From the NCBI GenBank assembly GCA_035290185.1, contig DATDUW010000022.1:1579-65578 (forward strand): a stretch of 64,000 nt of DNA, read 5' to 3'. Source of the DNA: Patescibacteria group bacterium (GTDB lineage Bacteria > Patescibacteriota > Patescibacteriia > UBA9934 > GWF2-40-263). The notes beneath the pieces were generated by a model, which worked only from the letters and a program-made list of their open reading frames with translations, was not told where the DNA came from and ran no database searches. This document shows, piece after piece, positions 1-64,000 of this stretch. Every line of letters starts with the position of its first letter. Positions within the stretch are counted from its first letter, which is position 1. A program made the position numbers and the translations under genes.

Positions 1-16
1 TTGCAACGGATCTCCT

Positions 17-1285
17 ATGCGCTTCATCAGTTGGAAAAAAACGACGAGACATAACGATTGGAAAAGATTGACCTCGGTTGCGTGGGCAGCTCTTTTTGCT
101 GTTTTTTTGATGATTGGAAATTCGTTTCCGATACATCAGGTTCTGGCAGCGGAAGATGCGGATGATGTTCGGTTTCTCCACGAGGAAATCAAGGAAAAAA
201 AGGCGCATGTGGATCAGATCAATCGGAAGATCGAAGCGTACAAACAGGCTATTGAAAGGAAACAGGCCGAAGCAGCCAGCTTACGCGGGGAAGTCGACCT
301 GCTGGAAAATCGAGTGGCTAAAACCGAGCTTGAGATTGTGGCTGCGCAGGAATCCGTCCGTGCGGTTGATGCCGAGATTCGCCTTTTGCAGGCGCAGATC
401 GGGGAGGCCGAGGAAAAACTTAAACAGCAACGTGATCTCATTGCTTCCCTTGTTCGAGAAATTGACCGGTCCGACCGCCAACCCATGCTGGCGCTGGTGT
501 TCGGTGTTGGGACCTTTAGTGATATTTTCGGAGAAATTCAGCGATTGGAACTCCTGGATGCTGATCTGCACGACACACTTACGTCCGCAGAAGCGGAAAA
601 AGAACAGCTGGTCGGATTTCAGACTGAACAGGAAGGAAAGCGAGCATCGATTGAAACATGGAAAAAAACCTTAGAGGCCAAACAGGGTCAACTTGAACAG
701 GAACGGGAATCCAAAGACGTCCTTTTGGATCAGACACAAGCCTCTGAAACCGCCTTTGCAATGCTTTTGCGAGATCTCAAAGAAGAGGAACAGGACGTGA
801 CAAACCAGGCGGCTGCGCTTCAGCAAACACTTGAGGAAAAACTCCGGGAGCGGGATACAGGAGAGAGCGGGAGTTCAATTCTCTCTTGGCCTTTTGAACC
901 CAAAAAAGGCATTTCAGCTACGTTTCACGATCCGACCTATCCATTCAGAAATCTTTTTGAACATCCTGGTATTGATTTACCGACACCCGTGGGAACGCCC
1001 GTGGGATCCGCCGCTCCTGGCTATGTCGCCTGGGTCAAGCAGGGAAAGATGTATGGAAACTACGTCATGGTTGTTCACGCAAACGGCCTGGCCACGCTCT
1101 ACGCCCACCTCTCAAAGATTCTGGTTGAGCCAGAACAGTTTGTGGGACGTGGCGAGGCTGTGGGGTTGAGCGGTGGCAAGCCAGGATCGCCTGGAGCAGG
1201 CCTTTCAACCGGAGCCCACCTCCACTTTGAGGCGCGCAAAAATGGGATTCCGACGGATCCGATGAAGTATTTGGCTTCCGATTAA
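17..1285 (+). CDS. M23/LytM-family metallopeptidase with N-terminal TM segment and long coiled-coil (EnvC-like)
   Basis: C-terminal M23 signature visible in translation (HPGIDL...GYVAWV...GNYVMVVHANGL...YAHL...GAHLHFE). The N-terminus has a hydrophobic segment followed by heptad-rich Glu/Lys/Leu sequence. Confidence 0.85.
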   Translation: MRFISWKKTTRHNDWKRLTSVAWAALFAVFLMIGNSFPIHQVLAAEDADDVRFLHEEIKEKKAHVDQINRKIEAYKQAIERKQAEAASLRGEVDLLENRVAKTELEIVAAQESVRAVDAEIRLLQAQIGEAEEKLKQQRDLIASLVREIDRSDRQPMLALVFGVGTFSDIFGEIQRLELLDADLHDTLTSAEAEKEQLVGFQTEQEGKRASIETWKKTLEAKQGQLEQERESKDVLLDQTQASETAFAMLLRDLKEEEQDVTNQAAALQQTLEEKLRERDTGESGSSILSWPFEPKKGISATFHDPTYPFRNLFEHPGIDLPTPVGTPVGSAAPGYVAWVKQGKMYGNYVMVVHANGLATLYAHLSKILVEPEQFVGRGEAVGLSGGKPGSPGAGLSTGAHLHFEARKNGIPTDPMKYLASD

Positions 1286-1294
1286 GATTTTTTT

Positions 1295-1489
1295 ATGTTT
1301 TGGATTACTTTTATTGGTTGGATTTTTTTTATTGTTCCGGTTTTGGCTTTTTTTGTCTTTAGCGTTTGGATGATCAGCGAGGCGAAGAAGGATGATGATC
1401 AAATTGGCGCATTTATTGGCCTTCTCTTTCTGCTTTGGGTGATTGGGATCGTGCTTCTTGCGGTTTCCTATCTTTCACGTTATCTTTGA
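1295..1489 (+). CDS. 64-aa two-TM small membrane protein (copy 1 of a duplicated gene; see 19676-19870)
   Basis: Hydrophobic ORF with the central motif WMISEAKKDDDQIG. A near-identical paralogous ORF lies 18.4 kb downstream on the same strand. Confidence 0.6.
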   Translation: MFWITFIGWIFFIVPVLAFFVFSVWMISEAKKDDDQIGAFIGLLFLLWVIGIVLLAVSYLSRYL

Positions 1490-1498
1490 GGGAAACTT

Positions 1499-1939
1499 AT
1501 GGAAAAAAGAGGAAAGGGTTTCACGGTCATCGAAGTTTTAATCGTGATGGCGGTTATGATTATTTTGATGGGGGCAATCATGCCTGTTTCCTCTTCCTTT
1601 CTTAACAAAAACGATTTGGATTTGACCGTCCAAAAAATTGTTCAGTCCGTCAGGCGCGCTCAGTTTTTGGCTCAAGCAACTGACAGTGATTCAACATGGG
1701 GGATTCATGCCCAGTCAGGGAGTGTTATCCTTTTTAAAGGAGCGAATTACTCTGCCCGCGATGCAACGCGGGATGAGATTTATACATTTTCGAACAACGA
1801 GGTATTAGACGGTACTACAGATTTTTTGTTTTCAAAATTAACCGGTTTTCCAACAGCTACCGGCACGCTTTCCATAACTTCATCGGATGCTTCTGTGAGA
1901 AATGTGTCCATCAACGCCTTTGGCATCGTTCAGTATTAG
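1499..1939 (+). CDS. Prepilin-type (type IV pilin-like) protein, probable minor pilin
   Basis: N-terminus KGFTVIEVLIVMAVMIIL matches the prepilin cleavage/methylation motif (G|F-T-x-I/V-E plus hydrophobic helix). Confidence 0.75.
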   Translation: MEKRGKGFTVIEVLIVMAVMIILMGAIMPVSSSFLNKNDLDLTVQKIVQSVRRAQFLAQATDSDSTWGIHAQSGSVILFKGANYSARDATRDEIYTFSNNEVLDGTTDFLFSKLTGFPTATGTLSITSSDASVRNVSINAFGIVQY

Positions 1940-1940
1940 T

Positions 1941-3323
1941 ATGAGATTAAAAAACGACAAGGGTTTTTCTTTGGTCGAAATCCTCCTGGCTGCGGCCCTG
2001 TTGCTTCTTTTTTTTACCGCTGTCACTGCCTCGTTTGTCTATGGCTTGCGAGGTGCAGCTTGGGGTGGCGATCGAATACGAGCGGTTTTTTTGGCCGAAG
2101 AGGGTTTGGCGGCCGTGCAAAATATTAGGGATGCTGATTTTAATAGCTTATCTGACGGGGTATTTGGTTTAGACAGTTCGGGTGTGCAGTGGGCCTTTCG
2201 TGGTTCTTCAGACACCATTGGAAATTTTCTTCGCCAGTTGAGAATCGTTTCGGTTGATGCAACAACCAAGGATGTGACCAGTATCATAACGTGGTCCAAG
2301 TCAGCTGTTTCCACGGGAACGGTTGCTTTAACAACCAGATTGACGAATTGGCTTGCCAATACCGTTAGTGCCTGGGCAACCCCCATTCAGGCGGGGACCT
2401 ATAATGCTAGTGGTTCGCAAGACGGATGGAAAGTTCAAGTTTCTGGGAACTATGCTTATTTGGTTCGCAATGGCGGTTCGCCAGACTTTTTGATTTTTGA
2501 CATAACGATTCCAACAACACCGATATTGGTTGGTTCGGTCAATGTCGGATCAACCCCAACCAACCTTGCTCTTTCTGGAAATTACGCTTTTGTGATTGGT
2601 CGCAATAATTCGTCGGAATTGAAAATTATTAACATCGCCGTTCCATCCGCGCCCACGGTTGTTGGAAATTATAACGCTGTTGGTAATGCCGATGCGCTCG
2701 GAGTTGATGTTTTCGGGGACGTTGTTTATTTGACTCGTGCTTCGAGTTCTGATCCAGAGTTTCTTGTTATTAATGTTGCGAATAAGTCCGCACCAACCAT
2801 CCTTGGTTCGTTGAATTTGGATGAGAGTGGGAATGAGGTTACCCTTTCCGGATCCTATGCTTTTGTGGCTTCGAGCAGCAATACACAAGAACTGCAGATT
2901 GTGGATATAACGAAGTCATCAGCCCCCACTTTGGCTAGCTCATACGATTTTCCTGGGAGTACCGTCAATGCCACGGCCGTGGCGGCTTCTGGAAACATGA
3001 TCTATTTGGGGAAGGGAACAGCGGTTTTTGTCTTTAAACAAGGAACCCCCCCCACGGCGATTTTGCAAGGTTTTTTGGATTTGACCGGAGCCGTGAACGA
3101 CCTGTCCCTTGGCGCAGCTGATACGATTTTTGCTGCGACTTCCAACTCGACCAGGGAATTTCAAGTGGTTGATGTTGCGGTTCCAACCTCACCTGTTCTG
3201 CTTGGTTACGTTGATTTGACAGGCGTAGCAGCAAACGGCATAGCATATGATGAGATACGTGATCAATGTGCCGTGGCTGGTGAAAATAATGCGGCAGAAC
3301 TCCTTCTCGTAACACACCCATAA
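1941..3323 (+). CDS. Large prepilin-like protein with LVIVD-type repeats
   Basis: ORF 1902-3323; likely start at the internal Met (MRLKNDKGFSLVEILLAAALLL) giving a prepilin N-terminus. The body has at least four repeats of the form IxDIxxPxxPxxxGxxxxxG, resembling LVIVD repeats. Confidence 0.65.
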   Translation: MRLKNDKGFSLVEILLAAALLLLFFTAVTASFVYGLRGAAWGGDRIRAVFLAEEGLAAVQNIRDADFNSLSDGVFGLDSSGVQWAFRGSSDTIGNFLRQLRIVSVDATTKDVTSIITWSKSAVSTGTVALTTRLTNWLANTVSAWATPIQAGTYNASGSQDGWKVQVSGNYAYLVRNGGSPDFLIFDITIPTTPILVGSVNVGSTPTNLALSGNYAFVIGRNNSSELKIINIAVPSAPTVVGNYNAVGNADALGVDVFGDVVYLTRASSSDPEFLVINVANKSAPTILGSLNLDESGNEVTLSGSYAFVASSSNTQELQIVDITKSSAPTLASSYDFPGSTVNATAVAASGNMIYLGKGTAVFVFKQGTPPTAILQGFLDLTGAVNDLSLGAADTIFAATSNSTREFQVVDVAVPTSPVLLGYVDLTGVAANGIAYDEIRDQCAVAGENNAAELLLVTHP

Positions 3324-3326
3324 TCT

Positions 3327-3836
3327 GTGGAAAAAGAGAAGCAAAAACAACGCGGATTCACCTTGGTGGAATTAATTTTATACATTGGGCTTTCCGCTTT
3401 TCTTTTATCGTCCGTTGGAGTTGTCATGAATGTTTCCTATCAGACTAAAGCCAGGCAACAGGTCATAACCGAGGTAGAACAACAGGGAACCGCAGCGTTA
3501 CAGAGCATCTCTCAAATTATCAGAAACGCCTCTTCTATTATTTCACCCGCGGCTGGGGTTAGTGCAACATCTGTTAGTGTAAACGTTTCTGACCTTTCAA
3601 AAACACCCACCACTTTTTTTCTGTCTGACAGCGTTCTTCAGGCGGTTGAGAACACCATTATCACCCCGTTGACCACTACTCGCGTGCAAGTATCCGCCGT
3701 CTCTTTTAAAAACTTAAGCGCGGTCGGGTCGCCTGGAACCGTGAAGTTTCAATTTATGGTAGCTTATAACAATCCAGGTGGTTCACCGCGGTTTGTGTAT
3801 TCGAAGATTTTTTATGGTTCGGCCAGTTTGCGATAA
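3327..3836 (+). CDS. Prepilin-type protein, probable minor pilin
   Basis: GTG start; N-terminus RGFTLVELILYIGLSAFLL is a prepilin cleavage motif. Confidence 0.7.
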   Translation: MEKEKQKQRGFTLVELILYIGLSAFLLSSVGVVMNVSYQTKARQQVITEVEQQGTAALQSISQIIRNASSIISPAAGVSATSVSVNVSDLSKTPTTFFLSDSVLQAVENTIITPLTTTRVQVSAVSFKNLSAVGSPGTVKFQFMVAYNNPGGSPRFVYSKIFYGSASLR

Positions 3837-3852
3837 TCACGGTTTTGCGGCC

Positions 3853-4224
3853 ATGCTCGGTGTCTTGGTTGCTGGTTTGATTGCCTCGACGATTGCTTCG
3901 GCTGTGTTGTTTTTCGGCATGGATTTTTCTCGTTCAGCCCTTCTATTTCAGCGATCATTCCAGGCCAAAGCCCTGGCTCGCGCCTGCGCCGATTCCGGGC
4001 TTTTGAAACTTCATGATAACGTTTTGTTTGTTGGGGCCGGCTCACTTACTATTGGCATTGGTACCTGTTCTTATACGGTGGCAAATCTTGGTGGGGGAAA
4101 CCGTCGCATTCAAGCCAGCGGCACGGTAGAGAATGTCGTCCGGAAAATCGAGGTATTGATCAGTGCTGTGAGACCAAAACTCTCCGTCTCTTCTTGGCGA
4201 GATGTGGCGGATTTCACGCCATAA
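3853..4224 (+). CDS. Putative pilus-associated small protein with N-terminal hydrophobic helix (start uncertain)
   Basis: ORF 3778-4224 overlaps the upstream gene. Internal Met at 3853 gives MLGVLVAGLIASTIASAVLFF, preceded by GFAAM, so a non-ATG start upstream is possible. It sits in the minor-pilin operon. Confidence 0.4.
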   Translation: MLGVLVAGLIASTIASAVLFFGMDFSRSALLFQRSFQAKALARACADSGLLKLHDNVLFVGAGSLTIGIGTCSYTVANLGGGNRRIQASGTVENVVRKIEVLISAVRPKLSVSSWRDVADFTP

Positions 4225-4245
4225 TTTGTTGAGGAATTTTTTCTT

Positions 4246-5940
4246 ATGTCCCTAACGAGAGATCAACTTTTTGACGCGCTCGTCGGTCGAGGAGCGATAA
4301 CAGCCCAGCAATTTGAACAGGCATCCCAGACGCACGAAGCGCAGGAAATCGGTATCGGTGAAACCTTGGTCGCGCACGGAGTAATTTCGGAGCAGCAATT
4401 CGGTCAGTTATTGGCTTGGTGGCACCAGATTCCCTATTTTGATTTTCAGAAAGAGAGGGTTGATAATGAAGTCCTCGATTCTCTCCCAGAAATTTTTGCT
4501 CGAGCGCACGATATCATCCCGGTTCAGAAGGAAGGGGATTTGATTATTGTCGTCACTTCTGAACCCTACGACTTACCGCTCCGTTCCTTGTTGGAGAAGT
4601 ACCTACGTAAGAAGGTTTCTTTTGTCTTTTCAACCCGGCGGGATATCCTGAACCATTTCTATCTTTTTCAACGTGATCCAAACAAGGTCATCGGAGATAT
4701 TTTACAACGCCAATCCGTTCGCAAAGGCGGAATCGATACTTCGGCCATCGACATTGTTGATTCCTTGATTACGTTTGCTTTTCAGACCGGCGCATCCGAC
4801 ATTCATTTCGAGCCGGAGGAATTTCATTCGGTCGTTCGTTTCAGAACCGATGGTCTTCTCCACGATGTTGTTGAATTGCCGAAAGAAATGCACGAATCTA
4901 TCCTTCTGCGCCTCAAAGTGATCGCACGGCTTTCAACGGACGATTATCAAAAGGCTCAGGATGGAAAAATTTTTTATAAGACTCCCTGGAGCAATTCTGT
5001 AGATATTCGTCTGTCTATTGTTCCGACAACTCATGCAGAAAAGGCAGTCCTGCGTCTTCTGTCCGACAGCAACCGTAGTTTTTCTCTGAATGATTTGGGT
5101 TTGCAAACCGAAGATTTTCGTAAGATTTCCAATGTTATTCATCAGCCATGGGGCATGCTTTTGATCACCGGACCAACCGGGTCCGGGAAAACAACCACCT
5201 TGTATTCTCTTCTCAAGATTCTTAACCAACGGAACGTAAATATTACTTCCATCGAGGATCCGGTCGAGTATGATATGGAGGGCGTCAGTCAGATCCAGGT
5301 AAACGAAAAGACCAATTTGACGTTTGCAAAGGGACTACGTTCGATTGTCCGCCAAGATCCAGATATTATTATGGTTGGAGAAATTCGGGATCAAGAAACA
5401 GCCGAAATTGCTTTAAATGCCGCCATGACGGGTCATTTGTTGCTTTCGACTTTTCATACAAATGACGCTGCAACAGCCTTTTCTCGCCTTATTGACATGG
5501 GACTTGAAAATTATTTGATTGCTTCAACGGTAAATGCCGTTATTGCTCAACGTTTAGTTAGGCACGTTTGTATGAATTGTATTCAGAGTAAATTTTTAAC
5601 GAAAGCGGAAGAGATGATTATCAATGAAGTTCCTTTTGTGCGGGAAGAACTCTTGCATATAAGCGAAAAAAAGAAATTAGCGGAAATAAGATTTTTTGCT
5701 GGCAGCGGTTGTCATGTCTGTTGTGGGACGGGATACAAAGGAAGAGTTGGAATATTTGAGATTTTGATGGTTACTGATAAAATACGTGAAGCCGTTGTTT
5801 CGAAACAGGATGCGGAAAAAATTAAAGAAATGGCTGTTAAGGAGGGTATGACAACCATGTTGAATGACGGTTTGAAAAAGGCAATCATTGGTTTAACGAC
5901 CGTTGAGGAAGTATTGAAGGCTTCAAGAAATGGGCTTTGA
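4246..5940 (+). CDS. pilB: Type IV pilus assembly ATPase PilB (GspE family)
   Basis: Walker A GPTGSGKTTT, Asp box, Walker B IIMVGEIRD, His box LLSTFHTNDA, and C-terminal tetracysteine (C-x2-C...C-x2-C) typical of GspE/PilB. Confidence 0.92.
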   Translation: MSLTRDQLFDALVGRGAITAQQFEQASQTHEAQEIGIGETLVAHGVISEQQFGQLLAWWHQIPYFDFQKERVDNEVLDSLPEIFARAHDIIPVQKEGDLIIVVTSEPYDLPLRSLLEKYLRKKVSFVFSTRRDILNHFYLFQRDPNKVIGDILQRQSVRKGGIDTSAIDIVDSLITFAFQTGASDIHFEPEEFHSVVRFRTDGLLHDVVELPKEMHESILLRLKVIARLSTDDYQKAQDGKIFYKTPWSNSVDIRLSIVPTTHAEKAVLRLLSDSNRSFSLNDLGLQTEDFRKISNVIHQPWGMLLITGPTGSGKTTTLYSLLKILNQRNVNITSIEDPVEYDMEGVSQIQVNEKTNLTFAKGLRSIVRQDPDIIMVGEIRDQETAEIALNAAMTGHLLLSTFHTNDAATAFSRLIDMGLENYLIASTVNAVIAQRLVRHVCMNCIQSKFLTKAEEMIINEVPFVREELLHISEKKKLAEIRFFAGSGCHVCCGTGYKGRVGIFEILMVTDKIREAVVSKQDAEKIKEMAVKEGMTTMLNDGLKKAIIGLTTVEEVLKASRNGL

Positions 5941-5946
5941 GTCAAT

Positions 5947-7497
5947 GTGTCAGGGGTATTTTACAGGAAAATAATCGGAAAAGGGATCGGACTTTTTTTA
6001 AGCGTTCTGTTTTTTGTTTTCTTTTTTCGCGTTGTTGTTGTTGAAGCCATTGGTCTTTCTCCTCCCAAAATTGATCTTGGTGAGATGCAGAACGGTGAAC
6101 AACACGCGTTATCTATGAACCTCATTCGCGGAATCGGAGAGGTTGGTGATCTACGTATCGCCATAGAGAAAAGAGGGGAAGGGGGTGCTTTTGTGGAAGG
6201 GGAAGACGTTCTGATTCTATCGGAAAATCAAAATTTGGTTCCATATTCTTTTGTCTTTCACCCTGAAAATGTCGAGGCCGGTGATCACGAGTTCAAAATT
6301 GATTTTTTTCCTGAATCGGAAGATCCTGACAGTATTGATGGATCTGCGGGAGTGGTCATTAGGGCAGGTATTACGGGTGTCGTGACCTATCGTATTGCCC
6401 CTGCTCCTTCCGGAGGTGGAGGCGGCGGATCCTCCTATCTAAATCAAGAAAACGAAACCGAAGGCGAAGAAATTGTTGAAAAGACAGAAGAAACGTCGGC
6501 CGTAGCCGTAGTAGAAGAAGTTCCAGGAACCGAGGAATTAGAATCATCACCGGAAATCGGGAAAGATCAAGAAGAAACTGAGACCAAAACAAGCAAAGAA
6601 ACAACGCCGGTGAGCGAATTAAAGACGAAAGAAGAGTCTGGTGTCCAGATGAAAGAAGATTTAACAGGAGATGGAGTTGTGGGTGAACAGGATATAGTGG
6701 TTTTTTTAAAAAATTTCAACACGAAAAATGATCTTGCCGATTTGAACCACGATGGGGTCGTGGACGCACAAGATTTGTCGATTTCGGTTTTTCATTGGAC
6801 GGCTCGAAAAAAAGTTGCCCGCGGTATTTCGCCGGTGGCCGTTGGTCCGCCTCACAGCGAAGATGGAGTTATTTTTCATTTTCAGGTCGATGCGAGAGAT
6901 ACACAAAAGTTTGATGTTATCCTTGCCAGTTCGACGGATGAAAATGAACGCAAAAATGATTATTTGACCTTTTATTTACTGGTTGATACTGGCATAAACG
7001 GCATTAACACAGCTGATCTTGAAATTCAATACGATTCGGAAAGATTAAAATTTGTCCAATCAGATGTTACTGCGTCATTTTTTGATATTTTTCCCTCGTT
7101 GCCACACGAGTCTGAATCTGGACACTTACGTTTTTTAGGAGCTTCGTCTGAAGGTTTTGCAGGGACAAACGGTTTTTTGGCAAGGTTAGATTTTTTGCCT
7201 ATTCTTGGTGGTGAGACAAGGTTAGATTTTTTGAAAGTTTTGGCTTTCAAAAACCAAGGAGACGCTGAAGACGTTGAGGTTCTTGGATTGAGGGGTACTC
7301 TCAACAAAATAACGGAGATCCCCCCTCCGGAAGTTTCCAGAAGCTTCTCCATGTCAGGAGGAAACCTGTTGAGGGAGAAGGAGTCTGAATTTCTCCTGAA
7401 AAAATGCTTTTTTTGGATTTTTATCCTGATTTTGATTCTTGATGTTTTTGCCGTTACCATTTGGCGACGACTCTCTAAAAAATTGAAAAAAATATGA
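5947..7497 (+). CDS. Surface protein with signal/TM N-terminus, acidic linker, dockerin-like Ca-binding repeats and C-terminal TM anchor
   Basis: GTG start. N-terminal hydrophobic stretch then AIGLSPPKIDLGE. Two dockerin-like repeats (DLTGDGVVGEQDIVVF; DLNHDGVVDAQDLSI). C-terminal FFWIFILILILDVFAV hydrophobic tail. Confidence 0.7.
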   Translation: MSGVFYRKIIGKGIGLFLSVLFFVFFFRVVVVEAIGLSPPKIDLGEMQNGEQHALSMNLIRGIGEVGDLRIAIEKRGEGGAFVEGEDVLILSENQNLVPYSFVFHPENVEAGDHEFKIDFFPESEDPDSIDGSAGVVIRAGITGVVTYRIAPAPSGGGGGGSSYLNQENETEGEEIVEKTEETSAVAVVEEVPGTEELESSPEIGKDQEETETKTSKETTPVSELKTKEESGVQMKEDLTGDGVVGEQDIVVFLKNFNTKNDLADLNHDGVVDAQDLSISVFHWTARKKVARGISPVAVGPPHSEDGVIFHFQVDARDTQKFDVILASSTDENERKNDYLTFYLLVDTGINGINTADLEIQYDSERLKFVQSDVTASFFDIFPSLPHESESGHLRFLGASSEGFAGTNGFLARLDFLPILGGETRLDFLKVLAFKNQGDAEDVEVLGLRGTLNKITEIPPPEVSRSFSMSGGNLLREKESEFLLKKCFFWIFILILILDVFAVTIWRRLSKKLKKI

Positions 7498-8423
7498 AAT
7501 TTTTTGTGGGCACAGTCGTTTTAATTTCGATTTTTTCTTTTTTGTATCCTTCAAAAATTTTGGCTAACTCTATTGGTATTTCTCCAGGAACCCTTTCCGT
7601 TCAGGTACTTGAGGGAGAGAATTCAGAACAGAAATTTCTTCTTTCACGCACGGAAACAGCAGAAGAATATCGTTTCACTGTTTCTGTGCGTGAAGGGGCG
7701 GAGTATCTTGATTTGAAGGGTCAGCAAGAATTGGTCATACCCACAGGCCAACGTATTGCTCATTTCCCCTTTCTCATCAAAGCCACTAATCTTGATTTTG
7801 GTGATTACGAGGCCGTGGTTGAATTCACCCTCGAATCCAAAGCAACAGGAGAATCCGTTGCGATCAACCACCGTTTGGCTGGAAAAGTTTTTTTTTCCGT
7901 GGTGGGAGAGTCGTTTTTTTTGGCGCAACCCATTGACGTTTCTTTAACCCCAGAGGTTGGTAATGAGGTGGTCGTTTCTCCTGTTTTTATAACGAGAGCG
8001 GTTGGACGATCAAAAGTGTTAGTTGCGAATTGGTCTTTAAAGAATACAGGTGATAGATCTCTACACAACGTTCTTTTCCTTTTTTCAATAACGCAAAATG
8101 GCCTGTTAATTTATTCGAACCGTGGGTTGGTTTCGGAAACGATCGATGCAGGTCAGTCGGTTTCCGTTGAACGTTTATTTGAATCAAAAAAAGGGTTATC
8201 CCCAGGGATCTATAAAGTTTTGGTGTCTTCCGGTCCCTCAAGCCAATCTGCGGAAATCGTTCTTTCTGGATTTTTTGGTTCCACGGTCGAAAATAGAATT
8301 TTTTTTACGTTGTTTTTTCTCCTTTTTGGGATGGTTTTAATTAAAAAAACCTTCTTTTCTTGGCAAAAAGAAGGAAAGGGTTTTTTCAACGTCGGCACCG
8401 ATTATTTCAAAAACGGTAATTGA
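7494..8423 (+). CDS. Secreted/surface protein with C-terminal TM anchor (paralogous N-terminal motif to 5947 and 9281 genes)
   Basis: Signal-peptide-like N-terminus then SIGISPGTLSV. C-terminal hydrophobic FFTLFFLLFGMVLI. Its start overlaps the upstream stop (ATGA). Confidence 0.6.
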   Translation: MKFFVGTVVLISIFSFLYPSKILANSIGISPGTLSVQVLEGENSEQKFLLSRTETAEEYRFTVSVREGAEYLDLKGQQELVIPTGQRIAHFPFLIKATNLDFGDYEAVVEFTLESKATGESVAINHRLAGKVFFSVVGESFFLAQPIDVSLTPEVGNEVVVSPVFITRAVGRSKVLVANWSLKNTGDRSLHNVLFLFSITQNGLLIYSNRGLVSETIDAGQSVSVERLFESKKGLSPGIYKVLVSSGPSSQSAEIVLSGFFGSTVENRIFFTLFFLLFGMVLIKKTFFSWQKEGKGFFNVGTDYFKNGN

Positions 8424-8920
8424 ATGGCCTGTCCAAAAATTTGAGAGCGGTGTACGGGGCCATAGTTGCGGGAATCAGTACTTTCACGACGATTATCGCC
8501 AAGGACAAAATATTCGGCTCTTTTTAACTTTGGATAAGTTTCCGTTGTCAATAAGCGTGATTTTGTTGCTACACCATCTGCAAGATAGACTTCAGGGAGT
8601 TTCCATGTTTGTTGGTCGACGTCCGTGATGAAAACCCCATTTTGTTTGATGGTGATCTGTTCGCCGGGCAGTCCGATGATTCTTTTAACCATGATTTCAT
8701 TTAAGGATGGTAGGTAAATTTGCACGATTTGCCCGCGTTTTGGTGAAGAAAAAAGCAGGGAAAATTTTTCGACCAAAAAAATATTTTCATCCAAAAAAGT
8801 CGGTTCCATTGAAATACCGTTTATTTTTCCAGGTTCGATAAGCAAAGATCGGATGAGAATGAGACAAATGGTAGCTGTAAAGACAAAGTTAAGGGTTTTC
8901 CAGATGTAATTTTTCAACAT
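8402..8920 (-). CDS. lepB: Signal peptidase I
   Basis: N-terminal TM, catalytic Ser region GISMEPTF, Lys-box VKRIIGLPGE, and GDNRRESTDSR motif. Confidence 0.88.
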   Translation of the reverse strand: MLKNYIWKTLNFVFTATICLILIRSLLIEPGKINGISMEPTFLDENIFLVEKFSLLFSSPKRGQIVQIYLPSLNEIMVKRIIGLPGEQITIKQNGVFITDVDQQTWKLPEVYLADGVATKSRLLTTETYPKLKRAEYFVLGDNRRESTDSRNYGPVHRSQIFGQAIQLPFLK

Positions 8921-8949
8921 AATTTTTCCATGTGGTATAATTATAACAC

Positions 8950-9300
8950 GTGGAGGTTATGGAGAATTTTTCTTTCGGACTTAAAGCCATAGGGAACAAC
9001 ATGGTTTTCATGTTCAAACAAGTAGCTGAATACCAACTATTTTGGGGGTTTGTTTTAGGTTTTTTTGTTGCCACCCTGGTGTATGGATTTTTCATCACCG
9101 ATCATCCCAAACAGGTCCCGACAATTTTATTTCGCGATAAGTCAAAAAGTTTTGAAAAATTTTATCAACGTCAAGAAAATAAGCCCTACGTCAAGTCTTT
9201 TTATGATTTTTCAAAAAAAGCCGATCGCGTAAAAATCGCTTTTTGGTCAGCGGCAACCCTTGCCTTTTTATTAATCCTTTTTGCCCTTCTCAGTTTTTAG
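8950..9300 (+). CDS. Small membrane protein (two predicted TM helices)
   Basis: Hydrophobic segments near both ends; no recognisable domain. Confidence 0.45.
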   Translation: MEVMENFSFGLKAIGNNMVFMFKQVAEYQLFWGFVLGFFVATLVYGFFITDHPKQVPTILFRDKSKSFEKFYQRQENKPYVKSFYDFSKKADRVKIAFWSAATLAFLLILFALLSF

Positions 9301-10588
9301 TCTTATGAAAAGAGATTTTTTTCTCCTTTTCGGTCTCGTTTTGACCCTTGGATTTTTTTGGATTCCACCTTCGCCTGCGCAAGCTATTGGTCTTTCTCCG
9401 CCTATTGTAGAGGCTCCGTCCGTTTTGCGTGACCTGAAACAGACGAAGATGATCCGTGTCTCTCGTTCACCGTCCGAACAAGGGGATGTTCATATAACCG
9501 TGGAAAAAAGCGGGGAATACGCCCGCTATCTCAACGCCCCAACCGAAACGACCATCCTCAAAGGACAGAATTTTACGGAGTATTTTTTTGATATTTATCC
9601 GGCGAGCGCGGCTACGGGTAACTATGAAGTCAAGTTGACTTTTAAAGTAGCTCCGGTTGCACAGCCAGATTTACAAAAAACAGGGAATATAAGTGCCCAG
9701 GTGGCGGTTATTACGGGTGCAGCAGCTATTATTAGATTTACCGTTTCAGGAGAAGAAGTCATCGATTATGAGATCCTTGGCGTGAGCGGGGCAGACACAG
9801 AGATAGGTCGTCCGGCTTATGTGAAATTTTTTCTTAGCAACCTCGGAAATGTCAATTGGAAACCTAGCAGGATTGATCTTACGTTTACCGATGTCAACGA
9901 TCCAACGAACGCCGTCACGGCGTCTTTGAAAGAAGGAGAGATCCCTCTTCTCGAGCCAGGAAAGGAGAACAATGTTCTTTCATTTGAAATTCCTTTGAAT
10001 TTGATTGAGGGTAAGTATGTTTTGAATGCGAGATTTTTTTCTCAAAATGAAGGGATAGGCGAATTTGTTTCACCGCCGTTTTTTGTGTACCCAGAGGGGA
10101 CGCTCCAACAGTTGGGCGAGCTGGTTTCTATTGGGATTGATAAAACCTCCTATGGGTTAGGCGAAAAAATTAAGTTCAATGCGATCTTTAAAAACGTTGG
10201 CAGCATTCCAATGAAGGGGGTTTTAAATACCGATATTTACCTCGGTTCGGATTTTATCGACATGCTCCGTGGTGAAGAATTATCCGTTGGAGTCAACGAA
10301 GAAGCGGTTTTTTCTGAAGTTATCGAACCTGATAGACCAGGGGGGTATCGGCTGTCTTCTTTTATTAAATATGGAAACAAAAAATCAGAGACACAAACCA
10401 TCAATTTTACTGTGATCGCACCGGAAAATAAAACATTAGCTTTTTTGAATTCGAAGCTTGGTTTAATTGGTTTGGTTTTCTTCATTCTTTTTGTCACCAT
10501 TTTTTTGAAATTTCACCAAAGAAGACAACACCTGAAGAAGAAAAGTTCAAAAAAAATTCACGAAGCATCTGTGGATAACAAGGAATAG
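9281..10588 (+). CDS. Surface protein with signal peptide and C-terminal TM anchor plus basic tail
   Basis: Signal-like N-terminus ending PAQAIGLSPPIVEAP, the same motif as the 5947 and 7494 genes. C-terminal LIGLVFFILFVTIFL followed by KFHQRRQHLKKKSSKK. Confidence 0.65.
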   Translation: MPFSVFSLMKRDFFLLFGLVLTLGFFWIPPSPAQAIGLSPPIVEAPSVLRDLKQTKMIRVSRSPSEQGDVHITVEKSGEYARYLNAPTETTILKGQNFTEYFFDIYPASAATGNYEVKLTFKVAPVAQPDLQKTGNISAQVAVITGAAAIIRFTVSGEEVIDYEILGVSGADTEIGRPAYVKFFLSNLGNVNWKPSRIDLTFTDVNDPTNAVTASLKEGEIPLLEPGKENNVLSFEIPLNLIEGKYVLNARFFSQNEGIGEFVSPPFFVYPEGTLQQLGELVSIGIDKTSYGLGEKIKFNAIFKNVGSIPMKGVLNTDIYLGSDFIDMLRGEELSVGVNEEAVFSEVIEPDRPGGYRLSSFIKYGNKKSETQTINFTVIAPENKTLAFLNSKLGLIGLVFFILFVTIFLKFHQRRQHLKKKSSKKIHEASVDNKE

Positions 10589-10829
10589 TTAATTTTTTTC
10601 TTCTGTTAAAATGTGCTATAATTAAAAAAGAAAAATTTGTTTGGAAAAGTTTTCATTTGAAACTCATGGGAGTTTATCCACTCCAATCTGAGTCGGAGGA
10701 AACTCAGATTGGCGAGATGAAGTTATTTTTAATGTAAAATTGATGAAGGGAGAAGACAACATTTTTGACGCAACCATCAAAACAACTAATCCACAGAGCA
10801 TTTTTTAATGCGGAATTTTTAAGTGATAT

Positions 10830-11789
10830 ATGCAAGAACAAAAGTCTTTGCACTATATACTTGGAGCATCGTTGGCTGTCATCGCTGTATTTGTGGTCGT
10901 GGCTTTGGTCATGATCAATTCTCAAGCCTCTGATACACAGGTGACGATCAACAACGTAGCTCCGTCCGTTGCAGATGTTTATCTCGCCGATTCAGCCTAC
11001 GAACAAGCATTTTTCTATTCAGGCACTGGTTTTGGTGTGATCAACGACCTGTCTGCTGGTTCTACTATTACGAGATATGTAACAGGTACGGTTGAGGACT
11101 TGAATGGTAATGGGGATATCGCAACCGTTACAGCTACTCTCTATCGATCTGGAGTAACAGACGGACATAGCTGTACAGCGGATAAAAATTCCTGTTATCG
11201 CGTTACTTCTTGTGAACTTCAGACCAATGGTAACGATGATCAAAAGGATTTCAGTTGCGAAATGGCGTTGAATTATTTCATGGACTCAACCGATGTTGGG
11301 GGTCGTTACTCAGCACAAAATTGGGTTATTTATGTTACGGTGTCTGATGGAACAGCAAACGGAAGCGATGAAGCGAAAACAGGAGAAGTTAGCACACTCT
11401 TGGCTTTAAGTATTCCGGGAAGCATTGGTTACGGGACCTTGGCTTTGGGCGCAACCACAACAAGTAGTACAAACCAAATCATGACTATTACTCAAACCGG
11501 CAACGATGAAGCCGATGTTGAAGTCTCGTCGAGCACTGCGATGGGTTGTACTGTACGCGGTTTAATCCCAGTAGCCAGTCAACAATGGTCGTTGACTGAT
11601 GTAGATTATAGCGCTGAGGGTACTACCGCACTTAGTGGTTCGGCTGCAGACACTGCTCTAAACGTTGGTTATCAAGACGATGAAGCGACTGCTCCAACAA
11701 AAAGTCTCTATTGGAATATTTCAATTCCATCCAGTGGCGTTGAGGGAGTTTGTACTGGTGCAGATACCGTCACGGCTATTGCTCATTAA
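10830..11789 (+). CDS. Secreted protein, paralog of 12138-13034
   Basis: N-terminal TM/signal. The C-terminal ~30 aa (LYWNISIPSSGVEGVCTGADTVTAIAH) is almost identical to the end of the 12138 gene. Both share a CYRxxxC motif mid-protein. Confidence 0.65.
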   Translation: MQEQKSLHYILGASLAVIAVFVVVALVMINSQASDTQVTINNVAPSVADVYLADSAYEQAFFYSGTGFGVINDLSAGSTITRYVTGTVEDLNGNGDIATVTATLYRSGVTDGHSCTADKNSCYRVTSCELQTNGNDDQKDFSCEMALNYFMDSTDVGGRYSAQNWVIYVTVSDGTANGSDEAKTGEVSTLLALSIPGSIGYGTLALGATTTSSTNQIMTITQTGNDEADVEVSSSTAMGCTVRGLIPVASQQWSLTDVDYSAEGTTALSGSAADTALNVGYQDDEATAPTKSLYWNISIPSSGVEGVCTGADTVTAIAH

Positions 11790-11810
11790 TTACAGTTCAT
11801 CCGCAAAAAT

Positions 11811-12038
11811 ATGAAATTTTTAGCTGGATTAGCTGTACTTGTCGCCTTGGTTTGTGGTCTGACCGTGGTTTCTTTGGCAAAATCATTTAAGAGTCAAGGT
11901 GCGAAAATCACGCCAGTTTCTCCGGGGACGCAAGAAGGGGTGGAGAGTTCTGTCCCTTACTCAAAGACTTCCCAAACCAAAACAGGAGTGACAATTAGCG
12001 AGTCAACAACAAAAACACAGGTGGAGATCGGCGAATAG
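11811..12038 (+). CDS. Small secreted Thr/Ser-rich protein
   Basis: 75-aa ORF with hydrophobic signal-like N-terminus, followed by an intrinsic terminator. Confidence 0.4.
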   Translation: MKFLAGLAVLVALVCGLTVVSLAKSFKSQGAKITPVSPGTQEGVESSVPYSKTSQTKTGVTISESTTKTQVEIGE

Positions 12039-12054
12039 TTTTTTGTGGAAGGAA

Positions 12055-12094
12055 ACCTCGTCCTATTTTTCTTAGGACGAGGTTTTCGTTTTTT
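12055..12094 (+). terminator. Rho-independent terminator
   Basis: ACCTCGTCCTA / TAGGACGAGG hairpin followed by TTTTCGTTTTTT. Confidence 0.7.
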
Positions 12095-12137
12095 AAAGAT
12101 TTTGTTATAATAGATCCATTCGAGATGTTAATCTGAT

Positions 12138-13034
12138 ATGTCATTCAAGCGTTTTTTCGTTTTTATCTTCGCCCTCGTTTTCGTAACAACAAAGGTCGCT
12201 ATTGGCGGAGATAATTTTACCCCAACTGTGGAATCAGTCTTTCTTCATAAGAGTCCTTTTATTAATGCAGACGCTTATGAGAATGGTATTATCAATGATT
12301 TGGTGGCTTCCGGGACGCTGAATCTTTATTTGAATGGTTTGGTTCAGGATATGGATGGGAGTAGTGATATCGTGTCGGTCTCCGGGGTTTTTTATCGCAG
12401 TGGTGCACCTATTGGAGCGGATTGTTTGGCTGATAACAATTTTTGCTATCGTATCGCCACCTGTAATACGCAAACCACGGAGAATCCTTTTCAACTTCGT
12501 TACAGCTGTCCATTGAGTGTGTGGTATTACGCCGATGCCACGGTAGGCGGCGGGCGTTATGAAAATGAGGATTGGCGGGCTTTTATTCAGGTAAACGATC
12601 AGGTTTCCTCCAGTTTTAATAATTTTTTTTCTAGGGAAGTTTCTACTCTTTTAGCGTTGACTATTCCCGATAGGATTGATTTTGGTCCCAGGAGTCTTGG
12701 AAGCATCACGACTAGCGAAAATAATGTGGCAATGCCTATTTCGCAAGGAGGAAATGTTTTAGCTGATGTCGAGGTCTCTGGATCGGAACCCTTGATTTGT
12801 TCAGAAAATGGCAGTATTCCTGCACAGAATCAAGGCTGGGCGTTAATGGACGTCGGTTTTGGTGACAGCGTAGCACTCACGTCGTCGGCTGTGGATACCA
12901 ATCTCAATGTTTTTTATCAAGAAGACGATTTACAAGCTTCTTTTAAGGAGCTTTATTGGAACATTTCTATTCCTTCGAGTGGCCTTAGGGGCGTTTGTTC
13001 TGGGTCCACAGTTATTACAGCCATTGCTCATTGA
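12138..13034 (+). CDS. Secreted protein, paralog of 10830-11789
   Basis: Signal-like N-terminus; conserved C-terminal block LYWNISIPSSGLRGVCSGSTVITAIAH shared with the 10830 gene. Confidence 0.65.
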   Translation: MSFKRFFVFIFALVFVTTKVAIGGDNFTPTVESVFLHKSPFINADAYENGIINDLVASGTLNLYLNGLVQDMDGSSDIVSVSGVFYRSGAPIGADCLADNNFCYRIATCNTQTTENPFQLRYSCPLSVWYYADATVGGGRYENEDWRAFIQVNDQVSSSFNNFFSREVSTLLALTIPDRIDFGPRSLGSITTSENNVAMPISQGGNVLADVEVSGSEPLICSENGSIPAQNQGWALMDVGFGDSVALTSSAVDTNLNVFYQEDDLQASFKELYWNISIPSSGLRGVCSGSTVITAIAH

Positions 13035-13056
13035 TTGCTCAAAAAATAGGGGGAGT

Positions 13057-15300
13057 ATGAAATTTTCCGATCTAAAAATAACTAGACAATTGATCGTCTT
13101 TTTCTTTTTTCTCCTAACTGTTCCCCTACTAGGCTTGAGTATTTTTTTCTATTTTCAAACGGTTAGGATCATCCAGGATACAAAAAATAACCTCCGCTAT
13201 GTATCTGTTATTCATGAAAATCGTCTTAATACGATTCTCCAGGGTTTTAATCGTCGTTTTGAAGACATGAGAGCAGACAGCGTTTTTCAGGATATTTTTT
13301 TGGATTTTTTGAACGTTCCAAGTAAGGAGAACCGATTAAAGGTAGAGACGGCCGTAGTGAATCGACATATTTCTGATGGTTCTTTTCCGGATTTTTTTCT
13401 CTTGAATCAGGACGGGACCGTTGTTTTTTCTTCTGATCAGAGGGAAGGGTTGGGTCGAAACCACGCATCCGATTCTTTTTTTACCACAGGAAAAGCAGCA
13501 CGCAGATGGCATATCCAAAAATATGGAACAACGGACGTTTTTGCATATCTTTCCGGTCCGTATATTAGAGAAAATCAGTTTTTTGGCGTTTTGGTTCTAC
13601 GAGTAGATTTTGCTCCCTTCCTTTCTTTGCATGAAAATTTTAAAACCCTGAATAAGACGGGAGAACTGCAACTTGTCGAGGCTAATGGGAACGGATGGAG
13701 ATTGATTACGCCCACAAGATTTTCTACAACCACCAACCCCTCGTCGCTCACAGACCGACTTTATGACCAGACCATGGTCTTAGAAAACAATTTTTTTGAG
13801 GCCAAAGATTATCGAGACAGAAACGTTTTTGCCATTTTGCGTCTTTTGGATGAAAAAAACCTTGGGTTAATAGTAAAAATTGACAAAGACGAAGTTTTTC
13901 TTCCACTCCTCCTTTTGGCAAGGTCCATCATTTTGATTTTCTCCTTCCTATTGGCGTTCGGTCTTGTTCTAATTTTTTTCTTCTATGTGCATGTCACCAG
14001 GCCATTGGCGCAATTGGTACGTGCAACCAAAAGCATTGAAAAAGGCGAGAAGAATTATGACCTACCAGCTGAATCAAAAAATGAGATCGGGATTCTGGTT
14101 ACGGCTTTTCAAAGAATGACGAGAAATCTTTTATTGTCGAACTCCCATCTTGAAAAAAGGGTTGTTGAGCGAACGCTCATGTTGAATAAGCGCATTGCAC
14201 AAATTAACAACGAAAAGGTTAAAGACGATGCGTTATTGTCGAGCATTGGCGAAGGATTGATTGTCACGGATAAAGAAGGTGTCATTCTTTTAGTCAATCA
14301 AGCTACAGCAACAATGTTTGGAATTAAGAAAGAAGATGTTAGTGGAAGTCATTTCTCCGAGGTTGTCCTGCTGAAGAATATTTCGGGACGTCCTATGCCT
14401 TTTCTTGCCGGTCATCCGGTATTTGAGGCTTTATCTGGTGCTAAAAAAACAGTGGGTGTTGAATTTATCTCCGAACGGTTTGGTGGTGGAAGCGATGGGA
14501 GCGGTTTTTTTCCGCTTGCCCTTACAGCAACCCCCATTGTTGTGAATGGGCAGACGATCGGATCGGTGGCAATCGTCCGCGACATTACGAAAGAAAAGGA
14601 GGTGGATCGCATGAAATCGGAGTTTATTTCTATTGCCTCACACCAATTGAGGGGTCCGATTGCTTCCATCAAATGGTATGGAGAACTCCTTGGAAAGCAA
14701 AAGGGGACTTTTCAAAAGGAATCACGCGAGTTTGTTGAACGCATCAATGTGTCCACCGAGCACCTAATTTCGCTTGTGAACGACTTTTTGAACGTTTCGC
14801 GTATTGAATCCGGAAGTTTAAAGAGCGAACCAAAAACGATTCACCCTTCGGTTTTGGTGAAAAATATCGTCGAAACGTACCAACAGGAGATTGAAAAGAA
14901 AAAAATAACCGTTCGGATAAAGAACAGGTCGTTGTTCAAGGATTTTTTTATGGATCCGGAGATGATAAGGGAGATTTACGCCAATCTTATTGCCAATTCT
15001 ATTAAATATTCTAAAAGATGTGGGAATATTTCAATACGACTCTCTGATGAAAGCGAGACAACGGATTTGGTGTTAGAAATCAAGGATGACGGCGTGGGTA
15101 TTGCCAAGGAGGAACATGGAAGGATTTTTACGAAATTTTTCCGCGCCAGCAATGCGCTGGAAGGAGGATATAAGGGTACGGGGCTTGGTTTATACACCGC
15201 GCAGATGCTTGCAACGCAAATTGGTGGTAGAATTTGGTTTGAATCGGAAAAAGGTCATGGTGCGACCTTTTGGGTTCGCCTTCCCAGGAAGGCCAAATAA
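13057..15300 (+). CDS. Sensor histidine kinase (TM, HAMP, PAS, HisKA, HATPase_c)
   Basis: ORF 12907-15300; the Met at 13057 has an AGGGGGA Shine-Dalgarno sequence. Two TM segments; H-box SHQLRGPI; N-box NLIANSIKYS; G-boxes DDGVGI and GTGLGLY. Confidence 0.85.
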   Translation: MKFSDLKITRQLIVFFFFLLTVPLLGLSIFFYFQTVRIIQDTKNNLRYVSVIHENRLNTILQGFNRRFEDMRADSVFQDIFLDFLNVPSKENRLKVETAVVNRHISDGSFPDFFLLNQDGTVVFSSDQREGLGRNHASDSFFTTGKAARRWHIQKYGTTDVFAYLSGPYIRENQFFGVLVLRVDFAPFLSLHENFKTLNKTGELQLVEANGNGWRLITPTRFSTTTNPSSLTDRLYDQTMVLENNFFEAKDYRDRNVFAILRLLDEKNLGLIVKIDKDEVFLPLLLLARSIILIFSFLLAFGLVLIFFFYVHVTRPLAQLVRATKSIEKGEKNYDLPAESKNEIGILVTAFQRMTRNLLLSNSHLEKRVVERTLMLNKRIAQINNEKVKDDALLSSIGEGLIVTDKEGVILLVNQATATMFGIKKEDVSGSHFSEVVLLKNISGRPMPFLAGHPVFEALSGAKKTVGVEFISERFGGGSDGSGFFPLALTATPIVVNGQTIGSVAIVRDITKEKEVDRMKSEFISIASHQLRGPIASIKWYGELLGKQKGTFQKESREFVERINVSTEHLISLVNDFLNVSRIESGSLKSEPKTIHPSVLVKNIVETYQQEIEKKKITVRIKNRSLFKDFFMDPEMIREIYANLIANSIKYSKRCGNISIRLSDESETTDLVLEIKDDGVGIAKEEHGRIFTKFFRASNALEGGYKGTGLGLYTAQMLATQIGGRIWFESEKGHGATFWVRLPRKAK

Positions 15301-15321
15301 TCTTTTTCTTTATCTATCCCT

Positions 15322-15699
15322 ATGAAAGGACTAAAGAAGTTTATCCTCATTGTTGAGGATGATAGTTTTTTGTCAGATATCTATCAAAATCAGCTAAAAC
15401 AAGAGGGTTTCGAGACCGAGGTATCGACTGATGGAAAAAGTGCTTTGAAAGTTTTAGAAAAAAAACGGCCGAATTTGATCGTCCTTGACATGATTATGCC
15501 GGGCATGAATGGTTTCGATTTTCTCGAAATTATGCGTAAAGAGAAGAAAAACGATGATATTCCAGTTTTTATTCTTACCAATCTCGGACAGGACGAGGAC
15601 AAGAAGCGTTGTCGCGAGCTTCGCGAATGTTCCTATTTCGTCAAGACGGAAATTTCTATTGATGACGTCGTGAGGAAAATTAAAGAACAGGTTTCATAG
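15322..15699 (+). CDS. Single-domain response regulator (CheY-like receiver)
   Basis: Receiver domain motifs (ILIVEDD...LIVLDMIMPGMNGFDFL...K). No output domain. Confidence 0.8.
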   Translation: MKGLKKFILIVEDDSFLSDIYQNQLKQEGFETEVSTDGKSALKVLEKKRPNLIVLDMIMPGMNGFDFLEIMRKEKKNDDIPVFILTNLGQDEDKKRCRELRECSYFVKTEISIDDVVRKIKEQVS

Positions 15700-15729
15700 C
15701 GATTCAAAAACGAGGGAATTTTAAAAGAT

Positions 15730-16818
15730 ATGTTGGGGTGGTCATCGGACTTTTTGAAGAAAGGAATGCACCTCTTTCCGATCAAATCGTTCGACCTGAT
15801 TGTCACAACCAAAAGCCTGTCTGTTATGCTTGGATCCGGCTTGACGGTTGTCGATGCTTTGGATATTTTAGCGGAACAAGGCCGTGGACCGCTGAAATCG
15901 GTTTTGACGCGCGTTGTTGATCGCATGAAGGCCGGACAGACGTTTTCAAATTCTTTAAAAGGCGAAAAAGGGGTCTTTAGCCCCGTGTTCATTGGCTCGG
16001 TGGAAATCGGAGAAAGGACCGGAACCTTGACAAAAGATCTAGAGCGTTTATCGGTTCAGATGGAACACGATTTTTCCGTGCGGAGAAATTTGAAATCAGC
16101 CACGGTTTATCCAGCTTTTGTCCTCACGGTTATGCTGGTGGTTGCTTTCGGTGTAGCAAAATTTGTTCTTCCGCGATTTGCCGATACCGTTCGTTCCTTT
16201 GGGGCAGAGCTCCCTTTGAGTACGAGGATTGTCGTAATTTTAGCGGAGTTTTTTGAAAGTTACGGTTCGATTTTTGCTTTGATTCTTTTGTTTTTTATCG
16301 CGGTCATTGTCGGTTTGTCGCGACGAGAATCTGCGCGGCGCCTTCTTCACCCCCTTTTTTTGAGGATACCGATCATAAATCTTTTTTTCCACGATGCCAG
16401 TCGAGCTGTTCTGTTTCGTTCTTTTGGAACCCTGCTTGACAGCGGGATTCCCATCCAAGAGGCTTTAGAAATTCTAAAACGCACGACGTCTAACTATGTC
16501 TATGCCCAGGCCATAGGAGACATCAACCGCAGGATCGTAGCCGGTCGTAGGTTGACGGAACTCTTGTCTTTTCATCCGCGTCTCTTTCCAAAGATGGTTC
16601 AAAATATGATCGGAGTGGGCGAGAGTTCTGGAGAGATGGGGAGGATTTTTTCTTTTTTGGCTCAATATTTTGAAGAGAGAATTGAAGTCCGTTCAAAAAA
16701 TTTTTCCTCCCTTTTTGAACCGATCCTTTTGCTCATTGTCGGTGCGGGCGTATTATTTTTGGCTCTTTCCGTGATCTTGCCGATCTATGATATTACGTCG
16801 TCTATTTCCATCAAATGA
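15730..16818 (+). CDS. pilC: Type IV pilus platform protein PilC (GspF family)
   Basis: Two GspF repeats with conserved E-x-G/ER-TG and GESSG motifs; three TM segments. Confidence 0.85.
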   Translation: MLGWSSDFLKKGMHLFPIKSFDLIVTTKSLSVMLGSGLTVVDALDILAEQGRGPLKSVLTRVVDRMKAGQTFSNSLKGEKGVFSPVFIGSVEIGERTGTLTKDLERLSVQMEHDFSVRRNLKSATVYPAFVLTVMLVVAFGVAKFVLPRFADTVRSFGAELPLSTRIVVILAEFFESYGSIFALILLFFIAVIVGLSRRESARRLLHPLFLRIPIINLFFHDASRAVLFRSFGTLLDSGIPIQEALEILKRTTSNYVYAQAIGDINRRIVAGRRLTELLSFHPRLFPKMVQNMIGVGESSGEMGRIFSFLAQYFEERIEVRSKNFSSLFEPILLLIVGAGVLFLALSVILPIYDITSSISIK

Positions 16819-16840
16819 TGTATTTTGAGGATAGCAATTT

Positions 16841-17839
16841 ATGTTTGATCATTTTTTTTCTGGTATTGGCGTTGACATCTCAAATCGTCATGTTCGTTTT
16901 GCGCGTGTTTCTCTCTTTCAAAAGATCCGGGGATTGAAAGAAATAGTCTTGCCAAGCGGGTTGATGGAGGACGAAATGGTGGCCCATCAAGAGGAGATTA
17001 GGAAGCGCATTGAGCGTGGTCTTGAGGAATGGCATTTGCCGAAAGGTTCATTTCGAACCACGATGCTGATTCCTGAATCAAGGATTTTTTTTACGAACGT
17101 TCTTTTAGAGAAACAGGCACCAGCCATAATGGAAGATGAGGCAAAACATCTGGCACAAAAGGATATCCCCATCCCTTTTGAACAGGCCTTTCTTACTGTT
17201 TCCAAAGGGGAAATTTCCCTTGAAGGACGATTGTTTAATGTCTACGCCTGTCAGAGAGAAATCATCAATGGTTTGAAGGCCGTGGTTGAAGTTCCGTCTT
17301 TTCGATTAATCGCCATGGAGACGAACAGTAAGGCGTTGTTGCGCCTTTTTAACCATTTCGCCTCAAAAAAGGAGAGACAGAAAGTTAAAAAAAGTCTGAT
17401 TGGTGTTGTCGATATCGGATACGATTGGACGACGGTTTCCATTTATTCGTCTTTTGGGTCCCTCTTTTTTTCTAGAACATTGTCACACAGTCACCTGGTT
17501 CAGAAAGACGGGGACGTTCCACCCCTCCCACCAGAGACCATTGGGTTGGTTCTTGAGACGATGAGAGAAACAAAGGATTTTTTTTCTAAACAAGGAAAAG
17601 AGATAGCCCTCTTTTTGTTGGGGGGGGTTGAGGCAACGCAGAAAGGCGTTCTTAAGGCCTGTCAACGAGAAGAGAAGACTCTCCCTCCCACAATCCCCAT
17701 CGGTCAGAAGTTACAGATTTCAGGTTTTGCCGCTGATGATATTCACCGTTTTGGACCAGCTATTGGTGCAGCCTATCGATCGCTCTTTCCACAAAAGTAC
17801 GCCCATCAGCACAATTTTTTTGATTCTTCCAATTCATGA
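16841..17839 (+). CDS. pilM: PilM-like actin-fold pilus assembly protein
   Basis: Sits between pilC and pilD. N-terminus IGVDISNRHVRFARV resembles the PilM/FtsA phosphate-1 motif. Weak by sequence alone. Confidence 0.45.
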   Translation: MFDHFFSGIGVDISNRHVRFARVSLFQKIRGLKEIVLPSGLMEDEMVAHQEEIRKRIERGLEEWHLPKGSFRTTMLIPESRIFFTNVLLEKQAPAIMEDEAKHLAQKDIPIPFEQAFLTVSKGEISLEGRLFNVYACQREIINGLKAVVEVPSFRLIAMETNSKALLRLFNHFASKKERQKVKKSLIGVVDIGYDWTTVSIYSSFGSLFFSRTLSHSHLVQKDGDVPPLPPETIGLVLETMRETKDFFSKQGKEIALFLLGGVEATQKGVLKACQREEKTLPPTIPIGQKLQISGFAADDIHRFGPAIGAAYRSLFPQKYAHQHNFFDSSNS

Positions 17840-17861
17840 TTTTTCGCCACCACCAGATAGT

Positions 17862-18647
17862 ATGTTTTTTTCCTTAGGGGTTTTTTTTATCGGTTCCGTC
17901 TTGGGTAGCTTTCTTTCTTCCTTGGCCAATCGAGAGAAAAAGAATGAATCAAATTTGTTTGGTCGCTCTCATTGTGTCGAGTGTAGAAAAATGTTGCTAG
18001 CGAGAGACCTTATCCCCCTTATCAGCTTTTTTCTTCTCAAAGGTCGTTGTCGTTTCTGTCACCGACCGATCGGTTGGAGAGAACCCGTGGTCGAAATCGC
18101 GGTTGGTTTTCTCTTTTTGGTTGTCTGGTGGGTTCATGGAAGTGAAGGAATCGATGTGCCTCTTATTCGTGACCTTATTTTCACGACTTTTCTGTCCCTC
18201 CTTTTTTTAACAGATGCCTATGCAGGCGTTCTTCCTCATCGATTTACCATAACAGGTATTTTTCTTGCCGTCGGATTTCATTTCTTTGTTGGTATCGCTT
18301 CAATGAGTACCCTGTTTTTTACTATTCAAAATTTTTTTTTCGGCATGATGGTCGGCGGTGGATTTTTTGCTTTACAGTACTATGTATCACAAGGGCGTTG
18401 GACAGGTGGTGGAGACATTGGTATGGGGATACTTCTCGGAGCTATTCTTGGATTTTGGTCTAGCCTGTGGGCGCTTGCCCTCGCCTATATTTTAGGTGCC
18501 TTCTGGGCAATTTTTTTGTTGTTAAACAAAAAAATAGATGTAAAAGCCCAAATTCCTTTTGGTCCATTTCTTGCCACAGCCACGTGGATTTTTTTGTTGC
18601 TTTCCCAGGTGTCGAATAGCGGACTTTACGATTTTTTACGATTTTAG
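17862..18647 (+). CDS. pilD: Prepilin peptidase PilD (A24 family)
   Basis: ORF 17628-18647; internal Met at 17862 follows the upstream stop. N-terminal TM, cytoplasmic tetracysteine zinc motif (CVEC...CRFC), and polytopic membrane body with conserved Asp. Confidence 0.85.
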   Translation: MFFSLGVFFIGSVLGSFLSSLANREKKNESNLFGRSHCVECRKMLLARDLIPLISFFLLKGRCRFCHRPIGWREPVVEIAVGFLFLVVWWVHGSEGIDVPLIRDLIFTTFLSLLFLTDAYAGVLPHRFTITGIFLAVGFHFFVGIASMSTLFFTIQNFFFGMMVGGGFFALQYYVSQGRWTGGGDIGMGILLGAILGFWSSLWALALAYILGAFWAIFLLLNKKIDVKAQIPFGPFLATATWIFLLLSQVSNSGLYDFLRF

Positions 18648-18751
18648 CACGATCTCTAGACAATTTTATGAAGGCATAGTACTATTTTCCAAGGAAAAAT
18701 GATTTCTTTTTTTGTCAAAAGTTCCTTTTTTAAGAATTTAAATTAACACGT

Positions 18752-19234
18752 ATGCGCAAGGATTTTCAGAAAGGTTTCACCCTTATCGAACTGCTTATCG
18801 TAATCGCCATCATCGCGATTTTGGCGGCTGTTGTATTTGTCGTTCTTAATCCGACTCAACGTTTCTCGCAGGCTCGCAATGCACGCCGCCAAAGCGATGT
18901 GGAAAATATTGTTGCGGCCCTCAAAATTTCTCAAGTGGACAATAATGGCAGTTATCCATCAGCAGTTTCAACACTAACGAACGGGAAATTTTATGAAATA
19001 GGGACAGCTACGACTGGTTGTGATGCTGGTTGTACAACAAAGACCACGGAAGGGTCCTGTGTGGACTTGACTGCTGGGTTGGTGACAGGCGGGTATCTTG
19101 GAAGCATTCCCATGGAACCGACCAGCGGGACAGCTTCCAAAACCTTATATTACCTCTCAAAAAATGCCACAGGAACAATTGAAGTCGGGGCTTGTACCCC
19201 AGAATTAAGTACCGCTATTTCCGTTATTCGATAA
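18752..19234 (+). CDS. Type IVa major pilin
   Basis: N-terminus MRKDFQKGFTLIELLIVIAIIAILAAV is a canonical class III signal. C-terminal Cys pair forms a disulfide loop. Confidence 0.9.
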   Translation: MRKDFQKGFTLIELLIVIAIIAILAAVVFVVLNPTQRFSQARNARRQSDVENIVAALKISQVDNNGSYPSAVSTLTNGKFYEIGTATTGCDAGCTTKTTEGSCVDLTAGLVTGGYLGSIPMEPTSGTASKTLYYLSKNATGTIEVGACTPELSTAISVIR

Positions 19235-19256
19235 TTTCATTTTTAATATCTATTCT

Positions 19257-19655
19257 ATGTCAGAATTTGAACATCATTCTTCTGATGAGGTGGCACAAGA
19301 AGAAAAGAAAAATAACGTAAGAGATTTTTATCTTACGTTGCAAGAAAAAGCTGAAAAATTGGGATGTGTAGTGAGGTTTCCGGAAATGGAGCAAGATAAA
19401 AAAGTGAAAGACACAGCCGAAAGCAAGCTAGTCATTGAAAAGGATGGTGTTTATATTTTATTTAATGGTAAGACAATAGAAGAGGTTGCTAACAAAATTG
19501 GAGAAGAAGAAAAAAGTTCAAATCTTCTGGGAGAGCTTGTTAGAGGCTGTGGTGAAGATTTTGAATTTGACTCTGTAGCACTAAATAAACATGAATCTGG
19601 AGTAATAGGCAAAGATGGAAAAATTAGATCCATGCCAAATAGTTTGAGGACCTAA
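19257..19655 (+). CDS. Hypothetical acidic protein
   Basis: 132-aa ORF directly downstream of the pilin gene; no recognisable domain. Confidence 0.4.
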   Translation: MSEFEHHSSDEVAQEEKKNNVRDFYLTLQEKAEKLGCVVRFPEMEQDKKVKDTAESKLVIEKDGVYILFNGKTIEEVANKIGEEEKSSNLLGELVRGCGEDFEFDSVALNKHESGVIGKDGKIRSMPNSLRT

Positions 19656-19675
19656 CTAGTAGATACGTCTCGATC

Positions 19676-19870
19676 ATGTTCTGGATTGCAGTCGTTGGCT
19701 GGGTTTTTTTTACGATTCCTCTCCTGGCTTTTTTCGTCTTCAGCCTATGGATGATCAGCGAGGCGAGGAAGGATGATGATCAAATTGGCTCATTCATCGG
19801 CCTCCTCTTTTTGATTTGGGTGATTGGAATTGTTCTCCTTGCGGTTTCCTATCTTTCAAAGATGTTGTAA
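19676..19870 (+). CDS. 64-aa two-TM small membrane protein (copy 2)
   Basis: About 85% amino-acid identity to the 1295-1489 product, with long identical DNA stretches (tggatgatcagcgaggcga.gaaggatgatgatcaaattggc; cttgcggtttcctatctttca). Confidence 0.6.
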   Translation: MFWIAVVGWVFFTIPLLAFFVFSLWMISEARKDDDQIGSFIGLLFLIWVIGIVLLAVSYLSKML

Positions 19871-20046
19871 ATTCGTCTTGAAGTTTTTTTCTTTCTATAC
19901 TAGGGTGGGGTAAACTTAAATTTTAAGTCTATGAGAGATGCGGGAGGTCATCCTCAAGAAGTTCATCCGCTTCTGCTTTTTCTGGGTTGACCCTAGGCAG
20001 CGGAGGCAAAGCAAAAAACGATAAAAATAAATTATTCTGAAATCCT

Positions 20047-20160
20047 ATGGGTATTCGCAAATTTTCCCGCAATCTTTGGAAAGCCGGACGCAAGATCGAA
20101 GAGGCCGCACGGCGTCGGGCAAAGGCAAAGCGTCTAGCCAAAGCCGAAACAAAGATCTAA
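20047..20160 (+). CDS. Possible 37-aa highly basic small protein
   Basis: ATG ORF MGIRKFSRNLWKAGRKIEEAARRRAKAKRLAKAETKI ending just before a bidirectional terminator. Below the ORF-track size cutoff. Confidence 0.25.
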   Translation: MGIRKFSRNLWKAGRKIEEAARRRAKAKRLAKAETKI

Positions 20161-20180
20161 ACGTCTTTCAAAAACAAAAA

Positions 20181-20212
20181 TCCCCCAGGTTTCCCTGGGG
20201 GATTTTTTTCTT
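20181..20212. terminator. Bidirectional Rho-independent terminator
   Basis: TCCCCCAGG-ttt-CCTGGGGGA hairpin flanked by an A-run on the 5' side and a T-run on the 3' side. Confidence 0.7.
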
Positions 20213-20392
20213 TTAGGGTCGTGCATTGCGTGACTTGTTGCATGGGTAGCAATAAATCATGCCGTAGGTGCCGTCCTGTTTAACCGTTGGGACGAAAGGC
20301 AACTTGTCGATCTTTGCCCCGCACTGGGTACAGGTAATGTTAAGATCCGTTACGTCGTTCAACTGGCGGGCCGGTCGTGAAGCATCGTTCAT
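20213..20392 (-). CDS. 59-aa zinc-ribbon protein
   Basis: Minus-strand ATG ORF MNDASRPARQLNDVTDLNITCTQCGAKIDKLPFVPTVKQDGTYGMIYCYPCNKSRNARP with C-x2-C...C-x2-C, ending at the bidirectional terminator. The frame stays open upstream, so the start is uncertain. Confidence 0.4.
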   Translation of the reverse strand: MNDASRPARQLNDVTDLNITCTQCGAKIDKLPFVPTVKQDGTYGMIYCYPCNKSRNARP

Positions 20393-20679
20393 AATCGCTG
20401 GCGATAGGGTTAAAGGCTCATTATCGCGGTTCGACGAACGACCTTTCGGGATTCCGCCTACTCGGATAATCTTTTTAAAGAGTATCCTTTTTTGGCCGGT
20501 CTGTCAAGGGGCGATCCTTGTGTTCCGCTGTTGATTTTCTGTCCACACCGCTTGGAAAACGGGGAAATTGTTCGTTTTTTGTCGGTTGAATTTTCCTCAA
20601 AATTTGATAGAGTATCTTTGTAGGTGACCCTCTCCCCATCCGAAAGAAACTCCCTGTTTTATTCTTTTCAGAAAAACGT

Positions 20680-21042
20680 ATGACAGACGTTTCTTCCGAG
20701 CCAACGAACGGGGATATCCTCGAAGCCATCAATGCTTTTGCTGACGCGACAGAACAGAGGTTTGAAGGTATAGAAACACGCCTCGCGCGTGTTGAATCTA
20801 CGATGACAACGAAAGAAGATTTGAAGCAGTGCGCAACCAAGGAAGATCTTCGAAAAACCGAACACAATCTTCGAGATTATACCGATCGTCGGTTTGAGGA
20901 TTTCCAGGTCAATGTCATTGGTTTGGTTCGCAAAGAGGATGCTCAGGTGACGACTCTGGTTGATGTTTTGAAACACCGGAAGGTCCTCACACCATCGGAC
21001 GCCCAGCGGGTGCTTTCCACGCGGCCATTAGTTTCCTCTTGA
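20680..21042 (+). CDS. Hypothetical coiled-coil protein
   Basis: 120-aa ORF with a TTGAAT-N17-TAGAGT promoter-like sequence about 90 nt upstream and a terminator hairpin downstream. Confidence 0.5.
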   Translation: MTDVSSEPTNGDILEAINAFADATEQRFEGIETRLARVESTMTTKEDLKQCATKEDLRKTEHNLRDYTDRRFEDFQVNVIGLVRKEDAQVTTLVDVLKHRKVLTPSDAQRVLSTRPLVSS

Positions 21043-21057
21043 CCTTTTTTAACCGAA

Positions 21058-21090
21058 AACAGCCTTTTCAAGCAAAAGGGCTGTTTTTTT
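21058..21090 (+). terminator. Rho-independent terminator
   Basis: CAGCCTTTT-caagc-AAAAGGGCTG hairpin plus TTTTTTT. Confidence 0.65.
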
Positions 21091-21101
21091 GTCCCAGCCT
21101 C

Positions 21102-21130
21102 TTGACATATTTTTGTAGAAATGCTACTCT
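21102..21130 (+). promoter_or_regulatory. Sigma70-like promoter candidate (TTGACA-N17-TACTCT)
   Basis: Perfect -35 hexamer, 17-nt spacer and a weak -10, placed at the 5' edge of the GC-rich island. Confidence 0.4.
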
Positions 21131-21150
21131 GCTCCCTTGTTCCTTAAAAC

Positions 21151-21251
21151 CGCACTGAAGCCGATGCGAGGCGATTACGTCTCTCCCCCTTCCCAAGGGG
21201 GAGATGAAGAGGGGGTTGCCTTCGTCTAGTCCTCTCGCATCGGTTTCAGTG
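21151..21251 (+). ncRNA. GC-rich structured 5' leader / candidate cis-regulatory RNA
   Basis: Outer stem of ~19 bp (CACTGAAGCCGATGCGAGG / CCTCTCGCATCGGTTTCAGTG, one G-U pair, one bulge) encloses a CTCTCCCCC / GGGGGAGA inner hairpin. It lies between the promoter candidate and the RBS of the 21373 gene. Confidence 0.35.
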
Positions 21252-21372
21252 TTAGGATAGATTGAAAAAAAGAGGGGTCGACAGAGAATAGTTTCTGTTG
21301 ACCAAAGGATAGGGCAGGTGGCCAGGGGGGAGTCTCCCTGCCACGAATTCTCAGACAAAGGAGAAAAGATCC

Positions 21373-22431
21373 ATGAAGATGTTGTTGACCTTGGCAGGAA
21401 AGTCCTTTGAAAAGCCCGACATGGGGCCGAACAACACCCTCGCAGAGTTCCAGGTTTCGGCAGTTGGGAATGGAGAGTTGATCTTTGTCGAGGATAAAGG
21501 GAAGAGGATTTTTGGGGCTGCCACAAAGAGGCCTCTTGTCCTCGGTGAATTCAGTGAGATCGACGGAATTGAGCCGTTCGAAATCAATCTCCAGAACGCA
21601 GGCACCTTCCAGATCATCCTCGACACAGCCAACCGGAACCTCTGGAAGGTCAAGTTGGAGGAGGTTTCGCCGGAGGAGCTCGAGGATCGGAAAAACGCCA
21701 AGACCGGGAAATCCCTCCTCAAGGGTTTCGGGGGAAGCTTCCCGATCTCGGGCGAGGTCACGGCACACCAGAAGGATGGCGACGTATACCAGATCGCGCT
21801 GCCCACCTGGGCACTGCCGGTGGCCGTCATCGGTCTCCTGCTCCTCGGCGGAATCCTCGTCTCTCAGGTCTTCGGGACCGATAACGGCGTCGTCGGGGCG
21901 ATCACCGCCAGCACCAATGTGATCCACGGGGATCTCACACTGGAAGACAGCAGCGGCGGCCGGGTCAAGACCATGGCCGGGATGATGGAGGAGATCCGGC
22001 TGTCGACGTCCTCCACCGCGACCAACACTGGCAGCGCAGCCAGTGCCGCGTCTGAGACAGCGACAGCGGTCGCTGAACTCAAGGGAGCCCTTGGCAAGAA
22101 GGTCGCGCAGGAGCCGACCCTCGTTCTCATGGCTGCGGACGCCTGGAAGGCCCAGGATACGGACGGCGATGGGGTGACCAATCTTCTCGACGCCTGTCCC
22201 AAAGACCCGGCAAAGGGGCAGAGCCTCTACGCCGGGTGTCCGAATCCCGAGGCCCTCATCAAAGGGGCCAAGGCCGTGAAAAGGGCCAAGGCCGACGCGG
22301 AAGGGAACATGGTCTTGGTGCGTGGTCCGGCCACGTTCTTAGCCAAGGCTCTCCCCCCGGCCACGCCCGGCGGTAAGTCGCCTGGATTTGACCCGACGTC
22401 CGTCAAGGGCGTCGTGGTCAAGGCCCGCTGA
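21373..22431 (+). CDS. Membrane protein encoded in a GC-rich island (central TM, TSP3-like DTDGDG Ca-binding motif)
   Basis: Strong Shine-Dalgarno sequence AAGGAG 9 nt upstream. The 352-aa ORF spans the island. TM segment WALPVAVIGLLLLGGILVSQVF. DTDGDGVTNLLDACPKD motif. Bounded by a promoter upstream and a hairpin downstream. Confidence 0.55.
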   Translation: MKMLLTLAGKSFEKPDMGPNNTLAEFQVSAVGNGELIFVEDKGKRIFGAATKRPLVLGEFSEIDGIEPFEINLQNAGTFQIILDTANRNLWKVKLEEVSPEELEDRKNAKTGKSLLKGFGGSFPISGEVTAHQKDGDVYQIALPTWALPVAVIGLLLLGGILVSQVFGTDNGVVGAITASTNVIHGDLTLEDSSGGRVKTMAGMMEEIRLSTSSTATNTGSAASAASETATAVAELKGALGKKVAQEPTLVLMAADAWKAQDTDGDGVTNLLDACPKDPAKGQSLYAGCPNPEALIKGAKAVKRAKADAEGNMVLVRGPATFLAKALPPATPGGKSPGFDPTSVKGVVVKAR

Positions 22432-22544
22432 CCCCCCCGGCCACACAAACACCTCCCCCCCCTGGTACCCGGCGCAATGGGAGGATCACCCGCGTTTCTG
22501 CTGCCAGGAGTAGGACGCAAAATCTCGCGCACCTGATGCGTGAG

Positions 22545-22620
22545 ACGAAAAGTGCCCCGACAGATTCCTGTCGCGGAAGCCATTCGTCTCTCTGTCGGGT
22601 GCGCTTTTCGTTTTGCAAAG
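22545..22620 (+). terminator. Long imperfect inverted repeat plus T-run (possible terminator or structured element)
   Basis: ACGAAAAGTGCCCCGACAG ... CTGTCGGGTGCGCTTTTCGT then TTTTG. The ~28-nt loop is atypical for an intrinsic terminator. Confidence 0.4.
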
Positions 22621-22677
22621 CTGATTGTTTTTTTTTCAAAATTTGGTAGGATCATTTTGTTCACTTCTTAAAAATGT

Positions 22678-22965
22678 ATGAAAGAAGATCAAATTTTTTT
22701 TGAAATAAAAAAACGCCTGGGAGAGATTTTACCGAAAAGCCATTGTGGATTTTTATTCGGTTCTTTTGCAAAAGGGACGGCCATGAGGGGTTCTGATGTT
22801 GATATTGCCATTGAAGGTCCGTCTCCTCTCCCTTTTGAAATCTATCTTCGCTTGAAACAGGCCCTTGAAGATATTCCGACCTTGCGAAAAATCGATCTGG
22901 TGGATTTGCAGAACGTCAGCAGCCGTTTTCGCGAAGAAGTTTTGACTTATGCAACCTCTTTATGA
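22678..22965 (+). CDS. Minimal nucleotidyltransferase (MNT) antitoxin-like protein
   Basis: GS-x9-13-DxD Pol-beta NTase signature (GSFAKGTAMRGSDVDIAI); 95 aa. Confidence 0.75.
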   Translation: MKEDQIFFEIKKRLGEILPKSHCGFLFGSFAKGTAMRGSDVDIAIEGPSPLPFEIYLRLKQALEDIPTLRKIDLVDLQNVSSRFREEVLTYATSL

Positions 22966-23330
22966 AGCATCCTCTTTTTCAATCGTACAAAGAAGCCTTG
23001 AACCGTCTCAAAGAGGCACTGGGTCGGGAAAAAGATGATCTGATTCGCGATGCGGCCATCCAACGGTTTGAATTTACGGTTGAACTGGCATGGAAATCGA
23101 TGCAGAAGCGTTTGCAGGAAGAACAGATTTTGTGTCGGTCTCCAAAAGAATGTTTACGGGAGGCTTTTGCTTTCGGACTCATTGAGGATGATCCCGGATG
23201 GATTCGGGCTATGGAGGACAGAAATCTTACCTCTCATACGTACGATCAAAAAATAGCAGAAGAAATTTTTGTCCGTTTGTCAGAATATATCAGGCTGTTC
23301 GACGAACTTGAAAAAAAATTGGAGTCATAG
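22962..23330 (+). CDS. HEPN-domain protein (NTase substrate-binding, HI0074-like) toxin partner
   Basis: R-x4-HxY HEPN motif (RNLTSHTY). Overlaps the MNT gene stop (ATGA), the classic MNT-HEPN operon arrangement. Confidence 0.75.
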   Translation: MKHPLFQSYKEALNRLKEALGREKDDLIRDAAIQRFEFTVELAWKSMQKRLQEEQILCRSPKECLREAFAFGLIEDDPGWIRAMEDRNLTSHTYDQKIAEEIFVRLSEYIRLFDELEKKLES

Positions 23331-25045
23331 TGGACGAAAATGAATCTATGTCCCAAGCGCTCTATCGAACCTATCGTCCCCAAACGTTTGCAGACCTGAC
23401 GGGTCAGGAGCATGTGAAACGAACGCTCCAGAACCAGCTCAAAATCGGGCGGGTGGCCCATGCCTATCTTTTTACTGGTCCGCGCGGAGTAGGGAAGACC
23501 ACAGCCGCTCGGCTGCTTGCCAAGGCCGTGAATTGTCAGGGGATTACGGAAGGGAAAGATAGCCTTCCAGAACCCTGTAATGTCTGTTCAAGCTGTCAGG
23601 AAATCACGGGCGGGTCATCGCTGGACGTCTATGAGATCGATGCGGCTTCTAATACCGGCGTGGATCATGTACGCGAGCACATTATTGAGAGTGTCCGTTT
23701 TTCTCCGAATAAGGCGAAGATGAAGGTGTTCATTATCGATGAGGTCCACATGCTTTCGACCTCGGCTTTTAATGCGCTGTTAAAGACGCTTGAGGAACCT
23801 CCGGCTCACGCCCTGTTCATCTTAGCAACAACGGAAATTCACAAGGTCCCAGCCACGATCATCAGTCGTTGTCAGCGGTTTGATTTTCATCGTATTCCCT
23901 TTCAGGAAATGACCGATCGACTCAAGGCGATCTGTGCGGCCGAGGGAGTGACCATTGAGGATGGCGTCTTGCGCGAGCTTGCGCGACAATCCGAGGGGTG
24001 CGAGCGCGATGCGGAGAGTCTGCTCGGCCAACTCATGGCGCTCGGAGAAAAGACCATTGGAGCTGAACAGGCTTCTCTCGTGCTGCCCATTGCCCAAACA
24101 TCCTCTGTGGTGTCACTTCTGGAACTGCTTCCGGAGCACCGAACAGCGGATGCGGTTCGACTTTTAAACGACTATCTCGAGCAGGGAATGGATGTTGGCG
24201 CGTTTTTAGACGCGTCTGCCGAAGCTCTACGAACCGCTCTTTTGCTCAAGCTTGGGGGCATGGATTCTTTTCATCCTCCGTATGATCCAGAAACGGTTTT
24301 GCGACTTAATACCCTTGGACAAAAATGGAGTTCATCGATTTTAAGCCGAGCTATTGAAATGTTTTTGGAGGCCAAGCGGTCTAGTCGTTTGGATTCAATT
24401 CCGCAGGTGTCAGCCGAAATCGCTATTGTTCGGTTGTGCGAGGGAGATGGAGGAAATACGCCGCCGGTGGCAACCCCCCCCAGCCCCCCCTTGGGAAGGG
24501 GGGGAGACGTCGAGAAACCACCTTCAGCCTCCCTTGGGAAGGGGGGAACAACTCGTCCCCCATCCCCCTTTGTAAAGGAGGGGCCGGGCCTGTCCGACAT
24601 AATAGAGCAGAAGGGGGTGGTTGACGTACATCAGGGACATGGAGAAGTCGGGGCTATCTCTCCTTCTTCTGATTCTCCTCCGATCAAAGATGTGGCCCTT
24701 GGTGATATCCCCGTTCTTGATCTTCAAGACGTTATGCGCAAGTGGCCCCAGGTATTTGCCAAGGTGCAGGAATGTAATGCGTCCCTGCCGCTCATTCTCC
24801 AGAGCGGGGAGCTGGGAACCGTCGAAGGGAATACGGTGGAAATTCGTTTTGCTTATTCGTTGCATGCGGAGACGTTGAATCGCGCGAAGAATCGGGATTT
24901 AGTGGAAAAGATTCTTCAAGACGTGCTGGGTGCGTCCGTGCGTGTGCGGGCTGTTCACGATCCTGACGCATCCGAAACTCGAAAAACGTCCGCGGATGGG
25001 GCGGTAGCTGCGATTTTGCAGAATTTCGGGGGGCAGGTGATTTGA
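23330..25045 (+). CDS. dnaX: DNA polymerase III subunit gamma/tau
   Basis: AAA+ clamp-loader motifs (GPRGVGKTT, Zn module C-x-x-C...C-x-x-C, DEVHML, SRC motif IISRCQRF). Start is either GTG 23330 or ATG 23348. Pro/Gly-rich linker before the C-terminal domain. Confidence 0.9.
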   Translation: MDENESMSQALYRTYRPQTFADLTGQEHVKRTLQNQLKIGRVAHAYLFTGPRGVGKTTAARLLAKAVNCQGITEGKDSLPEPCNVCSSCQEITGGSSLDVYEIDAASNTGVDHVREHIIESVRFSPNKAKMKVFIIDEVHMLSTSAFNALLKTLEEPPAHALFILATTEIHKVPATIISRCQRFDFHRIPFQEMTDRLKAICAAEGVTIEDGVLRELARQSEGCERDAESLLGQLMALGEKTIGAEQASLVLPIAQTSSVVSLLELLPEHRTADAVRLLNDYLEQGMDVGAFLDASAEALRTALLLKLGGMDSFHPPYDPETVLRLNTLGQKWSSSILSRAIEMFLEAKRSSRLDSIPQVSAEIAIVRLCEGDGGNTPPVATPPSPPLGRGGDVEKPPSASLGKGGTTRPPSPFVKEGPGLSDIIEQKGVVDVHQGHGEVGAISPSSDSPPIKDVALGDIPVLDLQDVMRKWPQVFAKVQECNASLPLILQSGELGTVEGNTVEIRFAYSLHAETLNRAKNRDLVEKILQDVLGASVRVRAVHDPDASETRKTSADGAVAAILQNFGGQVI

Positions 25046-25347
25046 GTCCTCTTATGGATGAGGAAGTTCCATCTTTTTCCATTTTGGCCGAATCCGTACG
25101 GCCAGGCCTTTACGAGCACTATAAAGGCCACCACTATCGCGTGATCGGCGTGGGACACCACAGTGAAACGTTGGAGGAATTTGTTGTTTATCAGCGGATT
25201 GACGGAGAAGAGGCCGGAGCACTCTGGGTGAGGCCTGTGGGGGTGTTTTTGGAGGAGGTTGAAGTGGATGGAGACCCGCCTTCGTCCGCCTCAGACGGAC
25301 TACGGCGGGTAAAGAGGAGAAAAAGGTTTAGACGGATTGAAGATTGA
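25042..25347 (+). CDS. DUF1653-like small protein
   Basis: YEHYKGHHYRVIGVGHHSETLEEFVVYQ...LWVRPVGVFLEEVEVDG matches the DUF1653 pattern from memory. Start overlaps the dnaX stop. Confidence 0.5.
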   Translation: MSPLMDEEVPSFSILAESVRPGLYEHYKGHHYRVIGVGHHSETLEEFVVYQRIDGEEAGALWVRPVGVFLEEVEVDGDPPSSASDGLRRVKRRKRFRRIED

Positions 25348-25358
25348 AGGGAAAATTT

Positions 25359-26885
25359 TTATCCGATTTTTTTCACTACTCCCTTGTCCGCATTGACTTC
25401 GACCAGATCGCCGTCATGCAGAACTTTGGTGGCGATTTTGGTTCCGACGACGCACGGGATGTGGAGTTCGCGACTGACAATGGAGGCGTGACAGGTAAGG
25501 CCTCCTTCGTCCGTGACAATAGCAGCAGCTTTTTTCATGGCAGTCACAATACTCGGAGTCGTTGCCACGGAGACAAGAATGTCTCCAGGCTGCATTTTTT
25601 GCATGTCCTCCGGCCTGTTGATAAGGCGGACGCTCCCCGTCGCTGTTCCCGGAAAGGCCGTGGAGCCGGAAAGTTCGGAAACGGAGGCCATCTCTTCGGA
25701 TGCTGATTGCAGGACATGGAGGGTGGAAAATTGTTTGGCCTCATTTCCAGAGATGACGATCGTTTCCCTCTCGTCCATGGAAACGAGGTGGTGTTTGTAC
25801 TGACGATCAAGGACAGATGGGTCAATTTTTCCTTCCAGAAGCGCTTCCCGAATCTGTTTTTGAGTTGCGGAACGTGCGTGTTTAAGAGAGACATCGAATC
25901 GTCGGCTGAACTCGCGGAAAAAGGATTCCATGTGGAAATAGGAATGGGATTGGTAATCCTTGCGCCGCGGCTTGGCCCAGACGTATTCGTTTACAAGAAG
26001 AAGAAGCCGTTTGGTCGATTCGTCCGGCCGGAGCTGTTCAAGATATTTTTTGCGTTCTTCGGCTAATCGGCATCGTTCCTCTTTTTTCCGTTGAGTCTCT
26101 CCTTCCGGTTGGATCCTTTTATGGAGGAGGTCTTGAAGGAACTCTACAAATTGCATTTCACCAAACGCCGGACCGGCGTAGACGTAGTAGACCCATCCAA
26201 ATTTTTCCGCATGTCCCCGAAGCGCTTCAGAAATTTCCGGAGCGGATTGTTGGAGCAGGGAAGGAATCTCGTTGGGTAGATGGTTTTCTAGCACGTCGCG
26301 GCAGGCCTTGTTTGAAAAACAACGCGGAGCAAGTTCGAGGAGGGCATCTTCCTGGTCTAAGGCAAAAGAGTTTTTCAATGGCGTTGTAAAGACCGCAAAA
26401 GCCCTTGCGGCTTCTTCCGGCGAAAGGCGAGAAGCGAGAAAAGTTTTCAAAAAAGATTCGAGAAACGAAACACCGCCGACTTCAAGCAGAGGAAGGAGAA
26501 TGCCGACGGCGTATTGACGCGCTTGGAGGTTGGCAAATCGTTCATAGAAATTCCAAAGGTCGGTTCCGCTCCATGAGGAAAGATTTGCGGAGCGGGCTTG
26601 GGATGTGAAACGATTCATCTCCTGTCCCCATTGTTCTGAACATTCGATGAGACGGTCGAGTTCTTCCGGATTTTGTTCGATCCGTTTTTGGAGGATTGCG
26701 CGATCTTTATTCCAGAGATCCATGTCCAGCAGATAGGCGATCGTGTCCTCGTGTGATTCAATCGCATAACCCGGATTGGGAAGATCAAAAAGCTCCGGCC
26801 AGAGGAAACCGGATTGGATCCAAATTTCATTTCGCATGAGCGGCGAATGGAAATCATGGGCAGCGGGGAGCAGTTTATTTTCCAT
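25359..26885 (-). CDS. PEP-utilizing-enzyme mobile (phosphohistidine swivel) domain protein with uncharacterised N-terminal domain
   Basis: C-terminal ~80 aa match the swivel domain (GDILVSVATTPSIVTAMKKAAAIVTDEGGLTCHASIVSRELHIPCVVG). The ~420-aa N-terminal region has no recognisable motif. Confidence 0.75.
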   Translation of the reverse strand: MENKLLPAAHDFHSPLMRNEIWIQSGFLWPELFDLPNPGYAIESHEDTIAYLLDMDLWNKDRAILQKRIEQNPEELDRLIECSEQWGQEMNRFTSQARSANLSSWSGTDLWNFYERFANLQARQYAVGILLPLLEVGGVSFLESFLKTFLASRLSPEEAARAFAVFTTPLKNSFALDQEDALLELAPRCFSNKACRDVLENHLPNEIPSLLQQSAPEISEALRGHAEKFGWVYYVYAGPAFGEMQFVEFLQDLLHKRIQPEGETQRKKEERCRLAEERKKYLEQLRPDESTKRLLLLVNEYVWAKPRRKDYQSHSYFHMESFFREFSRRFDVSLKHARSATQKQIREALLEGKIDPSVLDRQYKHHLVSMDERETIVISGNEAKQFSTLHVLQSASEEMASVSELSGSTAFPGTATGSVRLINRPEDMQKMQPGDILVSVATTPSIVTAMKKAAAIVTDEGGLTCHASIVSRELHIPCVVGTKIATKVLHDGDLVEVNADKGVVKKIG

Positions 26886-26888
26886 AGA

Positions 26889-27974
26889 CTAAGATAGTCG
26901 GCGAACAACTCCTTTATGTGCGTTTACTTCGACGAAATCCCCATCCTTCAGAACCTTCGTCGCGATTTTTGTTCCGATGATGCAAGGGACTCCAAGCTCG
27001 CGAGACACGATCGCGGCATGACACGTAATTCCGCCTTCGTCTGTAATGATTGCGACCGCTTTTTTGATGGCGGGGAGATACCACGGCGTTGTCATGGGAG
27101 CGACAAGAATGTCCCCTTGTTCAACTTTTCCAAGTTCTTCCCGATTAAAAACGATCTTCACTTTCCCCTTTGCCATTCCCACGTTTGCGGGATTTCCTTT
27201 TATTTCTCCAGGCTGGCTAACAGCGGTTTGATCCTGCGGAAGGATGTAGCTCCTTTTTGAAAGCTCTTTCCCCAAATCATTTTCAAAAATCAATTGTCCG
27301 TCGATATAAGCGAACGGTATCGCACGCCGTTTTTCCAGGTCATTTTTGTTTAACTTTCCACTCTGAAGGGACTCAAGGAGTTCGGAATGACTGACGTATC
27401 TTGTGTAAACGTCGTCCCATCCTTGCAGCTCAAATAAGCGATGGATGATATGGAGGATCGTTTCTATGGAACGATCAAAGAACGGGTCGGTCTCCGTCCG
27501 CCATTTTCGACATTGATTAAAAACGTTTTCGCTGAAAAGATGGGTTGTTTCCTGCCACAGGGGAAGAAGGTAGGTTGTTACAATGCCTGGGAAGCCTTGG
27601 ACAAACGAAGCCTCCATTCGACGAAGGGCATCCAAGGCCTCTTGGGTCGTTGCCAACGGCCACTGTCGGATGTCGGCACGTGTTTCCAACGCTGCTTTTT
27701 GTCTTTCATAAGTTTCCGGAAGTCTTGCTTCATTTCCTTCGATCCATTTCGCAAGACCAAAAGGAATTTCCTCCATGCGTTTAGAATCCCGATAGCACTC
27801 TACCGTCCCTTTCGTAAACAGAAAGAGGTTTTCTGGAAAAGGGAATCCAAAGAAACACTCCGTTTCATTTGTGATTCCTTCATACCAGCTTTCCACGCCG
27901 ATAAGAGGAGCCTCACGGGTGATGATTTTTACGAAGGGAACGAGAGGTTGATTTTCTGAGGGAGGAGATTTCAT
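26889..27974 (-). CDS. Second PEP-utilizing mobile-domain protein (paralogous C-terminus, different N-terminal domain)
   Basis: C-terminus GDILVAPMTTPWYLPAIKKAVAIITDEGGITCHAAIVSRELGVPCIIG. The N-terminal ~270 aa are unrelated to those of the 25359 gene. Confidence 0.75.
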   Translation of the reverse strand: MKSPPSENQPLVPFVKIITREAPLIGVESWYEGITNETECFFGFPFPENLFLFTKGTVECYRDSKRMEEIPFGLAKWIEGNEARLPETYERQKAALETRADIRQWPLATTQEALDALRRMEASFVQGFPGIVTTYLLPLWQETTHLFSENVFNQCRKWRTETDPFFDRSIETILHIIHRLFELQGWDDVYTRYVSHSELLESLQSGKLNKNDLEKRRAIPFAYIDGQLIFENDLGKELSKRSYILPQDQTAVSQPGEIKGNPANVGMAKGKVKIVFNREELGKVEQGDILVAPMTTPWYLPAIKKAVAIITDEGGITCHAAIVSRELGVPCIIGTKIATKVLKDGDFVEVNAHKGVVRRLS

Positions 27975-28016
27975 AGGGAAGAAGATTTGGTTTTGTTCTG
28001 TTTGGCCTTCAGTAGA

Positions 28017-28994
28017 CTAGAGTGTCGTCACTGGCCTTGACTGCGTGATAAAGAATACCCCAGCCTCCTGGGCCCATTCGATGTCGCAGGGGAAGCCGTA
28101 GTGTTTTTCGATTCCTTGGCAGATGTCCGCGAGTTTGCGGATCTGTCCCCCATCGATTTTTTGGCGAGTTCGTTTGTCTTGCGGAACCCGCACCTGTTCA
28201 TTGCCTCCGTCTTCTTTGCGAATCAGCCCGCCTGCGTCCTCTCTTGGACTCCGGCGGGCAAGCATGATCTCCTGCTCGCTGACGTTGACATCCAGAAGCG
28301 TCCCATCCCGCTTGTCCAGGACATAGGAGTCGGGCGTGACCACACCACCGACAATGTACTCGCCCAAGCCCCAACAGGATTCGATGATCATTTGATTCGG
28401 ATCTTTCGTAACGGGATGTACGGTAAAGCAGATGCCGGAAATTTCAGAGTTCACCATTTTTTGGATAACCACGGCCACGGAGACATGACTCTTCCGCATG
28501 CCTTTTTCATTGCGATAGACAATGGCCCTTGGGGTAAACAGAGATGCCCAGCATTTTTTGACATTGCCCAGCAGGGTTTTTTCGGTCGTGTTGAGGTAGC
28601 TTTCGAGCTCCCCGGCCCAGCTAGCTGTGGAGGAATCTTCGGCCGTGGCAGAGGAACGCACGGCAACGAATTTTGCATTGAGCTCTCGGAAGGAGGTGAG
28701 GACCTCTTCCTCAATGTCGCGTGGGAACCGGGCGTCATGGATAAGGTCATGGATGACGCGCGAGGCCCGCTCCACCGAGGCCACGTCTTCGTAGTTAACC
28801 TGATCGAGCTGGGCTTCGATTTCTTGAACCAGATTCGTCTCGCGTAGGAATTGGTCAAAGGAGGGAGCCAGCACAACAAACCCTGGAGGAACAGGAATTC
28901 CTGCCTGGGTCATCTCTCCAAGTGATGCTCCTTTGCCTCCGGCTAGGTGCGTATCGTTTTTGGAGAGGTCGGAAAAGGGGCGGGTGAATGGCAT
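28017..28994 (-). CDS. PPDK_N-type ATP-grasp nucleotide-binding domain protein (PEP synthase / pyruvate phosphate dikinase N-terminal domain as a stand-alone protein)
   Basis: N-terminus FSDLSKNDTHLAGGKGASLGEM is the PPDK_N hallmark. Length (325 aa) fits the ATP-grasp domain only. Confidence 0.8.
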   Translation of the reverse strand: MPFTRPFSDLSKNDTHLAGGKGASLGEMTQAGIPVPPGFVVLAPSFDQFLRETNLVQEIEAQLDQVNYEDVASVERASRVIHDLIHDARFPRDIEEEVLTSFRELNAKFVAVRSSATAEDSSTASWAGELESYLNTTEKTLLGNVKKCWASLFTPRAIVYRNEKGMRKSHVSVAVVIQKMVNSEISGICFTVHPVTKDPNQMIIESCWGLGEYIVGGVVTPDSYVLDKRDGTLLDVNVSEQEIMLARRSPREDAGGLIRKEDGGNEQVRVPQDKRTRQKIDGGQIRKLADICQGIEKHYGFPCDIEWAQEAGVFFITQSRPVTTL

Positions 28995-29018
28995 AATGGA
29001 AGGGGAGAAGGGGAGATC

Positions 29019-29990
29019 TTAGACTCGTACCTCCCGTTCCAAGTCGTCTTTTTCTTTGATGATTTCCAACAGCTGTTCTTTGGTTAGGTTCCATTGGTTA
29101 TCATTGAATCGAACGCGGATTTCTTCCGTGCCGGTTTTATTTTTTCCGAGAACGACCGAAAATCCTTGATTAACATCAAAGCCGTTGGTCGAAGGAAGGG
29201 AAGCAATGAATTCATGAATAGCCTTCTCGGCTGCTTCTTTTGGATTGTGTCCTTCGCGTTCGGCTTTGGCCTCTTCTGCCTTCTCAATCGCCTTCATGAG
29301 AAAGCATTCCGTGACGGTTTGATGCGATCCCATAAAACGCTGAAGTTCATTATGAAATTTTTCGTATTTTTTAGGCTCCTTTTTCGCAATACGTTCCCAG
29401 TTTTCCAGGGCTCGCAGATATCCGTAAACGAGATCAGCGACATTTCCGGCTGCCCGGGAATAAGAAGTGGATTCGTGATCTTGGTTCTCACGGATAATAT
29501 GGTCGCTATCATTACGTAGAAAGTTCATGCAGTCTTTCGATTTCAGAAATCGATCATAGCCTTCTTTTTTAAAGGCCGGGGATCCGTCAAAAGAAAAATC
29601 CAGCGCTTTTCTTTTTCCACCTTTTTTCTGTCCCCTCAGTCCTTGCTCTTCAAGATATTTTTCAACAGTTTTTTCAATCTCGGATAAGGCCATTTCAGGC
29701 GGAATTTCTTCCGTGCTGGCAAACATCTGATGGTGGGCAGTTTCGAGCGCCCGATTTCGCCGTGATCCGTATGCTACCGCAACTTCCGGTTGAGGATTTT
29801 TGTTTGCACCAGTTGCCTGCGCAGCCACCCTTCCTTCCGGAGTCAGAAGAATGTCGTAGTCTGTTTCACCTTCCTTTTTATCTGCCTTAATGCTGTGCCT
29901 AAAAAATTCCAACCGAATCGTTGGTTGGGGGGCTTGTTCCGTTTCTCTTGCAGAAATGGTTTCGGGAGGAGTTGAACGTTCGCCTGTCAT
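29019..29990 (-). CDS. Histidine phosphatase superfamily-like protein (divergent)
   Basis: FFRHS followed by LTPEGRVAAQA resembles the RHG...LTxxGxxQA catalytic core of PGAM/SixA-type phosphatases. The long C-terminal extension is uncharacterised. Confidence 0.4.
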   Translation of the reverse strand: MTGERSTPPETISARETEQAPQPTIRLEFFRHSIKADKKEGETDYDILLTPEGRVAAQATGANKNPQPEVAVAYGSRRNRALETAHHQMFASTEEIPPEMALSEIEKTVEKYLEEQGLRGQKKGGKRKALDFSFDGSPAFKKEGYDRFLKSKDCMNFLRNDSDHIIRENQDHESTSYSRAAGNVADLVYGYLRALENWERIAKKEPKKYEKFHNELQRFMGSHQTVTECFLMKAIEKAEEAKAEREGHNPKEAAEKAIHEFIASLPSTNGFDVNQGFSVVLGKNKTGTEEIRVRFNDNQWNLTKEQLLEIIKEKDDLEREVRV

Positions 29991-30083
29991 AGAAAAAGAA
30001 GTTCAGATGAGATAGAATTTGATCAACTATAAACAAATTCAACTTTCGAAACAATAGAACCGTTGTCCGTTCAACACAACACT

Positions 30084-30875
30084 ATGAATAAAATGAGCCT
30101 GGAAACGTTGGGGTATCTCGGGTTGGATCCTGAACAAAGCAAGGTCTATGCGGCTTGCTTGAAGTTGGGAAAGGGAAAGGCCCAGGAAATTGCAAAAACC
30201 GCAAACATTCATCGCACCGTGGTTTATCAGCACCTGGAAAAGCTGGCAGAGCGCGGGCTTGTCCACGTCTCCGTTGTCAAAGGAACGCGTGAGTATGCGG
30301 TCGCAAACCCGAACGTGATCCTTTCGATTTTTAAGCAGCGCGAAAAGGAGATCGAAGCCGTGCTTCCGCTTCTGCTTTCTCTGTATGCAGCCGGGCATCC
30401 GTCCAAACCGCAGTTTCGTTTTTATACGGACATTGCCGGAGTCCGCACGGTCCTTGAGGAAGTGCTTGAGAGCTCCTCAAAATTTTATCGGCACATCGGG
30501 GCTTTTTATGACAGGGAATTCCTTCTTTTGTTGGGATTGGATTTTTTGAAAGACTGGTCAGAGCGGCGTATAGCCCGCGGCGTAGACCATCGATCCCTTA
30601 GGCCGGAAGGGCGCAAGCAGCTTGATAGAGAAATGGACGATATTTTTATCGGAAGAGGGAAAAAATTTCTCCGCGACTATCGGTATCTTTCCATTCCCGC
30701 GGATCTCCCGATCCTCATTTATTTGTTTGATGAAAAAGTGGCTTTCGTGGGTGCTCGCGTGGGGCATGTGTATGCGGCCGTCCTTGAGTCAAAAGACGTG
30801 TATGACGTTTTGGGTCATATCTTCGACCGACTTTGGGAAACAGCAGAAGTGCCGGAAAAGGAAATGGAAAGGTAG
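30084..30875 (+). CDS. TrmB-family HTH transcriptional regulator
   Basis: N-terminal wHTH (LGLDPEQSKVYAACLKLGKGKAQEIAKTANIHRTVVYQHLEKLAERGLV) typical of TrmB. ORF 30063-30875; the likely start is an internal Met. Confidence 0.65.
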   Translation: MNKMSLETLGYLGLDPEQSKVYAACLKLGKGKAQEIAKTANIHRTVVYQHLEKLAERGLVHVSVVKGTREYAVANPNVILSIFKQREKEIEAVLPLLLSLYAAGHPSKPQFRFYTDIAGVRTVLEEVLESSSKFYRHIGAFYDREFLLLLGLDFLKDWSERRIARGVDHRSLRPEGRKQLDREMDDIFIGRGKKFLRDYRYLSIPADLPILIYLFDEKVAFVGARVGHVYAAVLESKDVYDVLGHIFDRLWETAEVPEKEMER

Positions 30876-30973
30876 GGCGTTGTTGGAAAAGCACGACAGA
30901 GGACGTGACAAATACGTCCTTTTATGGCAAGGTCTGCCTTAGTTTTTTGTGAGTCCGTACATTCAATTAGGAG

Positions 30974-31528
30974 GTGGACATGAAGAGGGTTATTTTGCTG
31001 AGACACGGCGAGAAGGGTCAGGGGAACCAAAAAGAGATGCTCTCCTGGGCTGGGATGAAGCGGGCAAGAGAATCGGGTCAAGACATGATGTTTGGGGGAG
31101 TTGGGGGGTTTGATCTGTATGTGGTAAGTGAAGCCTTCAGAACCATACAGACCCTCGCGGCTTTGGCTGTTGGAGCTGAATGGGTTGTTCAGACGTTAAA
31201 AATCATGGATCTATGGGGGGCAACGCCGTATGAGTGGAAGTGCGCTGTGGAGAAAGCCGGGGGGTCCAAAGAGTTGGCGGATCTTCGCTCTTCGAATCCC
31301 GGATTTTTTTCGGTCACCTCGCTGAGGTTATCCTTGACCTTCTGGGAGATCAGGGGGTTTGTTGAAGAAGAGGGTTCAGTCCTCTTCATCGGGCACTCGC
31401 CTACGACCGAAATGCTTGTTTTGTCACTGACCGGGAAGGAGATCATTCCTCTCGGCGAGTGCGAGGGGGTCGAGCTCGAGGTCGAGGGGAAGGTGGTGCA
31501 GATCGTCCGGGAAATTCGGAATCCCTGA
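30974..31528 (+). CDS. Histidine phosphatase family protein (SixA/PGAM-like)
   Basis: ILLRHGEKG catalytic RHG motif at the N-terminus; 184 aa. Confidence 0.65.
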   Translation: MDMKRVILLRHGEKGQGNQKEMLSWAGMKRARESGQDMMFGGVGGFDLYVVSEAFRTIQTLAALAVGAEWVVQTLKIMDLWGATPYEWKCAVEKAGGSKELADLRSSNPGFFSVTSLRLSLTFWEIRGFVEEEGSVLFIGHSPTTEMLVLSLTGKEIIPLGECEGVELEVEGKVVQIVREIRNP

Positions 31529-31575
31529 ATCCGCCCCCTCCCTGCCAATTCCACATTCATTCGTCTGCTCCCTCC

Positions 31576-31608
31576 GAGGCGGCCTTCACCGCCTCGTTTT
31601 CGTTTTCA
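31576..31608 (+). terminator. Rho-independent terminator
   Basis: GAGGCGG-ccttcac-CCGCCTC followed by GTTTTCGTTTTC. Confidence 0.7.
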
Positions 31609-31646
31609 GAGAAATGTGTCACGATGGCGATGATTTGGACTAGAAT

Positions 31647-31695
31647 AATTGTCATCCTGAGAAGCTTCCCATTTTCTGTGCGACGAAGGATCTCT
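31647..31695. repeat. REP-like intergenic element, copy 1 (core GTCATCCTGAG ... CGACGAAGGATCTCT)
   Basis: 49-nt sequence nearly identical at both ends to 36004-36050. Its 5' half also has an inverted partner at 31756-31778. Confidence 0.6.
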
Positions 31696-31777
31696 TTTTG
31701 TTCTGATTTCAGTTCATTTTCTTACAGAGGTTCTTCGGTCGCTACAAAAAACAAGCTTCCTCAGAATGACAATTTAT

Positions 31778-32281
31778 ATGAAAAAGCCCCAACTTTTTCC
31801 TTACATCCTGATTCCCCTTTTTGTCGTCTTTCTTATCCTTCAAATTCGTTCTTGGATTGTGAAACCCGAAGCTGAAACAGCCGTGCTTCAGAAGGAAACT
31901 ACCTCTGTTATTTTTCCGGACGGTTTTGACGTGAAGGCGGAGGTTGTTCGCACGCCAGAAGCACAGGCACAAGGATTGTCCGGACGTGAAGCGTTGAAGC
32001 CAGAGGAAGGCATGTTGTTTTTTTTGGAAGAGCCCGGGAAGTTGGCTATCTGGATGAAAGGCATGCGGTTTCCCATTGATGCGCTCTGGATACGTCATGG
32101 GACGGTCGTCTATGCCGTTTATAACGCTCCTGTGCCAGAGGTTGGAAAAAAAATCCCGTCGTTTTATCCTTCAGAGGAAGCGGATACCATTTTGGAAGTC
32201 CCAGCAGGAACAGCGGAGGCGCATGGAGTAAGCGTGGGGACGGAGGTGCGAGTAGAGGAGGTTGATGAGAACTCTTTGTAA
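31778..32281 (+). CDS. DUF192 (COG1430) family protein
   Basis: N-terminal TM then MLFF...MKGMRFPIDALWI...G.VV pattern typical of DUF192. ORF begins at 31766; the second Met at 31778 is the likelier start. Confidence 0.6.
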   Translation: MKKPQLFPYILIPLFVVFLILQIRSWIVKPEAETAVLQKETTSVIFPDGFDVKAEVVRTPEAQAQGLSGREALKPEEGMLFFLEEPGKLAIWMKGMRFPIDALWIRHGTVVYAVYNAPVPEVGKKIPSFYPSEEADTILEVPAGTAEAHGVSVGTEVRVEEVDENSL

Positions 32282-32288
32282 TCTCTCT

Positions 32289-32418
32289 CTCGTCATTGCG
32301 AGCGGAGTCCCGCCCCGGTTCTGTGGGAAGACGGGACGAAGCGAAGCAATCTCACGGGAAATGAGTTAACGAGAGATTGCTTCGTCGTACAAAAGAACGC
32401 ACTCCTCGCAATGACGAG
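32289..32418. repeat. Large nested-palindrome intergenic element (REP-like / structured RNA candidate)
   Basis: Outer arms CTCGTCATTGCGAGCGGAGT / ACTCCTCGCAATGACGAG and inner arms CGAAGCAATCTC / GAGATTGCTTCG. Shares the GTCATYSYGAG and GACGAAG motifs with the 31647 and 36004 elements. Confidence 0.55.
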
Positions 32419-32461
32419 TTATTTTCCATTTTTCTTCCCTTTCCTCCTCCCTCTTTTTATG

Positions 32462-33724
32462 TCCAACTTATTTTCCGTTCGTGGAGAAAACGAGCGCCGG
32501 AAGGGGGCGCCGCTGGCGGATCGCATGCGGCCGCGTTCGCTTGCGGAATGTGTGGGGCAGGAGAAACTCCTGGGAGAAGGAGGCGTGCTTCGGCGCGCCC
32601 TTTCGCAGGATCGGATTCCGTCGATGATTTTGTGGGGCCCCCCAGGAACAGGGAAGACGACGCTTGCGCGCATTATTGCCCACGAGACCTCTGCACGATT
32701 TATCGCGTTGTCCGCGGTCACAGCCGGCGTGCCTGAGGTGCGAGTCATTGTTCGGGAAGCGAAAGAACAGTTGGAATTGCACGGAGTCCGTACCATCGTT
32801 TTTGTTGATGAAATTCATCGGTTCAACAAGGCACAACAGGACGTTTTTTTGCCACACGTGGAAGATGGGACGATTGCGCTCATCGGAGCCACGACCGAGA
32901 ATCCGTCGTTTGAGGTGAATGCGGCTCTTTTGTCGCGTTCTCGCGTATTCGTTTTAAACAAGCTGTCTCCGAAAGACCTCTGGGTCGTCTTGCAACGCGC
33001 CCTGGAGGATTCAGAGAGAGGATTCGGTAGCCGATCCGTTGAAGCAGAAGAGGAAGCCCTTTCTCTTCTGTCTACGCTTGCGGATGGCGATGCCCGCGCG
33101 GCCCTTAACGCGCTTGAGATCGCGGTTGATACGGCGCCCGTGGAAAAGAGTGGGACGATTCGCCTTACTACCACACTTGTACGGCAGTCTTTGCAAAAAT
33201 CCCATCTGCTTTATGACCGTGCCGGGGAGGAACATTACAACATTATTTCCGCCCTCCATAAGTCCATGCGGGGCAGCGATGCGGACGCGGCTCTTTACTG
33301 GCTCGGACGCATGCTTGAAGCCGGGGAAGATCCGTTGTATATTGCGCGACGGCTGATCCGATTCGCTTCTGAAGACGTTGGCCTTGCGGATCCTGGCGCT
33401 CTTGTTCAAGCTGTGGCAGCTTTCCAGGCCGCGCATGCGGTGGGAATGCCAGAGTGTTCGGTCAACCTTTCCCAGGCTGTGGCGTATCTTTCCCAGGCAC
33501 CGAAATCTATCGATCTTTATCGTGCTTACGAAAAGGTAAGGGAAACAATCCAAAACCGTCCCGCCTATCCGGTTCCGCTCCATCTGCGCAATGCTCCGAC
33601 CGGACTGATGAAGGAGCTTGGCTATGGAAGGGATTCTGTGTATCCTCCGGAGGAAAAAGGAAAGACCCAGCCGTCCTATTTGCCGGAGGAGTTAGAAGGA
33701 AAAGTCTTTTTTGAAAAGGAATAA
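32462..33724 (+). CDS. rarA: Replication-associated recombination protein A (RarA/MgsA AAA+ ATPase)
   Basis: Walker A GPPGTGKTT, Walker B VFVDEIHRFNK, sensor and MgsA C-terminal helical domain motifs. ORF 32411-33724; the Met at 32462 lies after the palindromic element. Confidence 0.88.
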   Translation, partial: SNLFSVRGENERRKGAPLADRMRPRSLAECVGQEKLLGEGGVLRRALSQDRIPSMILWGPPGTGKTTLARIIAHETSARFIALSAVTAGVPEVRVIVREAKEQLELHGVRTIVFVDEIHRFNKAQQDVFLPHVEDGTIALIGATTENPSFEVNAALLSRSRVFVLNKLSPKDLWVVLQRALEDSERGFGSRSVEAEEEALSLLSTLADGDARAALNALEIAVDTAPVEKSGTIRLTTTLVRQSLQKSHLLYDRAGEEHYNIISALHKSMRGSDADAALYWLGRMLEAGEDPLYIARRLIRFASEDVGLADPGALVQAVAAFQAAHAVGMPECSVNLSQAVAYLSQAPKSIDLYRAYEKVRETIQNRPAYPVPLHLRNAPTGLMKELGYGRDSVYPPEEKGKTQPSYLPEELEGKVFFEKE

Positions 33725-33736
33725 TGTGCCCACCCT

Positions 33737-34189
33737 ATGACGACCGAGGAACTTCTTTCCAACCTTGAGCCAGGGAACACCCTTCTTGCTCGCAACGATC
33801 CATTCGATTACCGCGGTAAGGCCGAGATTACCCTTGATGGCGGCGACCGCGTCTACTGGCTTTTCGGCGATGAGGGGGCTTTTCTTTCTGTGAACCCCCA
33901 GACGGACGAAATCATGATTTTTACGCCAGCGGAAGGGGAAGTGGAGGAGGAGGAAGACATTGTGAGCTATTTTAATGATAGCTATGAGCTTTCCTATGAG
34001 GACCATGGAGAAATGACTTCCGTGGAAGAGATCGTCTCTGGTGAGGAGGGAAATCAATTTCATTTTAGAGATTTTGAAGACGAGGAGGGAAGGGTTATCC
34101 GTTTGCTCGAAAATGAGAGTACGAACGAAGAAAACGCCTATGCCGGTTCCGTGCTTTTGGAGGAAGATTTGACGCTCGTTGAGGAATAA
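33737..34189 (+). CDS. Hypothetical highly acidic protein
   Basis: 150-aa ORF, Glu/Asp-rich C-terminal half; no identifiable domain. Confidence 0.45.
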   Translation: MTTEELLSNLEPGNTLLARNDPFDYRGKAEITLDGGDRVYWLFGDEGAFLSVNPQTDEIMIFTPAEGEVEEEEDIVSYFNDSYELSYEDHGEMTSVEEIVSGEEGNQFHFRDFEDEEGRVIRLLENESTNEENAYAGSVLLEEDLTLVEE

Positions 34190-34206
34190 AAAATACCTGA
34201 TCGGTT

Positions 34207-35979
34207 ATGACGCGGAAAAACCGGTCTTCCGGACAGCGACGTCCGCCGGCAGCTTGGCGGCCACGTGTTCTGTTTGGAACGCTGGTTTTTCTCTCCGTTG
34301 CTATTGCGGCACGACTTTTTGTCCTCCAAATTTTCGATGCGGATTTTTATCAGGCTCTTGCTTCGGATCAACACAGCCTGTTTCAGGAATTTTTTCCGAA
34401 ACGCGGCCGTATTTTTGTCCACGACGGCAAAGAGGGTCGGTTGGTAGCTTTGGCAGCCAACGAACAACGGGCTTTCGTCTATGCCGATCCGAGACTTCTG
34501 TCCGATCCGGCGTCCACCGCAAAACGGATTGGAGAGATTTTGGGTCTTGGTGAGGAAAAAATTGCCGCGCTTTCTGTCAGGTTTTCCCACAAGGAAGATC
34601 CGTATGAGCCCGTGGCCCATCGGGTCACAGAGGAACAATTGCAGAAAATTTTGGAGCCAGGGGAAAAGGGTATCGCTTATGCCTGGGAATCTGTTCGCTT
34701 CTATCCGGAACCAAACACAAGTGGTCATGTCTTGGGTTTTGTGGGGGCGGACGAAGATGGAACGTTAGCAGGGAAATACGGCATCGAAGGAGCGTTTAAC
34801 AAAATTCTGACTGGGACGCCTGGATTTCTCCATTCGGAACGCGATATCGGCGGCCGTCTGATTGCCGTGGGAAATCATGCTTTTGTTCCCGCTGTCGATG
34901 GGGCGGATCTGGTGTTGACGCTGGATCTGCCCATTCAGTATGTCGCCTGCACGAAGCTTCAGGAAGCGGTTTCCAAGCACGAAGCAGACAGCGGTTCTGT
35001 TATTATCGTCGAGCCGAAAACAGGAAGAATCCTCGCTATGTGCAGCGTTCCGGATTTTGATCCGAATCGATACAATGAAGTGGAAAATGCTTCCGTGTTC
35101 AACAATCCAGCAGTTTTTGACGCTTATGAGCCCGGCTCTGTCTTTAAGCCGTTTACGATGGCAGCGGCTTTAGACACGGGGGCTGTGGAGCCAACGACGA
35201 CGTTTGAAGACACGGGATCCGTTATAGTAACGGGATGGCCCGCACCCTTGGCCAACGCAGAAAATAAAAAGTACGGGGTCGTTGACATGACCCAGGTTCT
35301 TGAGGATTCGATTAATACCGGCGTGATTTTTGCCCTTCGGCACACGGGGCTGGAGACGTTCGCCACCTACATCCATTCTTTCGGATTCGGAGAACGGACG
35401 GGTGTGGAGCTCGGAGCCGAATCCTCGGGGGACATTGCCTCCTTGGAGAACGTAAAAACGGAGATTTATCCTGCAACAGCTTCGTTCGGTCAGGGCATCA
35501 CGGTTACACCTCTTCAGATCGTTATGGCCTATGCTGCCATTGCCAATGGTGGCCTGTTGCTCCAGCCTAGGATCGTGGACGAGGTGAGGTATGCGGACGG
35601 TCGCATGGACCGTTCTGCTGTCAAGGAGGTGCGGCAGGTTATTCGCCCAAAGACGGCAAATTTGCTAGGGGCCATGCTTATTTCCGTTGTCGAGAACGGT
35701 CATGGAAAGCAGGCGGCTGTTTCGGGTTACTATATTGGCGGAAAAACCGGGACGGCGCAGGTGGCAAGCAAGGATCGTTCGGGTTATGATGCAGATGCCA
35801 CGATTGGTTCTTTTGCTGGCTTTGGCCCTGTGGACGATCCGCGTTTTGCCATGATTGTGCGTATTGACAACCCAAAGGGCGTGACCTGGGCTGAATCAAC
35901 AGCCGCACCAGTCTTTGGCGAGATTGCGGATTTTTTGGTACGTTATTTAGAAATTCCACCCAAGAGAGACCTCAAATAG
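34207..35979 (+). CDS. Class B penicillin-binding protein (PBP2/FtsI-type transpeptidase)
   Basis: N-terminal TM, PBP dimerisation region, transpeptidase motifs SVFKP (SxxK), SIN and KTGTA. Confidence 0.88.
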   Translation: MTRKNRSSGQRRPPAAWRPRVLFGTLVFLSVAIAARLFVLQIFDADFYQALASDQHSLFQEFFPKRGRIFVHDGKEGRLVALAANEQRAFVYADPRLLSDPASTAKRIGEILGLGEEKIAALSVRFSHKEDPYEPVAHRVTEEQLQKILEPGEKGIAYAWESVRFYPEPNTSGHVLGFVGADEDGTLAGKYGIEGAFNKILTGTPGFLHSERDIGGRLIAVGNHAFVPAVDGADLVLTLDLPIQYVACTKLQEAVSKHEADSGSVIIVEPKTGRILAMCSVPDFDPNRYNEVENASVFNNPAVFDAYEPGSVFKPFTMAAALDTGAVEPTTTFEDTGSVIVTGWPAPLANAENKKYGVVDMTQVLEDSINTGVIFALRHTGLETFATYIHSFGFGERTGVELGAESSGDIASLENVKTEIYPATASFGQGITVTPLQIVMAYAAIANGGLLLQPRIVDEVRYADGRMDRSAVKEVRQVIRPKTANLLGAMLISVVENGHGKQAAVSGYYIGGKTGTAQVASKDRSGYDADATIGSFAGFGPVDDPRFAMIVRIDNPKGVTWAESTAAPVFGEIADFLVRYLEIPPKRDLK

Positions 35980-36003
35980 AACAAACTTGCAAAGTAAAAT
36001 GGT

Positions 36004-36050
36004 ATTGTCATCCTGAGGAGTGCGATTTTCTGTTACGACGAAGGATCTCT
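36004..36050. repeat. REP-like intergenic element, copy 2
   Basis: ATTGTCATCCTGAGGAG...ATTTTCTGTTACGACGAAGGATCTCT; matches copy 1 except for the central ~9 nt. Confidence 0.6.
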
Positions 36051-36105
36051 CATCCTTGTTGAAATGAATTAAATAGCCGACGATTTTATCTCCTCCACAT
36101 TTTTT

Positions 36106-37383
36106 ATGAAACGTCTCATCCAATCTCTCCTTCGCCACAAGGCCAAACGGTTTCTTGCCAAACACAAGCCGCGCGTGGTGGCCGTGACTGGATCGGTGGG
36201 GAAGACGTCGACTCGGATGGCGATTGCTCTCGTCCTTTCCGGACGATTTAAGGTGCGAACTGCCCCGGAGAATTACAATAACGAATTCGGCGTTCCGCTT
36301 GCGATCCTAGGACTCAAAAGCCCGGGTCGTTCCATTTTAGGATGGCTTTCCGTCCTCCTCCATCGGGAAAAGGATCCGCCCAATGTCCTTGTGCTCGAAT
36401 TTGGTGCAGATCGCCCTGGAGATATTGCTGCTTTGTGTGACATTGTTCCGCCCGAAGTCGGTGTGGTCACCGCGCTCTCTCCCGTTCATGCGGAGTATTT
36501 TGAAAACATCGAAAAGCTGGCGGAGGAAAAGGCAATTCTCGTCGAGCGGTTGCCGGAAGATGGTCTGGCTGTTTTGAATGCTGATGACGAACAAGTGTCT
36601 GCTTTCGCTTCAAAAACGCGTGTGTCGGTCATCCGTTATGGTTTCTCTTCCGCAGACGTGCAAGCCGGACCGCCAACGCTTTCCACGCGCGAGGATTTTT
36701 CGTTTGATCCAGGCGAGACATTTTGTTCCCTTACCTTCCCTGTCCGTGGAAAGACCGGGGAAGCTGCTATTTTCCTTCCGAATGTGCTGGGAAGACAGCA
36801 AGCAACAGCAGCTCTTGCGGCTGTCGCGGTTGGGGAACATTTCGGATTGACCGTTGGAGAGATGGCTGAAACACTGAAAAATTATCAGGTCCCGCCCGGA
36901 CGTTTGCGTCCGATTCCCGGCATTAAAGGGACGCTCATTTTGGACGATTCCTATAATGCGGCTCCGGCTTCGGTTGCTGCCGCGCTTAGGGTTCTGCGCG
37001 AGTTTCATCCCGTCGAATCTCGTCGTCGCATCGCTGTCTTGGGCGACATGGCAGAGCTGGGACAGTACCGTGAGCAGGAACATCGTCAAATCGGTCTTCT
37101 GGTTGCAGACGCTGCTGATGTCCTTGCTTGCGTGGGTGAGAAAGCAAAAGGAATTTCCGAAGGGGCCAGGGAAGCCGGAATGGATCCGGACGTTATAAAA
37201 GAGTTTTTGGATGTTGAAGACGCCGGCCGTTGGTTGGATCCGTTTATCAAACAGGGAGACGTCATCCTTGTTAAGGGGTCCCAAAGCTCGCGGATGGAGA
37301 AAATTGTAAAAGAAGTGATGGCCGAACCTTTGCGAGCCTCCGAGCTTTTGGTGAGGCAGTACGGGAAATGGATAAGCCAATAA
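36106..37383 (+). CDS. murF: UDP-N-acetylmuramoyl-tripeptide--D-alanyl-D-alanine ligase
   Basis: Mur ligase P-loop VTGSVGKTST, central and C-terminal Mur domains, and MurF-like ending KGSQSSRMEKIV. Confidence 0.85.
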   Translation: MKRLIQSLLRHKAKRFLAKHKPRVVAVTGSVGKTSTRMAIALVLSGRFKVRTAPENYNNEFGVPLAILGLKSPGRSILGWLSVLLHREKDPPNVLVLEFGADRPGDIAALCDIVPPEVGVVTALSPVHAEYFENIEKLAEEKAILVERLPEDGLAVLNADDEQVSAFASKTRVSVIRYGFSSADVQAGPPTLSTREDFSFDPGETFCSLTFPVRGKTGEAAIFLPNVLGRQQATAALAAVAVGEHFGLTVGEMAETLKNYQVPPGRLRPIPGIKGTLILDDSYNAAPASVAAALRVLREFHPVESRRRIAVLGDMAELGQYREQEHRQIGLLVADAADVLACVGEKAKGISEGAREAGMDPDVIKEFLDVEDAGRWLDPFIKQGDVILVKGSQSSRMEKIVKEVMAEPLRASELLVRQYGKWISQ

Positions 37384-37723
37384 TTTGCAGAGTCGAACAA
37401 TCTTTGTGGGGTGATTTTTTGTTTTAAAAAAGGATTTGAGGAAGGGGCTGCATCCTTGACAAAAAGGAAAAAACGAAGAAGGATATCTGAGATGGTCTTT
37501 TGAATGAAGATTTCCCATTGAAAAGGAGTGACAGGTGATGAGAGGAAAAAAGATTTGGTTGGTATTCAAAGAGGGGGGAAAGGAATTTGGGGGCTCGAAT
37601 GTCTTTCTTTTTGGCTTCGCGGTTCTCTCCGTTCTTGATGAGGGATCTGTTTGGTCTCGCGCCATCATCGCTTTTCTCTTTTTGAGGGCCGTGGAAATTC
37701 TTTGGAAAAAGAGAAAGAAAAAG

Positions 37724-38284
37724 ATGGTTCTCACCAAAGAGGAACGGTGGCGGGCGGCTATTCACGAGGCGGGACACGCCGTTATGGGTCGTATCAATGG
37801 ATCGACAGTCGAAGGGGTGAAATGTGGGGAGTCGTACTCCATTGATGGGACGCAATGTGAAATCCAAATGGGAGAGACCCGATTTGGGCAAGGAGAGGGA
37901 GAAGATGTCTTTGGCTCTTATGCCCAAAGATTGAAGTTTCTGCAGCAGATGTTTGGGGGCCGGGTAGCTGAGGGTCTGTTTTTCGAAGCATGTTCTTTTG
38001 GCGGGGGAAACGACCTTCAAAATGCTACTCGGATATTGAGAGAACTTTTTTGGTCCCATGGAGTCTCGAAGACGCTTGGTCTGATCAGTATAGACGACGA
38101 GGATTCCATTTCTCAGGGGACTTTAGAAAAACTTGAGGAGGAAATGAAGGAGGTCTTGCAAGAAGCAGAAATGGTTTGTAGGAAAAGTCTTGAAGGAAAA
38201 AAAGAGGAAATAGAAAAAGTTGCAAGAGCTCTCCTAGAGAAAGGGGAACTTTCTGGAGACGAATTTCTCGCCCTCGTCTCATGA
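37724..38284 (+). CDS. Stand-alone peptidase M41 (FtsH protease-domain-like) protein lacking the AAA module
   Basis: HEAGHAV zinc motif and downstream Glu/Asp residues of the M41 fold, with no Walker motifs. ORF 37535-38284; start assigned to an internal Met. Confidence 0.5.
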   Translation: MVLTKEERWRAAIHEAGHAVMGRINGSTVEGVKCGESYSIDGTQCEIQMGETRFGQGEGEDVFGSYAQRLKFLQQMFGGRVAEGLFFEACSFGGGNDLQNATRILRELFWSHGVSKTLGLISIDDEDSISQGTLEKLEEEMKEVLQEAEMVCRKSLEGKKEEIEKVARALLEKGELSGDEFLALVS

Positions 38285-38342
38285 GGGCGGTTACAAAAAT
38301 GTTGTCTCAACCGAGCTGTATTCATCAGAATGCGGCTTTTTT

Positions 38343-40322
38343 TTACCAATTTTGATCGATTTTTTCCGTCTGCCGCAGTACCGTTGATTTGTCGTAATTT
38401 CGGCTACTGTCAACGGAAGGGCCTAGACGGTAGTTGCCAAAGAACGCCTCCGGCAGGTCATCTACTTCGGCTGCCCAGGCAGGGCCATAGAGAGCCGCGG
38501 CGATTTCTTCATTCGCAATGGCGCGCAGGACTCCGCCGCGCGACACGGCATAGACCGTGGGGTCGCTTGGAAATTTCACTAATTTTTTTCCAGGACGATA
38601 GGTGACGTTGGGACCGAGCGGAAGGGAAGCCATGACCTCTTTAGAAACCGAAACGACTTTTTTGAAATCAGCAAACCACGTTTTAAAAATTCGTTCATTG
38701 GGAAAGGCATGGCGTTTTCCATCTGCACCGTAGTAATAGACGGCTTTGCACGGATCATCCGCAGTTGCGCCTGCTCCACACCCGATTTTAACCAGATCTG
38801 CAGGTCGAACGTCGCTGGAAACAGGTAAAATGGTTACAGGAGCATCAAGGCCGTCTACCCTGTTTCCTTCACTGTCCACACAAGAGGCATGAACGGGAAA
38901 TGTCCCGACGTTTGGGAAGGAGAAGGAGGTGCTGGCATATCCATTGGAAACGGTCATGGATTGTTTGCGGACGTCGTCTACATACAAGGTACAGTTAAGG
39001 ACGTCCTGGTCATCCCAAACTTCGGCTGAAAGGGTGATGGATGATCCAATAATCGCAGAAGTCGGGGAAATCAGACCTACGACGGGAAGGGCGGAGCCGG
39101 TAACGGTGAAGGACAGTTTTGTTTCGGATCCAGCATTGCCGCCAGCATCTATGGCACGGACGCCGACCACATGATCGCCGGGTTTGAGAGGTTCGTTCGG
39201 AATGAAAATAAGGCTTGATCCGGCGCTGCGATAAGAACCGTTGTCAAAGCGAACTTGATAAGAAGCAACGGACGTTTCGTCATCCGAGGCCTCGTCCCAC
39301 TGGATTGTTGGGGTCGGGTCATTCGTGACAGTCCCCTTATCGTCCAAACGAACATGGGATGGAGCTGAAGGCGGATGGGCATCATAACGAATAATTGTTC
39401 CTCCCTCGCCGGCCCCAAAACGCGTATCAGAACTTCGAAAGGAGAGGATCTGAAGGATGGAAGATCCCGGCAAGGACGATTGCAGCCATGTGGCACCGCT
39501 GTCTGTTGTCTCAAACAGAGTCCCGTCGCTCCCAGAAACCAGGCCGTTCCCAAAGGAGAGGAAAGCGAGGTCTGTTAAATCGGACGCTTTCCAGTCCAGG
39601 ATTCGGATGGATTTCCATGTTTTTCCGCCATCGGATGTTTTGAGAAGTGTACCGTCTGAAACTCCGGCCCAGCCTTCGCTTTGTGAAATCATTTGCAAGG
39701 ATGGAATATCCTGGGCCGTTCCGGAAGGAAGCATGCTCCACGTTGACCCCCCGTCCGCTGTTTTTAAAAGGATGCCGTTCGCTCCAGCAATCCATGCCGC
39801 GGACGTGTTGGATCCGGGGACGCTTACGTCCAAAAGGTCTGCACTTGTGCCGGATGGTTTTTGTTTCCACGTTTTACCGCCGTCTGTTGTTTTAAGGATG
39901 AGCCCACCTTCCCCGACCACAAAGCCGGTGGAGGAAGTAATCATACGAAGGTCGTAGAGATTTTTTTCCGTTCCCGTTTCGAGTCTCTGCCAGGTTGACC
40001 CCCCGTCGGTTGTTTTGATAAGTATCCCTTTTTGTCCAGCAGCCAGGACGGTTTTTGAATCAAGGAGGGAAACAGCAAAGAAGTCCCCCGAACCCGGTTC
40101 GCCAGAGGGTTTTTTCCAAGTTTTGCCTCCATCTGTTGTTTTGAGAACGGTCCCTTCCGCGCCAACGGCATAACCCGTTGAACTTCCGGAAAAACCGAAG
40201 TCATAGAGTGCTTTATTTGTTGGAGAAGAAACAGAAGCCCACCCGGCAGCTTCGGCAACAAAAGGGACAACGAAACAGAGAAAGAAGAGGACCGCAATAC
40301 TGGGAAGAAAACGTTGAGGCAT
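38343..40322 (-). CDS. Secreted BNR/Ycf48-like repeat protein with C-terminal Ig/FN3-like region
   Basis: Signal peptide, then at least six S/T-x-D-G-G-x-T-W BNR repeats (TTDGGKTWK and variants), then a beta-rich region. Confidence 0.8.
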   Translation of the reverse strand: MPQRFLPSIAVLFFLCFVVPFVAEAAGWASVSSPTNKALYDFGFSGSSTGYAVGAEGTVLKTTDGGKTWKKPSGEPGSGDFFAVSLLDSKTVLAAGQKGILIKTTDGGSTWQRLETGTEKNLYDLRMITSSTGFVVGEGGLILKTTDGGKTWKQKPSGTSADLLDVSVPGSNTSAAWIAGANGILLKTADGGSTWSMLPSGTAQDIPSLQMISQSEGWAGVSDGTLLKTSDGGKTWKSIRILDWKASDLTDLAFLSFGNGLVSGSDGTLFETTDSGATWLQSSLPGSSILQILSFRSSDTRFGAGEGGTIIRYDAHPPSAPSHVRLDDKGTVTNDPTPTIQWDEASDDETSVASYQVRFDNGSYRSAGSSLIFIPNEPLKPGDHVVGVRAIDAGGNAGSETKLSFTVTGSALPVVGLISPTSAIIGSSITLSAEVWDDQDVLNCTLYVDDVRKQSMTVSNGYASTSFSFPNVGTFPVHASCVDSEGNRVDGLDAPVTILPVSSDVRPADLVKIGCGAGATADDPCKAVYYYGADGKRHAFPNERIFKTWFADFKKVVSVSKEVMASLPLGPNVTYRPGKKLVKFPSDPTVYAVSRGGVLRAIANEEIAAALYGPAWAAEVDDLPEAFFGNYRLGPSVDSSRNYDKSTVLRQTEKIDQNW

Positions 40323-40405
40323 ACAAAAAAGAGGTCTCTTCAGTTTAACACGTTCTTTTATTTGACGAAATCCAAAAAAAGACGTAAAATAGTAAAAACT
40401 TTTTT

Positions 40406-40972
40406 ATGTCGACTTCCACCCACGAAGAAATCGTTTCCCGTTTTCAAAGGATTCTTCAAGAAGCAAAAGAGAAAGGGGTTGTTGTCCAAACAACAGACAG
40501 AACAAAAGCGGAGCCACTTCTAGCGGATGTAGCGCAAATGGCGGATGTCATCCATGAAGCAAACAGTCAGTTGGAGTTTCAGAGGAATCCACAAAAAGAG
40601 AGGGAACTTCTCGATCTTCTCAAAAAAGGAAGAGATCTTCTCGTCCAATACGAAGATGGTTTGCATTCTTTATGGCAAGCGTTAAAAAAAGAAACAAGAC
40701 AACCGGCTTCGGCAGAGACCCTTGAGTTGGAGAAACGTATAGAACAGGCTCGTGAAGTCACGGGTGCAGAATTACGTTTTACGTCGAAAGAATTGAAAGA
40801 ACAGGGTTATCTGGAGGGGGGTAGGGATCTTGACGAAGAATTAAGAAGAGCGGAAATTTCTCGGAAAGGAGATGATGAAACGACGTGGGCAAACCCCTGG
40901 GGATGGAAAGAGGGACGTGTCATGGTAAAACCCGGGAAGCGACCAGAGGGATCAGAGGGAAGAAGATTTTGA
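40406..40972 (+). CDS. Hypothetical coiled-coil protein
   Basis: 188-aa charged ORF; no identifiable domain. Confidence 0.45.
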   Translation: MSTSTHEEIVSRFQRILQEAKEKGVVVQTTDRTKAEPLLADVAQMADVIHEANSQLEFQRNPQKERELLDLLKKGRDLLVQYEDGLHSLWQALKKETRQPASAETLELEKRIEQAREVTGAELRFTSKELKEQGYLEGGRDLDEELRRAEISRKGDDETTWANPWGWKEGRVMVKPGKRPEGSEGRRF

Positions 40973-41191
40973 GAGGAGCGAAAGCACCTGGTCCGCCCAA
41001 AATCGGTCGGTTTCTTTTTGATCCTCGGGGAGTTCTTCATACGTTTTCCATTGTTTCCACCATCGTTCCAAGATTTCCCTAGGGAGGGAACATTCCTGTG
41101 CCAGCGCCCGGCTCCAGGTCAGCCATTGTTCATGCTCGAGTGCAGCAAGGCGCTCGCGGAGTTCAAAAAGGTCCTTTGCATTTTTTTTCAT
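40952..41191 (-). CDS. Hypothetical Trp-rich small protein
   Basis: 79-aa ORF convergent with, and overlapping by 21 nt, the 40406 gene. Trp-rich pattern (EHEQWLTWSR...RWWKQWKTY). Confidence 0.3.
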   Translation of the reverse strand: MKKNAKDLFELRERLAALEHEQWLTWSRALAQECSLPREILERWWKQWKTYEELPEDQKETDRFWADQVLSLLSKSSSL

Positions 41192-41320
41192 AGATTGGTA
41201 GAACTTTCTCCTTTGGATGCAGAACGAGGAGAAATCGAGGCTTTTTGTGAGCTGTACTTGTTGGTACAGCGAATCAAAAAACGGAGATTTCGACGAAGTT
41301 ATGCGCCAAAGGAGAAAGTT

Positions 41321-42523
41321 CTAATTGAGTTTTTTCCAGGCCTCTTGAACAAGCATCGCTGTCCCAAGCGCGGTTCCGTCAAAAATAGTTTGGGAAATCA
41401 CGGGAAGGCTTGAAATTTCCGATTGAATTTCAGCCAGAAGGCCGTCGCGGGTGACACCGCCGTCGATAATGAGAAAGCGTGGAGGAGAGGGAAGAAGGGG
41501 AAGGGATCGATGAACATCTCGTGCAATGGAACGCAGGACCTGGCGCAGGCGCATGGGATTTTTTAAATACGGTTCCACGCGGGCGCCGCAAACCCCGACT
41601 TTTGCTTCGAGGGCGTAGCGGGATCCGCTTTCCGGAGGGACGAGCGTTGTAAAAAATGGATCTGCTATTTTGAAAATTTTTCCCAGGCCCTGAACCAGAA
41701 AGGCGCCTGTGCCGTACGTAACTTTTGTGACGTGAGAGGAATTTTGAACAGTCGGATGGCGCGCGGCGGCCACGAAACTTGCTTGTTGATCGCCACAGAC
41801 AGCAAGGACGGGAACGGAGAAACCGAAAAGTGAGGCATCCATGGTTCCGAATAAGGAAGAGGATGGACGGATTTCTGGAAGGGTTTCCGCTGGCACCCCG
41901 AAGAGTTCCAAAAGTTTTGGATCCCAGGCATGTTTGTGCAAATCACAGAGTAAGGTGCGCGAGGCATTTGTCTCATCGGTAAGGTGCTGGTGTTCTTTGC
42001 ACAGGTGAAAGAGGAGCCAGCTATCTATGGTTCCAAAAATCAGGCGTTTTTCTTTCAGAAGTTTTTGAGCCTTGGGAAGAGAGAGGAGAATCCATCGTAT
42101 TTTAGAGGCAGAGAAGTATGGGTCCGGCGGTAATCCTGTTTTACGCCGGATCCAGTCTCCGTGCTTGCGCACAAGGGTGCGACAAAATTTCGCCGTACGC
42201 CTGTCTTGCCAGACAAGAGCTGGCCCAACAGACCTTCCTGTTTTCCGATCCCAAGCGACCACGGTTTCCCGCTGGTTGGTCATACCAAGACCTGCGATGT
42301 CCGAGGCAGAAAGTTTTGCGGATCGGACGACTTTTTTTAGCACCCGGCAACAGGCGGAAAGGATCTCTTGCGGATTTTGTTCGACCCATCCATTTTTGGG
42401 GCGGTCTATACCGATTGATTGGTATGCCTTGACCTGAACCGAAAGGGTTTCGTCAAAAACAAATGCTTTGACCCCGGTTGTTCCCGCGTCAAGGACCAGA
42501 ATTTTTTGCCCGGGTTTTTTCAT
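41321..42523 (-). CDS. glpK: Glycerol kinase (FGGY family)
   Basis: N-terminal LVLDAGTTGVKAFVFD phosphate-1 motif and GlpK-type FGTIDSWLLFHL motif. Start assigned to an internal Met; shorter than canonical GlpK. Confidence 0.7.
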   Translation of the reverse strand: MKKPGQKILVLDAGTTGVKAFVFDETLSVQVKAYQSIGIDRPKNGWVEQNPQEILSACCRVLKKVVRSAKLSASDIAGLGMTNQRETVVAWDRKTGRSVGPALVWQDRRTAKFCRTLVRKHGDWIRRKTGLPPDPYFSASKIRWILLSLPKAQKLLKEKRLIFGTIDSWLLFHLCKEHQHLTDETNASRTLLCDLHKHAWDPKLLELFGVPAETLPEIRPSSSLFGTMDASLFGFSVPVLAVCGDQQASFVAAARHPTVQNSSHVTKVTYGTGAFLVQGLGKIFKIADPFFTTLVPPESGSRYALEAKVGVCGARVEPYLKNPMRLRQVLRSIARDVHRSLPLLPSPPRFLIIDGGVTRDGLLAEIQSEISSLPVISQTIFDGTALGTAMLVQEAWKKLN

Positions 42524-43431
42524 AAGGTTTCCTTTTTCCCATACAACAGTTCTTGAAACACTTTTTTCATCGGTTCGCATCCGATCAGGATGCGTTTCAT
42601 GGCGTAGAAGACAGGGAGGGAATCGGCCGCCTCTTCGAGCAGGGAAGAGAGGAAAGTGAAAGAGATCACTCCTTCGCTTTTTTGATTGCATAGGCCAGTT
42701 TGAGCCCACGCAACACCTGCCTGGCGATTGTTGGAATAAGGGCTGAAAGCAGTAGCAAAAAAATCGCCTAGTCCTGCCGGACCACGGGCGGTTTCCTTGC
42801 GGCCGCCGAGTCGTTCCACGATTTCGATCAATTCAAAGGAGGATTGGGCGCCGATCCAGCCGGTCATGTTTCCTCCCCATCCAAGGCCTTGGACCACGCC
42901 AATGGCCGTGGCATAGACGTTTTTTGCCACACCGGAAAGCGTCACGCCGCGCAGGTCGTCCGTGGACGCAAGAGCCAAGCAGGAACCTCGAAAGAGGGCA
43001 GAGAATTTTTGAAACGTTTCGGGCGACCGTGTGGCTACGACACCGATCCCGCCCAGCCCCTGTTCAAGCTCTTCTGCAAGCATGGGTCCACCAACCAGGG
43101 CAAATGGCTGATGAGGAGGGAGGAGCGACGGGAGGAGTTCGTCCATGGTTTTTCCGCTTTCCCGTTCAATGCCCTTGGAAAAACAGATGACCGGTGCGGA
43201 AGGAGAAAGGTACGGAACCACATCAGATAGGACGTTGGGGAGAACCCAGGAAGGAACACAGAGGAAAAGGAAATTCGCCTCTGGAACATCTTCGGAAAGC
43301 GGCCGGACGGACGTAGCCCGTGCGGGATTAACATCCCAGATTTCAACGGAAGGATCCTGGGGGAGAAGAAGAGTGCGTAGGGAGGAACCTAGCCGTCCAC
43401 CGCCGAGAATGAGAGCATGAGGAGAAACCAT
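42520..43431 (-). CDS. gpsA: NAD(P)H-dependent glycerol-3-phosphate dehydrogenase
   Basis: Rossmann GxGxxG (ILGGGRLGSSL) and GpsA catalytic region (SKGIE...); stop overlaps the glpK start. Confidence 0.7.
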   Translation of the reverse strand: MVSPHALILGGGRLGSSLRTLLLPQDPSVEIWDVNPARATSVRPLSEDVPEANFLFLCVPSWVLPNVLSDVVPYLSPSAPVICFSKGIERESGKTMDELLPSLLPPHQPFALVGGPMLAEELEQGLGGIGVVATRSPETFQKFSALFRGSCLALASTDDLRGVTLSGVAKNVYATAIGVVQGLGWGGNMTGWIGAQSSFELIEIVERLGGRKETARGPAGLGDFFATAFSPYSNNRQAGVAWAQTGLCNQKSEGVISFTFLSSLLEEAADSLPVFYAMKRILIGCEPMKKVFQELLYGKKETL

Positions 43432-43646
43432 AGAAAAAGTCGTTTTTTGAAAAAAAGAAAGGCAAAAACGCATAATAAGGACAAGGAAAGTATAACACAG
43501 AGTCATCCCTCATGCTGTTTTTCCCCTTGCGTGTAATAAAAAGGAAACATCTATTGTAGGAGAGAGTGGAGCCGTTTGACGAGAAGGGAAAAATCCGTTA
43601 TGGTGAGGTTCAGTTCTCTTTCTTATTTTTCATTTTTTTCCCCTCT

Positions 43647-43913
43647 ATGCGGAAACAAAGCATGGGAGCCGCGGCCTTTCTTGCCGCGTTGGTTCTCCTC
43701 GGAGCTGGATGCGCTTCTTCCCAGCCATCGTCTTCCGGAACGTCTTCCCAAACGGGAAACACGAAAACGTCTGAGAGCCCTTCTTCCGGAACAACGGTTT
43801 CCGGCAAACCAGCCGTTCCATCCGCAAATCAATCCCTTGATGAATTGACCAAGGGGTTGGAGGGGATGAATGCGAGCGTGCAGAGTCTTGATCAGGCGGG
43901 GGCAGAACTGTAA
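43647..43913 (+). CDS. Small lipoprotein
   Basis: Signal peptide with lipobox LLGAGC, followed by a Ser/Thr-rich region. Confidence 0.5.
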   Translation: MRKQSMGAAAFLAALVLLGAGCASSQPSSSGTSSQTGNTKTSESPSSGTTVSGKPAVPSANQSLDELTKGLEGMNASVQSLDQAGAEL

Positions 43914-43936
43914 TTTTTTCCGTAAGATTTTTTTCT

Positions 43937-44698
43937 ATGAAGAGACAGCTTTTTTCTGTCCTGGGCATCCTTTCCTTCGTCCTCATGCCCATGACGTCGG
44001 CTTTAGCCGCAACTCAGCCCACACAAGAGCAGATCGACGCTGCCAAAGCCACGGCGGCTGAGGCAAAACAGAACGCCGTTGATGCGGCCAGCGCGGCTGG
44101 TGTGACCTTCGATCAATATAAGGTGAAATTGATCGAGTTACTTGATAAGGCCGTTTCCAAACTTGATACGGCCGAGGAGACTTTGAAAAACAACGCCTAC
44201 TTGTCCCAAGCAACAAAAGACGAGCTTGTGAAGGGCCTGAACACCCTGGAAGCCAAATTGGTCGATTATAAGAATGCCGCAGATGACGCCACCTCGCTCT
44301 CGGATTTGGAGAATTTGAATAAACAGGTGATCGAACTCTTGAAACAGAATCGGACGGTCATTCAGGAAGCCATGAGGAGCGGAATCATGGTGATTGCCGG
44401 AGAGATGGTGGAGAGCATCCAGATTATCGTTGACAAGGCGGAGGCTATGTTGAAGACCCTCGAAATCCAATGTGACGTTGTTGTTCGCGACGACGCCAGC
44501 AAAGCTGATAAGGTCGATGTCACGGGCGAAAAAATTGAGGATGAAATTGCCCAGCTTGAGGACTACGGGACTCAGTTGCAAGCGAATATCACCGCCAAGG
44601 ATAAGGAAGCCACAAAGGCGACCATGAAGGCGGCCGCACAGGTAGCAGCCCAGCTTGCCAAAGACATTGCGTATTTGCAGCAACTCTGCGCTTCCTAA
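43937..44698 (+). CDS. Secreted alpha-helical/coiled-coil protein
   Basis: Signal peptide (LMPMTSALAA), Ala/Lys/Glu-rich helical sequence, C-terminal Cys pair. Confidence 0.55.
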   Translation: MKRQLFSVLGILSFVLMPMTSALAATQPTQEQIDAAKATAAEAKQNAVDAASAAGVTFDQYKVKLIELLDKAVSKLDTAEETLKNNAYLSQATKDELVKGLNTLEAKLVDYKNAADDATSLSDLENLNKQVIELLKQNRTVIQEAMRSGIMVIAGEMVESIQIIVDKAEAMLKTLEIQCDVVVRDDASKADKVDVTGEKIEDEIAQLEDYGTQLQANITAKDKEATKATMKAAAQVAAQLAKDIAYLQQLCAS

Positions 44699-44854
44699 AT
44701 AACAGCCGCTTCCAAAAACGATTGAGCAGGCCTCCGGAAAAAACCGGGGGCCTGTTGTTATCCACAAATGGTTTTTTGCGGAGTAAGCGTTCTTTTTTTC
44801 TTCTTGTTTCCCGGGGAGGGATACGGTATCGTGTGGATGATTCTTTTTACCTTT

Positions 44855-45379
44855 TCTATGTCCCTTTCTGTCCATTTTTTTCCCGGGAGTTTCCAGCCGT
44901 TTCACAACGGTCATTTGATTGTCTTGCGGGGTATGGCAAAGGTTTGCGAGCGCATCGTGGTCGGTATCGGGAGTGCCCAGGCTTCAGGGACGGCCGAGCA
45001 CCCGTTTTCGGCTGCGGAACGTCGTGAAATGATTCAGCGCTCTCTGCAGGCCCTGAATCTGATTCCGTCTCATGATATTTCTTTCGTGGATCTTCCGGAT
45101 ATAAAGGGGAATGATGAAGCGTGGGTCAAACAGTGCCGCGAACTTGTGCAAGCAGAAATAGCAGCTATTTGGACGGGGAAGGACGAAGTGAAGGCTTGTT
45201 TTGAGACAGCGGGTCTTCCGGTAAAGACCATTAAACCCGTTCCAGGAATCAGTACAGCGGATGTGCGTAGGCGCGTGGCCGCCGGAGAGGATTGGAAGGA
45301 GCTCGTTCCGGCGGATGTTGCCGACTACTTGGTGGAAATTGGTGGTATTGAACGTCTGCGAAAATTGATGTTGGTTTAA
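44855..45379 (+). CDS. Nicotinamide-nucleotide adenylyltransferase (NadM/archaeal-type cytidylyltransferase fold)
   Basis: FPGSFQPFHNGH (HxGH) and ISTADVRRR (ISSTxxR-like) motifs. ORF begins at 44768; the likely start is an internal Met. Confidence 0.65.
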   Translation, partial: SMSLSVHFFPGSFQPFHNGHLIVLRGMAKVCERIVVGIGSAQASGTAEHPFSAAERREMIQRSLQALNLIPSHDISFVDLPDIKGNDEAWVKQCRELVQAEIAAIWTGKDEVKACFETAGLPVKTIKPVPGISTADVRRRVAAGEDWKELVPADVADYLVEIGGIERLRKLMLV

Positions 45380-45396
45380 ACGGGATTGGGGAGGAT

Positions 45397-46050
45397 ATGC
45401 GTCCCTTGATTATCGGACTCTCCGGTCTTTCCGGTTCGGGAAAATCTACGTTGGGAGAGCGGCTGGAACAGACAGACGACCGAATCGTTCGCCTGAGGTT
45501 CGATGCCTTCTATAAAGACGCAGCTGAGTGTCCTCGCAAGGGCAGTTGGTTGCTTTGGGATGACCCAGACAGTTTCTTATTCGAGGAGGGGGTTCAGGCT
45601 TTGGAACAGTTGAAAGAAGGGAAGGATGTTCTTCTTCCCGTCTACAGCCGTCCGCTTTCCTGTCGGACGGGTTTTGTTTCCTTTCCTGTGAAGCCGATTA
45701 TCCTGTGCGAAGGGTATTTTCTTTTCGTTCATGAGCGTCTGCGTAGCCTGTTTGATCTGCGGCTGTGGTTGGATGTTCCTCCGGCAACGGCCCTGGCCCG
45801 CCGCCGGTCGCGGCAAGCCAATTTAGATATGGAGTATTTTGCCCAGATCATGGGGCCGCTTCAAGAGACCGTTCATTTACCCTCCCGTATGCATGCCCAT
45901 CAGTCGATTGACGGGACGCGTTCTCCCGAGGAGGTAGTTATGGAAACCAAGGAGACGATTCTCTCCTTTGCGGCTTCTTTTGCCGCCGCGCTCCATCCCT
46001 CCTCGTATCCGACCTTTTGGGAAGGGAACCCCTCCCTTGCCCATTCATAG
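45397..46050 (+). CDS. P-loop nucleoside kinase of the uridine kinase / NRK-like family
   Basis: Walker A GLSGLSGSGKSTL at the N-terminus and a uridine-kinase-like fold; directly downstream of the NMNAT gene. Confidence 0.55.
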   Translation: MRPLIIGLSGLSGSGKSTLGERLEQTDDRIVRLRFDAFYKDAAECPRKGSWLLWDDPDSFLFEEGVQALEQLKEGKDVLLPVYSRPLSCRTGFVSFPVKPIILCEGYFLFVHERLRSLFDLRLWLDVPPATALARRRSRQANLDMEYFAQIMGPLQETVHLPSRMHAHQSIDGTRSPEEVVMETKETILSFAASFAAALHPSSYPTFWEGNPSLAHS

Positions 46051-46116
46051 GAGGCGAGGATTGCTTTTTCTTTCATCCTTTTCTACAATAGCGCTCGTTC
46101 GACCTTTTTTTCTCTT

Positions 46117-48195
46117 ATGCCTTCATCTTGGAAACGTCAGAAACGCCTTTCGGCCCACCGGGCCGCTCAGAGCTCTGTTGCGGGGAAACGATGGAAGACG
46201 TCGGTCTTGGCTGCTTTTTTTCTCGTTGCAACGGTCGGTTTGGCCGTTTTGAATTTTCCCAGTTCGTGGAATCGAGGCCTCGCCTCTGCCGGTTCTCTCG
46301 TCGGTCGTGACCTTTCGTTCGTAAATCTGTCCGAAAACCCTTTTCGTCTCGGTTTGGATCTGCAGGGAGGCACCCATCTGGTCTATGAAGCGGACATGGC
46401 CCAAATTCCTTCCGAAGATCGCGAGAATGCTCTTCAGGGCGCACGCGACGTGATTGAACGACGTGTGAATGCCTTTGGGGTGGCTGAACCGGTTGTCCAG
46501 ACAACATCCGCTGGAGGTTCCTATCGCGTTTTTGTGGAATTGGCGGGTGTTTTGGACGTGAAAGAAGCTATTAAACAGATCGGAGAAACGCCGATTTTGG
46601 AATTTAAGGAAGAGGGGCAACAGCTGGACCGTGCACCAACGGAAGAGGAAACAGCCGAGCTGGCGCGGCGGCAAAACGAAGATCGTGGGCGTGCCCAAGA
46701 GGTGTTTGTCAATGTACAGGCAGGCACAGATCCTGGCACGGCTCCGGATGGAAAACCGTACACCTGGCAAAGCGTGAAGAGTGCGACTCTCTCCCTTGTG
46801 GCTTACGCCCCGATTCTCAAAGCTATCGAGGATGCCAGCACTCCTGCCGGAAGTCTTGTCACGTCTGTGATCGAGACGCCGGAAGGGTTGAACATCGTTC
46901 GATTCGTAAAAAAAGATCCGGCCAAAGAGCTGCTCCTCTCCCATCTCCTCATTTGTTTTGAAGGAAAGATGGCTTGTACGAATCCGATTCCGTCTTTGGA
47001 GGCGGCAACGAAAATTCGCGATCTCCGTGCGCAGGCGACTCCAGAAAATTTTGCCGTGCTTGCGGATCAGAACTCAACAGACAGGACCACACCGGGCGGT
47101 GACCTCGGATGGTTGTCTCCTGGGCAGACCATTCCTGCCTTTGAATCCGCTGCTTCTGCCCTTTCCGTCGGGAATATTTCCGACGTTGTTGAAACAGATT
47201 TCGGCTATCATCTCATTTTCAAACGGGAAGAGCGCCCGGTGACCGTTTATGCTTTTGAGCGGATCCTCCTTCCCCTTACATCGATAACGGATATCGTTCC
47301 ACCTGCTTCGCCTTGGAAGAATACAGAGCTTTCGGGAAAGCAGCTGAAGCGCGCGACCGTCCAATTCGACCAGCAAACAGGGACACCGATGGTTTCCTTG
47401 CAATTCAACGATGAGGGTTCAAAGCTGTTTGGAGAGCTGACAGCCAAAAATGTTGGGAAACCCGTTGCTATTTTTTTGGACGGAGCGCCGATCTCGACGC
47501 CGGTGGTCAATGAAGCCATTTATGGCGGGAGTGCGGTCATTACGGGAGATTTTACCATTGAAGAGGCTAAAACACTGGCACAACGCCTGAATGCCGGAGC
47601 TTTGCCGGTTCCCGTTCAACTTCTTTCCCAAGAGACTGTCGGTCCAACGCTTGGCCTTGCTTCCCTGACTAAGAGTGTTCAAGCGGCTTTGATCGGATTT
47701 TTGTTGGTGTCGCTGTTTATGATTGTGGTCTATCGATTGCCTGGCGTTTTGGCAACTCTGGCTCTTGTTTTCTATGCCATGTTGAACCTGTTTATCTATC
47801 GGTTGTTCGGTGTGACCGTGACTCTGGCTGGCGTTGCCGGGCTTGTGCTTTCACTGGGGATTGCTGTGGATGCTAACGTCCTTATCTTTGAACGGTTTAA
47901 GGATGAGTTTCGATCCGGTCGTGACCTTGCCTCTTCTTTGGAAGAAGGGTTCAGGCGTGCCTGGCCGCCTATCCGCGACGGGCATGCGACAACGCTTATC
48001 AGCGCTCTGGTTCTATTCTCTTTCAGTTCGAGTTTTGTCAAAGGGTTTGCCTTAACGTTGGCCATCGGCGTTTTGCTCAGCCTTTTTACAGCCATTGTCG
48101 TCGTCCGTGCCTATTTGAGGACGATTCGGGGATGGCGGTGGTTTAAGGCCCCGTGGTTTTACCGCACGGGTCGGTCGTCTGTTTCTGAACGCTAG
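46117..48195 (+). CDS. secD: Protein translocase subunit SecD with an inserted PpiC/parvulin-type PPIase domain
   Basis: SecD GLDLQGGTHL motif, P1-head region and six C-terminal TM helices. An embedded parvulin signature (DLGWLSPGQTIPAFESAASALSVGNISDVVETDFGYHLIFK) sits between them. Confidence 0.85.
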   Translation: MPSSWKRQKRLSAHRAAQSSVAGKRWKTSVLAAFFLVATVGLAVLNFPSSWNRGLASAGSLVGRDLSFVNLSENPFRLGLDLQGGTHLVYEADMAQIPSEDRENALQGARDVIERRVNAFGVAEPVVQTTSAGGSYRVFVELAGVLDVKEAIKQIGETPILEFKEEGQQLDRAPTEEETAELARRQNEDRGRAQEVFVNVQAGTDPGTAPDGKPYTWQSVKSATLSLVAYAPILKAIEDASTPAGSLVTSVIETPEGLNIVRFVKKDPAKELLLSHLLICFEGKMACTNPIPSLEAATKIRDLRAQATPENFAVLADQNSTDRTTPGGDLGWLSPGQTIPAFESAASALSVGNISDVVETDFGYHLIFKREERPVTVYAFERILLPLTSITDIVPPASPWKNTELSGKQLKRATVQFDQQTGTPMVSLQFNDEGSKLFGELTAKNVGKPVAIFLDGAPISTPVVNEAIYGGSAVITGDFTIEEAKTLAQRLNAGALPVPVQLLSQETVGPTLGLASLTKSVQAALIGFLLVSLFMIVVYRLPGVLATLALVFYAMLNLFIYRLFGVTVTLAGVAGLVLSLGIAVDANVLIFERFKDEFRSGRDLASSLEEGFRRAWPPIRDGHATTLISALVLFSFSSSFVKGFALTLAIGVLLSLFTAIVVVRAYLRTIRGWRWFKAPWFYRTGRSSVSER

Positions 48196-48200
48196 TTTTT

Positions 48201-49118
48201 ATGTCTGTTATTTCTTCCTTTCCTTTTGTCCGTCTGCGCCGCGTTTGGTTTGCCTTTTCCGCGATGCTGATTCTGGCGAGCCTTGTGGTTCTCGCGGTTT
48301 TTGGTCTTCGCTTCAGCATTGATTTTACCGGAGGGAGTTTGCTTGAGGTCCGTTTTTCCGACGAGGTTCCCTCAACACAGGAGATCGGCACGCGAGCTTC
48401 CGAAGCTGGCTATGCTGCAGCCACCGTTCAAACGGCAGGAGTTGGAAAAGCGATTCTCCGCCTTCCAACGCTTTCGGAAGAGCAACACCAGGCCCTTCTC
48501 GGATCCCTTCAGCAGGCCTATTCCGGTCTGACGGAAGAACGGTTTGATTCCATTGGGCCTGCTATTAGCGGAGAGCTGCGCCGAAGCGCCTTTATCGGCG
48601 TCGGTGTTACCCTTTTCTTGATCGGTTCCTATATCGCTTGGGCGTTTCGGAAAGTTTCCGAGCCGGTTAAATCATGGAAATACGGGATACTGACGGTTTT
48701 GTGTGCTCTCCACGATGTGGTGGTTCCCCTCGGGGCGTTTGCACTCTTGGGAGCCTTTTTCCATTGGGAAGTGGGAACAGCCTTCATTGCTGCCCTTTTG
48801 ACGATTCTTGGTTATTCGATCAGCGATACGGTCGTGGTTTTTGACCGGACGCGGGAAAATCTGCTGCATCATCCGGAAGGGACGTTTGGGGACGTGGTGG
48901 AACGCAGTATCCGTCAGACGTTCGTCCGCTCCCTTAATACGAGTCTTACGACCTTGTTAGCCCTGGCGGCCATTGCCGTGTGGGGAGGAGAAAGTACCCG
49001 TCCGTTTGCCGTGGCCTTGGGTATCGGCATTCTGATCGGGACTTATTCGTCCATTTTTATCGCGAGCCCCTTGCTCGTCTCTTGGGAAGAATGGCGGAGG
49101 AAGCGAAGGGTGGCTTGA
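48201..49118 (+). CDS. secF: Protein translocase subunit SecF
   Basis: N-terminal TM plus periplasmic domain and five C-terminal TM helices with the conserved SecF LD...GYS...D motif; directly downstream of secD. Confidence 0.85.
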   Translation: MSVISSFPFVRLRRVWFAFSAMLILASLVVLAVFGLRFSIDFTGGSLLEVRFSDEVPSTQEIGTRASEAGYAAATVQTAGVGKAILRLPTLSEEQHQALLGSLQQAYSGLTEERFDSIGPAISGELRRSAFIGVGVTLFLIGSYIAWAFRKVSEPVKSWKYGILTVLCALHDVVVPLGAFALLGAFFHWEVGTAFIAALLTILGYSISDTVVVFDRTRENLLHHPEGTFGDVVERSIRQTFVRSLNTSLTTLLALAAIAVWGGESTRPFAVALGIGILIGTYSSIFIASPLLVSWEEWRRKRRVA

Positions 49119-49201
49119 GGAGGGCTCTTCTTTTCAGAAGGAGAAAAGTGATCGTAGGACGGTCGCTTTTTTCTTTTTCTGTGCTATACTTTTTTCAGTC
49201 T

Positions 49202-50902
49202 ATGTTCGACATTTTGTTTTCGATTCCCGATCATTTTTCGTTTGAGGAATTTTTCCGTCAGCCGATCGATGTCATTGTTTTTCAACTGATCCTTTTTTTT
49301 GGTTGGATTCCGTTCGTAGGTCTGCTTGTTTGGGGTTATCTTCAAACGTACCTTCAGTTTAAGCAGGAAAAATACGTGAAGGGGTTAAAGAATATCATGC
49401 TGGCTATTGATGTTCCGCGCATGACCGAACAAAGCCCCAAGGCCATGGAGAACATGTTTGCGACCTTGCAGGGCGCATTTTCTACGCCGACCTGGAAGGA
49501 GAAGTGGATCCTGGGAAAGATGCCGGCGAAATTCAGTTTTGAGATCGTTTCACGGGACGGTTATACGCAGTTTTATGTCCGTTGCGAAACCAAGTACCGC
49601 GATCTCATTGAGGCTGGGATTTACGCCCAGTACCCGGATGCCCAAATTATGGAAGCAGAAGACTACGTGACAGATGTCCCTTCGGAGTTTCCCGATAATG
49701 AATGGAATTTGTGGGGAACGGAACTCACTCTGGCAAAGGACGAGTTTATGCCCATCCGGACCTGGCCCTTGTTTGAGCACCCTCTGACCCAGGAACTCAA
49801 GGATCCGCTGGCTATTATTTTGGAACAGATGGGACGTATGCGTCCAGGAGAGGTTTTTTGGTTTCAGATCCTTTGCGTTCCGTTCAGTCAGGAATGGAGG
49901 GAGGCCGGAATTAAGTATATCAGCAAGATTTACGGAATTAAGGAAACCGTAAAAAAATCCAAATGGGAAGAGGCCTTAGCCTCTACGCTCTGGCTTCCAC
50001 ACCAGGTTTTGGAAGAGACCACCGGAGCGAATTTGCTCGGATTGCTGGGGGTGAATTCCGGCGACCAAGCCAAGCCAAAAGACGAAGACATGTGGAAAGC
50101 CTTTAAAATTACGCTTCAGGAAAAGACTCAAGTGGAGGGGATTGCGAATAAGGTTTCCAAACTGGGATTCAAAACGAAGATTCGCATGGTCTATGCGGCC
50201 AAAAAGTCGGTTTACAGTAAGGGAACCCGCGTGCCCTTTGTCAAAGGCATGCTTTTGCAATTTTCCCACCAGGATTTGAATTCCTTTAAGATGGTGGGTT
50301 CTCAAATGCCAAAGGACGATTATTTTTGGCAGGCATGGTCTTATGGAAAGAGACAGACAAAATTGGTCAAAGCCTACAAGAGGCGTCTCTTGACCGTTGG
50401 TTCCACCCCAAAGATTTTGAACATTGAAGAGCTGGCTACTCTTTTTCACTTCCCGTCTATTACCGTTAAAGCCCCGCTTATTAAGAAGACCGAGGCACGT
50501 CGCGCTGAGCCTCCGGTCGGGCTTCCCGTGGCTTTCGGGGATGAAAAAGATCTTTTTTCGTCTTTTCCTCCGAAAGTTTCTGAACCAGTGTTTGTGCCTT
50601 CCTTGCCGGTAGAACCGCCTTTAGAACCAGAAATCCGTTTGCCTGGGCCGGCGGTCTCACCGCCCATCCGCCGGGTTGATCCCTCGCCCGCGCCAGTCAA
50701 AGAATCTTCTTTTTCCGTTTCTCTTCCTCCGGTTCCAGATCGGAAGAGCACGATTCCGGATGCCATTCGAGTCTTGATTGAGCCGGGAGTGGAATTTGAG
50801 GATGTCATGCGAGCAAGATTAACGGACCAGACAGGAGGAAAAGCATCGAAAACGGACGTGGAAGACGAAGGAGGAAAACCGCCTGAAAATTTGCCCGTGT
50901 AA
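49202..50902 (+). CDS. Membrane-anchored hypothetical protein with Pro-rich C-terminal tail (first gene of the ATPase/Cys-rich cluster)
   Basis: ORF 48980-50902 overlaps secF. The Met at 49202 gives a single N-terminal TM (VIVFQLILFFGWIPFVGLLVWGYL), then ~400 aa of unknown fold, then PxxP-rich tail. Confidence 0.55.
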   Translation: MFDILFSIPDHFSFEEFFRQPIDVIVFQLILFFGWIPFVGLLVWGYLQTYLQFKQEKYVKGLKNIMLAIDVPRMTEQSPKAMENMFATLQGAFSTPTWKEKWILGKMPAKFSFEIVSRDGYTQFYVRCETKYRDLIEAGIYAQYPDAQIMEAEDYVTDVPSEFPDNEWNLWGTELTLAKDEFMPIRTWPLFEHPLTQELKDPLAIILEQMGRMRPGEVFWFQILCVPFSQEWREAGIKYISKIYGIKETVKKSKWEEALASTLWLPHQVLEETTGANLLGLLGVNSGDQAKPKDEDMWKAFKITLQEKTQVEGIANKVSKLGFKTKIRMVYAAKKSVYSKGTRVPFVKGMLLQFSHQDLNSFKMVGSQMPKDDYFWQAWSYGKRQTKLVKAYKRRLLTVGSTPKILNIEELATLFHFPSITVKAPLIKKTEARRAEPPVGLPVAFGDEKDLFSSFPPKVSEPVFVPSLPVEPPLEPEIRLPGPAVSPPIRRVDPSPAPVKESSFSVSLPPVPDRKSTIPDAIRVLIEPGVEFEDVMRARLTDQTGGKASKTDVEDEGGKPPENLPV

Positions 50903-50904
50903 TT

Positions 50905-53016
50905 ATGCCTGCTTACGAAGATCACGATCATGAGAAGGACGTCATCTATTTTGCCGCGACGAATTATCGCAATCAGATGCGGAAATTTGGCATTCGCACG
51001 GATGATCGGCGTCGACACATGTATGTGATCGGGAAGACAGGCATGGGAAAGACGACGCTCCTCGAGAACATGATCTTGGCGGATATTTATAAGGGCCATG
51101 GATGTGCTTACGTTGATCCCCACGGGGACACGGCTGAAAAGATCATTGATTTTATTCCGGAATGGAGACAGAAAGACGTTGTCTATTTCAATCCGTCCGA
51201 TTTTGAATATCCGATGGGTTTTAATATTCTCGAGTCGTATGACCCCAACACCCGGCACGTTATTGCCGCCGGACTCATGGGGGTATTTAAAAAGATCTGG
51301 CCGGATGTGTGGAGCGCTCGCATGGAGTACATCCTCAACAATTCGATTTTGACGCTTTTGGAAAATCCAGGCAATACGCTTTTGGGGATCAATCGTCTGC
51401 TGGTTGATCGAGATTTTCGGGTAAAAATGGTTGGAAAGGTGAAGGATCCAGTGGTGAAATCCTTTTGGATCACGGAGTTTGAACAATGGGAGCCAAAGTT
51501 TCGCACCGAGGCTATTGCCCCGATTCAGAACAAGGTCGGACAGTTTCTTGCAACATCCCTTGTGAGAAACGTTGTTGCCCAGGTCACGTCGACCATTGTG
51601 CCGCGCAAGTTCATGGACGAGAGCAAAATTTTTATTGTCAATCTTTCTAAGGGACGGATCGGAGAAGATGCCATGAAACTTTTGGGTGGAATGCTCATTA
51701 CGAAAATGCAACTTTCCGCCATGGAACGCGTAGACATCCCCGAGAAGGAACGGCGAGACTTCTATCTCTATATCGATGAGTTTCAAAATTTTGCCACAGA
51801 GAGTTTTGCTTCCATTCTTTCTGAGGCTCGCAAATATCGGCTGGCTTTGATCATGGCCCATCAATACATTGAACAGTTGACCGAAGAAGTCCGTGATGCT
51901 GTGTTCGGAAACGTCGGGTCTCTCCTTACTTTTCGTGTTGGTTCTCCGGATGCGCTCTTTTTGGAAAATGAGTTCATGCCCACGTTTACGCATGAGGACT
52001 TGGTCAACCTGGCCAAATATGAAATTTACCTGCGGCTCATGATTAATGGGGTTGCCTCTGAGGCCTTCTCGGCCCTAACGTTGCCTCCGATTGCCCAAAC
52101 AACGCATTCAACGGATTCGGTGATTGCAAGTTCGCGCGACCAATTCGCCAGGCGTCGATCCGACGTGGAAGCGGCGATTCTTCAATGGAGCGAGATGAAC
52201 CCCGAAGAGACGGGAGCAGAGGAAGTGGAAAAGCTTTTCGATGAGGCCGATGCCAAGCGCAAGGCTGCAAAAAAGTTTGGCAACCGGCCCGTGTTCGAAT
52301 ATGACTGTTCGCGCTGTGGCAAACACATGGTTTTGCCCGTAGAGTTGGATAAGAGCCGGCCGATCTACTGCGAAACGTGTATTGAGGCTGTGCGAGAGGA
52401 TCGCCGTCAAGGGAAAAAGCCGGAAGGAGCCGTTGGCTCCGCATCCTCCCCGAGTCCAGTCCCAACCCCCCAGACCGTTGTCAGCCCCGAGACGCCGCCG
52501 TTGGTTCCGCCGCCTCCGCCTCCTCCGACGGCCCCTGCTCCAGCAGTGAAGCCTTTGTCCGCTCCCAAGGCGCCTTCGTTACAAGCTGGGACATTCGTTG
52601 TAAAAAAAACAGAAGGAGAAATCAGTCTTGCCTCCCTTCAGGAAAAGACAAAGACCCTGCCTGAGCCGTTGCCACCGCAACCTATTCCTTTAGAACTTCC
52701 GAAAACCGGAATGGATTTTCTCTCTTCTCAAAAAGCAAAGATTCCCCCTGTTTCTCCTCTGCCTGCTGCTGCGGCTGATCCTCTTTCTTCTTCGCAAAAA
52801 CGGAAACGGCGGCATAAGCATTCCTCCTCCATCTCTTCGGCTTCTCCCCCTCCTCCATCCCCCCCGCTAGGATGGAAAAATGACCCGGCCCCCCGGCGAC
52901 CCGGCCCGGCAAACCCCGTCTCCGGACCCCGTGTTTCCCCGCCCACGCCGGCATCTTCTGCCCCTGTCAAACCCCCTCCATCGCGTCCAGATCCCGGTGA
53001 AATTTTTCCCTGGTAG
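50905..53016 (+). CDS. TraD/VirD4-like (type IV coupling protein family) P-loop ATPase without TM anchor, with C-terminal zinc ribbon and proline-rich tail
   Basis: Walker A GKTGMGKTT, Walker B YLYIDEFQNF, arginine-finger region ARKYRLALIMAHQ. C-x2-C...C-x2-C ribbon, then a ~200-aa Pro-rich low-complexity tail. Confidence 0.75.
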   Translation: MPAYEDHDHEKDVIYFAATNYRNQMRKFGIRTDDRRRHMYVIGKTGMGKTTLLENMILADIYKGHGCAYVDPHGDTAEKIIDFIPEWRQKDVVYFNPSDFEYPMGFNILESYDPNTRHVIAAGLMGVFKKIWPDVWSARMEYILNNSILTLLENPGNTLLGINRLLVDRDFRVKMVGKVKDPVVKSFWITEFEQWEPKFRTEAIAPIQNKVGQFLATSLVRNVVAQVTSTIVPRKFMDESKIFIVNLSKGRIGEDAMKLLGGMLITKMQLSAMERVDIPEKERRDFYLYIDEFQNFATESFASILSEARKYRLALIMAHQYIEQLTEEVRDAVFGNVGSLLTFRVGSPDALFLENEFMPTFTHEDLVNLAKYEIYLRLMINGVASEAFSALTLPPIAQTTHSTDSVIASSRDQFARRRSDVEAAILQWSEMNPEETGAEEVEKLFDEADAKRKAAKKFGNRPVFEYDCSRCGKHMVLPVELDKSRPIYCETCIEAVREDRRQGKKPEGAVGSASSPSPVPTPQTVVSPETPPLVPPPPPPPTAPAPAVKPLSAPKAPSLQAGTFVVKKTEGEISLASLQEKTKTLPEPLPPQPIPLELPKTGMDFLSSQKAKIPPVSPLPAAAADPLSSSQKRKRRHKHSSSISSASPPPPSPPLGWKNDPAPRRPGPANPVSGPRVSPPTPASSAPVKPPPSRPDPGEIFPW

Positions 53017-53022
53017 CCTTTT

Positions 53023-54444
53023 TTGACTCCTATGCCCCCTGAAATTCAGGAAAATCTCGTCGCACGCCGTCACGAACCGCCGGCTGCGCTTCCCACCAAA
53101 GATAATACGCCTGTTGAAGAAATTTCGTTGTTCGGAAGAACGAATTTTAGTTCCGGCTATGTGGTGAAACGTCAAATTTTTGGTCTGAAACGACAGGATC
53201 GCATGCGGCACCTGTACGTGATCGGAAAAAGCGGGGTCGGAAAAACGAAATTGCTTGAGCAACTCATCCGCGCGGACGCGTTTTTTGGTCACGGCGTTTG
53301 CGTGATCGATCCGCACGGCGATCTGGTTCAGAACATCCTTGATTTCATTCCAGAACACCGCCTGGAGGACGTGATGATCATCAATCCGGGGGACCGCGAA
53401 TTTCCCATTGCCTTCAATCCGATTGCCAACGTGACCGAAGACGACCGCTTTCCCGTGACCAACGAGCTCATCGAAATTTTTAAAAAACAGTTCGGGTCTG
53501 ATTGGAATCCGCGCATTGAACATCTGCTAAGGTTTACAACCCTGGCCATGATCGATTTTCCGGGTGGAACCATTAACGGCATGGTGTCCCTCCTTTCCAG
53601 TGGTCGTTTCCGCAGCCGGGTGATCGAACACGTTAAGGATAGTGTCGTGCGCCGTTTTTGGGCCATTGAGTTTCCGGAGTGGTCGCAGCGCTACGATGCC
53701 GAGGCTGTGAGTCCCCTCTTGAATAAGTTGGGCCAGCTTTTGGCTGATCCCCTCATGCGCCGTATTTTTGGACAGCAGCAGAACCGGGTGGATTTCTTTG
53801 ATCTCATGCAGCAGCGCCGGATCGTCCTGGTCAATTTGGCCAAGGGACTTTTGGGGGATGATGTCAGTTCTTTTTTCGGGGCCCTGGTTATTACCAAACT
53901 CAAGCAGTCAGCCATGAAACGCGTGACGCTCCCCCCTCATCTGCGTCTGCCGTTCTACCTCTACGTCGATGAGTTTCAAAATATCGCCACCAAGACGTTT
54001 GAAAACCTGTTGGCCGAGGCACGCAAGTTCGGCATCGCCATTACGGTAGCAAACCAAAATCTTTCACAACTCGACTATTCGTTGAAGGCTTCGTTGTTCG
54101 GGAATGTCGGATCCATCATTACGTTCCAGGTGGGGGCGGATGATGCAAAAATACTTCAGGATGAGCTGGCGCCGATTTTTGAATTTCGGGATATTATCAA
54201 TCTGGGCGAGCGGGAGATTTACGTGAAGATGACGATTGAGGGAAAACGCTATGATCCGTTTTCCGCCGAGGTACTCGCCGTGAATGATTCCAAACACCCG
54301 TCCTATTTTGAACAGATTCTCCATCGGTCTCGAGAACGCTGCGCCATGCCGCGCGCAAGCGTAGAGGCTGCGCTGGCCCAGGAAGAACAGGAATCCAACG
54401 GTTTTCCGTCCGCACCGGTTTCTCAGGACGAGATTATTGTTTGA
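53023..54444 (+). CDS. Second TraD/VirD4-like P-loop ATPase (paralog of 50905 gene, no ribbon or tail)
   Basis: Walker A GKSGVGKTK, Walker B YLYVDEFQNI, ARKFGIAITVANQ; collinear with the core of the upstream ATPase. Confidence 0.75.
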   Translation: MTPMPPEIQENLVARRHEPPAALPTKDNTPVEEISLFGRTNFSSGYVVKRQIFGLKRQDRMRHLYVIGKSGVGKTKLLEQLIRADAFFGHGVCVIDPHGDLVQNILDFIPEHRLEDVMIINPGDREFPIAFNPIANVTEDDRFPVTNELIEIFKKQFGSDWNPRIEHLLRFTTLAMIDFPGGTINGMVSLLSSGRFRSRVIEHVKDSVVRRFWAIEFPEWSQRYDAEAVSPLLNKLGQLLADPLMRRIFGQQQNRVDFFDLMQQRRIVLVNLAKGLLGDDVSSFFGALVITKLKQSAMKRVTLPPHLRLPFYLYVDEFQNIATKTFENLLAEARKFGIAITVANQNLSQLDYSLKASLFGNVGSIITFQVGADDAKILQDELAPIFEFRDIINLGEREIYVKMTIEGKRYDPFSAEVLAVNDSKHPSYFEQILHRSRERCAMPRASVEAALAQEEQESNGFPSAPVSQDEIIV

Positions 54445-54482
54445 TTTGATGAAAAGAAAAAATAGAATTGTGATTGTGGCCT

Positions 54483-56222
54483 ATGTCCCAAACGCCGAAC
54501 TACGACACTAAAGTGAAAGTGATTCTCGACGCCACGATTCCCGGCGAGCGGACATGCGAACTCACGGGAGAGAAGTGGAACATGACCGACGAGGAAATCG
54601 GTTGGTATCGCAAGTTCAACGTGCCGCCGTCGCGACGGAGCCCATTGACCCGCTGGTGGACCTTAACGGGCTTTTGGTTGGCCTATCAGTGGTGGTGGAA
54701 CAAACACGCGGAAACCGGCAAACCCATCTTTACTTACGTCCATCCGGCAACCGGACTAAAAGTTCTTCCGGATAAGGAATGGTTTGAGAAGGATTTTTCT
54801 TCCACGAATCGGCATTACGACGCGAACCGGTCTTTTTTCCAGCAACTTCGGGAAATTCAACTTCAAATTCCCCTCCAAGCTTCCCAGAACACCAAAGAAC
54901 CGGAACAGAGCATCTCCCTTTTTTCCTTCGGCGACGTAAACAGCTATTTCGTAACGTTCTGTCGGTCGCGCGACACGTTCTATTCCATTTGGGGACTGGA
55001 CGTCGAAGATTCCGCTGAAATTTGGAATTCGAGCTCAATCTCCCGCTGCTATCACGTTTTTGATTCGCACCGGATGCATTTCTGTCAGTTCGCGCAGGCT
55101 TGTTTGGACTGTTCAAATAGCGCATTCCTATTTGATTGCAGGAATTGCGAATACTGCTTTGGGGCCGCGAACAAGCGCAATCGCAAGTATCTTTGGTTCA
55201 ATGAACAGCTTTCAAAAGAAGAATGGGAGGCCAGAAGAAAGGAAGTGGATTTTGGAAAGCGGTCGGTTTTGGAGAAATGGAAGAAGGCGTTTGAAGGCCT
55301 GATGAAAACCCACGCCGTCTGGCCGGAAAATTTTAATGAAAAGGCCCAGGAGAGCGTGGGGGAATATCTCACGAACGTGCATCGGATCCGATTCGGCTAC
55401 GCGTGCATGCATGGGCCTCACGATTGCTATCAGGTGATCGGTTGCAACGGAGATACGTATGATTGCGCCATCGGCGGATGTTTTGATTCCAACAATTGCT
55501 ATTACACCACCAATGCCACTTCCTGCTCTTTCATTCGGTTTTCTTATAACTGCTCCCGTTCCCTGGATCTGGAATACTGCCTTTACTGCTACGATTGCGA
55601 ATCGTGCTTCGGATGCGTTGGAATACGGCGGAAGAAATTCCATATTTTCAATAAGCCGTACGGGGAAGAAGAGTACTGGCGGAAAGTAGACGAGCTGAAA
55701 TCTTCTATGCTCGAACGCGGGGAGTACGGGGAATTCTTTCCCCTTTCCATGTCCCCAAGCTGCTTTGAGGCGTCCGGAGCTACCATGTACGTTGGCGCCC
55801 CTAGAGAGATCGGGCAAGAAAAATTGGGAGCCATGGATTTTGATTCGGATGAAGAGGGAGCGTTCGGCGAAGAGATCCGTCGTGCCGAACCAAAAACCAT
55901 TGAAGAGATTCCAGATTCTGTTGATGATCTGGCGGCGGAGACGTGGGCCAACGTTCCAATCTATGATCCCGAGCTGCGCAGGCGTTTCGTCTATCTCAGA
56001 CCGGAGATTGAATTCTATCATCGTCACCGGATCGGTCCTCCGCGCCGTCATTTCATTCTCCGGACGCAAGAGCTGCATCTTGCCTCCAACAGCGGGCGGT
56101 TTGAACAAACGACGTGCGGAAACTGCGGAAAAGGACTGCTGACGGCGACGAATCTTACTTATTCGGATCGGAACGTCTTCTGTCGGGAATGCTATCTCAA
56201 TTATCTCGAACGGTGTGGTTAG
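54483..56222 (+). CDS. Cys-rich ~580-aa protein, paralog A of a tandem family
   Basis: Conserved N-terminal module (TPNYDTKVKVILDATIPGERTCELTGEKWNMTDEEIGWYRKFNVPPS), two internal C-x2-C-x2-C-F-G-C ... F-N-x-x-Y-x-EEEYW repeats, and C-terminal zinc ribbon (CGNCGKG...FCRECY). Confidence 0.8.
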   Translation: MSQTPNYDTKVKVILDATIPGERTCELTGEKWNMTDEEIGWYRKFNVPPSRRSPLTRWWTLTGFWLAYQWWWNKHAETGKPIFTYVHPATGLKVLPDKEWFEKDFSSTNRHYDANRSFFQQLREIQLQIPLQASQNTKEPEQSISLFSFGDVNSYFVTFCRSRDTFYSIWGLDVEDSAEIWNSSSISRCYHVFDSHRMHFCQFAQACLDCSNSAFLFDCRNCEYCFGAANKRNRKYLWFNEQLSKEEWEARRKEVDFGKRSVLEKWKKAFEGLMKTHAVWPENFNEKAQESVGEYLTNVHRIRFGYACMHGPHDCYQVIGCNGDTYDCAIGGCFDSNNCYYTTNATSCSFIRFSYNCSRSLDLEYCLYCYDCESCFGCVGIRRKKFHIFNKPYGEEEYWRKVDELKSSMLERGEYGEFFPLSMSPSCFEASGATMYVGAPREIGQEKLGAMDFDSDEEGAFGEEIRRAEPKTIEEIPDSVDDLAAETWANVPIYDPELRRRFVYLRPEIEFYHRHRIGPPRRHFILRTQELHLASNSGRFEQTTCGNCGKGLLTATNLTYSDRNVFCRECYLNYLERCG

Positions 56223-56230
56223 AAAACCAA

Positions 56231-56258
56231 AAACCCCGTTTACACGGGGTTTGGTTGT
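56231..56258 (+). terminator. Hairpin with short T-tract after paralog A
   Basis: AAACCCCGT-ttaca-CGGGGTTT followed by GGTTGTCT. Weak U-tract. Confidence 0.45.

Positions 56259-64000: not shown

Follow-up and report, generated by a model that had tools for sequence, protein, structure and literature searches.

A GC-rich orphan gene of putative foreign origin behind a host-type promoter and a folded leader in a Patescibacteria group bacterium

Aquifer Patescibacteria commonly carry singly transferred genes as well as genomic islands (PMC12455944). The locus analyzed here resembles the islets described in that work in host group and habitat, in being a small block of atypical composition with a gene for a hypothetical membrane-associated protein, and in adjoining a toxin-antitoxin pair (PMC12455944). 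It differs from them in that neither a donor nor mobility genes, tRNAs, or flanking repeats were identified, and in that GC content and GC3 alone are atypical, the dinucleotide signature being ordinary. The locus is part of a 64-kb stretch of DNA from a groundwater Patescibacteria (CPR) genome; this stretch, all of which was analyzed, is here called the window. We show that the locus is a genuine unit of one gene, atypical in composition and situated between the intrinsic terminator of an upstream gene and a hairpin downstream that includes a U-rich stretch (Table 1). With moderate confidence, we interpret it as a horizontally acquired orphan gene that is under the control of a host-type promoter and leader and encodes a membrane protein.

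Table 1. Coordinates of the features of the GC-rich locus and its surroundings (positions in the window)
Feature	Position	Strand	Basis or description
Intrinsic terminator of the upstream 120-aa gene	21055..21090	+	14-bp hairpin, T-run 21084-21090; left edge of the transcription unit
Promoter-like TTGACA-N17-TACTCT	21102..21130	+	Sequence pattern
Leader hairpin H1	21150..21256	+	20-bp outer stem, 5-bp extension, two inner hairpins (three-way junction)
REP-like motif in H1	21178..21218	+	CGTC, UCUCCCCCUU-CCC-AAGGGGGAGA, G-run (GAAGAGGGGGTT)
Leader hairpin H2	21276..21303	+	12 bp, 4-nt loop
Leader hairpin H3	21318..21344	+	5+6 bp
Shine-Dalgarno AAAGGAG	21357..21363	+	9 nt ahead of the ATG at 21373
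352-aa orphan ORF	21373..22431	+	GC3, period-3 signal
Predicted transmembrane segment, residues 141-168 (IALPTWALPVAVIGLLLLGGILVSQVFG)	21793..21876	+	Kyte-Doolittle 19-residue mean up to 2.29
TSP3-like unit DTDGDGVTNLLDACPKDPAKGQSLYAGCP, residues 261-291	22153..22245	+	Pfam match, motif
3' untranslated region	22432..22611	+	GC 0.63, four hairpins
Run of nine T	22628..22636	+	16 nt past the last hairpin; right edge of the unit
MNT	22678-22965	+	PF18765 E=1.4e-14, PF01909; above cutoff
HEPN-type NTase_sub_bind	22962-23330	+	PF08780 E=1.1e-36; above cutoff
Three motif copies in the dnaX variable linker	24474..24583	+	Encode PPLGRGG, SLGKGG, PPSPFVKEG

A reading of this DNA made from the sequence only had described a GC-rich island of about 1.5 kb. 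The island is real but shorter, comprising the 352-amino-acid ORF and approximately 170 nucleotides 3' of it, with a GC content of 58 to 69%. In 100-nucleotide bins, this level was found from 21601 to 22600, compared with 40 to 52% in the flank at 20601 to 21600 and 27 to 45% at 22601 to 23000. The most GC-rich 1-kb segment of the window starts at 21601 and reaches 0.64 (z of about 3.2), whereas 1-kb segments in the rest of the window have a mean of 0.479, a standard deviation of 0.043, and a maximum of 0.574. At third codon positions, the GC content of the ORF is 0.78 (GC1 and GC2 are 0.60 and 0.46), and it is high in all 50-codon windows; the 51 other ORFs average 0.48 with a standard deviation of 0.08 and a maximum of 0.66, which places the gene at a z of 3.6. 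Codon choice is accordingly GC-shifted, with CTC, GTC, GCC, ACC, AAG, and GAG in place of the CTT, GTT, AAA, and GAA used by the host, but the codon adaptation index itself is only mildly low (z of -1.9). The GC-normalized dinucleotide signature of the islet is no outlier (delta* of 119 versus 75±28 in 1.2-kb windows; z of 1.6), delta* being a weak test of foreign origin for windows this short. The 3' untranslated region is GC-rich as well (Table 1) and shows no codon periodicity. The leader, which had also been described as GC-rich, has GC-rich stems, but overall its transcribed part (21138 to 21372) has a GC content of 0.52. For the entire 330-nucleotide intergenic region comprising the upstream terminator, promoter, and leader (21043 to 21372), the value is 0.48, and promoter and leader are thus inside the range of 0.27 to 0.55 observed for intergenic regions across the window.

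The 352-amino-acid ORF is truly coding. Its period-3 GC signal (spread among phases of 0.32, compared with 0.044±0.023 in shuffled sequences; z of 12) has bounds that coincide with the start and stop of the ORF, and GC-rich genes typically show its order of GC3>GC1>GC2. Since this signal demonstrates coding ancestry, the proposition of the sequence-only reading that an ORF without homologs would be noncoding GC-rich DNA is invalid here, although homologs are indeed absent. We also considered that the ORF might be spurious, in which case the stretch would be an assembly chimera, a large structured RNA, or GC-rich DNA that does not code for protein. Long ORFs in several frames, the absence of homologs, and a low-confidence AlphaFold2 model (pLDDT of 33 from the single sequence without alignment, with unusable secondary structure) would fit such an explanation. 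However, it is at odds with a period-3 signal that falls exactly on one frame, with the order of GC content among codon positions, with thrombospondin type 3 (TSP3)-type protein matches at E values down to 1e-9, with a strong Shine-Dalgarno sequence at the correct spacing, with the lack of an Rfam match, and with identical junctions in independent assemblies. We consider it highly improbable and already largely refuted. None of the six other-frame ORFs of the islet had a Pfam match.

The upstream 120-amino-acid gene is present on 13 contigs, all of which are identical to the window over the overlap, barring N-runs and 2 SNPs, both in one contig and outside the 352-amino-acid ORF. Apparent strain variants among these contigs, a 319-amino-acid gene call and a split MNT gene, proved to be scaffold N-gaps, and no strain without the 352-amino-acid gene was seen. 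Because contigs obtained from several samples with several assemblers share the same junctions, the islet is not an assembly artifact.

Among 5.8 billion clusters, the 352-amino-acid protein matched only itself. An exhaustive phmmer search for its nearest relatives in 1.84 billion representative proteins yielded no full-length homolog, but only TSP3-motif matches, the source of the E values of down to 1e-9 mentioned above, and the protein P0002 (E=5e-11). The latter was rejected as a homolog, its 68-amino-acid match at 29% identity being inflated by 14 identical repeats. NCBIfam, PHROGs, and PADLOC contributed nothing for the ORF beyond subthreshold matches in the TSP3 region, and a sequence search of the PDB returned an OmpA-family TSP3 match alone (E=0.19). 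The islet had no blastn match in phage and plasmid collections and no relative in IMG/VR, and neither a donor nor a homolog of the gene was found in the collections searched. The nearest named relatives of the host are Candidatus Uhrbacteria. A DnaX-based search of the GTDB set detected no close genome, and relatives at 54 to 57% DnaX identity had other neighbors and no conserved synteny; no empty site was identified.

Horizontal acquisition of the 352-amino-acid gene, which we infer from composition alone, is favored because of its GC3 of 0.78 and its GC-rich noncoding 3' flank, and it is the most economical and most likely reading. Alternatively, the gene might be native and encode a lineage-specific, fast-evolving surface protein, its high GC3 resulting from local mutational or selective bias. 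The typical dinucleotide signature, the mild deviation of the codon adaptation index, the host-like promoter and leader, and the absence of mobility genes nearby agree with a native gene, as does the neighboring 120-amino-acid gene, which is likewise an orphan in a stretch rich in lineage-specific genes. Nevertheless, we regard a native origin as unlikely, considering that GC3 lies 3.6 standard deviations above that of the other ORFs and past the window maximum, that codon selection cannot explain the GC richness of an untranslated 3' flank, and that AAG and GAG are preferred together with C-ending codons, as the mutational GC bias of another genome predicts. Under horizontal acquisition, the gene would have evolved under a GC-rich mutational regime in a donor with a GC content of roughly 60 to 65%, and the import would have included about 170 nucleotides of its own 3' flank with a terminator-like hairpin. 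It would now be situated behind the host-type TTGACA-N17-TACTCT promoter and a 235-nucleotide leader of host composition.

No tRNA was detected in the 64-kb window, no integrase or transposase domain was present in the called genes within approximately 8 kb, and no convincing direct repeat was found at the borders, the sole bordering repeat being a 12-nucleotide T-run. Inverted repeats of the leader and the 3' untranslated region (73 to 75% over 20 to 22 nucleotides), considered as candidate transposon ends, were at the level of local chance pairs. The arrangement of one ORF with foreign composition and a long imperfect palindrome behind it is also reminiscent of an integron gene cassette, in which the palindrome would be attC-like. 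However, RYYYAAC and GTTRRRY core sites are absent from 22400 to 22700 and from 21040 to 21380, an integrase gene is missing within about 8 kb, and a promoter-like site of its own and a long leader set the unit apart from typical cassettes, which renders this explanation exceedingly improbable.

The promoter-like sequence, the strong Shine-Dalgarno sequence, and the terminal palindrome with its T-run, all noted in the sequence-only reading, were found in place (Table 1). The pattern TTGACA-N17-TANNNT occurs three times in the window, compared with 0.36 occurrences expected. A second promoter-like site with the same TTGACA and TACTCT hexamers is located on the minus strand at 20479 to 20507, upstream of a small minus-strand ORF. 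A consensus promoter scanner omitted the site of the 352-amino-acid gene and reported TTGAAA-16-GAGAAT at 21262 to 21289 instead. The last 3' hairpin (22545 to 22611) comprises 20 bp in runs of 11 and 9 bp, and its 3' arm is rich in U (GCGCUUUUCGU, followed by UUUGC); the 3' hairpin region folds with a z of -4.3. A consensus terminator scan did not report this hairpin because its loop exceeds 8 nucleotides. From the host GC content of the leader, the promoter hexamers shared with the neighbor, and a core hairpin shared with dnaX, it follows that the unit is not the self-contained foreign cassette that had been proposed; the proposed import remains the most economical explanation, but promoter and leader are host-like.

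The MNT/HEPN pair expected downstream was verified by Pfam matches for both domains. The two genes overlap via ATGA, and the motifs GS-X10-DVD and RNLTSH are visible, corresponding to GSX10DXD and RX4H. In its Pfam families, gene overlap, and motifs, the pair is similar to MNT/HEPN systems of the HI0073/HI0074 type. It provides genomic context, and nothing ties its function to the GC-rich gene.

TSP3 proteins (PF02412; e.g., the OmpA-family protein in PDB 5wtl) carry a calcium/cysteine pattern, DTDGDG...D.CP....G......GCP, that recurs in the 352-amino-acid protein. The product had been described as a protein with a central transmembrane segment and a TSP3-like motif, and both elements were recovered: residues 141 to 168 form its only hydrophobic segment, and residues 261 to 281 match PF02412 with an E value of 1.2e-4 and 22.1 bits, below the Pfam gathering cutoff of 25. 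The unit DTDGDGVTNLLDACPKDPAKGQSLYAGCP contains the Asp-rich DxDxDGxxDxxD and CP...GCP pattern, with Asn replacing one Asp, and includes the only two cysteines of the protein, at positions 275 and 289. It aligns with the TSP3 arrays of P0003, P0004, and others, and its best matches are surface proteins with multiple TSP3 units. In contrast to these, the 352-amino-acid protein has a single matching stretch rather than a tandem array, it lacks an OmpA or beta-barrel domain, and its TSP3-like unit is combined with an N-terminal domain of unrelated type and a helix in the inner membrane. We infer that the product is a single-pass membrane protein, with a predicted layout of 140 cytoplasmic N-terminal residues, one transmembrane helix, and 184 C-terminal residues outside. 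The N-terminal domain of about 140 residues is apparently beta-rich, judged by eye. The TSP3-like unit, predicted to bind calcium and to form a disulfide, points to an adhesin-like protein or an anchor exposed at the surface.

Long stable leaders with a sense bias and a predicted partly occluded Shine-Dalgarno sequence, as found here, are reminiscent of 5' untranslated stabilizers, RNA thermometers such as ROSE and fourU, and riboswitches. The fold proposed for the leader, a 19-bp stem around a C5/G5 hairpin, was recovered with an outer stem of 20 bp, in which 21152 to 21171 pair with 21233 to 21252, and an inner hairpin UCUCCCCCUU-CCC-AAGGGGGAGA at 21182 to 21204. The minimum free energy is -114.7 kcal/mol (z of -7.0) for the plus strand and -91 kcal/mol (z of -3.8) for the minus strand, and the leader is the most stable intergenic fold of the window (z of -6 to -7; -0.43 kcal/mol per nucleotide). 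The Shine-Dalgarno sequence is predicted to be mostly paired (probability of being unpaired of at most 0.18), its partner being UCCUUUG at 21404 to 21410 within the coding region, and a second CAAAGGA, read from the sequence at 21302 to 21308, could compete for this partner. The stability of the fold, its sense bias, and the predicted pairing are the properties that might be expected if the leader were a novel RNA element regulating translation of the ORF in cis, namely a riboswitch or an RNA thermometer, as the sequence-only reading had suggested.

We consider such a role very unlikely. No Rfam family reached its gathering score anywhere in the 64-kb window, and the matches at 20900 to 22800 had E values of 0.2 to 10, far under the family thresholds and without meaning for the leader. 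The leader contains no internal terminator or antiterminator, no U-run following any of H1 to H3. Unlike thermometers and riboswitches, it would sequester the Shine-Dalgarno sequence by a partner in the coding region rather than in the leader, and unlike ROSE and fourU elements, the modeled pairing shows no temperature response, staying closed between 20 and 45°C. Diverged leader homologs were absent from every collection searched and the 13 contigs are identical over the overlap, so that covariation lends the idea no support. Other intergenic regions of the window also hold long nested hairpins, so such a leader is not necessarily particular to the 352-amino-acid gene. The leader contains the heptamer AGGATAG twice, but the window shows no enrichment of it. 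H1 to H3 would most likely serve as 5' mRNA stabilizers or processing sites, and RNase III could plausibly act on the 20-bp stem of H1. The hairpins and the pairing of the Shine-Dalgarno sequence to the coding region may jointly damp translation, but a role of the hairpins in ligand or temperature sensing is unlikely.

A further argument against a dedicated regulatory RNA is that a dispersed palindrome makes up the core of H1. Repetitive extragenic palindromes (REPs) inside replication genes have been documented, and CGTC-tagged families are characterized by an unpaired terminal CGTC, a stem of 8 to 9 bp, and a loop of 4 to 5 nucleotides (PMC3733652). The inner hairpin of H1 resembles REP, CGTC, and Rickettsia palindromic elements in being a short, GC-rich, multicopy stem-loop that also occurs in frame inside replication genes, dnaX here and a DnaE-like gene elsewhere, but differs from the CGTC families in its 10-bp stem and 3-nucleotide loop. 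Within the window, 25 nucleotides of H1 match dnaX at 24486 to 24510 with 96% identity in inverted orientation, and 15 nucleotides match 24531 to 24545; these two near-copies were identified by search, whereas the third dnaX copy, which is more degenerate, was read by eye. Beyond the window, the 21-base core was found at 37 loci in many phyla, compared with roughly 0.3 expected, and a C-run or G-run flanks it at 19 to 22 of 39 sites but at 3 of 39 controls. In-frame copies are present in ORFs that we judged by eye, from sequence motifs, to be DnaE-like and homoserine-kinase-like. CGTC precedes the stem at 21178 to 21181 and in the dnaX copy and is missing from most cross-phylum copies. Literature searches with the motif and peptide strings retrieved nothing relevant.

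The inner C5/G5 hairpin is a copy of a REP-like motif that also colonized dnaX. A tentative possibility is that H1 is essentially selfish DNA, a REP- or RPE-like palindrome without a specific regulatory function that landed between genes, perhaps inside a hairpin already present there. The dnaX matches, the excess of core loci across phyla, the flanking C- and G-runs, the in-frame copies, and the precedent of REPs within replication genes (PMC3733652) all point in this direction. The outer stem does not: its 20 bp have no further copy in the 64-kb window, and its 18-mer gave only 48 single matches in JGI metagenomes, all at chance level and lacking extended similarity. It is tempting to speculate that the C5-TTCCCAA-G5 hairpin belongs to a cross-phylum family of tiny palindromes that insert in frame into loops of housekeeping genes, such as dnaX and the DnaE-like and homoserine-kinase-like ORFs, and that the leader copy has been co-opted into a new control element of the 5' untranslated region, although we consider this unlikely. 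Such a co-opted copy, nested in the 20-bp stem, would tune expression of a recently imported orphan surface-protein gene in an episymbiotic CPR host.

Our analysis of this locus describes one GC-rich orphan gene with a folded leader, which is fairly ordinary for Patescibacteria. The 352-amino-acid protein constitutes a family of itself alone and is of limited use until its relatives or its expression become known. The palindrome common to the leader, dnaX, and conserved genes across phyla is the more reusable lead and might be investigated as an element of the REP/RPE kind with unusually broad distribution. If horizontal acquisition is correct, the gene would be a further example of a streamlined CPR bacterium acquiring a foreign surface-protein gene, and it would bear on envelope diversification in episymbionts, for which existing surveys already predict such cases.

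The 352-aa ORF is a compositionally atypical orphan gene, probably imported, for a predicted single-pass membrane protein that carries one TSP3-like unit; it is served by host-type expression signals and a hairpin-rich leader. The island described in the sequence-only reading is real and its description mostly correct, and the island is ordinary in kind. The ORF is a gene, or was one until very recently. Its GC content by codon position is 0.60/0.46/0.78, a between-phase spread of 0.32 compared with 0.044±0.023 in 5000 shuffles (z 12). This periodicity sets in at the start codon and fades past the stop, and GC3 stays at 0.58-0.86 in each 50-codon window. Open antisense frames are expected in a GC3-rich gene, and the long ORFs in other frames of the island showed neither a comparable codon-position pattern nor a Pfam match.

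The GC-rich island proved shorter than proposed, and calling it a self-contained foreign cassette was only half right. In 100-nt bins, GC is 58-69% across 21601-22600 and 46-52% across 21101-21600. The 3' untranslated region (22432-22610) reaches 0.63, whereas the intergenic segment 21043-21372 (330 nt; upstream terminator, promoter, and leader) is at 0.48 and the transcribed leader (21138-21372) at 0.52, both within the intergenic range of 0.27-0.55 across the window. Thus, the compositional island comprises the ORF and its 3' flank, without the host-type promoter and leader. For the two measures suggested as checks on composition, the highest-GC 1-kb stretch of the whole 64 kb begins at 21601 (0.64, compared with a mean of 0.479, sd 0.043, and maximum of 0.574 elsewhere), and a CAI-like index with the window genes as reference is 0.711 for the ORF versus 0.751±0.022.

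We give horizontal acquisition of the ORF slightly better than even chances. Its GC3 is an outlier, lying 3.6 sd from the 51 other window ORFs of at least 100 aa (mean 0.48, sd 0.08, maximum 0.66). The non-coding 3' flank is GC-rich too, which codon selection does not explain, and codon choice has moved toward CTC, GTC, GCC, ACC, AAG, and GAG, favoring codons that end in G along with those that end in C. A toxin-antitoxin pair and several orphan genes lie nearby, and such transfers are generally frequent in aquifer Patescibacteria (PMC12455944). However, no donor or homolog was found anywhere, phage, plasmid, and viral collections included; a tRNA, an integrase, and a convincing border repeat are all absent; the GC-normalized dinucleotide distance is unremarkable (z 1.6); and no strain lacking the gene was found. 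Synteny is not comparable, because the closest relatives carry other genes upstream of dnaX: in two Uhrbacteria-like contigs with ~55% DnaX identity (L003 and L005), a TraG/VirD4-like DUF8128 gene and a 215-aa gene precede dnaX. The order of pilus cluster, island, and MNT/HEPN pair is absent there, which implies rearrangement of the dnaX upstream region between lineages.

NCBI lists an identical DnaX protein from a 'Patescibacteria group bacterium' MAG; after it, the best relatives, several of them labeled Candidatus Uhrbacteria, share only 54-57% identity with the window's DnaX. The 120-aa gene directly upstream of the island was found on 13 contigs, whose sources are metagenomes of groundwater type and one GenBank MAG. 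All of them match the window exactly over their overlap except for N runs and two SNPs (20960 and 22454), both in L002, a scaffold that carries the 352-aa ORF. Six independent contigs span the left island junction and three span both, so the island is not an assembly chimera. The 120-aa product is also an orphan, matching itself alone among 5.8 billion clusters, and apparently a coiled-coil protein. Several small orphan genes lie between the type IV pilus cluster and the island, and the MNT/HEPN pair noted earlier was confirmed by Pfam downstream, followed by dnaX. A 183-nt direct repeat (1295-1477 and 19676-19858; 84% identity) marks a small membrane ORF of 64 aa that is present twice, one copy on either side of the entire pilus cluster. 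GC3 is lower in the left, pilus-side part of the window (about 0.36-0.48) than in the right part (about 0.5-0.6). Further right, a 659-aa ORF (38343-40322, minus strand), possibly a beta-propeller or other repeat protein, holds six repeat copies with a period of ~126 nt (42 aa) at 39483-40157, and 54474-64000 contains five tandem paralogous ORFs of ~580 aa each, with repeat segments of 60-80% DNA identity.

The 352-aa protein contains a single hydrophobic segment (residues 141-168), and inspection by eye shows no signal peptide at its N-terminus. Its two cysteines both lie inside the unit DTDGDGVTNLLDACPKDPAKGQSLYAGCP. As first read, this is a membrane protein with a thrombospondin-type-3-like motif; the Pfam TSP_3 match (E=1.2e-4) scores 22.1 bits, under the cutoff of 25. 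In a word-indexed search of 5.8 billion clusters, the protein found itself alone. Exhaustive phmmer against 1.84 billion representatives gave 28 matches at E<=1e-3, all except two covering only residues about 258-300, against proteins with TSP3 repeat arrays. The exceptions were the self-match and P0002, which we rejected as spurious because its alignment of 68 residues at 29% identity is counted over 14 identical repeats. The sole match in a PDB sequence search was an OmpA-family protein with TSP3 repeats (E=0.19), NCBIfam, PHROGs, and PADLOC added nothing, and AlphaFold2 without an alignment reached pLDDT 33. We infer that the N-terminal domain is cytoplasmic and that a single helix joins it to a tail on the outside bearing one calcium/disulfide unit, a predicted layout compatible with a membrane-anchored surface protein.

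Features of the island and its surroundings (window positions)
Feature	Position	Strand	Description
Type IV pilus cluster	upstream of island		T2SSF (PilC-type), PilM, prepilin peptidase, pilin 18752-19234
120-aa gene	20680-21042		
Promoter-like TTGACA-N17-TACTCT	21102-21130	+	sequence
H1	21150-21256	+	20-bp stem, 5-bp extension, two inner hairpins
H2	21276-21303	+	12 bp
H3	21318-21344	+	11 bp
Shine-Dalgarno AAAGGAG	9 nt before ATG at 21373	+	sequence
352-aa ORF	21373-22431	+	
Last 3' hairpin	22545-22611		imperfect palindrome
Nine-T run	22628-22636		16 nt past last 3' hairpin
dnaX	23330-25045		

The promoter-like site, the strong Shine-Dalgarno sequence, and the outer stem around a C5/G5 hairpin are all present as first read. 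The window holds three matches to TTGACA-N17-TANNNT (0.36 expected). One of them, on the minus strand with the same TACTCT (20479-20507), precedes by ~85 nt a 59-aa CxxC...CxxC ORF identified by eye (20216-20395), and the promoter type appears to be native to the host. A further promoter-like site lies inside the leader (21262-21289), so transcription may start at either site. The 59-aa minus-strand ORF is uncalled and zinc-ribbon-like; between it and a 37-aa plus-strand ORF lies a hairpin with 29-nt arms and a C5..G5 core (20161-20222), which looks like a bidirectional terminator.

Of 14 long intergenic regions, the leader, with its three hairpins (H1-H3), has the strongest structure, folding at -114.7 kcal/mol in sense (z -7.0) versus -91 in antisense (z -3.8), a strand difference due to G-U pairs. 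Nested hairpins of 100-200 nt also occur in three other intergenic regions with z of -4 to -5.5, namely 31529-31765 (z -5.5), 40973-41320, and 56223-56480; thus, long hairpins seem to be a general habit of this genome's intergenic DNA. The suggested riboswitch or thermosensor role is unsupported and unlikely. Rfam gave no match at the gathering score and noise alone at E<=10, and the available leader copies are all identical and thus show no covariation. No U-run follows any of H1-H3, which argues against an attenuator. In a model including the first 48 coding nt, UCCUUUG at 21404-21410 is the predicted partner of the Shine-Dalgarno core (P unpaired <=0.18 at 37 C), and this pairing stays closed across 20 to 45 C. 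A 5' stabilizer, processing site, or translational damper is the more conservative guess.

At the other end, the 3' untranslated region folds into four hairpins (z -4.3). The palindrome and T-run noted earlier were both found: the last hairpin pairs ACGAAAAGUGC with GCGCUUUUCGU and CCCGACAGA with UCUGUCGGG, and its 3' side is U-rich. It is terminator-like and non-canonical; a consensus scanner did not call it. The 3' end contains no attC core sites.

The inner hairpin is a motif that recurs beyond this gene. H1 matches dnaX over 25 nt (21177-21201 and 24486-24510; 96%) in inverted orientation, and 15 further nt match 24531-24545. Three palindromic units, all GC-rich, sit in the variable linker of dnaX (24474-24583): two of the form C6-7 TTGGGAA G6-7 and a TTTGTAAA variant. 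In translation they read PPLGRGG, SLGKGG, and PPSPFVKEG. It is the first that has the 25 nt in common with the leader; the third, the TTTGTAAA variant, is more degenerate and was identified by eye. Within the window, H1 is alone in having its 20-bp outer stem, and the 18-mer of that stem gave only chance-level matches in JGI metagenomes. In the species-representative genome set, the 21-base core TCNCCCCCTTCCCAAGGGGGNGA was located at 37 loci spread over many phyla (L080-L116) versus about 0.3 expected, an estimate based on the 596 Gb of that collection; core-motif sites also lie on viral contigs (L006-L023). Hosts include Methylomirabilota, Dehalococcoidia, filamentous cyanobacteria, one Uhrbacteria MAG, and a Singulisphaera MAG with eight copies on 8 contigs and conserved flanks. 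The 5' C-run is present at 19 and the 3' G-run at 22 of 39 distinct hairpin sites, with runs on the wrong sides at 3/39; in the leader copy, only the 3' G-run is present.

Some copies keep the reading frame of the ORFs that hold them. They lie in ORFs judged by eye to be DnaE-like (L090, L114, L082), with a ~1200-aa ORF reading ...NYRFEP[VPPLSSPPSQGGEGKGGV]IRYGLGGIKG, and in ORFs that by eye are homoserine-kinase-like (L080, L097, L112), with a cyanobacterial ORF containing ...PATTANLGPGFD... Being dispersed and in frame inside conserved ORFs, the motif resembles REPs and Rickettsia palindromic elements in its behavior. Di Nocera et al. described intragenic REPs with a preference for replication and repair genes, and a CGTC-tagged superfamily (PMC3733652). 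CGTC precedes two of the window copies, but it is missing from most cross-phylum copies, and stem and loop sizes differ; therefore, membership in this superfamily is not established. This cross-phylum palindromic motif is the most reusable lead from the locus.

Follow-up and report, generated by a model that had tools for sequence, protein, structure and literature searches.

A probable split dikinase of the rifampin phosphotransferase type in a Patescibacteria genome, with one ATP-grasp subunit and two paralogous acceptor subunits

Four adjacent genes of a Patescibacteria group bacterium, here termed D, A, B and C in the order of their transcription, probably form an operon encoding a split multi-subunit small-molecule dikinase of the rifampin phosphotransferase (RPH) type, in which A would act as the ATP-grasp subunit and B and C as paralogous acceptor subunits. 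The operon lies within a stretch of 64,000 nucleotides, the window, to which all coordinates refer. An earlier note on this DNA had described a module of three genes; these are indeed intact, but they represent a small case of a large array family rather than an isolated oddity, and D probably belongs with them. The features are as follows.

29019 to 29990, minus strand: gene D, histidine-phosphatase-superfamily-like protein of 323 aa (weak Pfam match and motifs)
28017 to 28994, minus strand: gene A, free-standing ATP-grasp (PPDK_N) nucleotide-binding subunit of 325 aa (PF01326)
26889 to 27974, minus strand: gene B, 361 aa, short substrate-binding domain followed by a swivel (Pfam, AlphaFold2)
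27213 to 27974, minus strand: gene B residues 1-254, short helical substrate-binding domain (AlphaFold2, Foldseek, family alignment A2, hhalign)
26889 to 27212, minus strand: gene B residues 255-361 and stop, phosphohistidine swivel domain (PF00391)
25359 to 26885, minus strand: gene C, 508 aa, substrate-binding domain followed by a swivel (Pfam, AlphaFold2)
25686 to 26885, minus strand: gene C residues 1-400, full-size substrate-binding domain resembling the rifampin (RIF)-binding domain (AlphaFold2, Foldseek, family alignment)
25359 to 25685, minus strand: gene C residues 401-508 and stop, phosphohistidine swivel domain (PF00391)
30063 to 30875, plus strand: divergently transcribed TrmB-family winged-helix gene (Pfam TrmB, E 1e-12)

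The ORF listing and translations place A, B and C on the minus strand as three intact reading frames with separate starts and stops and with gaps of 42 nt (A/B) and 3 nt (B/C). Together with the Pfam matches, this bears out the reading of one PPDK_N ATP-grasp gene and two genes with a C-terminal swivel on the same strand, within the limits first given for them. PF01326 matches A from end to end (E 5e-96; 3-311 of the 328 profile positions), and the protein carries the motifs GGKG (K21) and VRSSATAED (R113). Its C-terminal end, ...SRPVTTL, falls at the same point as the domain boundary in fused homologues, and A is 56% identical to residues 7-314 of one such fused protein (P0013). The top NCBIfam matches of A are partial, to the N-terminus of PEP synthase (326 bits) and to RPH (250 bits), with whole-protein cut-offs that are far higher. 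Scans for tRNAs and Rfam families across the window gave no matches.

Genes B and C each end in a swivel domain, matched by PF00391 at residues 285-355 of B (E 3e-25) and 432-502 of C (E 3e-24); like that of A, these Pfam scores lie well past chance level. The predicted catalytic histidines are His319 of B, within GGITCHAAI and invariant in 61 homologues, and His466 of C, within GGLTCHASI, where T464, C465 and H466 are invariant across 56 homologues; the shared motif GG(L/I)TCH is invariant. N-terminal to the swivels, a Pfam search of both proteins matched nothing, and the sizes proposed for these regions, about 270 aa in B and 420 aa in C, agree with the translations and Pfam limits. The earlier note had also called the two regions unrecognisable and unrelated to each other, and neither description holds. 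The AlphaFold2 model of C (pLDDT 93.5) finds its best PDB match in RPH-Lm (5fbu/5fbt/5hv1; Foldseek E 5e-14, TMq 0.57, about 590 columns), and the match spans both the RIF-binding and swivel domains. The model of B (pLDDT 95.4) likewise has RPH-Lm as its top Foldseek matches (E 2e-11, TMq 0.28-0.36), the likeness outside the swivel being weak; its substrate domain consists of an N-terminal strand-helix-hairpin, a helical bundle and a small hairpin plus helix. Structure prediction thus gives RPH-like N-terminal regions without a TIM barrel.

The kinship of B and C is evident from both sequence and structure. Residues C297/317-508 are homologous to B146/171-361 by BLASTP and hhalign, a second hhalign comparison pairs C7-134 with B17-140 (probability 80%, E 1.5e-5), and the order of elements is identical in the two AlphaFold2 models, in which B has the look of a shortened C, lacking about 160 residues. 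Conserved residues of C include R18/N19 near the N-terminus and the basic motif W303-A-K305-P-R307-R308-K309-D-Y-Q312 ... E320 on the long helix 289-330, of which K305, R308, K309, Q312 and E320 are invariant in the family alignment; in B, R20 and R159 are invariant in alignment A2. Homologues of C number more than 1500, and a transitive sequence link through the relatives P0315, P0362 and P0356 connects C to the central domain of RPH and PigC. Proteins of the B-type family, about 355-365 aa long, occur widely across Patescibacteria and DPANN.

Upstream of A, on the same strand and across a gap of 24 nt, lies gene D, probably the first gene of the operon D-A-B-C. It contains FFRH, SRRNRALETA and then GSHQ, with a match to Pfam His_Phos_1 (E 9e-4) that falls short of the cut-off. 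A promoter and terminator consensus scan of the operon gave counts not above those of shuffles and was therefore uninformative; it showed neither consensus in the D-A gap. Relatives of D with the same strand+RH motif occur in or beside arrays at 7 other loci, and two further histidine-phosphatase-like families adjoin arrays in 9 and 7 loci, making predicted phosphatases a recurrent feature of these neighbourhoods. How a phosphatase in the same operon would fit with a simple kinase role is not obvious. The TrmB-family gene might, by weak inference, be a regulator of the operon, and TrmB-like genes lie near arrays in 5 other loci. The operon neighbours comprise dnaX, a DUF1653 gene, the TrmB-like gene, a DUF192 gene, mgsA and a penicillin-binding-protein gene. 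PADLOC models of defence-system components matched none of A, B, C or D, and a known anti-phage defence system was rejected on this result. The family is also essentially absent from 2.9 million viral contigs (one match, to a swivel only), which led us to reject a phage-borne element.

Comparison with a set of 79 related loci, drawn from Patescibacteria and from DPANN archaea, places the operon within a much larger family. ATP-grasp and swivel genes form same-strand arrays (306 of 308 such ORFs), in which the swivel modules stand in tandem, with a median of 4 per locus and at most 10. Never more than one ATP-grasp gene is found in a locus, beside 2-10 swivel genes. Within arrays, swivel domains have a median identity of 55%, whereas the N-terminal parts can be aligned in only 192 of 486 pairs with a median identity of 24%, and the paralogues sort into orthogroups with one member per locus. 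Fusions join the same parts: P0013 is an A+C fusion whose joint lies exactly at the C-terminus of A, P0211 and P0122 are A+B-type fusions, P0020 combines a C-type with a short module, and single polypeptides link one PPDK_N domain to three (P0260) or four (P0241) swivels. On the basis of homology and comparative genomics, the proposal that one ATP-grasp module serves two substrate/swivel modules in an RPH-like manner gains support from Foldseek, the fusions and the single-ATP-grasp loci, but not in what it said of the N-terminal domains. In the literature on Patescibacteria, CPR, DPANN and the Pfam families, we found no description of these arrays.

The domain identities, the folds and their conservation are established here, as are the gene linkage, the fusions and the arrays; a scheme of phosphotransfer in trans may be proposed by analogy with RPH, PPDK and HpeHI. 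A would bind ATP, and either acceptor, B or C, would then dock its swivel on A in trans, where His319 (B) or His466 (C) would accept the beta-phosphate with AMP and Pi as by-products. After return of the swivel to its own substrate-binding domain, conserved basic residues (R18, K305, R308 and K309 in C; R20 and R159 in B) may help to pass the phosphate from the swivel histidine to a bound small molecule, either onto a hydroxyl or so as to activate a carbonyl. The overall stoichiometry would be that of a dikinase, ATP + X + H2O -> AMP + Pi + X-P. The similarity of the B and C swivels could reflect the need of both to dock on one A, while their differing pockets, that of B being about 160 residues short, would imply distinct substrates. 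The product of D probably either takes the phosphate off again at a later step or resets the system.

A different outcome of the same chemistry is conceivable, in which B and C would be ATP-dependent ligases or condensing enzymes like PigC and RedH: phosphorylation would activate a carbonyl or enol oxygen so that a second substrate can attack, and Pi would be released instead of a stable phosphoester being formed. PigC and RedH share the architecture and give partial NCBIfam matches, and relatives of C fit the PigC model at positions 544-881, well into its central domain. We nevertheless consider this unlikely, as the scores reach 56-70 bits against PigC/RedH cut-offs of 1300-1350, no biosynthetic gene cluster surrounds the operon, and the recurring phosphatase genes suggest a lasting phosphorylated product.

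[quoted passage not shown] Of the complete multi-gene arrays, 8 of 20 have no ATP-grasp gene in their flanks, and the same is true of 8 of the 9 singleton C-type genes, so that the partner may lie elsewhere in the genome or be another protein; at locus L029, a canonical complete PEP synthase with all three domains lies near an array without A; and HpeH alone moves phosphate between substrates in vitro (PMC12167813). Against this, A is found fused to both C and B-type modules, single polypeptides carry one ATP-grasp domain with three to four modules, and the swivels are kept far more alike than the remaining sequence, as for a shared docking partner.

Still less probable is a role as ligand sensors or regulators, in which a ligand of the helical domain would set the phosphorylation of the swivel histidine and signal to transcription factors. 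Relatives of about 605 aa do begin with a winged-helix DNA-binding domain to which the module is joined, and TrmB-like or HTH_10 genes lie beside some arrays; however, the window proteins are without a DNA-binding domain, regulator genes beside operons are commonplace, and the characterised members of this architecture are all enzymes (PMC12167813, PMC4844700).

Finally, the view that A, B and C are pieces of a decayed ppsA, with N-termini of B and C that are diverged PEP/pyruvate-binding TIM barrels, which the earlier note had itself named as what would refute its reading, draws on best partial NCBIfam matches of A and both swivels to PEP synthase models and on NCBI and JGI names for relatives ('PEP-utilizing enzyme' or 'PEP synthase'), but it is almost certainly wrong and was rejected on fold, domain order and conservation: the ORFs are all intact, PF02896 is not matched in the Pfam search, the AlphaFold2 models are all-helical there and match the RIF-binding domain of RPH, the extra domain precedes the swivel whereas the TIM barrel of PEP synthase follows it, scores stay far under the PEP synthase cut-offs (326 versus 598 bits), the B-type family is widespread, C has more than 1500 homologues, and both families have invariant catalytic motifs.

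Genomes of Patescibacteria and DPANN archaea are minimal, and for most proteins specific to these lineages no role has been assigned. Family copies occur up to ten in a row and number at least 11 per genome, a large investment for such organisms that implies an important unrecognised activity. Present labels such as 'PEP-utilizing enzyme' and 'PEP synthase' can put a false gluconeogenic step into metabolic reconstructions, and recognition of the proteins as RPH-type dikinase subunits with a shared ATP-grasp could open the way to learning what these symbionts phosphorylate, be it scavenged nutrients, cofactors or host antibiotics. The arrays would also constitute a natural library of diverged substrate pockets upon a constant catalytic chassis. 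A broader and tentative idea, doubtful at present, is that of an ATP-driven hub-and-spoke phosphotransfer system, so far undescribed, in Patescibacteria and DPANN, in which one ATP-grasp charger would load phosphate onto the swivel histidines in two to more than ten long-diverged acceptors, each phosphorylating its own small molecule, and dedicated phosphatases (histidine-phosphatase-like or HAD-like) or NUDIX domains would act downstream. If true, such a system would functionally resemble a PTS driven by ATP that traps or processes host-scavenged metabolites, or else a battery against host-made toxins, and would occupy at least 1% of these very small genomes.

Among known systems, PEP synthase and PPDK are nearest by score to A and both swivels, with homologous ATP-grasp and swivel domains, the GGxTCHAAI motif and, presumably, the same ATP -> AMP + Pi dikinase chemistry. 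They differ in that the TIM barrel is absent here, the substrate domain is N-terminal to the swivel and the subunits are split; the PEP synthase models (TIGR01418 / PRK06464) give 326, 127 and 125 bits for A and the two swivel proteins against a cut-off of 598. Similarly, the RPH model NF041857 gives 250 bits for A and 59 and 53 for B and C (cut-off 999), PigC/RedH (NF052631/NF052632) at most 235 for A and 71 for C (cut-offs 1300-1350), and PRK08296 models 102 for B and 93 for C in the swivel region alone, below cut-offs of 578-730. Membership in RPH proper, PigC/RedH, PRK08296 or PEP synthase was rejected, since scores lie far below every cut-off.

The architecture of RPH, whose mechanism and family-wide conservation have been described (PMC4844700), is nevertheless reproduced. 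The PPDK_N ATP-grasp domain is present in A and a C-terminal swivel with an invariant histidine in B and C, while a substrate domain of the RIF-binding fold between the two is full-size in C and reduced in B, a truncation for which no described counterpart was found. Once A is placed before C, an order that fused homologues keep, the succession of ATP-grasp, helical substrate domain and swivel is that of RPH (PDB 5FBS/5FBT/5FBU, 5HV1), although RPH consists of one polypeptide of 867 aa and is specific for rifamycins (PMC4844700), and the operon has split subunits. Through P0315, the helix bearing the invariant K305/R308/K309/Q312/E320 of C and R159 of B falls approximately at RPH model positions 657-670. 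Residue-level alignment with Arg666-Glu667...Lys670 and Gln337 of RPH was not obtained; gene C shows K-x-x-R-K-D...E, and the catalytic Arg-Glu...Lys block is either replaced by, or unalignable with, K-P-R-R-K-D...E. Profile A1 reaches RPH solely from residue 708 onward, a phmmer search of the P0315 central region against the PDB found nothing, and sequence blocks contacting RIF were not detectable in the window proteins.

The PTS (EI -> HPr -> many EII) offers an analogy only: there, too, one energy coupler with a homologous histidine swivel feeds many substrate-specific acceptors, but here ATP would take the place of PEP as donor, each acceptor has its own swivel, and HPr, EII and membrane components are absent. 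A close organisational parallel, with an identical split, is provided by the two-component systems HpeHI, CreHI and PpsAB (phenylphosphate synthase), in which an ATP-grasp protein (HpeI/PpsB, corresponding to A) is separate from a protein with an RPH-like domain and C-terminal swivel (HpeH/PpsA, corresponding to B and C), the swivel motif T/SxxGGxxxH is conserved, and the components act in trans without a stable complex (PMC12167813); a merely transient contact in trans would be expected here as well. Those systems are 1:1 pairs acting on phenolics in aromatic catabolism with adjacent carboxylase genes (PMC12167813), whereas the window operon has a ratio of 1:2, and its relatives up to 1:10, in ultra-small Patescibacteria/DPANN genomes and without carboxylases. 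The two-component dikinase subfamily, defined only recently, would thereby be widened from 1:1 pairs to a one-to-many organisation.

A gene set of one free-standing PPDK_N ATP-grasp protein (A) and two proteins with C-terminal phosphohistidine swivel domains (B and C) at 25359-28994, described in the earlier note as a split phosphotransferase, was confirmed as real and far beyond chance by ORFs, translations, and Pfam matches. With a histidine-phosphatase-like gene (D) upstream of A, it makes up a probable operon, which is listed here with its neighbors:

D, 29019-29990, minus strand (as A): 323 aa, 24 nt upstream of A; weak His_Phos_1 match (Pfam E 9e-4)
A, 28017-28994, minus strand: 325 aa, intact ORF; complete PPDK_N ATP-grasp domain (Pfam E 5e-96)
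B, 26889-27974, minus strand: 361 aa, intact ORF; PEP-utilizers swivel, residues 285-355 (Pfam E 3e-25)
C, 25359-26885, minus strand: 508 aa, intact ORF; PEP-utilizers swivel, residues 432-502 (Pfam E 3e-24)
dnaX, 23330-25045: neighboring housekeeping gene
DUF1653 gene, convergent with C: neighbor
TrmB-family regulator, 30063-30875, divergent: neighbor
DUF192 gene, mgsA, and a penicillin-binding-protein (PBP) gene: further neighbors of D-A-B-C

The intergenic gaps are 42 nt (A/B) and 3 nt (B/C), scanning for promoter and terminator consensus sequences showed no enrichment of either within D-A-B-C, and the surrounding genes are ordinary housekeeping genes. The sequence of D contains the histidine-phosphatase hallmarks FFRH, SRRNRALETA, and GSHQ. 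C is 100% identical to P0001, a protein from a "Patescibacteria group bacterium" MAG, which places the host in the candidate phyla radiation (CPR). For B, the identical NCBI-derived protein (P0121) has only 316 aa (82% of the ORF) and lacks a precomputed PF00391 hit; given this shorter length, the B gene is probably cut short in the public annotation when compared with the family consensus. Elsewhere in the window, G+C content steps from 0.41-0.48 in 1-20000 to approximately 0.48-0.54 over 20001-64000. A 352-aa ORF at 21373-22431 (plus strand), whose match to the thrombospondin type 3 repeat is weak and below the cut-off (E 1e-4), may encode a secreted or surface calcium-binding protein, and two overlapping small genes directly upstream of dnaX (22678-23330, plus strand), for a 95-aa Polbeta/NTP_transf_2 nucleotidyltransferase and a 122-aa NTase_sub_bind (HEPN-like) protein, have the layout of an MNT/HEPN-type toxin-antitoxin pair.

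A Pfam scan returned no match for the regions N-terminal to the swivels of B and C, and the earlier note had regarded these regions as unrelated to each other and unrecognizable. Both statements are contradicted by the comparisons made here. Residues 297-507 of C align with residues 146-360 of B at 36% identity in BLASTP, and profile-profile alignment of the family alignments of C (A1, 56 members) and B (A2, 61 members) matches C317-508 to B171-361 with 100% probability, while a separate hhalign comparison of the N-terminal parts relates C7-134 to B17-140 (probability 80%, E 1.5e-5). AlphaFold2 models built from the family alignments (pLDDT 93.5 and pTM 0.91 for C; pLDDT 95.4 and pTM 0.92 for B) have the same order of elements, namely a strand, a helix, a beta-hairpin, a helical bundle, a long helix, a small hairpin with a helix, and the swivel; what B lacks is a stretch of approximately 160 residues in the bundle, corresponding roughly to C135-296. 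Foldseek places Listeria rifampin phosphotransferase (RPH-Lm) first among PDB structures for both proteins. For C (5FBU, 5FBT, and 5HV1; E 5e-14, TMq 0.57), the alignment covers approximately 590 columns and spans the rifampin (RIF)-binding domain and the swivel; for B, the match has an E-value of 2e-11 with a lower TMq of 0.28-0.36. The possibility that these regions are diverged TIM barrels of fragmented ppsA pseudogenes is excluded because there is no PEP-utilizers_C barrel and the extra domain precedes the swivel.

The sequence link to RPH runs through longer relatives. When C residues 1-400 were compared by phmmer with 1.84 billion representatives, 768 clusters were obtained at E <= 1e-3, including proteins of approximately 605 aa (P0315, P0356, P0362, and P0347) whose matches to the RPH, PigC, and RedH models of NCBIfam reach far inside the central domain. 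P0315, which is 33% identical to C over 424 residues, matches RPH model positions 611-863 with its residues 354-599, and P0362 matches PigC model positions 551-881 with residues 285-601. In these four proteins, the substrate-binding and swivel module is also preceded by a winged-helix DNA-binding domain at the N-terminus (e.g., MLDKLFGSKTRV..LSLFF...), which suggests that some family members link ligand binding or phosphorylation with transcription.

The swivel motif GG(L/I)TCHA is invariant in both family alignments and contains the predicted phosphocarrier histidine (His466 in C, His319 in B), and A has the ATP-grasp motifs GGKG (K21) and VRSSATAED (R113). In C, residues W303, K305, P306, R308, K309, Q312, and E320 of the long helix 289-330 are invariant and R18/N19 of the N-terminal region nearly so (A1); R20 and R159 of B are invariant at places corresponding to those in C (A2, BLASTP). 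In RPH, the second phosphotransfer requires Arg666-Glu667 and Lys670, together with Gln337, located close to where the RIF-binding domain begins, and the Arg666-Glu667/Lys670 block is kept even in distant clades (PMC4844700). Via P0315, the long-helix motif of C falls at approximately RPH model positions 657-670; direct searches gave no residue-level alignment to RPH, and this basic motif is a likely, though putative, counterpart of the RPH catalytic block.

With a fair degree of confidence, D-A-B-C can be assigned to the mechanism class of a split RPH-type dikinase. A would bind ATP, and the swivel histidine of B or C, docked on A in trans, would take the beta-phosphate with release of AMP and Pi; the charged swivel would then swing back to its own helical domain and phosphorylate a small molecule bound there. 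This proposal is modeled on the mechanisms demonstrated for RPH (PMC4844700) and for HpeHI, CreHI, and PpsAB; in the latter three, the ATP-grasp and substrate/swivel proteins are separate, form no stable complex, and are both required (PMC12167813). Domains, folds, residue conservation, gene linkage, fusions, and the pattern of divergence are direct observations; by analogy with these systems, A would charge both B and C in trans with dikinase stoichiometry. D probably acts in the same system.

Scanning of GTDB species-representative genomes with A1 detected at least 595 encoding stretches, the best 79 of which constituted the comparative set. All 79 loci belong to Patescibacteria or DPANN archaea (Nano-, Woese-, Pace-, and Micrarchaeota). 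Many third-party-annotated (TPA) MAG records among them (L001, L003, L010-L014, L018, L022, L028, and others) have "uncultured Gammaproteobacteria" or "uncultured Methanosarcinales" in their titles; for arrays of the CPR/DPANN type, these names appear to be placeholders or taxonomic errors. Six-frame ORFs were searched with profiles of the C and B N-domains, the swivel, A, and D. Most loci contain tandem same-strand arrays of swivel-domain paralogues, with a median of 4 and a maximum of 10 modules per locus (<= 18 kb), and 306 of the 308 ORFs with a swivel or ATP-grasp domain share the seed's strand. Examples are as follows:

L014: A-C-B-C-C-B-C
L025: 8 modules
L053: 10 modules and A

The arrays of L025 and L049 occupy two contigs of one MAG and total 11 modules. 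Exactly one ATP-grasp gene occurs in 31 of the 79 loci, and two in none; it stands at an array end (17 last, 7 first) or is fused (4 cases). Where array ends lie >= 1.5 kb inside the fetched DNA, 12 of the 20 multi-gene arrays have an adjacent ATP-grasp gene, as does 1 of the 9 singletons. The three-module array of L029 has no separate ATP-grasp gene; a canonical PEP synthase (PPDK_N, swivel, PEP-utilizers_C; L029:12307-14715, minus strand) lies 1.7 kb from it.

Within arrays, swivels share a median identity of 55%, and N-terminal parts align significantly in 192 of 486 pairs, with a median identity of 24%. Such similar swivels and diverged pockets are expected if all swivels dock on one common partner. 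The array paralogues are ancient: grouped at E <= 1e-60, their N-terminal parts form orthogroups in which each locus has essentially a single member (57 members from 57 loci, 25 from 23, and 20 from 20). Fusions of A-, B-, and C-type modules provide Rosetta-stone support:

P0013 (Nanoarchaeota): A and C fused, the A part 56% identical to A of the window with the same ...TTL end
P0211 and P0122: A followed by a B-type module
P0020: C-type module and short module
P0260: one PPDK_N and three swivels
P0241: one PPDK_N and four swivels

Giant ORFs or proteins of 1500 to > 3600 aa with serial substrate-binding/swivel modules were also observed (L046, L030, L011, P0241, P0260, and P0246), including an ORF of > 3600 codons with many modules at L046:6483-17504; some have a single ATP-grasp, and most occur in DPANN archaea.

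All-against-all clustering of flanking ORFs revealed that predicted phosphatases accompany the arrays. Three histidine-phosphatase-like families with a common beta-strand+RH motif occur in 8 (the D family, window included), 9, and 7 loci, and a HAD-family hydrolase (PF00702) in 18 of 79; of the 19 HAD genes, 17 are same-strand neighbors within 150 bp, and 11 sit inside arrays. The Asp+2 position in the HAD superfamily separates phosphatases from dehalogenases, phosphonatases, and ATPases. The array HAD genes (L048:14086-14703 and 17 other loci) mostly encode a Tyr at Asp+2 (D-x-Y-G), or some other residue that is not Asp, in place of the phosphatase motif DxDxT, and their products may therefore not be simple phosphatases. 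TrmB-like regulators lie near arrays in 6 loci, window included, and HTH_10 regulators in 7 archaeal loci. In P0129 (516 aa), a B-type short module is followed by a NUDIX hydrolase domain at the C-terminus (PF00293, E 6e-20), a possible hint at nucleotide-linked substrates for some members. One may speculate that phosphorylated or otherwise anionic metabolites would suit both the basic pocket residues and the phosphatases and NUDIX domain found as partners.

A known defense system was rejected as no PADLOC match was found for A, B, C, or D, and the family is essentially absent from viral contigs. The set falls outside every curated family, and membership in PEP synthase, RPH, PigC/RedH, or PRK08296 was likewise rejected: NCBIfam scores fall far short of the cut-offs, and those of B and C involve the swivel alone. 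The best-scoring models for A and for the B and C swivels are those of PEP synthase, from which the clade may have arisen. No description of these arrays was found in the literature searched, an absence from that literature and not a proof of absence. In function class and architecture, the A/B/C set corresponds to the RPH-type small-molecule dikinases, and its split form resembles the two-component dikinase subfamily defined in 2025 from aromatic catabolism. What appears new relative to these known kinds is the ratio of one ATP-grasp protein to two acceptors here and to as many as ten or more elsewhere, sometimes in one polypeptide, together with the short B-type acceptor and the concentration in Patescibacteria and DPANN.

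Follow-up and report, generated by a model that had tools for sequence, protein, structure and literature searches.

Hairpin units in intergenic gaps of a Patescibacteria contig are probably insertions of a REP-like DNA repeat of the CGTC/TGTC-tagged class

Five hairpin units in the DUF192 to murF region

The 64-kb stretch of Patescibacteria DNA analysed here (the window) contains a hairpin unit in five copies spanning 4.4 kb, arranged as two inverted dimers with their tags outward (elements A and B) and one monomer (C). All three elements lie in intergenic gaps between co-directional genes: A ahead of DUF192, B between DUF192 and rarA, and C between PBP/ftsI and murF (Table 1). The unit consensus is YGTC-P1(5 bp, starting with AT)-GAG...CGA(A)-P1'-CTC, and the units are 43-45 nt long except for B-left (63 nt). 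The sequence of P1 is free provided that pairing holds, the interior stem/loop (P2) is variable, C(TC) directly follows the stem on its 3' side, and unpaired purines are conserved on the 5' side (GA-G-GA) and on the 3' side (GA-C-GAA). In the window copies the interior comprises 20-39 nt with a U/T-rich loop and little P2 pairing; the 39-nt interior of B-left holds a hairpin of its own (GTCCCGCC..GGGAC).

All five units begin with TGTCAT or CGTCAT, in agreement with an HGTC tag followed by W-Y, the tag being CGTC in element B and TGTC in A and C, and in each of them a C stands right after the palindrome (..AT-C or ..AC-C, then TC). The core GTCATYSYGAG was matched exactly five times in the window, all within 31651-36017, compared to 0.24 matches expected from shuffled sequences (none of 100 shuffles reached five). 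Near-matches of the core at 27381, 33956 and 59705 were attributed to chance, the rest of the unit being absent there.

Table 1. Repeat elements and hairpin units located in the window
Feature	Position	Strand	Description
Element A	31647..31774	.	Tag-outward inverted dimer of two units separated by a 32-nt spacer; follows the terminator of the upstream ORF and precedes the DUF192 start
Unit A-left	31650..31694	+	T-GTC-ATCCT-GAG...CGACGA-AGGAT-CTC; TGTC tag; P1 = ATCCT/AGGAT
Unit A-right	31727..31771	-	T-GTC-ATTCT-GAG...CGACCGA-AGAAC-CTC; P1 pairing 4/5, slightly decayed; outer end gives ATG 31766
Element B	32289..32418	.	Tag-outward inverted dimer, DUF192-rarA gap
Unit B-left	32291..32353	+	C-GTC-ATTGC-GAG-(39-nt interior)-GAA-GCAAT-CTC; CGTC tag
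Unit B-right	32373..32416	-	C-GTC-ATTGC-GAGGAGTGCGTTCTTTTGTACGACGAA-GCAAT-CTC; aligns with unit C; outer end gives ATG 32411
Unit C	36006..36049	+	Monomer, downstream of the PBP/ftsI stop (35979) and upstream of the murF start (36106); T-GTC-ATCCT-GAGGAGTGCGATTTTCTGTTACGACGA-AGGAT-CTC
Weak candidate for the remnant of a right arm of C, decayed	36077..36095	-	..CTCCTC complements GAGGAG

The initial annotation had described a repeat of ~48 nt at 31647-31695 and 36004-36050. These segments do have common ends, ATTGTCATCCTGAG (14/14) and CGACGAAGGATCTCT (15/15), as well as a common inner ATTTTCTGT, and they diverge between the matching blocks; the suggestion that the ends pair as a stem around a variable interior was borne out. 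The inverted partner reported at the DUF192 start is real: in reverse complement, 31756-31774 matches 31647-31666 except for one indel and one mismatch. Rather than a solitary long-range partner, this segment forms the outer end of a second, inverted unit, which makes the first copy the left half of a nested palindrome of 128 nt. The palindrome upstream of rarA, thought to contain related motifs, belongs to the same family (P1 = ATTGC/GCAAT), and the alignment of its right arm to copy C is base for base.

Abundance and stem covariation in public sequences

Further copies, on which the initial annotation had made its case depend, were found in public sequences far outside the window, and the unit was abundant in viral and metagenome contigs. 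The two P1 boxes were perfectly complementary in 164 of 172 matches from 120 viral contigs, with five box types present out of the 64 combinations permitted by the search pattern. When the 5-nt boxes were left unconstrained, all five P1 positions paired in 188 of 243 unique public units, representing 10 types, compared to 69 units after permutation. The box pairs included ATCCT/AGGAT, ATTGC/GCAAT and others, ATTGC being the commonest variant, and P1 began with AT in 180 of the 188 fully paired units, or 8 of the 10 types (exceptions ACTGC, ACTCT and GTTGC). Compensatory substitutions were abundant, as the initial annotation had required, among 27 aligned units of 38 nt: P1 was 99% paired with changes on both sides at 3 of 5 pairs, both-side changes occurred at 5 of 6 pairs in P2, and the covariation score of the alignment was matched by none of 500 shuffles. 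Stems contained 13 G.T compared to 5 A.C combinations, position -1 was T in 78% and C in 16% of 392 unique public units, and pairs of units in public loci were tag-outward in 55 cases and tag-inward in 18. A literature search on repeat sequence strings gave no relevant match.

The units bear no more than a superficial likeness to small self-cleaving ribozymes of the hammerhead kind (GUC, CUGA..GA, GAA): they contain a GUC triplet, CGAA precedes the 3' strand of the stem, and the ATCCT and ATTCT variants also carry CUGAGGA. That the units are such ribozymes is scarcely credible, as the unit is a single bulged hairpin and not a three-way junction, the commonest P1 variant lacks CUGA, and no Rfam ribozyme was matched at E <= 10. 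On the first two of these points, hammerhead and K-turn readings of the GA-rich core were both rejected.

Occupied and empty sites and orientation of the units

No units were found at the syntenic RarA-ORF-PBP loci of three relatives (L231-L233), so that neither position nor orientation upstream of the orthologs is conserved there. The PBP-murF gap is 8 nt in L232 compared to 126 nt with unit C in the window. The RarA of the window had no exact match in public assemblies, its best homolog being 67% identical. On a viral contig (L003), a unit-bearing insertion of ~48 nt occupies an intergenic junction that is empty in L040 and L115; a second candidate for an empty site (L040, 4709-4740) was set aside, the alignment being too messy.

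Single units located between co-directional genes had the same direction as the genes in 36 cases and the opposite direction in 38 (crude gene calls). Within contigs, single units were co-oriented, 105 of 113 lying on the majority strand compared to 79.8 expected, a value that none of 5000 simulations reached. This within-contig orientation was unlinked to gene direction, and single units were in excess on the strand of negative GC skew. Together with the excess of G.T over A.C in the stems, the co-orientation would fit strand specificity at the level of DNA.

Folding and position relative to genes

The predicted folding energies of element A were -49.4 kcal/mol (z = -6.5) for the plus strand and -51.9 kcal/mol (z = -6.9) for the minus strand; those of element B were -63.3 kcal/mol (z = -5.5) and -65.3 kcal/mol (z = -7.2). 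Copy C alone was no more stable than its shuffled counterparts (z = 0.2 and 1.2), and at z = 0.2 the pairing of GAGGAG with CUCCUC of the possible remnant in the MFE fold is therefore not significant. The distances of 60-110 nt to the start codons noted earlier for DUF192 and murF hold, but the ATGs at 31766 (DUF192) and 32411 (rarA) sit within element termini and are probably spurious, the likelier starts being 31778 and 32459. An intrinsic terminator is present at 31575-31596, upstream of dimer A, which therefore probably lies within the DUF192 5' UTR. Since the right arm of A, which includes ATG 31766, stops 4 nt short of ATG 31778, a DUF192 transcript starting upstream of A would carry a hairpin of -49 kcal/mol over its initiation region. 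If transcribed, dimer A would bury the DUF192 start region, plausibly as a side effect and not as an evolved function.

This arrangement, with the strong terminator upstream and the compensatory changes in the stems, would agree with RNA stem-loops that act in cis within the mRNA leaders of DUF192, murF and also rarA, and that control translation by masking the initiation region. Against such leaders stand the orthologous junctions without elements in the three syntenic relatives, the presence of identical units in hundreds of unrelated contexts, phage-like contigs included, and the random orientation with respect to flanking genes. In addition, the dimers are strand-symmetric, C alone is not a stable fold, no relevant family was returned by Rfam at gathering thresholds on the whole window or at E <= 10 on 31000-36500, and a nuclease homologous to the one described below does not bind RNA (Chenal et al. 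2025, Nat Commun 16:2388, PMC11893778). Gene-specific regulation through mRNA leaders is thus unsupported and must be regarded as improbable.

Whatever their origin, the copies might be retained for acting as transcript-end structures between genes (terminators, attenuators or mRNA stabilisers), a role proposed for many REPs. The location of all three elements between co-directional genes fits this proposal, as do dimer B, which starts 8 nt past the DUF192 stop and is followed by T-rich sequence, and the mostly ORF-downstream location noted for REPs (Di Nocera et al. 2013, BMC Genomics 14:522, PMC3733652). A terminator scan flagged none of the three elements, the relatives lack them and no orientation preference was seen, all of which render a role of this kind distinctly unlikely.

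A GIY-YIG nuclease gene accompanies the units

No recurrent transposase family was found beside units in 149 loci, where the neighbours were mostly phage structural genes. The recurrent neighbour was a gene for a 94-aa single-domain GIY-YIG protein consisting of one PF01541 domain, with the layout unit(+)-GIY-YIG-unit(-) in L136 and L123. When the closest relatives of one such protein, chosen for being unit-flanked, were collected (80 genome loci from many phyla, including Patescibacteria), the unit density was 3.43/kb at <=200 nt from the gene compared to 0.184/kb elsewhere, approximately 19-fold higher, an association that by this choice holds for that clade only. A unit was present near the gene in 56 of the 80 loci and units were present on both sides in 23 (150-nt cut-off), the commonest arrangement being '+' upstream and '-' downstream. 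Cassettes of identical layout were seen in Patescibacteria (L153, L161, L166, L175 and L224).

The 94-aa protein shares 49% identity (pairwise E = 1e-30) with a 94-aa ORF of N. gonorrhoeae, the SsnA ortholog, which is flanked by NTS repeats and has Y6, Y17 and E64, the residues mutated in SsnA (PMC11893778). The Neisseria homolog SsnA acts on single-stranded DNA, and the key positions for its cleavage and binding are a GTC 5' of the palindrome and a C just after it (PMC11893778); both are present in all five window units. No GIY-YIG gene was found within the 64-kb window, so that a partner nuclease in this organism is only putative and the copies could be relics.

Comparison with known repeat systems

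NTS and the Ssn-related motifs (SRM) are repeats associated with the SsnA/Ssn GIY-YIG ssDNA nucleases (PMC11893778). Like them, the units are directional and have a 5' HGTC tag, a palindrome starting with AT and a C right after the palindrome, and a hairpin-forming inverted repeat falls within 20-50 nt in the units of 43-45 nt. Copies are intergenic and clustered around genes, and tag-outward units flank a ~94-aa single-domain GIY-YIG gene, a property of the unit family outside the window; tag-outward dimers adjoin the nuclease gene as they do upstream of N. gonorrhoeae ssnA. In contrast to the continuous 8-9-bp stem of NTS/SRM, the stem of the window units consists of the 5-bp P1 and a variable P2 split by conserved GA-rich unpaired bases, with an interior of 20-39 nt and a CTC tail. 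The published SRM pattern, HGTCWYN(0-2)YYVSBRHN(0-5)WNVSBRGN(0-2)RNCYNB, had no match in the window or near the 80 GIY-YIG genes; it matches canonical NTS and misses both the short and the long GAG..CGAAG forms.

The CGTC-tagged REP superfamily comprises families CGTC-1 to -4, including dRS3 and Rickettsia RPE-4/-6, with 8-9-bp stems, 4-5-nt loops and a CCA-like tail (PMC3733652). The window units resemble its members in the terminal tag (CGTC, TGTC or CCTC in the class; here CGTC, often TGTC instead), in A and T at the first two stem positions, in a short unpaired tail and in having no associated transposase. Inverted dimers with 20-100-nt spacers prevail in that class, and two of the three window elements are dimers. 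The short P1, the GA-rich internal loop, the long interior, the CTC tail and the occurrence in a Patescibacteria-like genome set the window units apart from CGTC-1 to -4. As the elements fit neither the SRM pattern nor the stem and loop dimensions of the CGTC families, they are taken to be a variant.

The architecture is also that of REPINs, in which short hairpins sharing a conserved tag at the 5' end occur mostly as inverted dimers that fold into one long hairpin, and an enzyme gene is flanked by inverted units; recognition of single-stranded DNA may be a further resemblance. Were these classical REP/REPIN repeats mobilised by a RAYT, a Y1 tyrosine transposase of the IS200/IS605 type, strand-coherent orientation would be expected, as replication-coupled ssDNA transposition (IS608/ISDra2) is known to produce it. 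In IS200/IS605 elements, subterminal hairpins are recognised on one ssDNA strand, insertion has a replication-related strand bias, and non-autonomous miniature forms exist; unlike these, the window elements are without TnpA or TnpB. Mobilisation by a RAYT is very doubtful, given that the tag is YGTC and not the GTAG of REPs, that the recurrent neighbour encodes a GIY-YIG protein and not an HUH/Y1 transposase, that the 149 loci lacked a recurrent transposase family, and that the CGTC repeats surveyed by Di Nocera et al. were likewise without one (PMC3733652).

Discussion

The three elements are, in our assessment, likely to be insertions of a REP-like DNA hairpin repeat of the CGTC/TGTC-tagged class that includes the Neisseria NTS/dRS3 and the Ssn-related motifs. 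They were grouped with NTS/Ssn-related motifs and CGTC-tagged REPs because of the enrichment of units beside the GIY-YIG gene and the identity of its product to the NTS-flanked SsnA ortholog. Their character as insertions is supported by the unit-free loci of the three syntenic relatives and by the viral junction that is occupied in L003 and empty in L040 and L115. Points against this assignment are the 64-kb window without a GIY-YIG gene, the unmatched SRM pattern and the stem/loop sizes unlike those of the four CGTC families, the U/T-rich interiors with little P2 pairing, the P1 mismatch of A-right, and the derivation of the nuclease association from one protein clade.

In the mechanism that we propose by homology, the strand carrying 5'-YGTCAT... 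would become single-stranded during replication, DNA uptake or conjugative transfer and the hairpin would fold, upon which a ~94-aa single-domain Ssn-family GIY-YIG nuclease may bind the hairpin and nick a few nucleotides 5' of the tag. A nuclease gene between two tag-outward units would constitute an IS-like cassette, and the dimers, which have the cassette architecture with a short spacer in place of the gene, look like miniature derivatives. Any effect on the expression of DUF192, rarA or murF would be a by-product. More tentatively, and with considerable doubt, the unit-ssn-unit cassette (~400 bp) could be a minimal autonomous mobile element that moves via single-stranded DNA, with tag-outward dimers such as A and B as its miniature non-autonomous derivatives. 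To our knowledge, catalysis of strand transfer is not known for GIY-YIG enzymes. If the cassette is mobile in this manner, the strong co-orientation of single units within contigs, a property not reported in the Ssn paper (PMC11893778), and their excess on the negative-GC-skew strand would stem from insertion coupled to replication, or from selection against self-cleavage in the template of the lagging strand. A GIY-YIG enzyme would then be the driver of a family of REP-like repeats found in many phyla, Patescibacteria among them, and in phages.

For annotation, these findings mean that the elements are to be treated as dispersed DNA repeats and not as dedicated riboregulators, and that the ..ATGAC at their termini probably gives rise to spurious upstream starts for DUF192 and rarA. 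A strong dependence on DNA uptake is generally assumed for Patescibacteria. The hairpin GTCAT-N3-GAG...CGAAG-N3-ATCTC is very common in many phyla and in phage contigs, and as an Ssn-associated repeat it escapes the published SRM pattern. The Ssn system therefore probably extends further than has been recognised, also in Patescibacteria, which are unmentioned in the text of PMC11893778. Conserved unpaired purines combined with freely covarying stems would form a clear candidate recognition code for the cognate nucleases, enzymes that are attractive as tools for ssDNA.

Hairpin repeat units in the window

The repeat pair reported in the initial annotation at 31647-31695 and 36004-36050 was found in the sequence as described, with two identical blocks, ATTGTCATCCTGAG and CGACGAAGGATCTCT, exact in both copies. 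The 11-nt core GTCATYSYGAG occurred five times in the 64-kb window compared to 0.24 expected, and all five copies were confined to 31651-36017. The proposed long-range partner at the DUF192 start was also present; it was, however, not an isolated partner but belonged to a second unit in inverted orientation, whose outer end it forms. The first copy is therefore the left arm of element A, a nested palindrome of 128 nt (31647-31774). Element B had the same design. Both elements folded far more stably than shuffled sequence on both strands (z -5.5 to -7.2); the single unit, C, had no stable fold alone. Alignment of the arms gave one unit type: YGTC, 5-nt box, GAG, variable interior, CGA(A), complementary box, CTC. 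The boxes varied among the window copies with complementarity kept; in these copies the inner stem (P2) was mostly a T-rich loop, and the outer stem of paired boxes (P1) carried a mismatch in A-right.

Repeat units, genes and other features of the window
Feature	Position	Strand	Details
Terminator-like hairpin (intrinsic), strong	31575-31606 (hairpin 31575-31596)	+	CGAGGCGG-CCTTCA-CCGCCTCG then TTTTCGTTTT
A-left	31650-31694	+	boxes ATCCT/AGGAT
A-right	31727-31771	-	boxes ATTCT/AGAAC, 4/5 paired
DUF192	31778-32281		
Element B, both arms	32289-32418	+ and -	boxes ATTGC/GCAAT
RarA	ORF 32411-33724		
ORF of 150 aa			between RarA and PBP/FtsI-type transpeptidase
PBP/FtsI-type transpeptidase	34207-35979		
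Unit C	36006-36049	+	boxes ATCCT/AGGAT
MurF-like ligase	36106-37383		
Second hairpin family, one copy	21153-21251		within 100-nt nested palindrome, intergenic gap 21043-21372
Second hairpin family, two copies	24474-24510 (-), 24516-24545		in frame, C-terminal part of DnaX ORF
DnaX (pol III gamma/tau)	ORF 23330-25045		holds second-family repeats
Coupling-protein homologs, TrwB/VirD4-type	50905-54444		two, adjacent; T4SS DNA-transfer ATPases
Five tandem paralogous ORFs	54474-64000		~580 aa, without Pfam match (repeat families D1-D5, D8, D9)
183-nt duplication	1295-1477 and 19676-19858		84% identical
BNR/Asp-box (YCF48-like) repeat protein, 659 aa	ORF 38343-40322		six ~126-nt periodic repeats, 39483-40157 (-)

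The gene names given previously agreed with the genes found here. The terminator-like hairpin closes the upstream ORF (30974-31528) directly before element A. In-frame upstream ATGs at 31766 and 32411 are contributed by the ..ATGAC ends of the two elements, A and B respectively, so that the mechanical DUF192 and RarA ORFs begin within the repeats. RarA homologs of 417-428 aa, compared to 437 aa for the ORF, covered 95-96% of it, and ATG 32459 is therefore probably the true start; the closest RarA proteins were 67% identical and came from Patescibacteria including Candidatus Uhrbacteria. For DUF192, ATG 31778 (MKKPQLF...) is a likelier start than ATG 31766.

A second hairpin-repeat family, also CGTC-tagged, was present in the window (ACGTC-TCTCCCCCTT-CCC-AAGGGGGAGA). 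Similar elements were found upstream of rarA in a syntenic relative (L233) and adjoining units in public loci L139, L146 and L129-L131. The periodic repeats at 39483-40157 were rejected as a DNA element, being protein-domain repeats. GC content rose from about 0.41-0.44 at 4-20 kb to about 0.48-0.54 past 20 kb.

Occurrence and covariation of the unit in public sequence

A degenerate unit pattern matched more than 120 IMG/VR contigs, a lower bound. This pattern permitted 64 box combinations, and among the matches listed, 164 of 172 were perfectly box-complementary, with five box types. When the 5-nt boxes were fully unconstrained, 5/5 pairing was found in 188 of 243 unique units (ten types), compared to 69 after permutation. 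In 27 units of 38 nt, P1 was 99.3% paired with both-side changes at three of five pairs, P2 had both-side changes at five of six pairs, and the covariation score was 0.446 compared to 0.174 in shuffles (reached by 0/500). Conserved unpaired purines separated P1 from P2. The minimal form of 27-28 nt was GTCATTGCGAGCGAAGCGAAGCAATCTC; position -1 was T in 78% and C in 16%, and the tail was TC. A subfamily like the window units (GAGGAGTGCG..ACGACGAAG) occurred in 29 metagenome contigs, where dimers with the YGTC tags outward were frequent. No Rfam family matched the unit. These findings show the hairpin anatomy and covariation of the units, which form a structured family of wide occurrence.

Association with a GIY-YIG nuclease gene

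In two metagenome loci (L136 and L123), an ORF of 94-96 aa consisting of a single GIY-YIG domain (PF01541) lay exactly between a plus and a minus unit, tags outward. When one genome per species was scanned, at least 569 relatives of this protein were found. The best 80 (60-69% identity) were spread over Chloroflexota, Cyanobacteria, Desulfobacterota, Ignavibacteria, Clostridia, Elusimicrobia and Patescibacteria; Saccharibacteria, Berkelbacteria and Doudnabacteria were among the Patescibacteria. Among these 80, strict-unit density was 3.43/kb within 200 nt of the GIY-YIG genes compared to 0.184/kb further off, and 56 loci had a unit within 200 nt; at a 150-nt cut-off, units were found on at least one side in 52 and on both sides in 23. 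The Patescibacteria cassettes had the layout GTCATTGCGAG..GCAATCT, 5-10 nt, ATG..stop, ..AGATTGC..CTCGCAATGAC. No GIY-YIG gene was found within the 64-kb window.

The Neisseria NTS (CGTCATTCCCGCGMAVGCGGGAATCYRG), a subset of dRS3, has been described along with 'Ssn-related motifs' (SRMs); both flank ssnA, whose product is a GIY-YIG nuclease of 94 aa with a single domain (Chenal et al. 2025, PMC11893778). SsnA binds the hairpin on one ssDNA strand only and cleaves a few nt upstream of it, acts on neither dsDNA nor RNA, and restricts transformation by DNA that carries NTS copies; the GTC 5' of the palindrome is important for cutting and the C 3' of it for binding, and Y6, Y17 and E64 are the residues mutated in SsnA (PMC11893778). 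A chromosome of N. gonorrhoeae that PLSDB lists among its plasmids contained a 94-aa ORF with Y6, Y17 and E64, flanked by NTS copies including an upstream tag-outward dimer. Since this ORF and the L136 protein were 49% identical, sequence comparison indicates that the partner protein of window-type units is an Ssn homolog, with whose gene the unit family is associated. Chromosome-sized 2.17-Mb N. gonorrhoeae sequences are labelled plasmids in PLSDB (NZ_CP119140.1; also NZ_CP119142.1), and the SsnA ortholog in the former (positions 1516-1800 of the locus) is without an annotated feature in the PLSDB table.

'CGTC-tagged REPs', including dRS3 as family CGTC-1, were defined earlier; their tag is often TGTC, stems begin with AT, the tail is short, dimers predominate, and no transposase was found (Di Nocera et al. 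2013, PMC3733652). The published SRM search pattern had no match in the window or adjoining the 80 GIY-YIG genes, and the four CGTC families have stems of 8-9 bp and loops of 4-5 nt, sizes which the window elements do not share. The elements are therefore filed as a variant of known CGTC-tagged/Ssn-type repeats and not as members of a described family.

Insertion and strand bias

The RarA/149-aa ORF/PBP order was kept in three relatives and PBP-MurF in one, and the 15-kb loci of the three syntenic relatives contained no units. The PBP-MurF gap was 8 nt in one relative (L232), compared to 126 nt with unit C in the window. In a viral locus (L003, 4336-4392), an insertion of ~48 nt comprised one unit plus 19 nt 5' of it, in the intergenic space separating the end of one gene from the start codon of the next; the junction was uninterrupted in two related viral loci (L040 and L115; flanks 83-85% identical). 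Between co-directional genes, as crudely called, 36 single units ran with the gene direction and 38 against. The elements are absent from orthologous sites in relatives, and these comparisons indicate that they are insertions and not conserved leaders. Occlusion of DUF192 initiation by element A, as previously suggested, is physically reasonable, the right arm ending 4 nt before ATG 31778; as an evolved function it found no comparative support.

Strand bias was measured in public loci L001-L229, a non-random sample with crude gene calls. In loci with at least three single units, the majority strand held 105 of 113, compared to 79.8 expected (0/5000 simulations reached 105). This strand coincided with the majority coding strand in 21 cases and was opposite to it in 17, showing no relation between the two. 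Single units favoured the strand of negative local GC skew in 130 of 183 loci (p about 1e-8). GC skew was positive over almost the entire window, where the units were in the minority orientation (local skew +0.10 for A-left, +0.14 for C). The text of the Ssn paper does not refer to leading or lagging strands or to GC skew (PMC11893778). Within the limits of a non-random sample and crude gene calls, co-orientation and skew bias fit a replication-linked, strand-specific ssDNA process.

By analogy with Neisseria, the 5'-YGTCAT strand would fold once single-stranded, and a cognate Ssn would bind and nick it in this form. A dimer would present the 5'-YGTCAT target on both strands, and unit C on the plus strand only. 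The DNA-transfer genes of the window could be relevant to such an ssDNA-targeting repeat system.

The window holds a real but ordinary feature, a known type of dispersed hairpin repeat. The wider interest is modest: a very common unit variant is missed by the published SRM motif, and with this variant the known range of the Ssn system comes to include Patescibacteria and phage-like contigs.

Follow-up and report, generated by a model that had tools for sequence, protein, structure and literature searches.

Does the secD gene of an ultrasmall bacterium of the Patescibacteria (CPR) encode only the translocase subunit that its database name announces? The deposited record, found by exact-sequence look-up, is HLD17927.1, which is named solely "protein translocase subunit SecD," and the identical protein is present in several public sources. 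Public names that say SecD only would hide an embedded parvulin from database users, and the original prediction for this gene was that it encodes a SecD with just such a domain, a parvulin (PpiC) peptidyl-prolyl isomerase (PPIase). In order to evaluate this prediction, the gene was analyzed together with the 64-kb stretch of DNA in which it lies (the window) and with related loci from other genomes.

SecD framework and insertion site

The features of the locus, all on the plus strand, were as follows.

46117 to 48195 (+), secD with an embedded tandem parvulin module; an open reading frame with exactly these ends, 692 amino acids
46198 to 46254 (+), TM1 (approximately residues 28 to 46), within a helix at residues 25 to 46 of the AF2 model
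46336 to 46614 (+), P1 base, N-terminal part (residues 74 to 166; Pfam Sec_GG and SecD_1st)
46615 to 46893 (+), insert-A, a putative eroded first parvulin-like domain (residues 167 to 259), from hhalign and from HMM matches in relatives
46894 to 47271 (+), intact parvulin, a PpiC-type PPIase domain (residues 260 to 385), from Pfam Rotamase families and PDB sequence matches
47272 to 47316 (+), return segment to the P1 head (residues 386 to 400), with a conserved SPWKNT motif at its end
47317 to 47610 (+), P1 head (residues 401 to 498; Pfam SecDF_P1_head), aligning to Thermus thermophilus SecDF from residue 160
47611 to 48156 (+), TM2 to TM6 bundle including D585 (Pfam SecD_SecF_C)
48201 to 49118 (+), secF, 305 amino acids (TIGR00966, 276 bits versus a cut-off of 160)

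The secD family model TIGR01129 (NCBIfam; cut-off, 244.4 bits) matched with 374.9 bits, in two stretches split by the insert. SecD_1st (residues 107 to 166), SecDF_P1_head (residues 401 to 498; E value, 1.8e-32), and SecD_SecF_C (residues 501 to 668) all scored above the Pfam gathering scores, and Sec_GG was located at residues 74 to 95. The AF2 model of the 692-residue protein had a mean pLDDT of 87.5, with most of the insert above 90; its pTM was only 0.53, so that the modeled placement of the parvulin against the P1 head is tentative. The top Foldseek matches of the full-length model were the SecDF structures 5xan, 5xap, 5yhf, and 3aqp (E value, 1e-24 to 5xan). Because only SecDF and RND transporters were among the matches listed, the full-length search gave the parvulin fold no independent confirmation.

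The AF2 model, the alignment to 3aqp, and the Foldseek matches agree on the topology of a SecD: TM1 is followed by a large P1 domain, with base and head, outside the membrane and then by a bundle of five transmembrane helices. Judged by homology to the SecDF topology of 3aqp, TM1 would place all of SecD up to approximately residue 505 outside the cytoplasmic membrane, and from the same topology we infer an extracytoplasmic location for the insert.

Residues 73 to 165 aligned to residues 30 to 117 of T. thermophilus SecDF, and residues 405 to 671 aligned to residues 160 to 426, so that the parvulin lies, as had been predicted, between the SecD N-terminal region and the P1 head. Relative to T. 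thermophilus SecDF, in which the junction between base and head comprises only ∼43 residues, ∼197 extra residues separate the first stretch of the P1 base (residues 107 to 166) from the P1 head (residues 401 to 498). The junction seems to tolerate insertions, because the SecD of Escherichia coli is expanded at the same site, with chain residue 319 corresponding to residue 396 of the window protein, compared to residue 160 in T. thermophilus. The length of the insert also varied, from 224 to 254 amino acids in close relatives to ∼340 amino acids in P0261.

The SecD segments around the insert were conserved. The N-terminal part of the P1 base had a mean column identity of 0.83 in 65 homologues, and W400, at the end of the return segment, was invariant in the homologue alignment. 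The P1 head that follows is the moving, preprotein-binding part of SecD. D585 in the transmembrane bundle corresponds by alignment offset to T. thermophilus D340 and was invariant in the 65 homologues. The gene for SecF starts 5 nucleotides downstream of secD, and a secF-like open reading frame was directly downstream of the fused secD in 62 of 80 related loci. In the alignment to 3aqp, SecF residues D209 and R243 corresponded to T. thermophilus D637 and R671. Tsukazaki et al. reportedly identified D340 in the SecD part and D637 and R671 in the SecF part of the T. thermophilus protein as proton-relay residues in 2011. By this correspondence, the predicted proton-relay residues (D585, SecF D209, and SecF R243) are all present and the relay appears intact.

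A tandem of parvulin-like domains

Three Rotamase families of Pfam matched the second half of the insert: Rotamase_3 (PF13616) at residues 260 to 367 (E value, 1.1e-16; 61.8 bits versus a cut-off of 22.5), Rotamase (PF00639) at residues 296 to 367 (E value, 1e-15; 58.9 bits versus 21.7), and Rotamase_2 at residues 295 to 382 (37.7 bits versus 27). When the insert was compared to PDB sequences with phmmer, the best match was SurA (E value, 6.6e-12, to its P2 domain), followed by PrsA (2e-10) and then Ess1, Par14, and Pin1; it was also aligned to Par10 for residue mapping. At the level of sequence, the resemblance to parvulins is far beyond chance. The motif on which the original prediction was based is real, with GGDLGW at residues 327 to 332 (nucleotides 47095 to 47112) and FGYHLI at residues 362 to 367 (nucleotides 47200 to 47217). 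Pfam, TIGR01129, and the PDB sequence matches thus agree on a SecD with an embedded parvulin domain, in which the flanks fit SecDF and the insert fits SurA P2, PrsA, Pin1, and Par10. The AF2 model has the secondary-structure order beta-alpha-alpha-beta-alpha-beta-beta in this domain, with pLDDT values above 90.

Mapping to Pin1 paired H276 with H59, S320 with S111, D322 with C113, L330 with L122, F342 with F134, and H365 with H157; F362 was also among the parvulin residues listed for residues 260 to 385. The residue counts come from two sets, 79 species-level loci and 65 close homologues. Both histidines of the dual-histidine motif were found in every species-level locus (79/79 each), and in 61 (H276) and 64 (H365) of the 65 close homologues. 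L330 and F342 were retained in 78 of the 79 loci and within the range of 61 to 64 of the 65 homologues. At the Pin1 C113 position, Asp was found in 58, Glu in 9, and Gly in 8 of the 79 loci. The proline-pocket position equivalent to Pin1 M130 carries Thr in the window protein and Met, Tyr, Thr, or Phe across the family. Of the catalytic His, Cys, and Met residues that the original prediction had called for, the histidines are therefore in place, but the Cys site is occupied by D322 and the Met is replaced by Thr at a variable position. Asp at the Pin1 C113 site has been reported in active PrsA-type parvulins (bioRxiv 10.1101/2024.09.05.611430).

The specificity loop between beta1 and alpha1 reads C280-F-E-G-K-M-A-C287-T-N-P. 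Its two cysteines were each present in 79/79 loci, and, more speculatively, the C280/C287 pair might be a structural or redox-sensitive element. A Pin1-type, phospho-specific parvulin was rejected, as the loop is without the basic cluster of Pin1 (K63, R68, and R69). Membership in the SurA, PrsA, or PpiD chaperone families was also rejected, as neither a SurA_N nor a PrsA-type helical domain was found with Pfam and NCBIfam. The parvulin module may work like these chaperones even though it is not a member of their families.

The first half of the insert, insert-A, was aligned to the parvulin domain by hhalign with a probability of 97.4% (E value, 1.3e-11). A parvulin HMM also matched this region in 22 of the 80 related loci, and Pfam saw two Rotamase stretches in P0122. 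Insert-A is without the catalytic histidines, and in the window protein the alpha2-alpha3/GGDLG segment has been lost, whereas relatives retain a GGDLG-like motif. It was the least conserved part of SecD, with a mean conservation of 0.48 compared to 0.64 for the parvulin domain in the homologue alignment. In the AF2 model it is headed by a single long helix (residues 176 to 201). An AF2 model of isolated insert-A (pLDDT, 85.7) had no Foldseek match in the PDB (best E value, 2), so that the case for parvulin descent rests on profile evidence and not on the fold. A His-less insert-A followed by an intact parvulin suggests that the insert is a SurA-like tandem, degenerate then intact. This tandem nature, with its apparently eroded first parvulin, goes beyond the original prediction.

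The insertion was not restricted to the window. Related loci were located by the pattern W[KVT]NTxLSG, which matched 328 GTDB species, mainly Uhrbacteria, and 80 of these were fetched. All 80 of the fetched loci had the same architecture, and the survey of related genomes that the original prediction had proposed also turned up the same insertion in every one of the best 120 database homologues. One relative, P0164, is TM-less. The fusion architecture is fixed across this CPR clade. A scan of the 64-kb window revealed no second parvulin gene. No description of a SecD-parvulin fusion was found in a literature search that covered few subscription journals.

Predicted function and rival explanations

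The most likely function of this protein, and one that we regard as probable, is that of a working SecDF-type SecD whose tandem parvulin in P1 serves as a translocon-tethered foldase or holdase. The module is predicted to have PPIase or chaperone activity and to act on translocating substrates. The tandem parvulin interrupts P1 of the proton-driven SecDF motor where the base meets the mobile head, and it is thereby anchored covalently next to the region of SecD that takes hold of chains leaving SecYEG. In the proposed mechanism, while a chain is being drawn out by the P1 head, the neighboring parvulin would bind that chain, isomerize its prolyl cis/trans bonds in a phospho-independent manner, and shield the emerging chain until it is folded. 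Patescibacteria have been proposed to be without an outer membrane (PMC12102498). In such cells a soluble foldase would diffuse off, and fusion to SecD would replace the lipid anchor of PrsA or the transmembrane anchor of PpiD. Genome-reduced cells with the proposed outer-membrane-less envelope may in this way keep a folding catalyst at the protein exit point.

Among parvulin domains of the cell envelope there are several, SurA P1 and that of PpiD among them, that have no catalytic activity or can be dispensed with. It is conceivable, though in our view unlikely, that the module described here is likewise a non-catalytic holdase or docking module, which would provide a bigger P1-head surface or a site for chain hand-over and to which isomerization would be irrelevant. 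Consistent with such a role, both histidines are already gone from the first parvulin, which is eroding; the residue at the M130 position differs among family members, and 8 of the 79 loci have Gly at the C113 position. The functional importance of the PpiD parvulin has also been questioned (PMC9643414). However, the second parvulin keeps the residues concerned: H276 and H365 throughout, L330 and F342 in all but one locus, and Asp or Glu at the C113 site in 67/79. That insert-A lost these residues while the second parvulin kept them points to selection acting specifically on the active site. Histidine conservation is not proof of catalysis, because both parvulin histidines contribute to structure as well.

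The insert might instead be chiefly a mechanical or structural addition to P1, with the parvulin fold as a scaffold: a spacer or lever that alters how far the P1 head reaches or strokes, or an anchor to the wall, the S-layer, or a partner complex. This might be suggested by the enlargement of E. coli SecD at the same junction and by the variable length of the insert. Such a role seems highly improbable, since a mere spacer would not keep the two cysteines and the residues of the active site unchanged over 79 species. An artefact, whether a chimeric assembly or a miscalled gene joining a parvulin gene to secD, has nothing but the metagenomic origin of the sequence in its favor and was rejected as a practically negligible possibility, because the gene is a single uninterrupted open reading frame with SecD segments on both sides of the insert, the architecture recurs in 120/120 best homologues and in 80/80 independent loci from many studies, and the identical protein occurs in several sources.

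A tethered foldase in P1 might also be driven by the motor. The insert is at the junction of the static base and the swinging head, so strokes driven by the proton motive force could move the foldase module or open and close it. Outside the cytoplasm, chaperones are otherwise believed to function with no source of energy. An energy-coupled extracytoplasmic chaperone or foldase, driven by head swings that follow proton flow, is a speculative extension of the tethered-foldase model, and we consider it quite improbable.

Comparison with known systems

The best sequence and fold matches of the window protein were canonical SecDF proteins (T. thermophilus 3AQP and 5YHF; Deinococcus radiodurans 5XAN and 5XAP), which have TM1, the P1 base, the P1 head, TM2 to TM6, and the proton-relay residues in common with the SecD and SecF of the window. 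The differences from T. thermophilus SecDF are the extra residues at the junction and the presence of SecD and SecF as separate genes.

Physical cooperation of the SecDF P1 head with the parvulin-type chaperones PpiD, SurA, and Mpn444 has been argued for E. coli, Vibrio, and Mycoplasma on the basis of cross-links, low-resolution electron microscopy, and AlphaFold models. A fusion that is fixed across a clade provides independent "Rosetta-stone" evidence that the SecDF-parvulin partnership is real and old, and here hundreds of species related to an ultrasmall host share the arrangement. In the fused SecD, hand-over from motor to foldase could also be studied in a simple system of one polypeptide.

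Among solved structures, the best sequence relative of the insert was SurA of E. coli (1M5Y), via its P2 domain. Like the insert, SurA has tandem parvulins of which the first is inactive or degenerate; the second is active in SurA. SurA differs in being soluble and in having a chaperone core of N- and C-terminal helices, whereas the window module is part of SecD. SurA is a binding partner of the holo-translocon, and in AlphaFold predictions its parvulin domains contact the SecDF P1 head (PMC9987972). PrsA of the Firmicutes (4WO7 and 1ZK6) resembles the insert as an extracytoplasmic, membrane-tethered, phospho-independent parvulin of monoderms with an Asp near the C113 site. However, PrsA is a separate lipid-anchored protein that dimerizes through an NC chaperone domain, whereas the window module has SecD as its tether and no NC domain.

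PpiD (with YfgM in E. coli) is, like the window SecD, a membrane-anchored, parvulin-bearing chaperone at the Sec translocon. It is a separate single-pass protein in which it is doubtful how much parvulin catalysis matters, in contrast to the conserved active-site residues and covalent link of the window protein. In Mycoplasma pneumoniae, which has a reduced genome and neither wall nor outer membrane, Mpn444 and Mpn436 are surface parvulin PPIases. The lipoprotein Mpn444 cross-links to SecD, and for Mpn444/Mpn436 both SecD cross-links and an Asp at the Pin1 C113 position have been reported (bioRxiv 10.1101/2024.09.05.611430). Unlike the window SecD, they form large lipoprotein trimers that carry a chaperone-like domain and a propeller, and their association with SecD is non-covalent. 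The SecD described here would join covalently what are partnerships of separate proteins in PpiD-SecD, SurA-SecDF, and Mpn444-SecD.

Domain architecture of the SecD protein

The secD gene encodes a SecD protein with an embedded parvulin-type peptidyl-prolyl isomerase (PPIase) domain, as the original prediction had proposed; Pfam Rotamase domains lie between SecD_1st and SecDF_P1_head within a single open reading frame (ORF).

46117-48195, + strand: secD, one ORF, 692 aa

Pfam domains of the SecD protein (residues; E value)
Sec_GG: 74-95; 9e-07
SecD_1st: 107-166; 2.4e-15
Rotamase_3: 260-367; 1.1e-16
Rotamase: 296-367; 1e-15
Rotamase_2: 295-382; 4.2e-09
SecDF_P1_head: 401-498; 1.8e-32
SecD_SecF_C: 501-668; 2.1e-13

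The protein matched the NCBIfam SecD equivalog TIGR01129 (374.9 bits; cut-off, 244.4) in two stretches broken by the insert, and every test of SecD membership open to us placed it among SecD proteins. An identical public protein, HLD17927.1, from a 99-kb MAG contig, is annotated without mention of parvulin. When compared with PDB sequences (phmmer), residues 73-165 and 405-671 aligned with residues 30-117 and 160-426 of Thermus thermophilus SecDF, with ∼240 residues between them versus ∼43, a net gain of ∼197 where the N-terminal portion of the P1 base meets the P1 head. In Escherichia coli SecD this junction is enlarged too (residue 319 of its chain corresponds to residue 396 here), and thus it seems to tolerate insertions.

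In the full-length AF2 model (mean pLDDT, 87.5; insert mostly >90), TM1 is the helix at residues 25-46 and the transmembrane bundle starts at about residue 510. By homology with SecDF and its topology, we infer that the intervening segment lies outside the cytoplasmic membrane. The pTM was only 0.53, so the model does not establish the relative arrangement of the domains. The best structural matches were SecDF crystal structures, the I-form 5XAN first among them.

The T. thermophilus D340 position is occupied by D585, which was invariant in 65 aligned close homologues. The secF gene starts 5 nt past the secD stop codon and encodes 305 aa (TIGR00966, 276 bits; cut-off, 160), with D209 and R243 corresponding to T. 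thermophilus D637 and R671. D340, D637, and R671 reportedly form a proton relay, in work ascribed to Tsukazaki et al. in 2011. Nothing in these sequences suggests a decayed SecD.

Several features of the neighborhood were also observed. Positions 48980-53016 contain two successive ORFs. The first, of 640 aa and without a Pfam match, overlaps the secF 3′ end by 139 nt from its listed GTG start, and the true start therefore probably lies further downstream. The second encodes a 703-aa VirD4/TrwB-like type IV coupling protein that has both a treble-clef zinc finger and a long Pro-rich tail; coupling proteins of this kind have been reported as common in Patescibacteria (PMC12102498). A 253-aa ORF without a Pfam match (43937-44698) lies ∼1.4 kb upstream of secD, beyond cytidylyltransferase-like and uridine-kinase-like genes; the N terminus of its product includes a hydrophobic, signal-like segment, and a long stretch rich in Ala, Lys, and Glu is probably helical. 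GC content was 0.41 to 0.48 in positions 1-20000 (∼0.41 to 0.44 from 4 to 20 kb) versus 0.46 to 0.54 in 20001-64000, a step that could mark either the acquisition of an island or a change in gene class.

An intact parvulin and a degenerate one

The best solved sequence relative of the insert was SurA, with the stronger stretch in its P2 domain (E 6.6e-12); others were PrsA (2e-10), Ess1, Par14, and Pin1. The motifs quoted in the original prediction, GGDLGW (residues 327-332) and FGYHLI (362-367), are present, and the order of secondary-structure elements at residues ∼260-385 in the AF2 model agrees with the parvulin fold. Residues were mapped by alignment with human Pin1 and E. coli Par10; the reference numbering used is our own.

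Parvulin residues of the SecD protein and aligned Pin1 positions
H276: H59
S320: S111
D322: C113; Asp as in PrsA-type parvulins
L330: L122
T338: M130; position varies within the family
F342: F134
F362: S154; Phe as in Par10
H365: H157

Of the catalytic His/Cys/Met residues that had been expected, both histidines are in place, but Asp replaces the cysteine and the methionine position is an unconserved Thr. The domain had the sequence features of a parvulin except at one pocket position. Judged by its sequence, the second half of the insert is an intact parvulin, for which PPIase activity is predicted. The basic phosphate loop of Pin1 was not found in the alignment with Pin1; the domain is thus of the phospho-independent type, and Pin1-type membership was ruled out.

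The first half of the insert (insert-A, residues ∼167-259) has no Pfam match, and its isolated AF2 model gave no Foldseek match. An HMM of the parvulin domain picked up this region in 22 of the 80 related loci, and profile-profile comparison of the two halves across 79 species gave 97.4% probability (E 1.3e-11), with helix, GGDLG loop, and C-terminal strands all aligned. More distant relatives still read "...GADFEALAKE.S.D..TK..GGDLGF..." here, without either histidine, and one relative (P0122) has two Pfam Rotamase stretches. In the window protein the α2-α3/GGDLG segment is deleted. These three lines of evidence show insert-A to be an eroded parvulin. The insert is therefore a tandem of a degenerate, His-less parvulin and an intact one, a refinement of the original prediction.

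Conservation and spread of the fusion

Rotamase and SecD domains occurred together in all 120 best database homologues (52 to 63% identity; 605 to 789 aa); the named ones belonged to "Candidatus Uhrbacteria" or "Patescibacteria group" and were called only SecD. When a single genome from each species was scanned with peptide patterns, relatives turned up in at least 328 GTDB species, a lower bound because the patterns had to match exactly. Parvulin lay inside SecD in 80/80 fetched loci, in the order P1 base, insert-A, parvulin, P1 head, transmembrane region, and further named lineages were Magasanikbacteria, Falkowbacteria, Paceibacter, Parcubacteria, and Minisyncoccota. That the fusion is an artefact can effectively be excluded.

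H276, H365, C280, and C287 were each conserved in 79/79 aligned loci, and L330 and F342 in 78; at the C113-equivalent position, 58 loci had D, 9 had E, and 8 had G. The histidine conservation may be partly structural. A purely noncatalytic binding module, favored by the variable Met130-equivalent position, is unlikely. Mean column identity in the 65 homologues was highest in the P1 base (0.83), the P1 head (0.78), and the transmembrane bundle (0.74), and fell to 0.64 in the parvulin and 0.48 in insert-A, a sequence pattern indicating clear constraint on the intact parvulin and decay of the first domain. Mechanical or scaffold elaboration of P1 by the insert is very improbable.

An insert profile (E ≤ 1e-30) matched 211 proteins in a library of representatives at 50% identity; by reading, ∼25 to 30 of the 150 listed were SecD fusions and the remainder multi-parvulin SurA-like or PpiD-like proteins. 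Uhrbacteria-type fused secD genes also occurred in many species-representative MAG records titled "uncultured Gammaproteobacteria bacterium" (L001, L003, L005, L007, L016-L018, and others) and in single "Binatia" and "Vicinamibacterales" MAG records (L050, L079). Such titles seem to be placeholders or taxonomic errors and do not count as evidence of the fusion outside Patescibacteria.

C280 and C287 (codons 46954-46956 and 46975-46977), seven residues apart in the motif C-[FWY]-x-G-x-x-x-C, were also invariant in the 65 close homologues. They lie in the β1-α1 loop, the substrate-specificity loop in Pin1, and may form an extracytoplasmic disulfide or redox-sensitive element. A divergent fusion (P0261, 781 aa; L081 8001-10346) lacks the Cys pair and has a larger insert (∼340 aa) that includes additional degenerate parvulin-like segments; a UPF0102/NERD-like gene, not secF, lies directly downstream, in a context CPR-like in appearance (T4SS pilin, VanW). 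Another relative, P0164 (604 aa; L083 1757-3571), combines a lipoprotein-type signal (…LTGC…) with a pair of complete parvulin domains, each retaining the His motifs, and then a SecDF P1-head-like domain, but lacks a transmembrane bundle. It resembles a SecD periplasmic module set free and anchored by lipid, and might represent either the source of the fusion or an offshoot from it.

Predicted function and known systems

The fused SecD probably acts as a translocon-tethered foldase/holdase. The P1 head would capture the emerging chain, and the adjoining spliced-in parvulin would bind it, isomerize prolyl bonds, and shield it until folded, with SecD itself as the tether. Mechanical coupling of PMF-driven P1 movement to the foldase is doubtful; if it occurs, the protein would be an energy-coupled extracytoplasmic chaperone. 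The 64-kb window contains no free parvulin gene. Full-text literature searches found no paper describing a SecD-parvulin fusion; its sequences and automatic Pfam matches are already public. The fusion offers natural evidence for SecDF-parvulin cooperation and a compact experimental system.

Binding of SurA to the holo-translocon has been reported, and in AlphaFold models its two parvulin domains sit on the SecDF P1 head (PMC9987972); Mpn444, an active parvulin lipoprotein of Mycoplasma pneumoniae, cross-links to SecD (bioRxiv 10.1101/2024.09.05.611430). Those partnerships, like that of PpiD with SecD, are noncovalent, whereas the link here is covalent. The degenerate-intact tandem resembles the SurA P1-P2 pair. 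The SurA/PrsA-type helical chaperone domain is absent by Pfam, which rules out membership among SurA/PrsA/PpiD-type chaperones, and the protein may thus work like them from outside their family. An outer membrane has been proposed to be absent from Patescibacteria (PMC12102498), so that a foldase would need a tether to stay at the cell surface; in PrsA the tether is a lipid anchor, whereas here it would be SecD.
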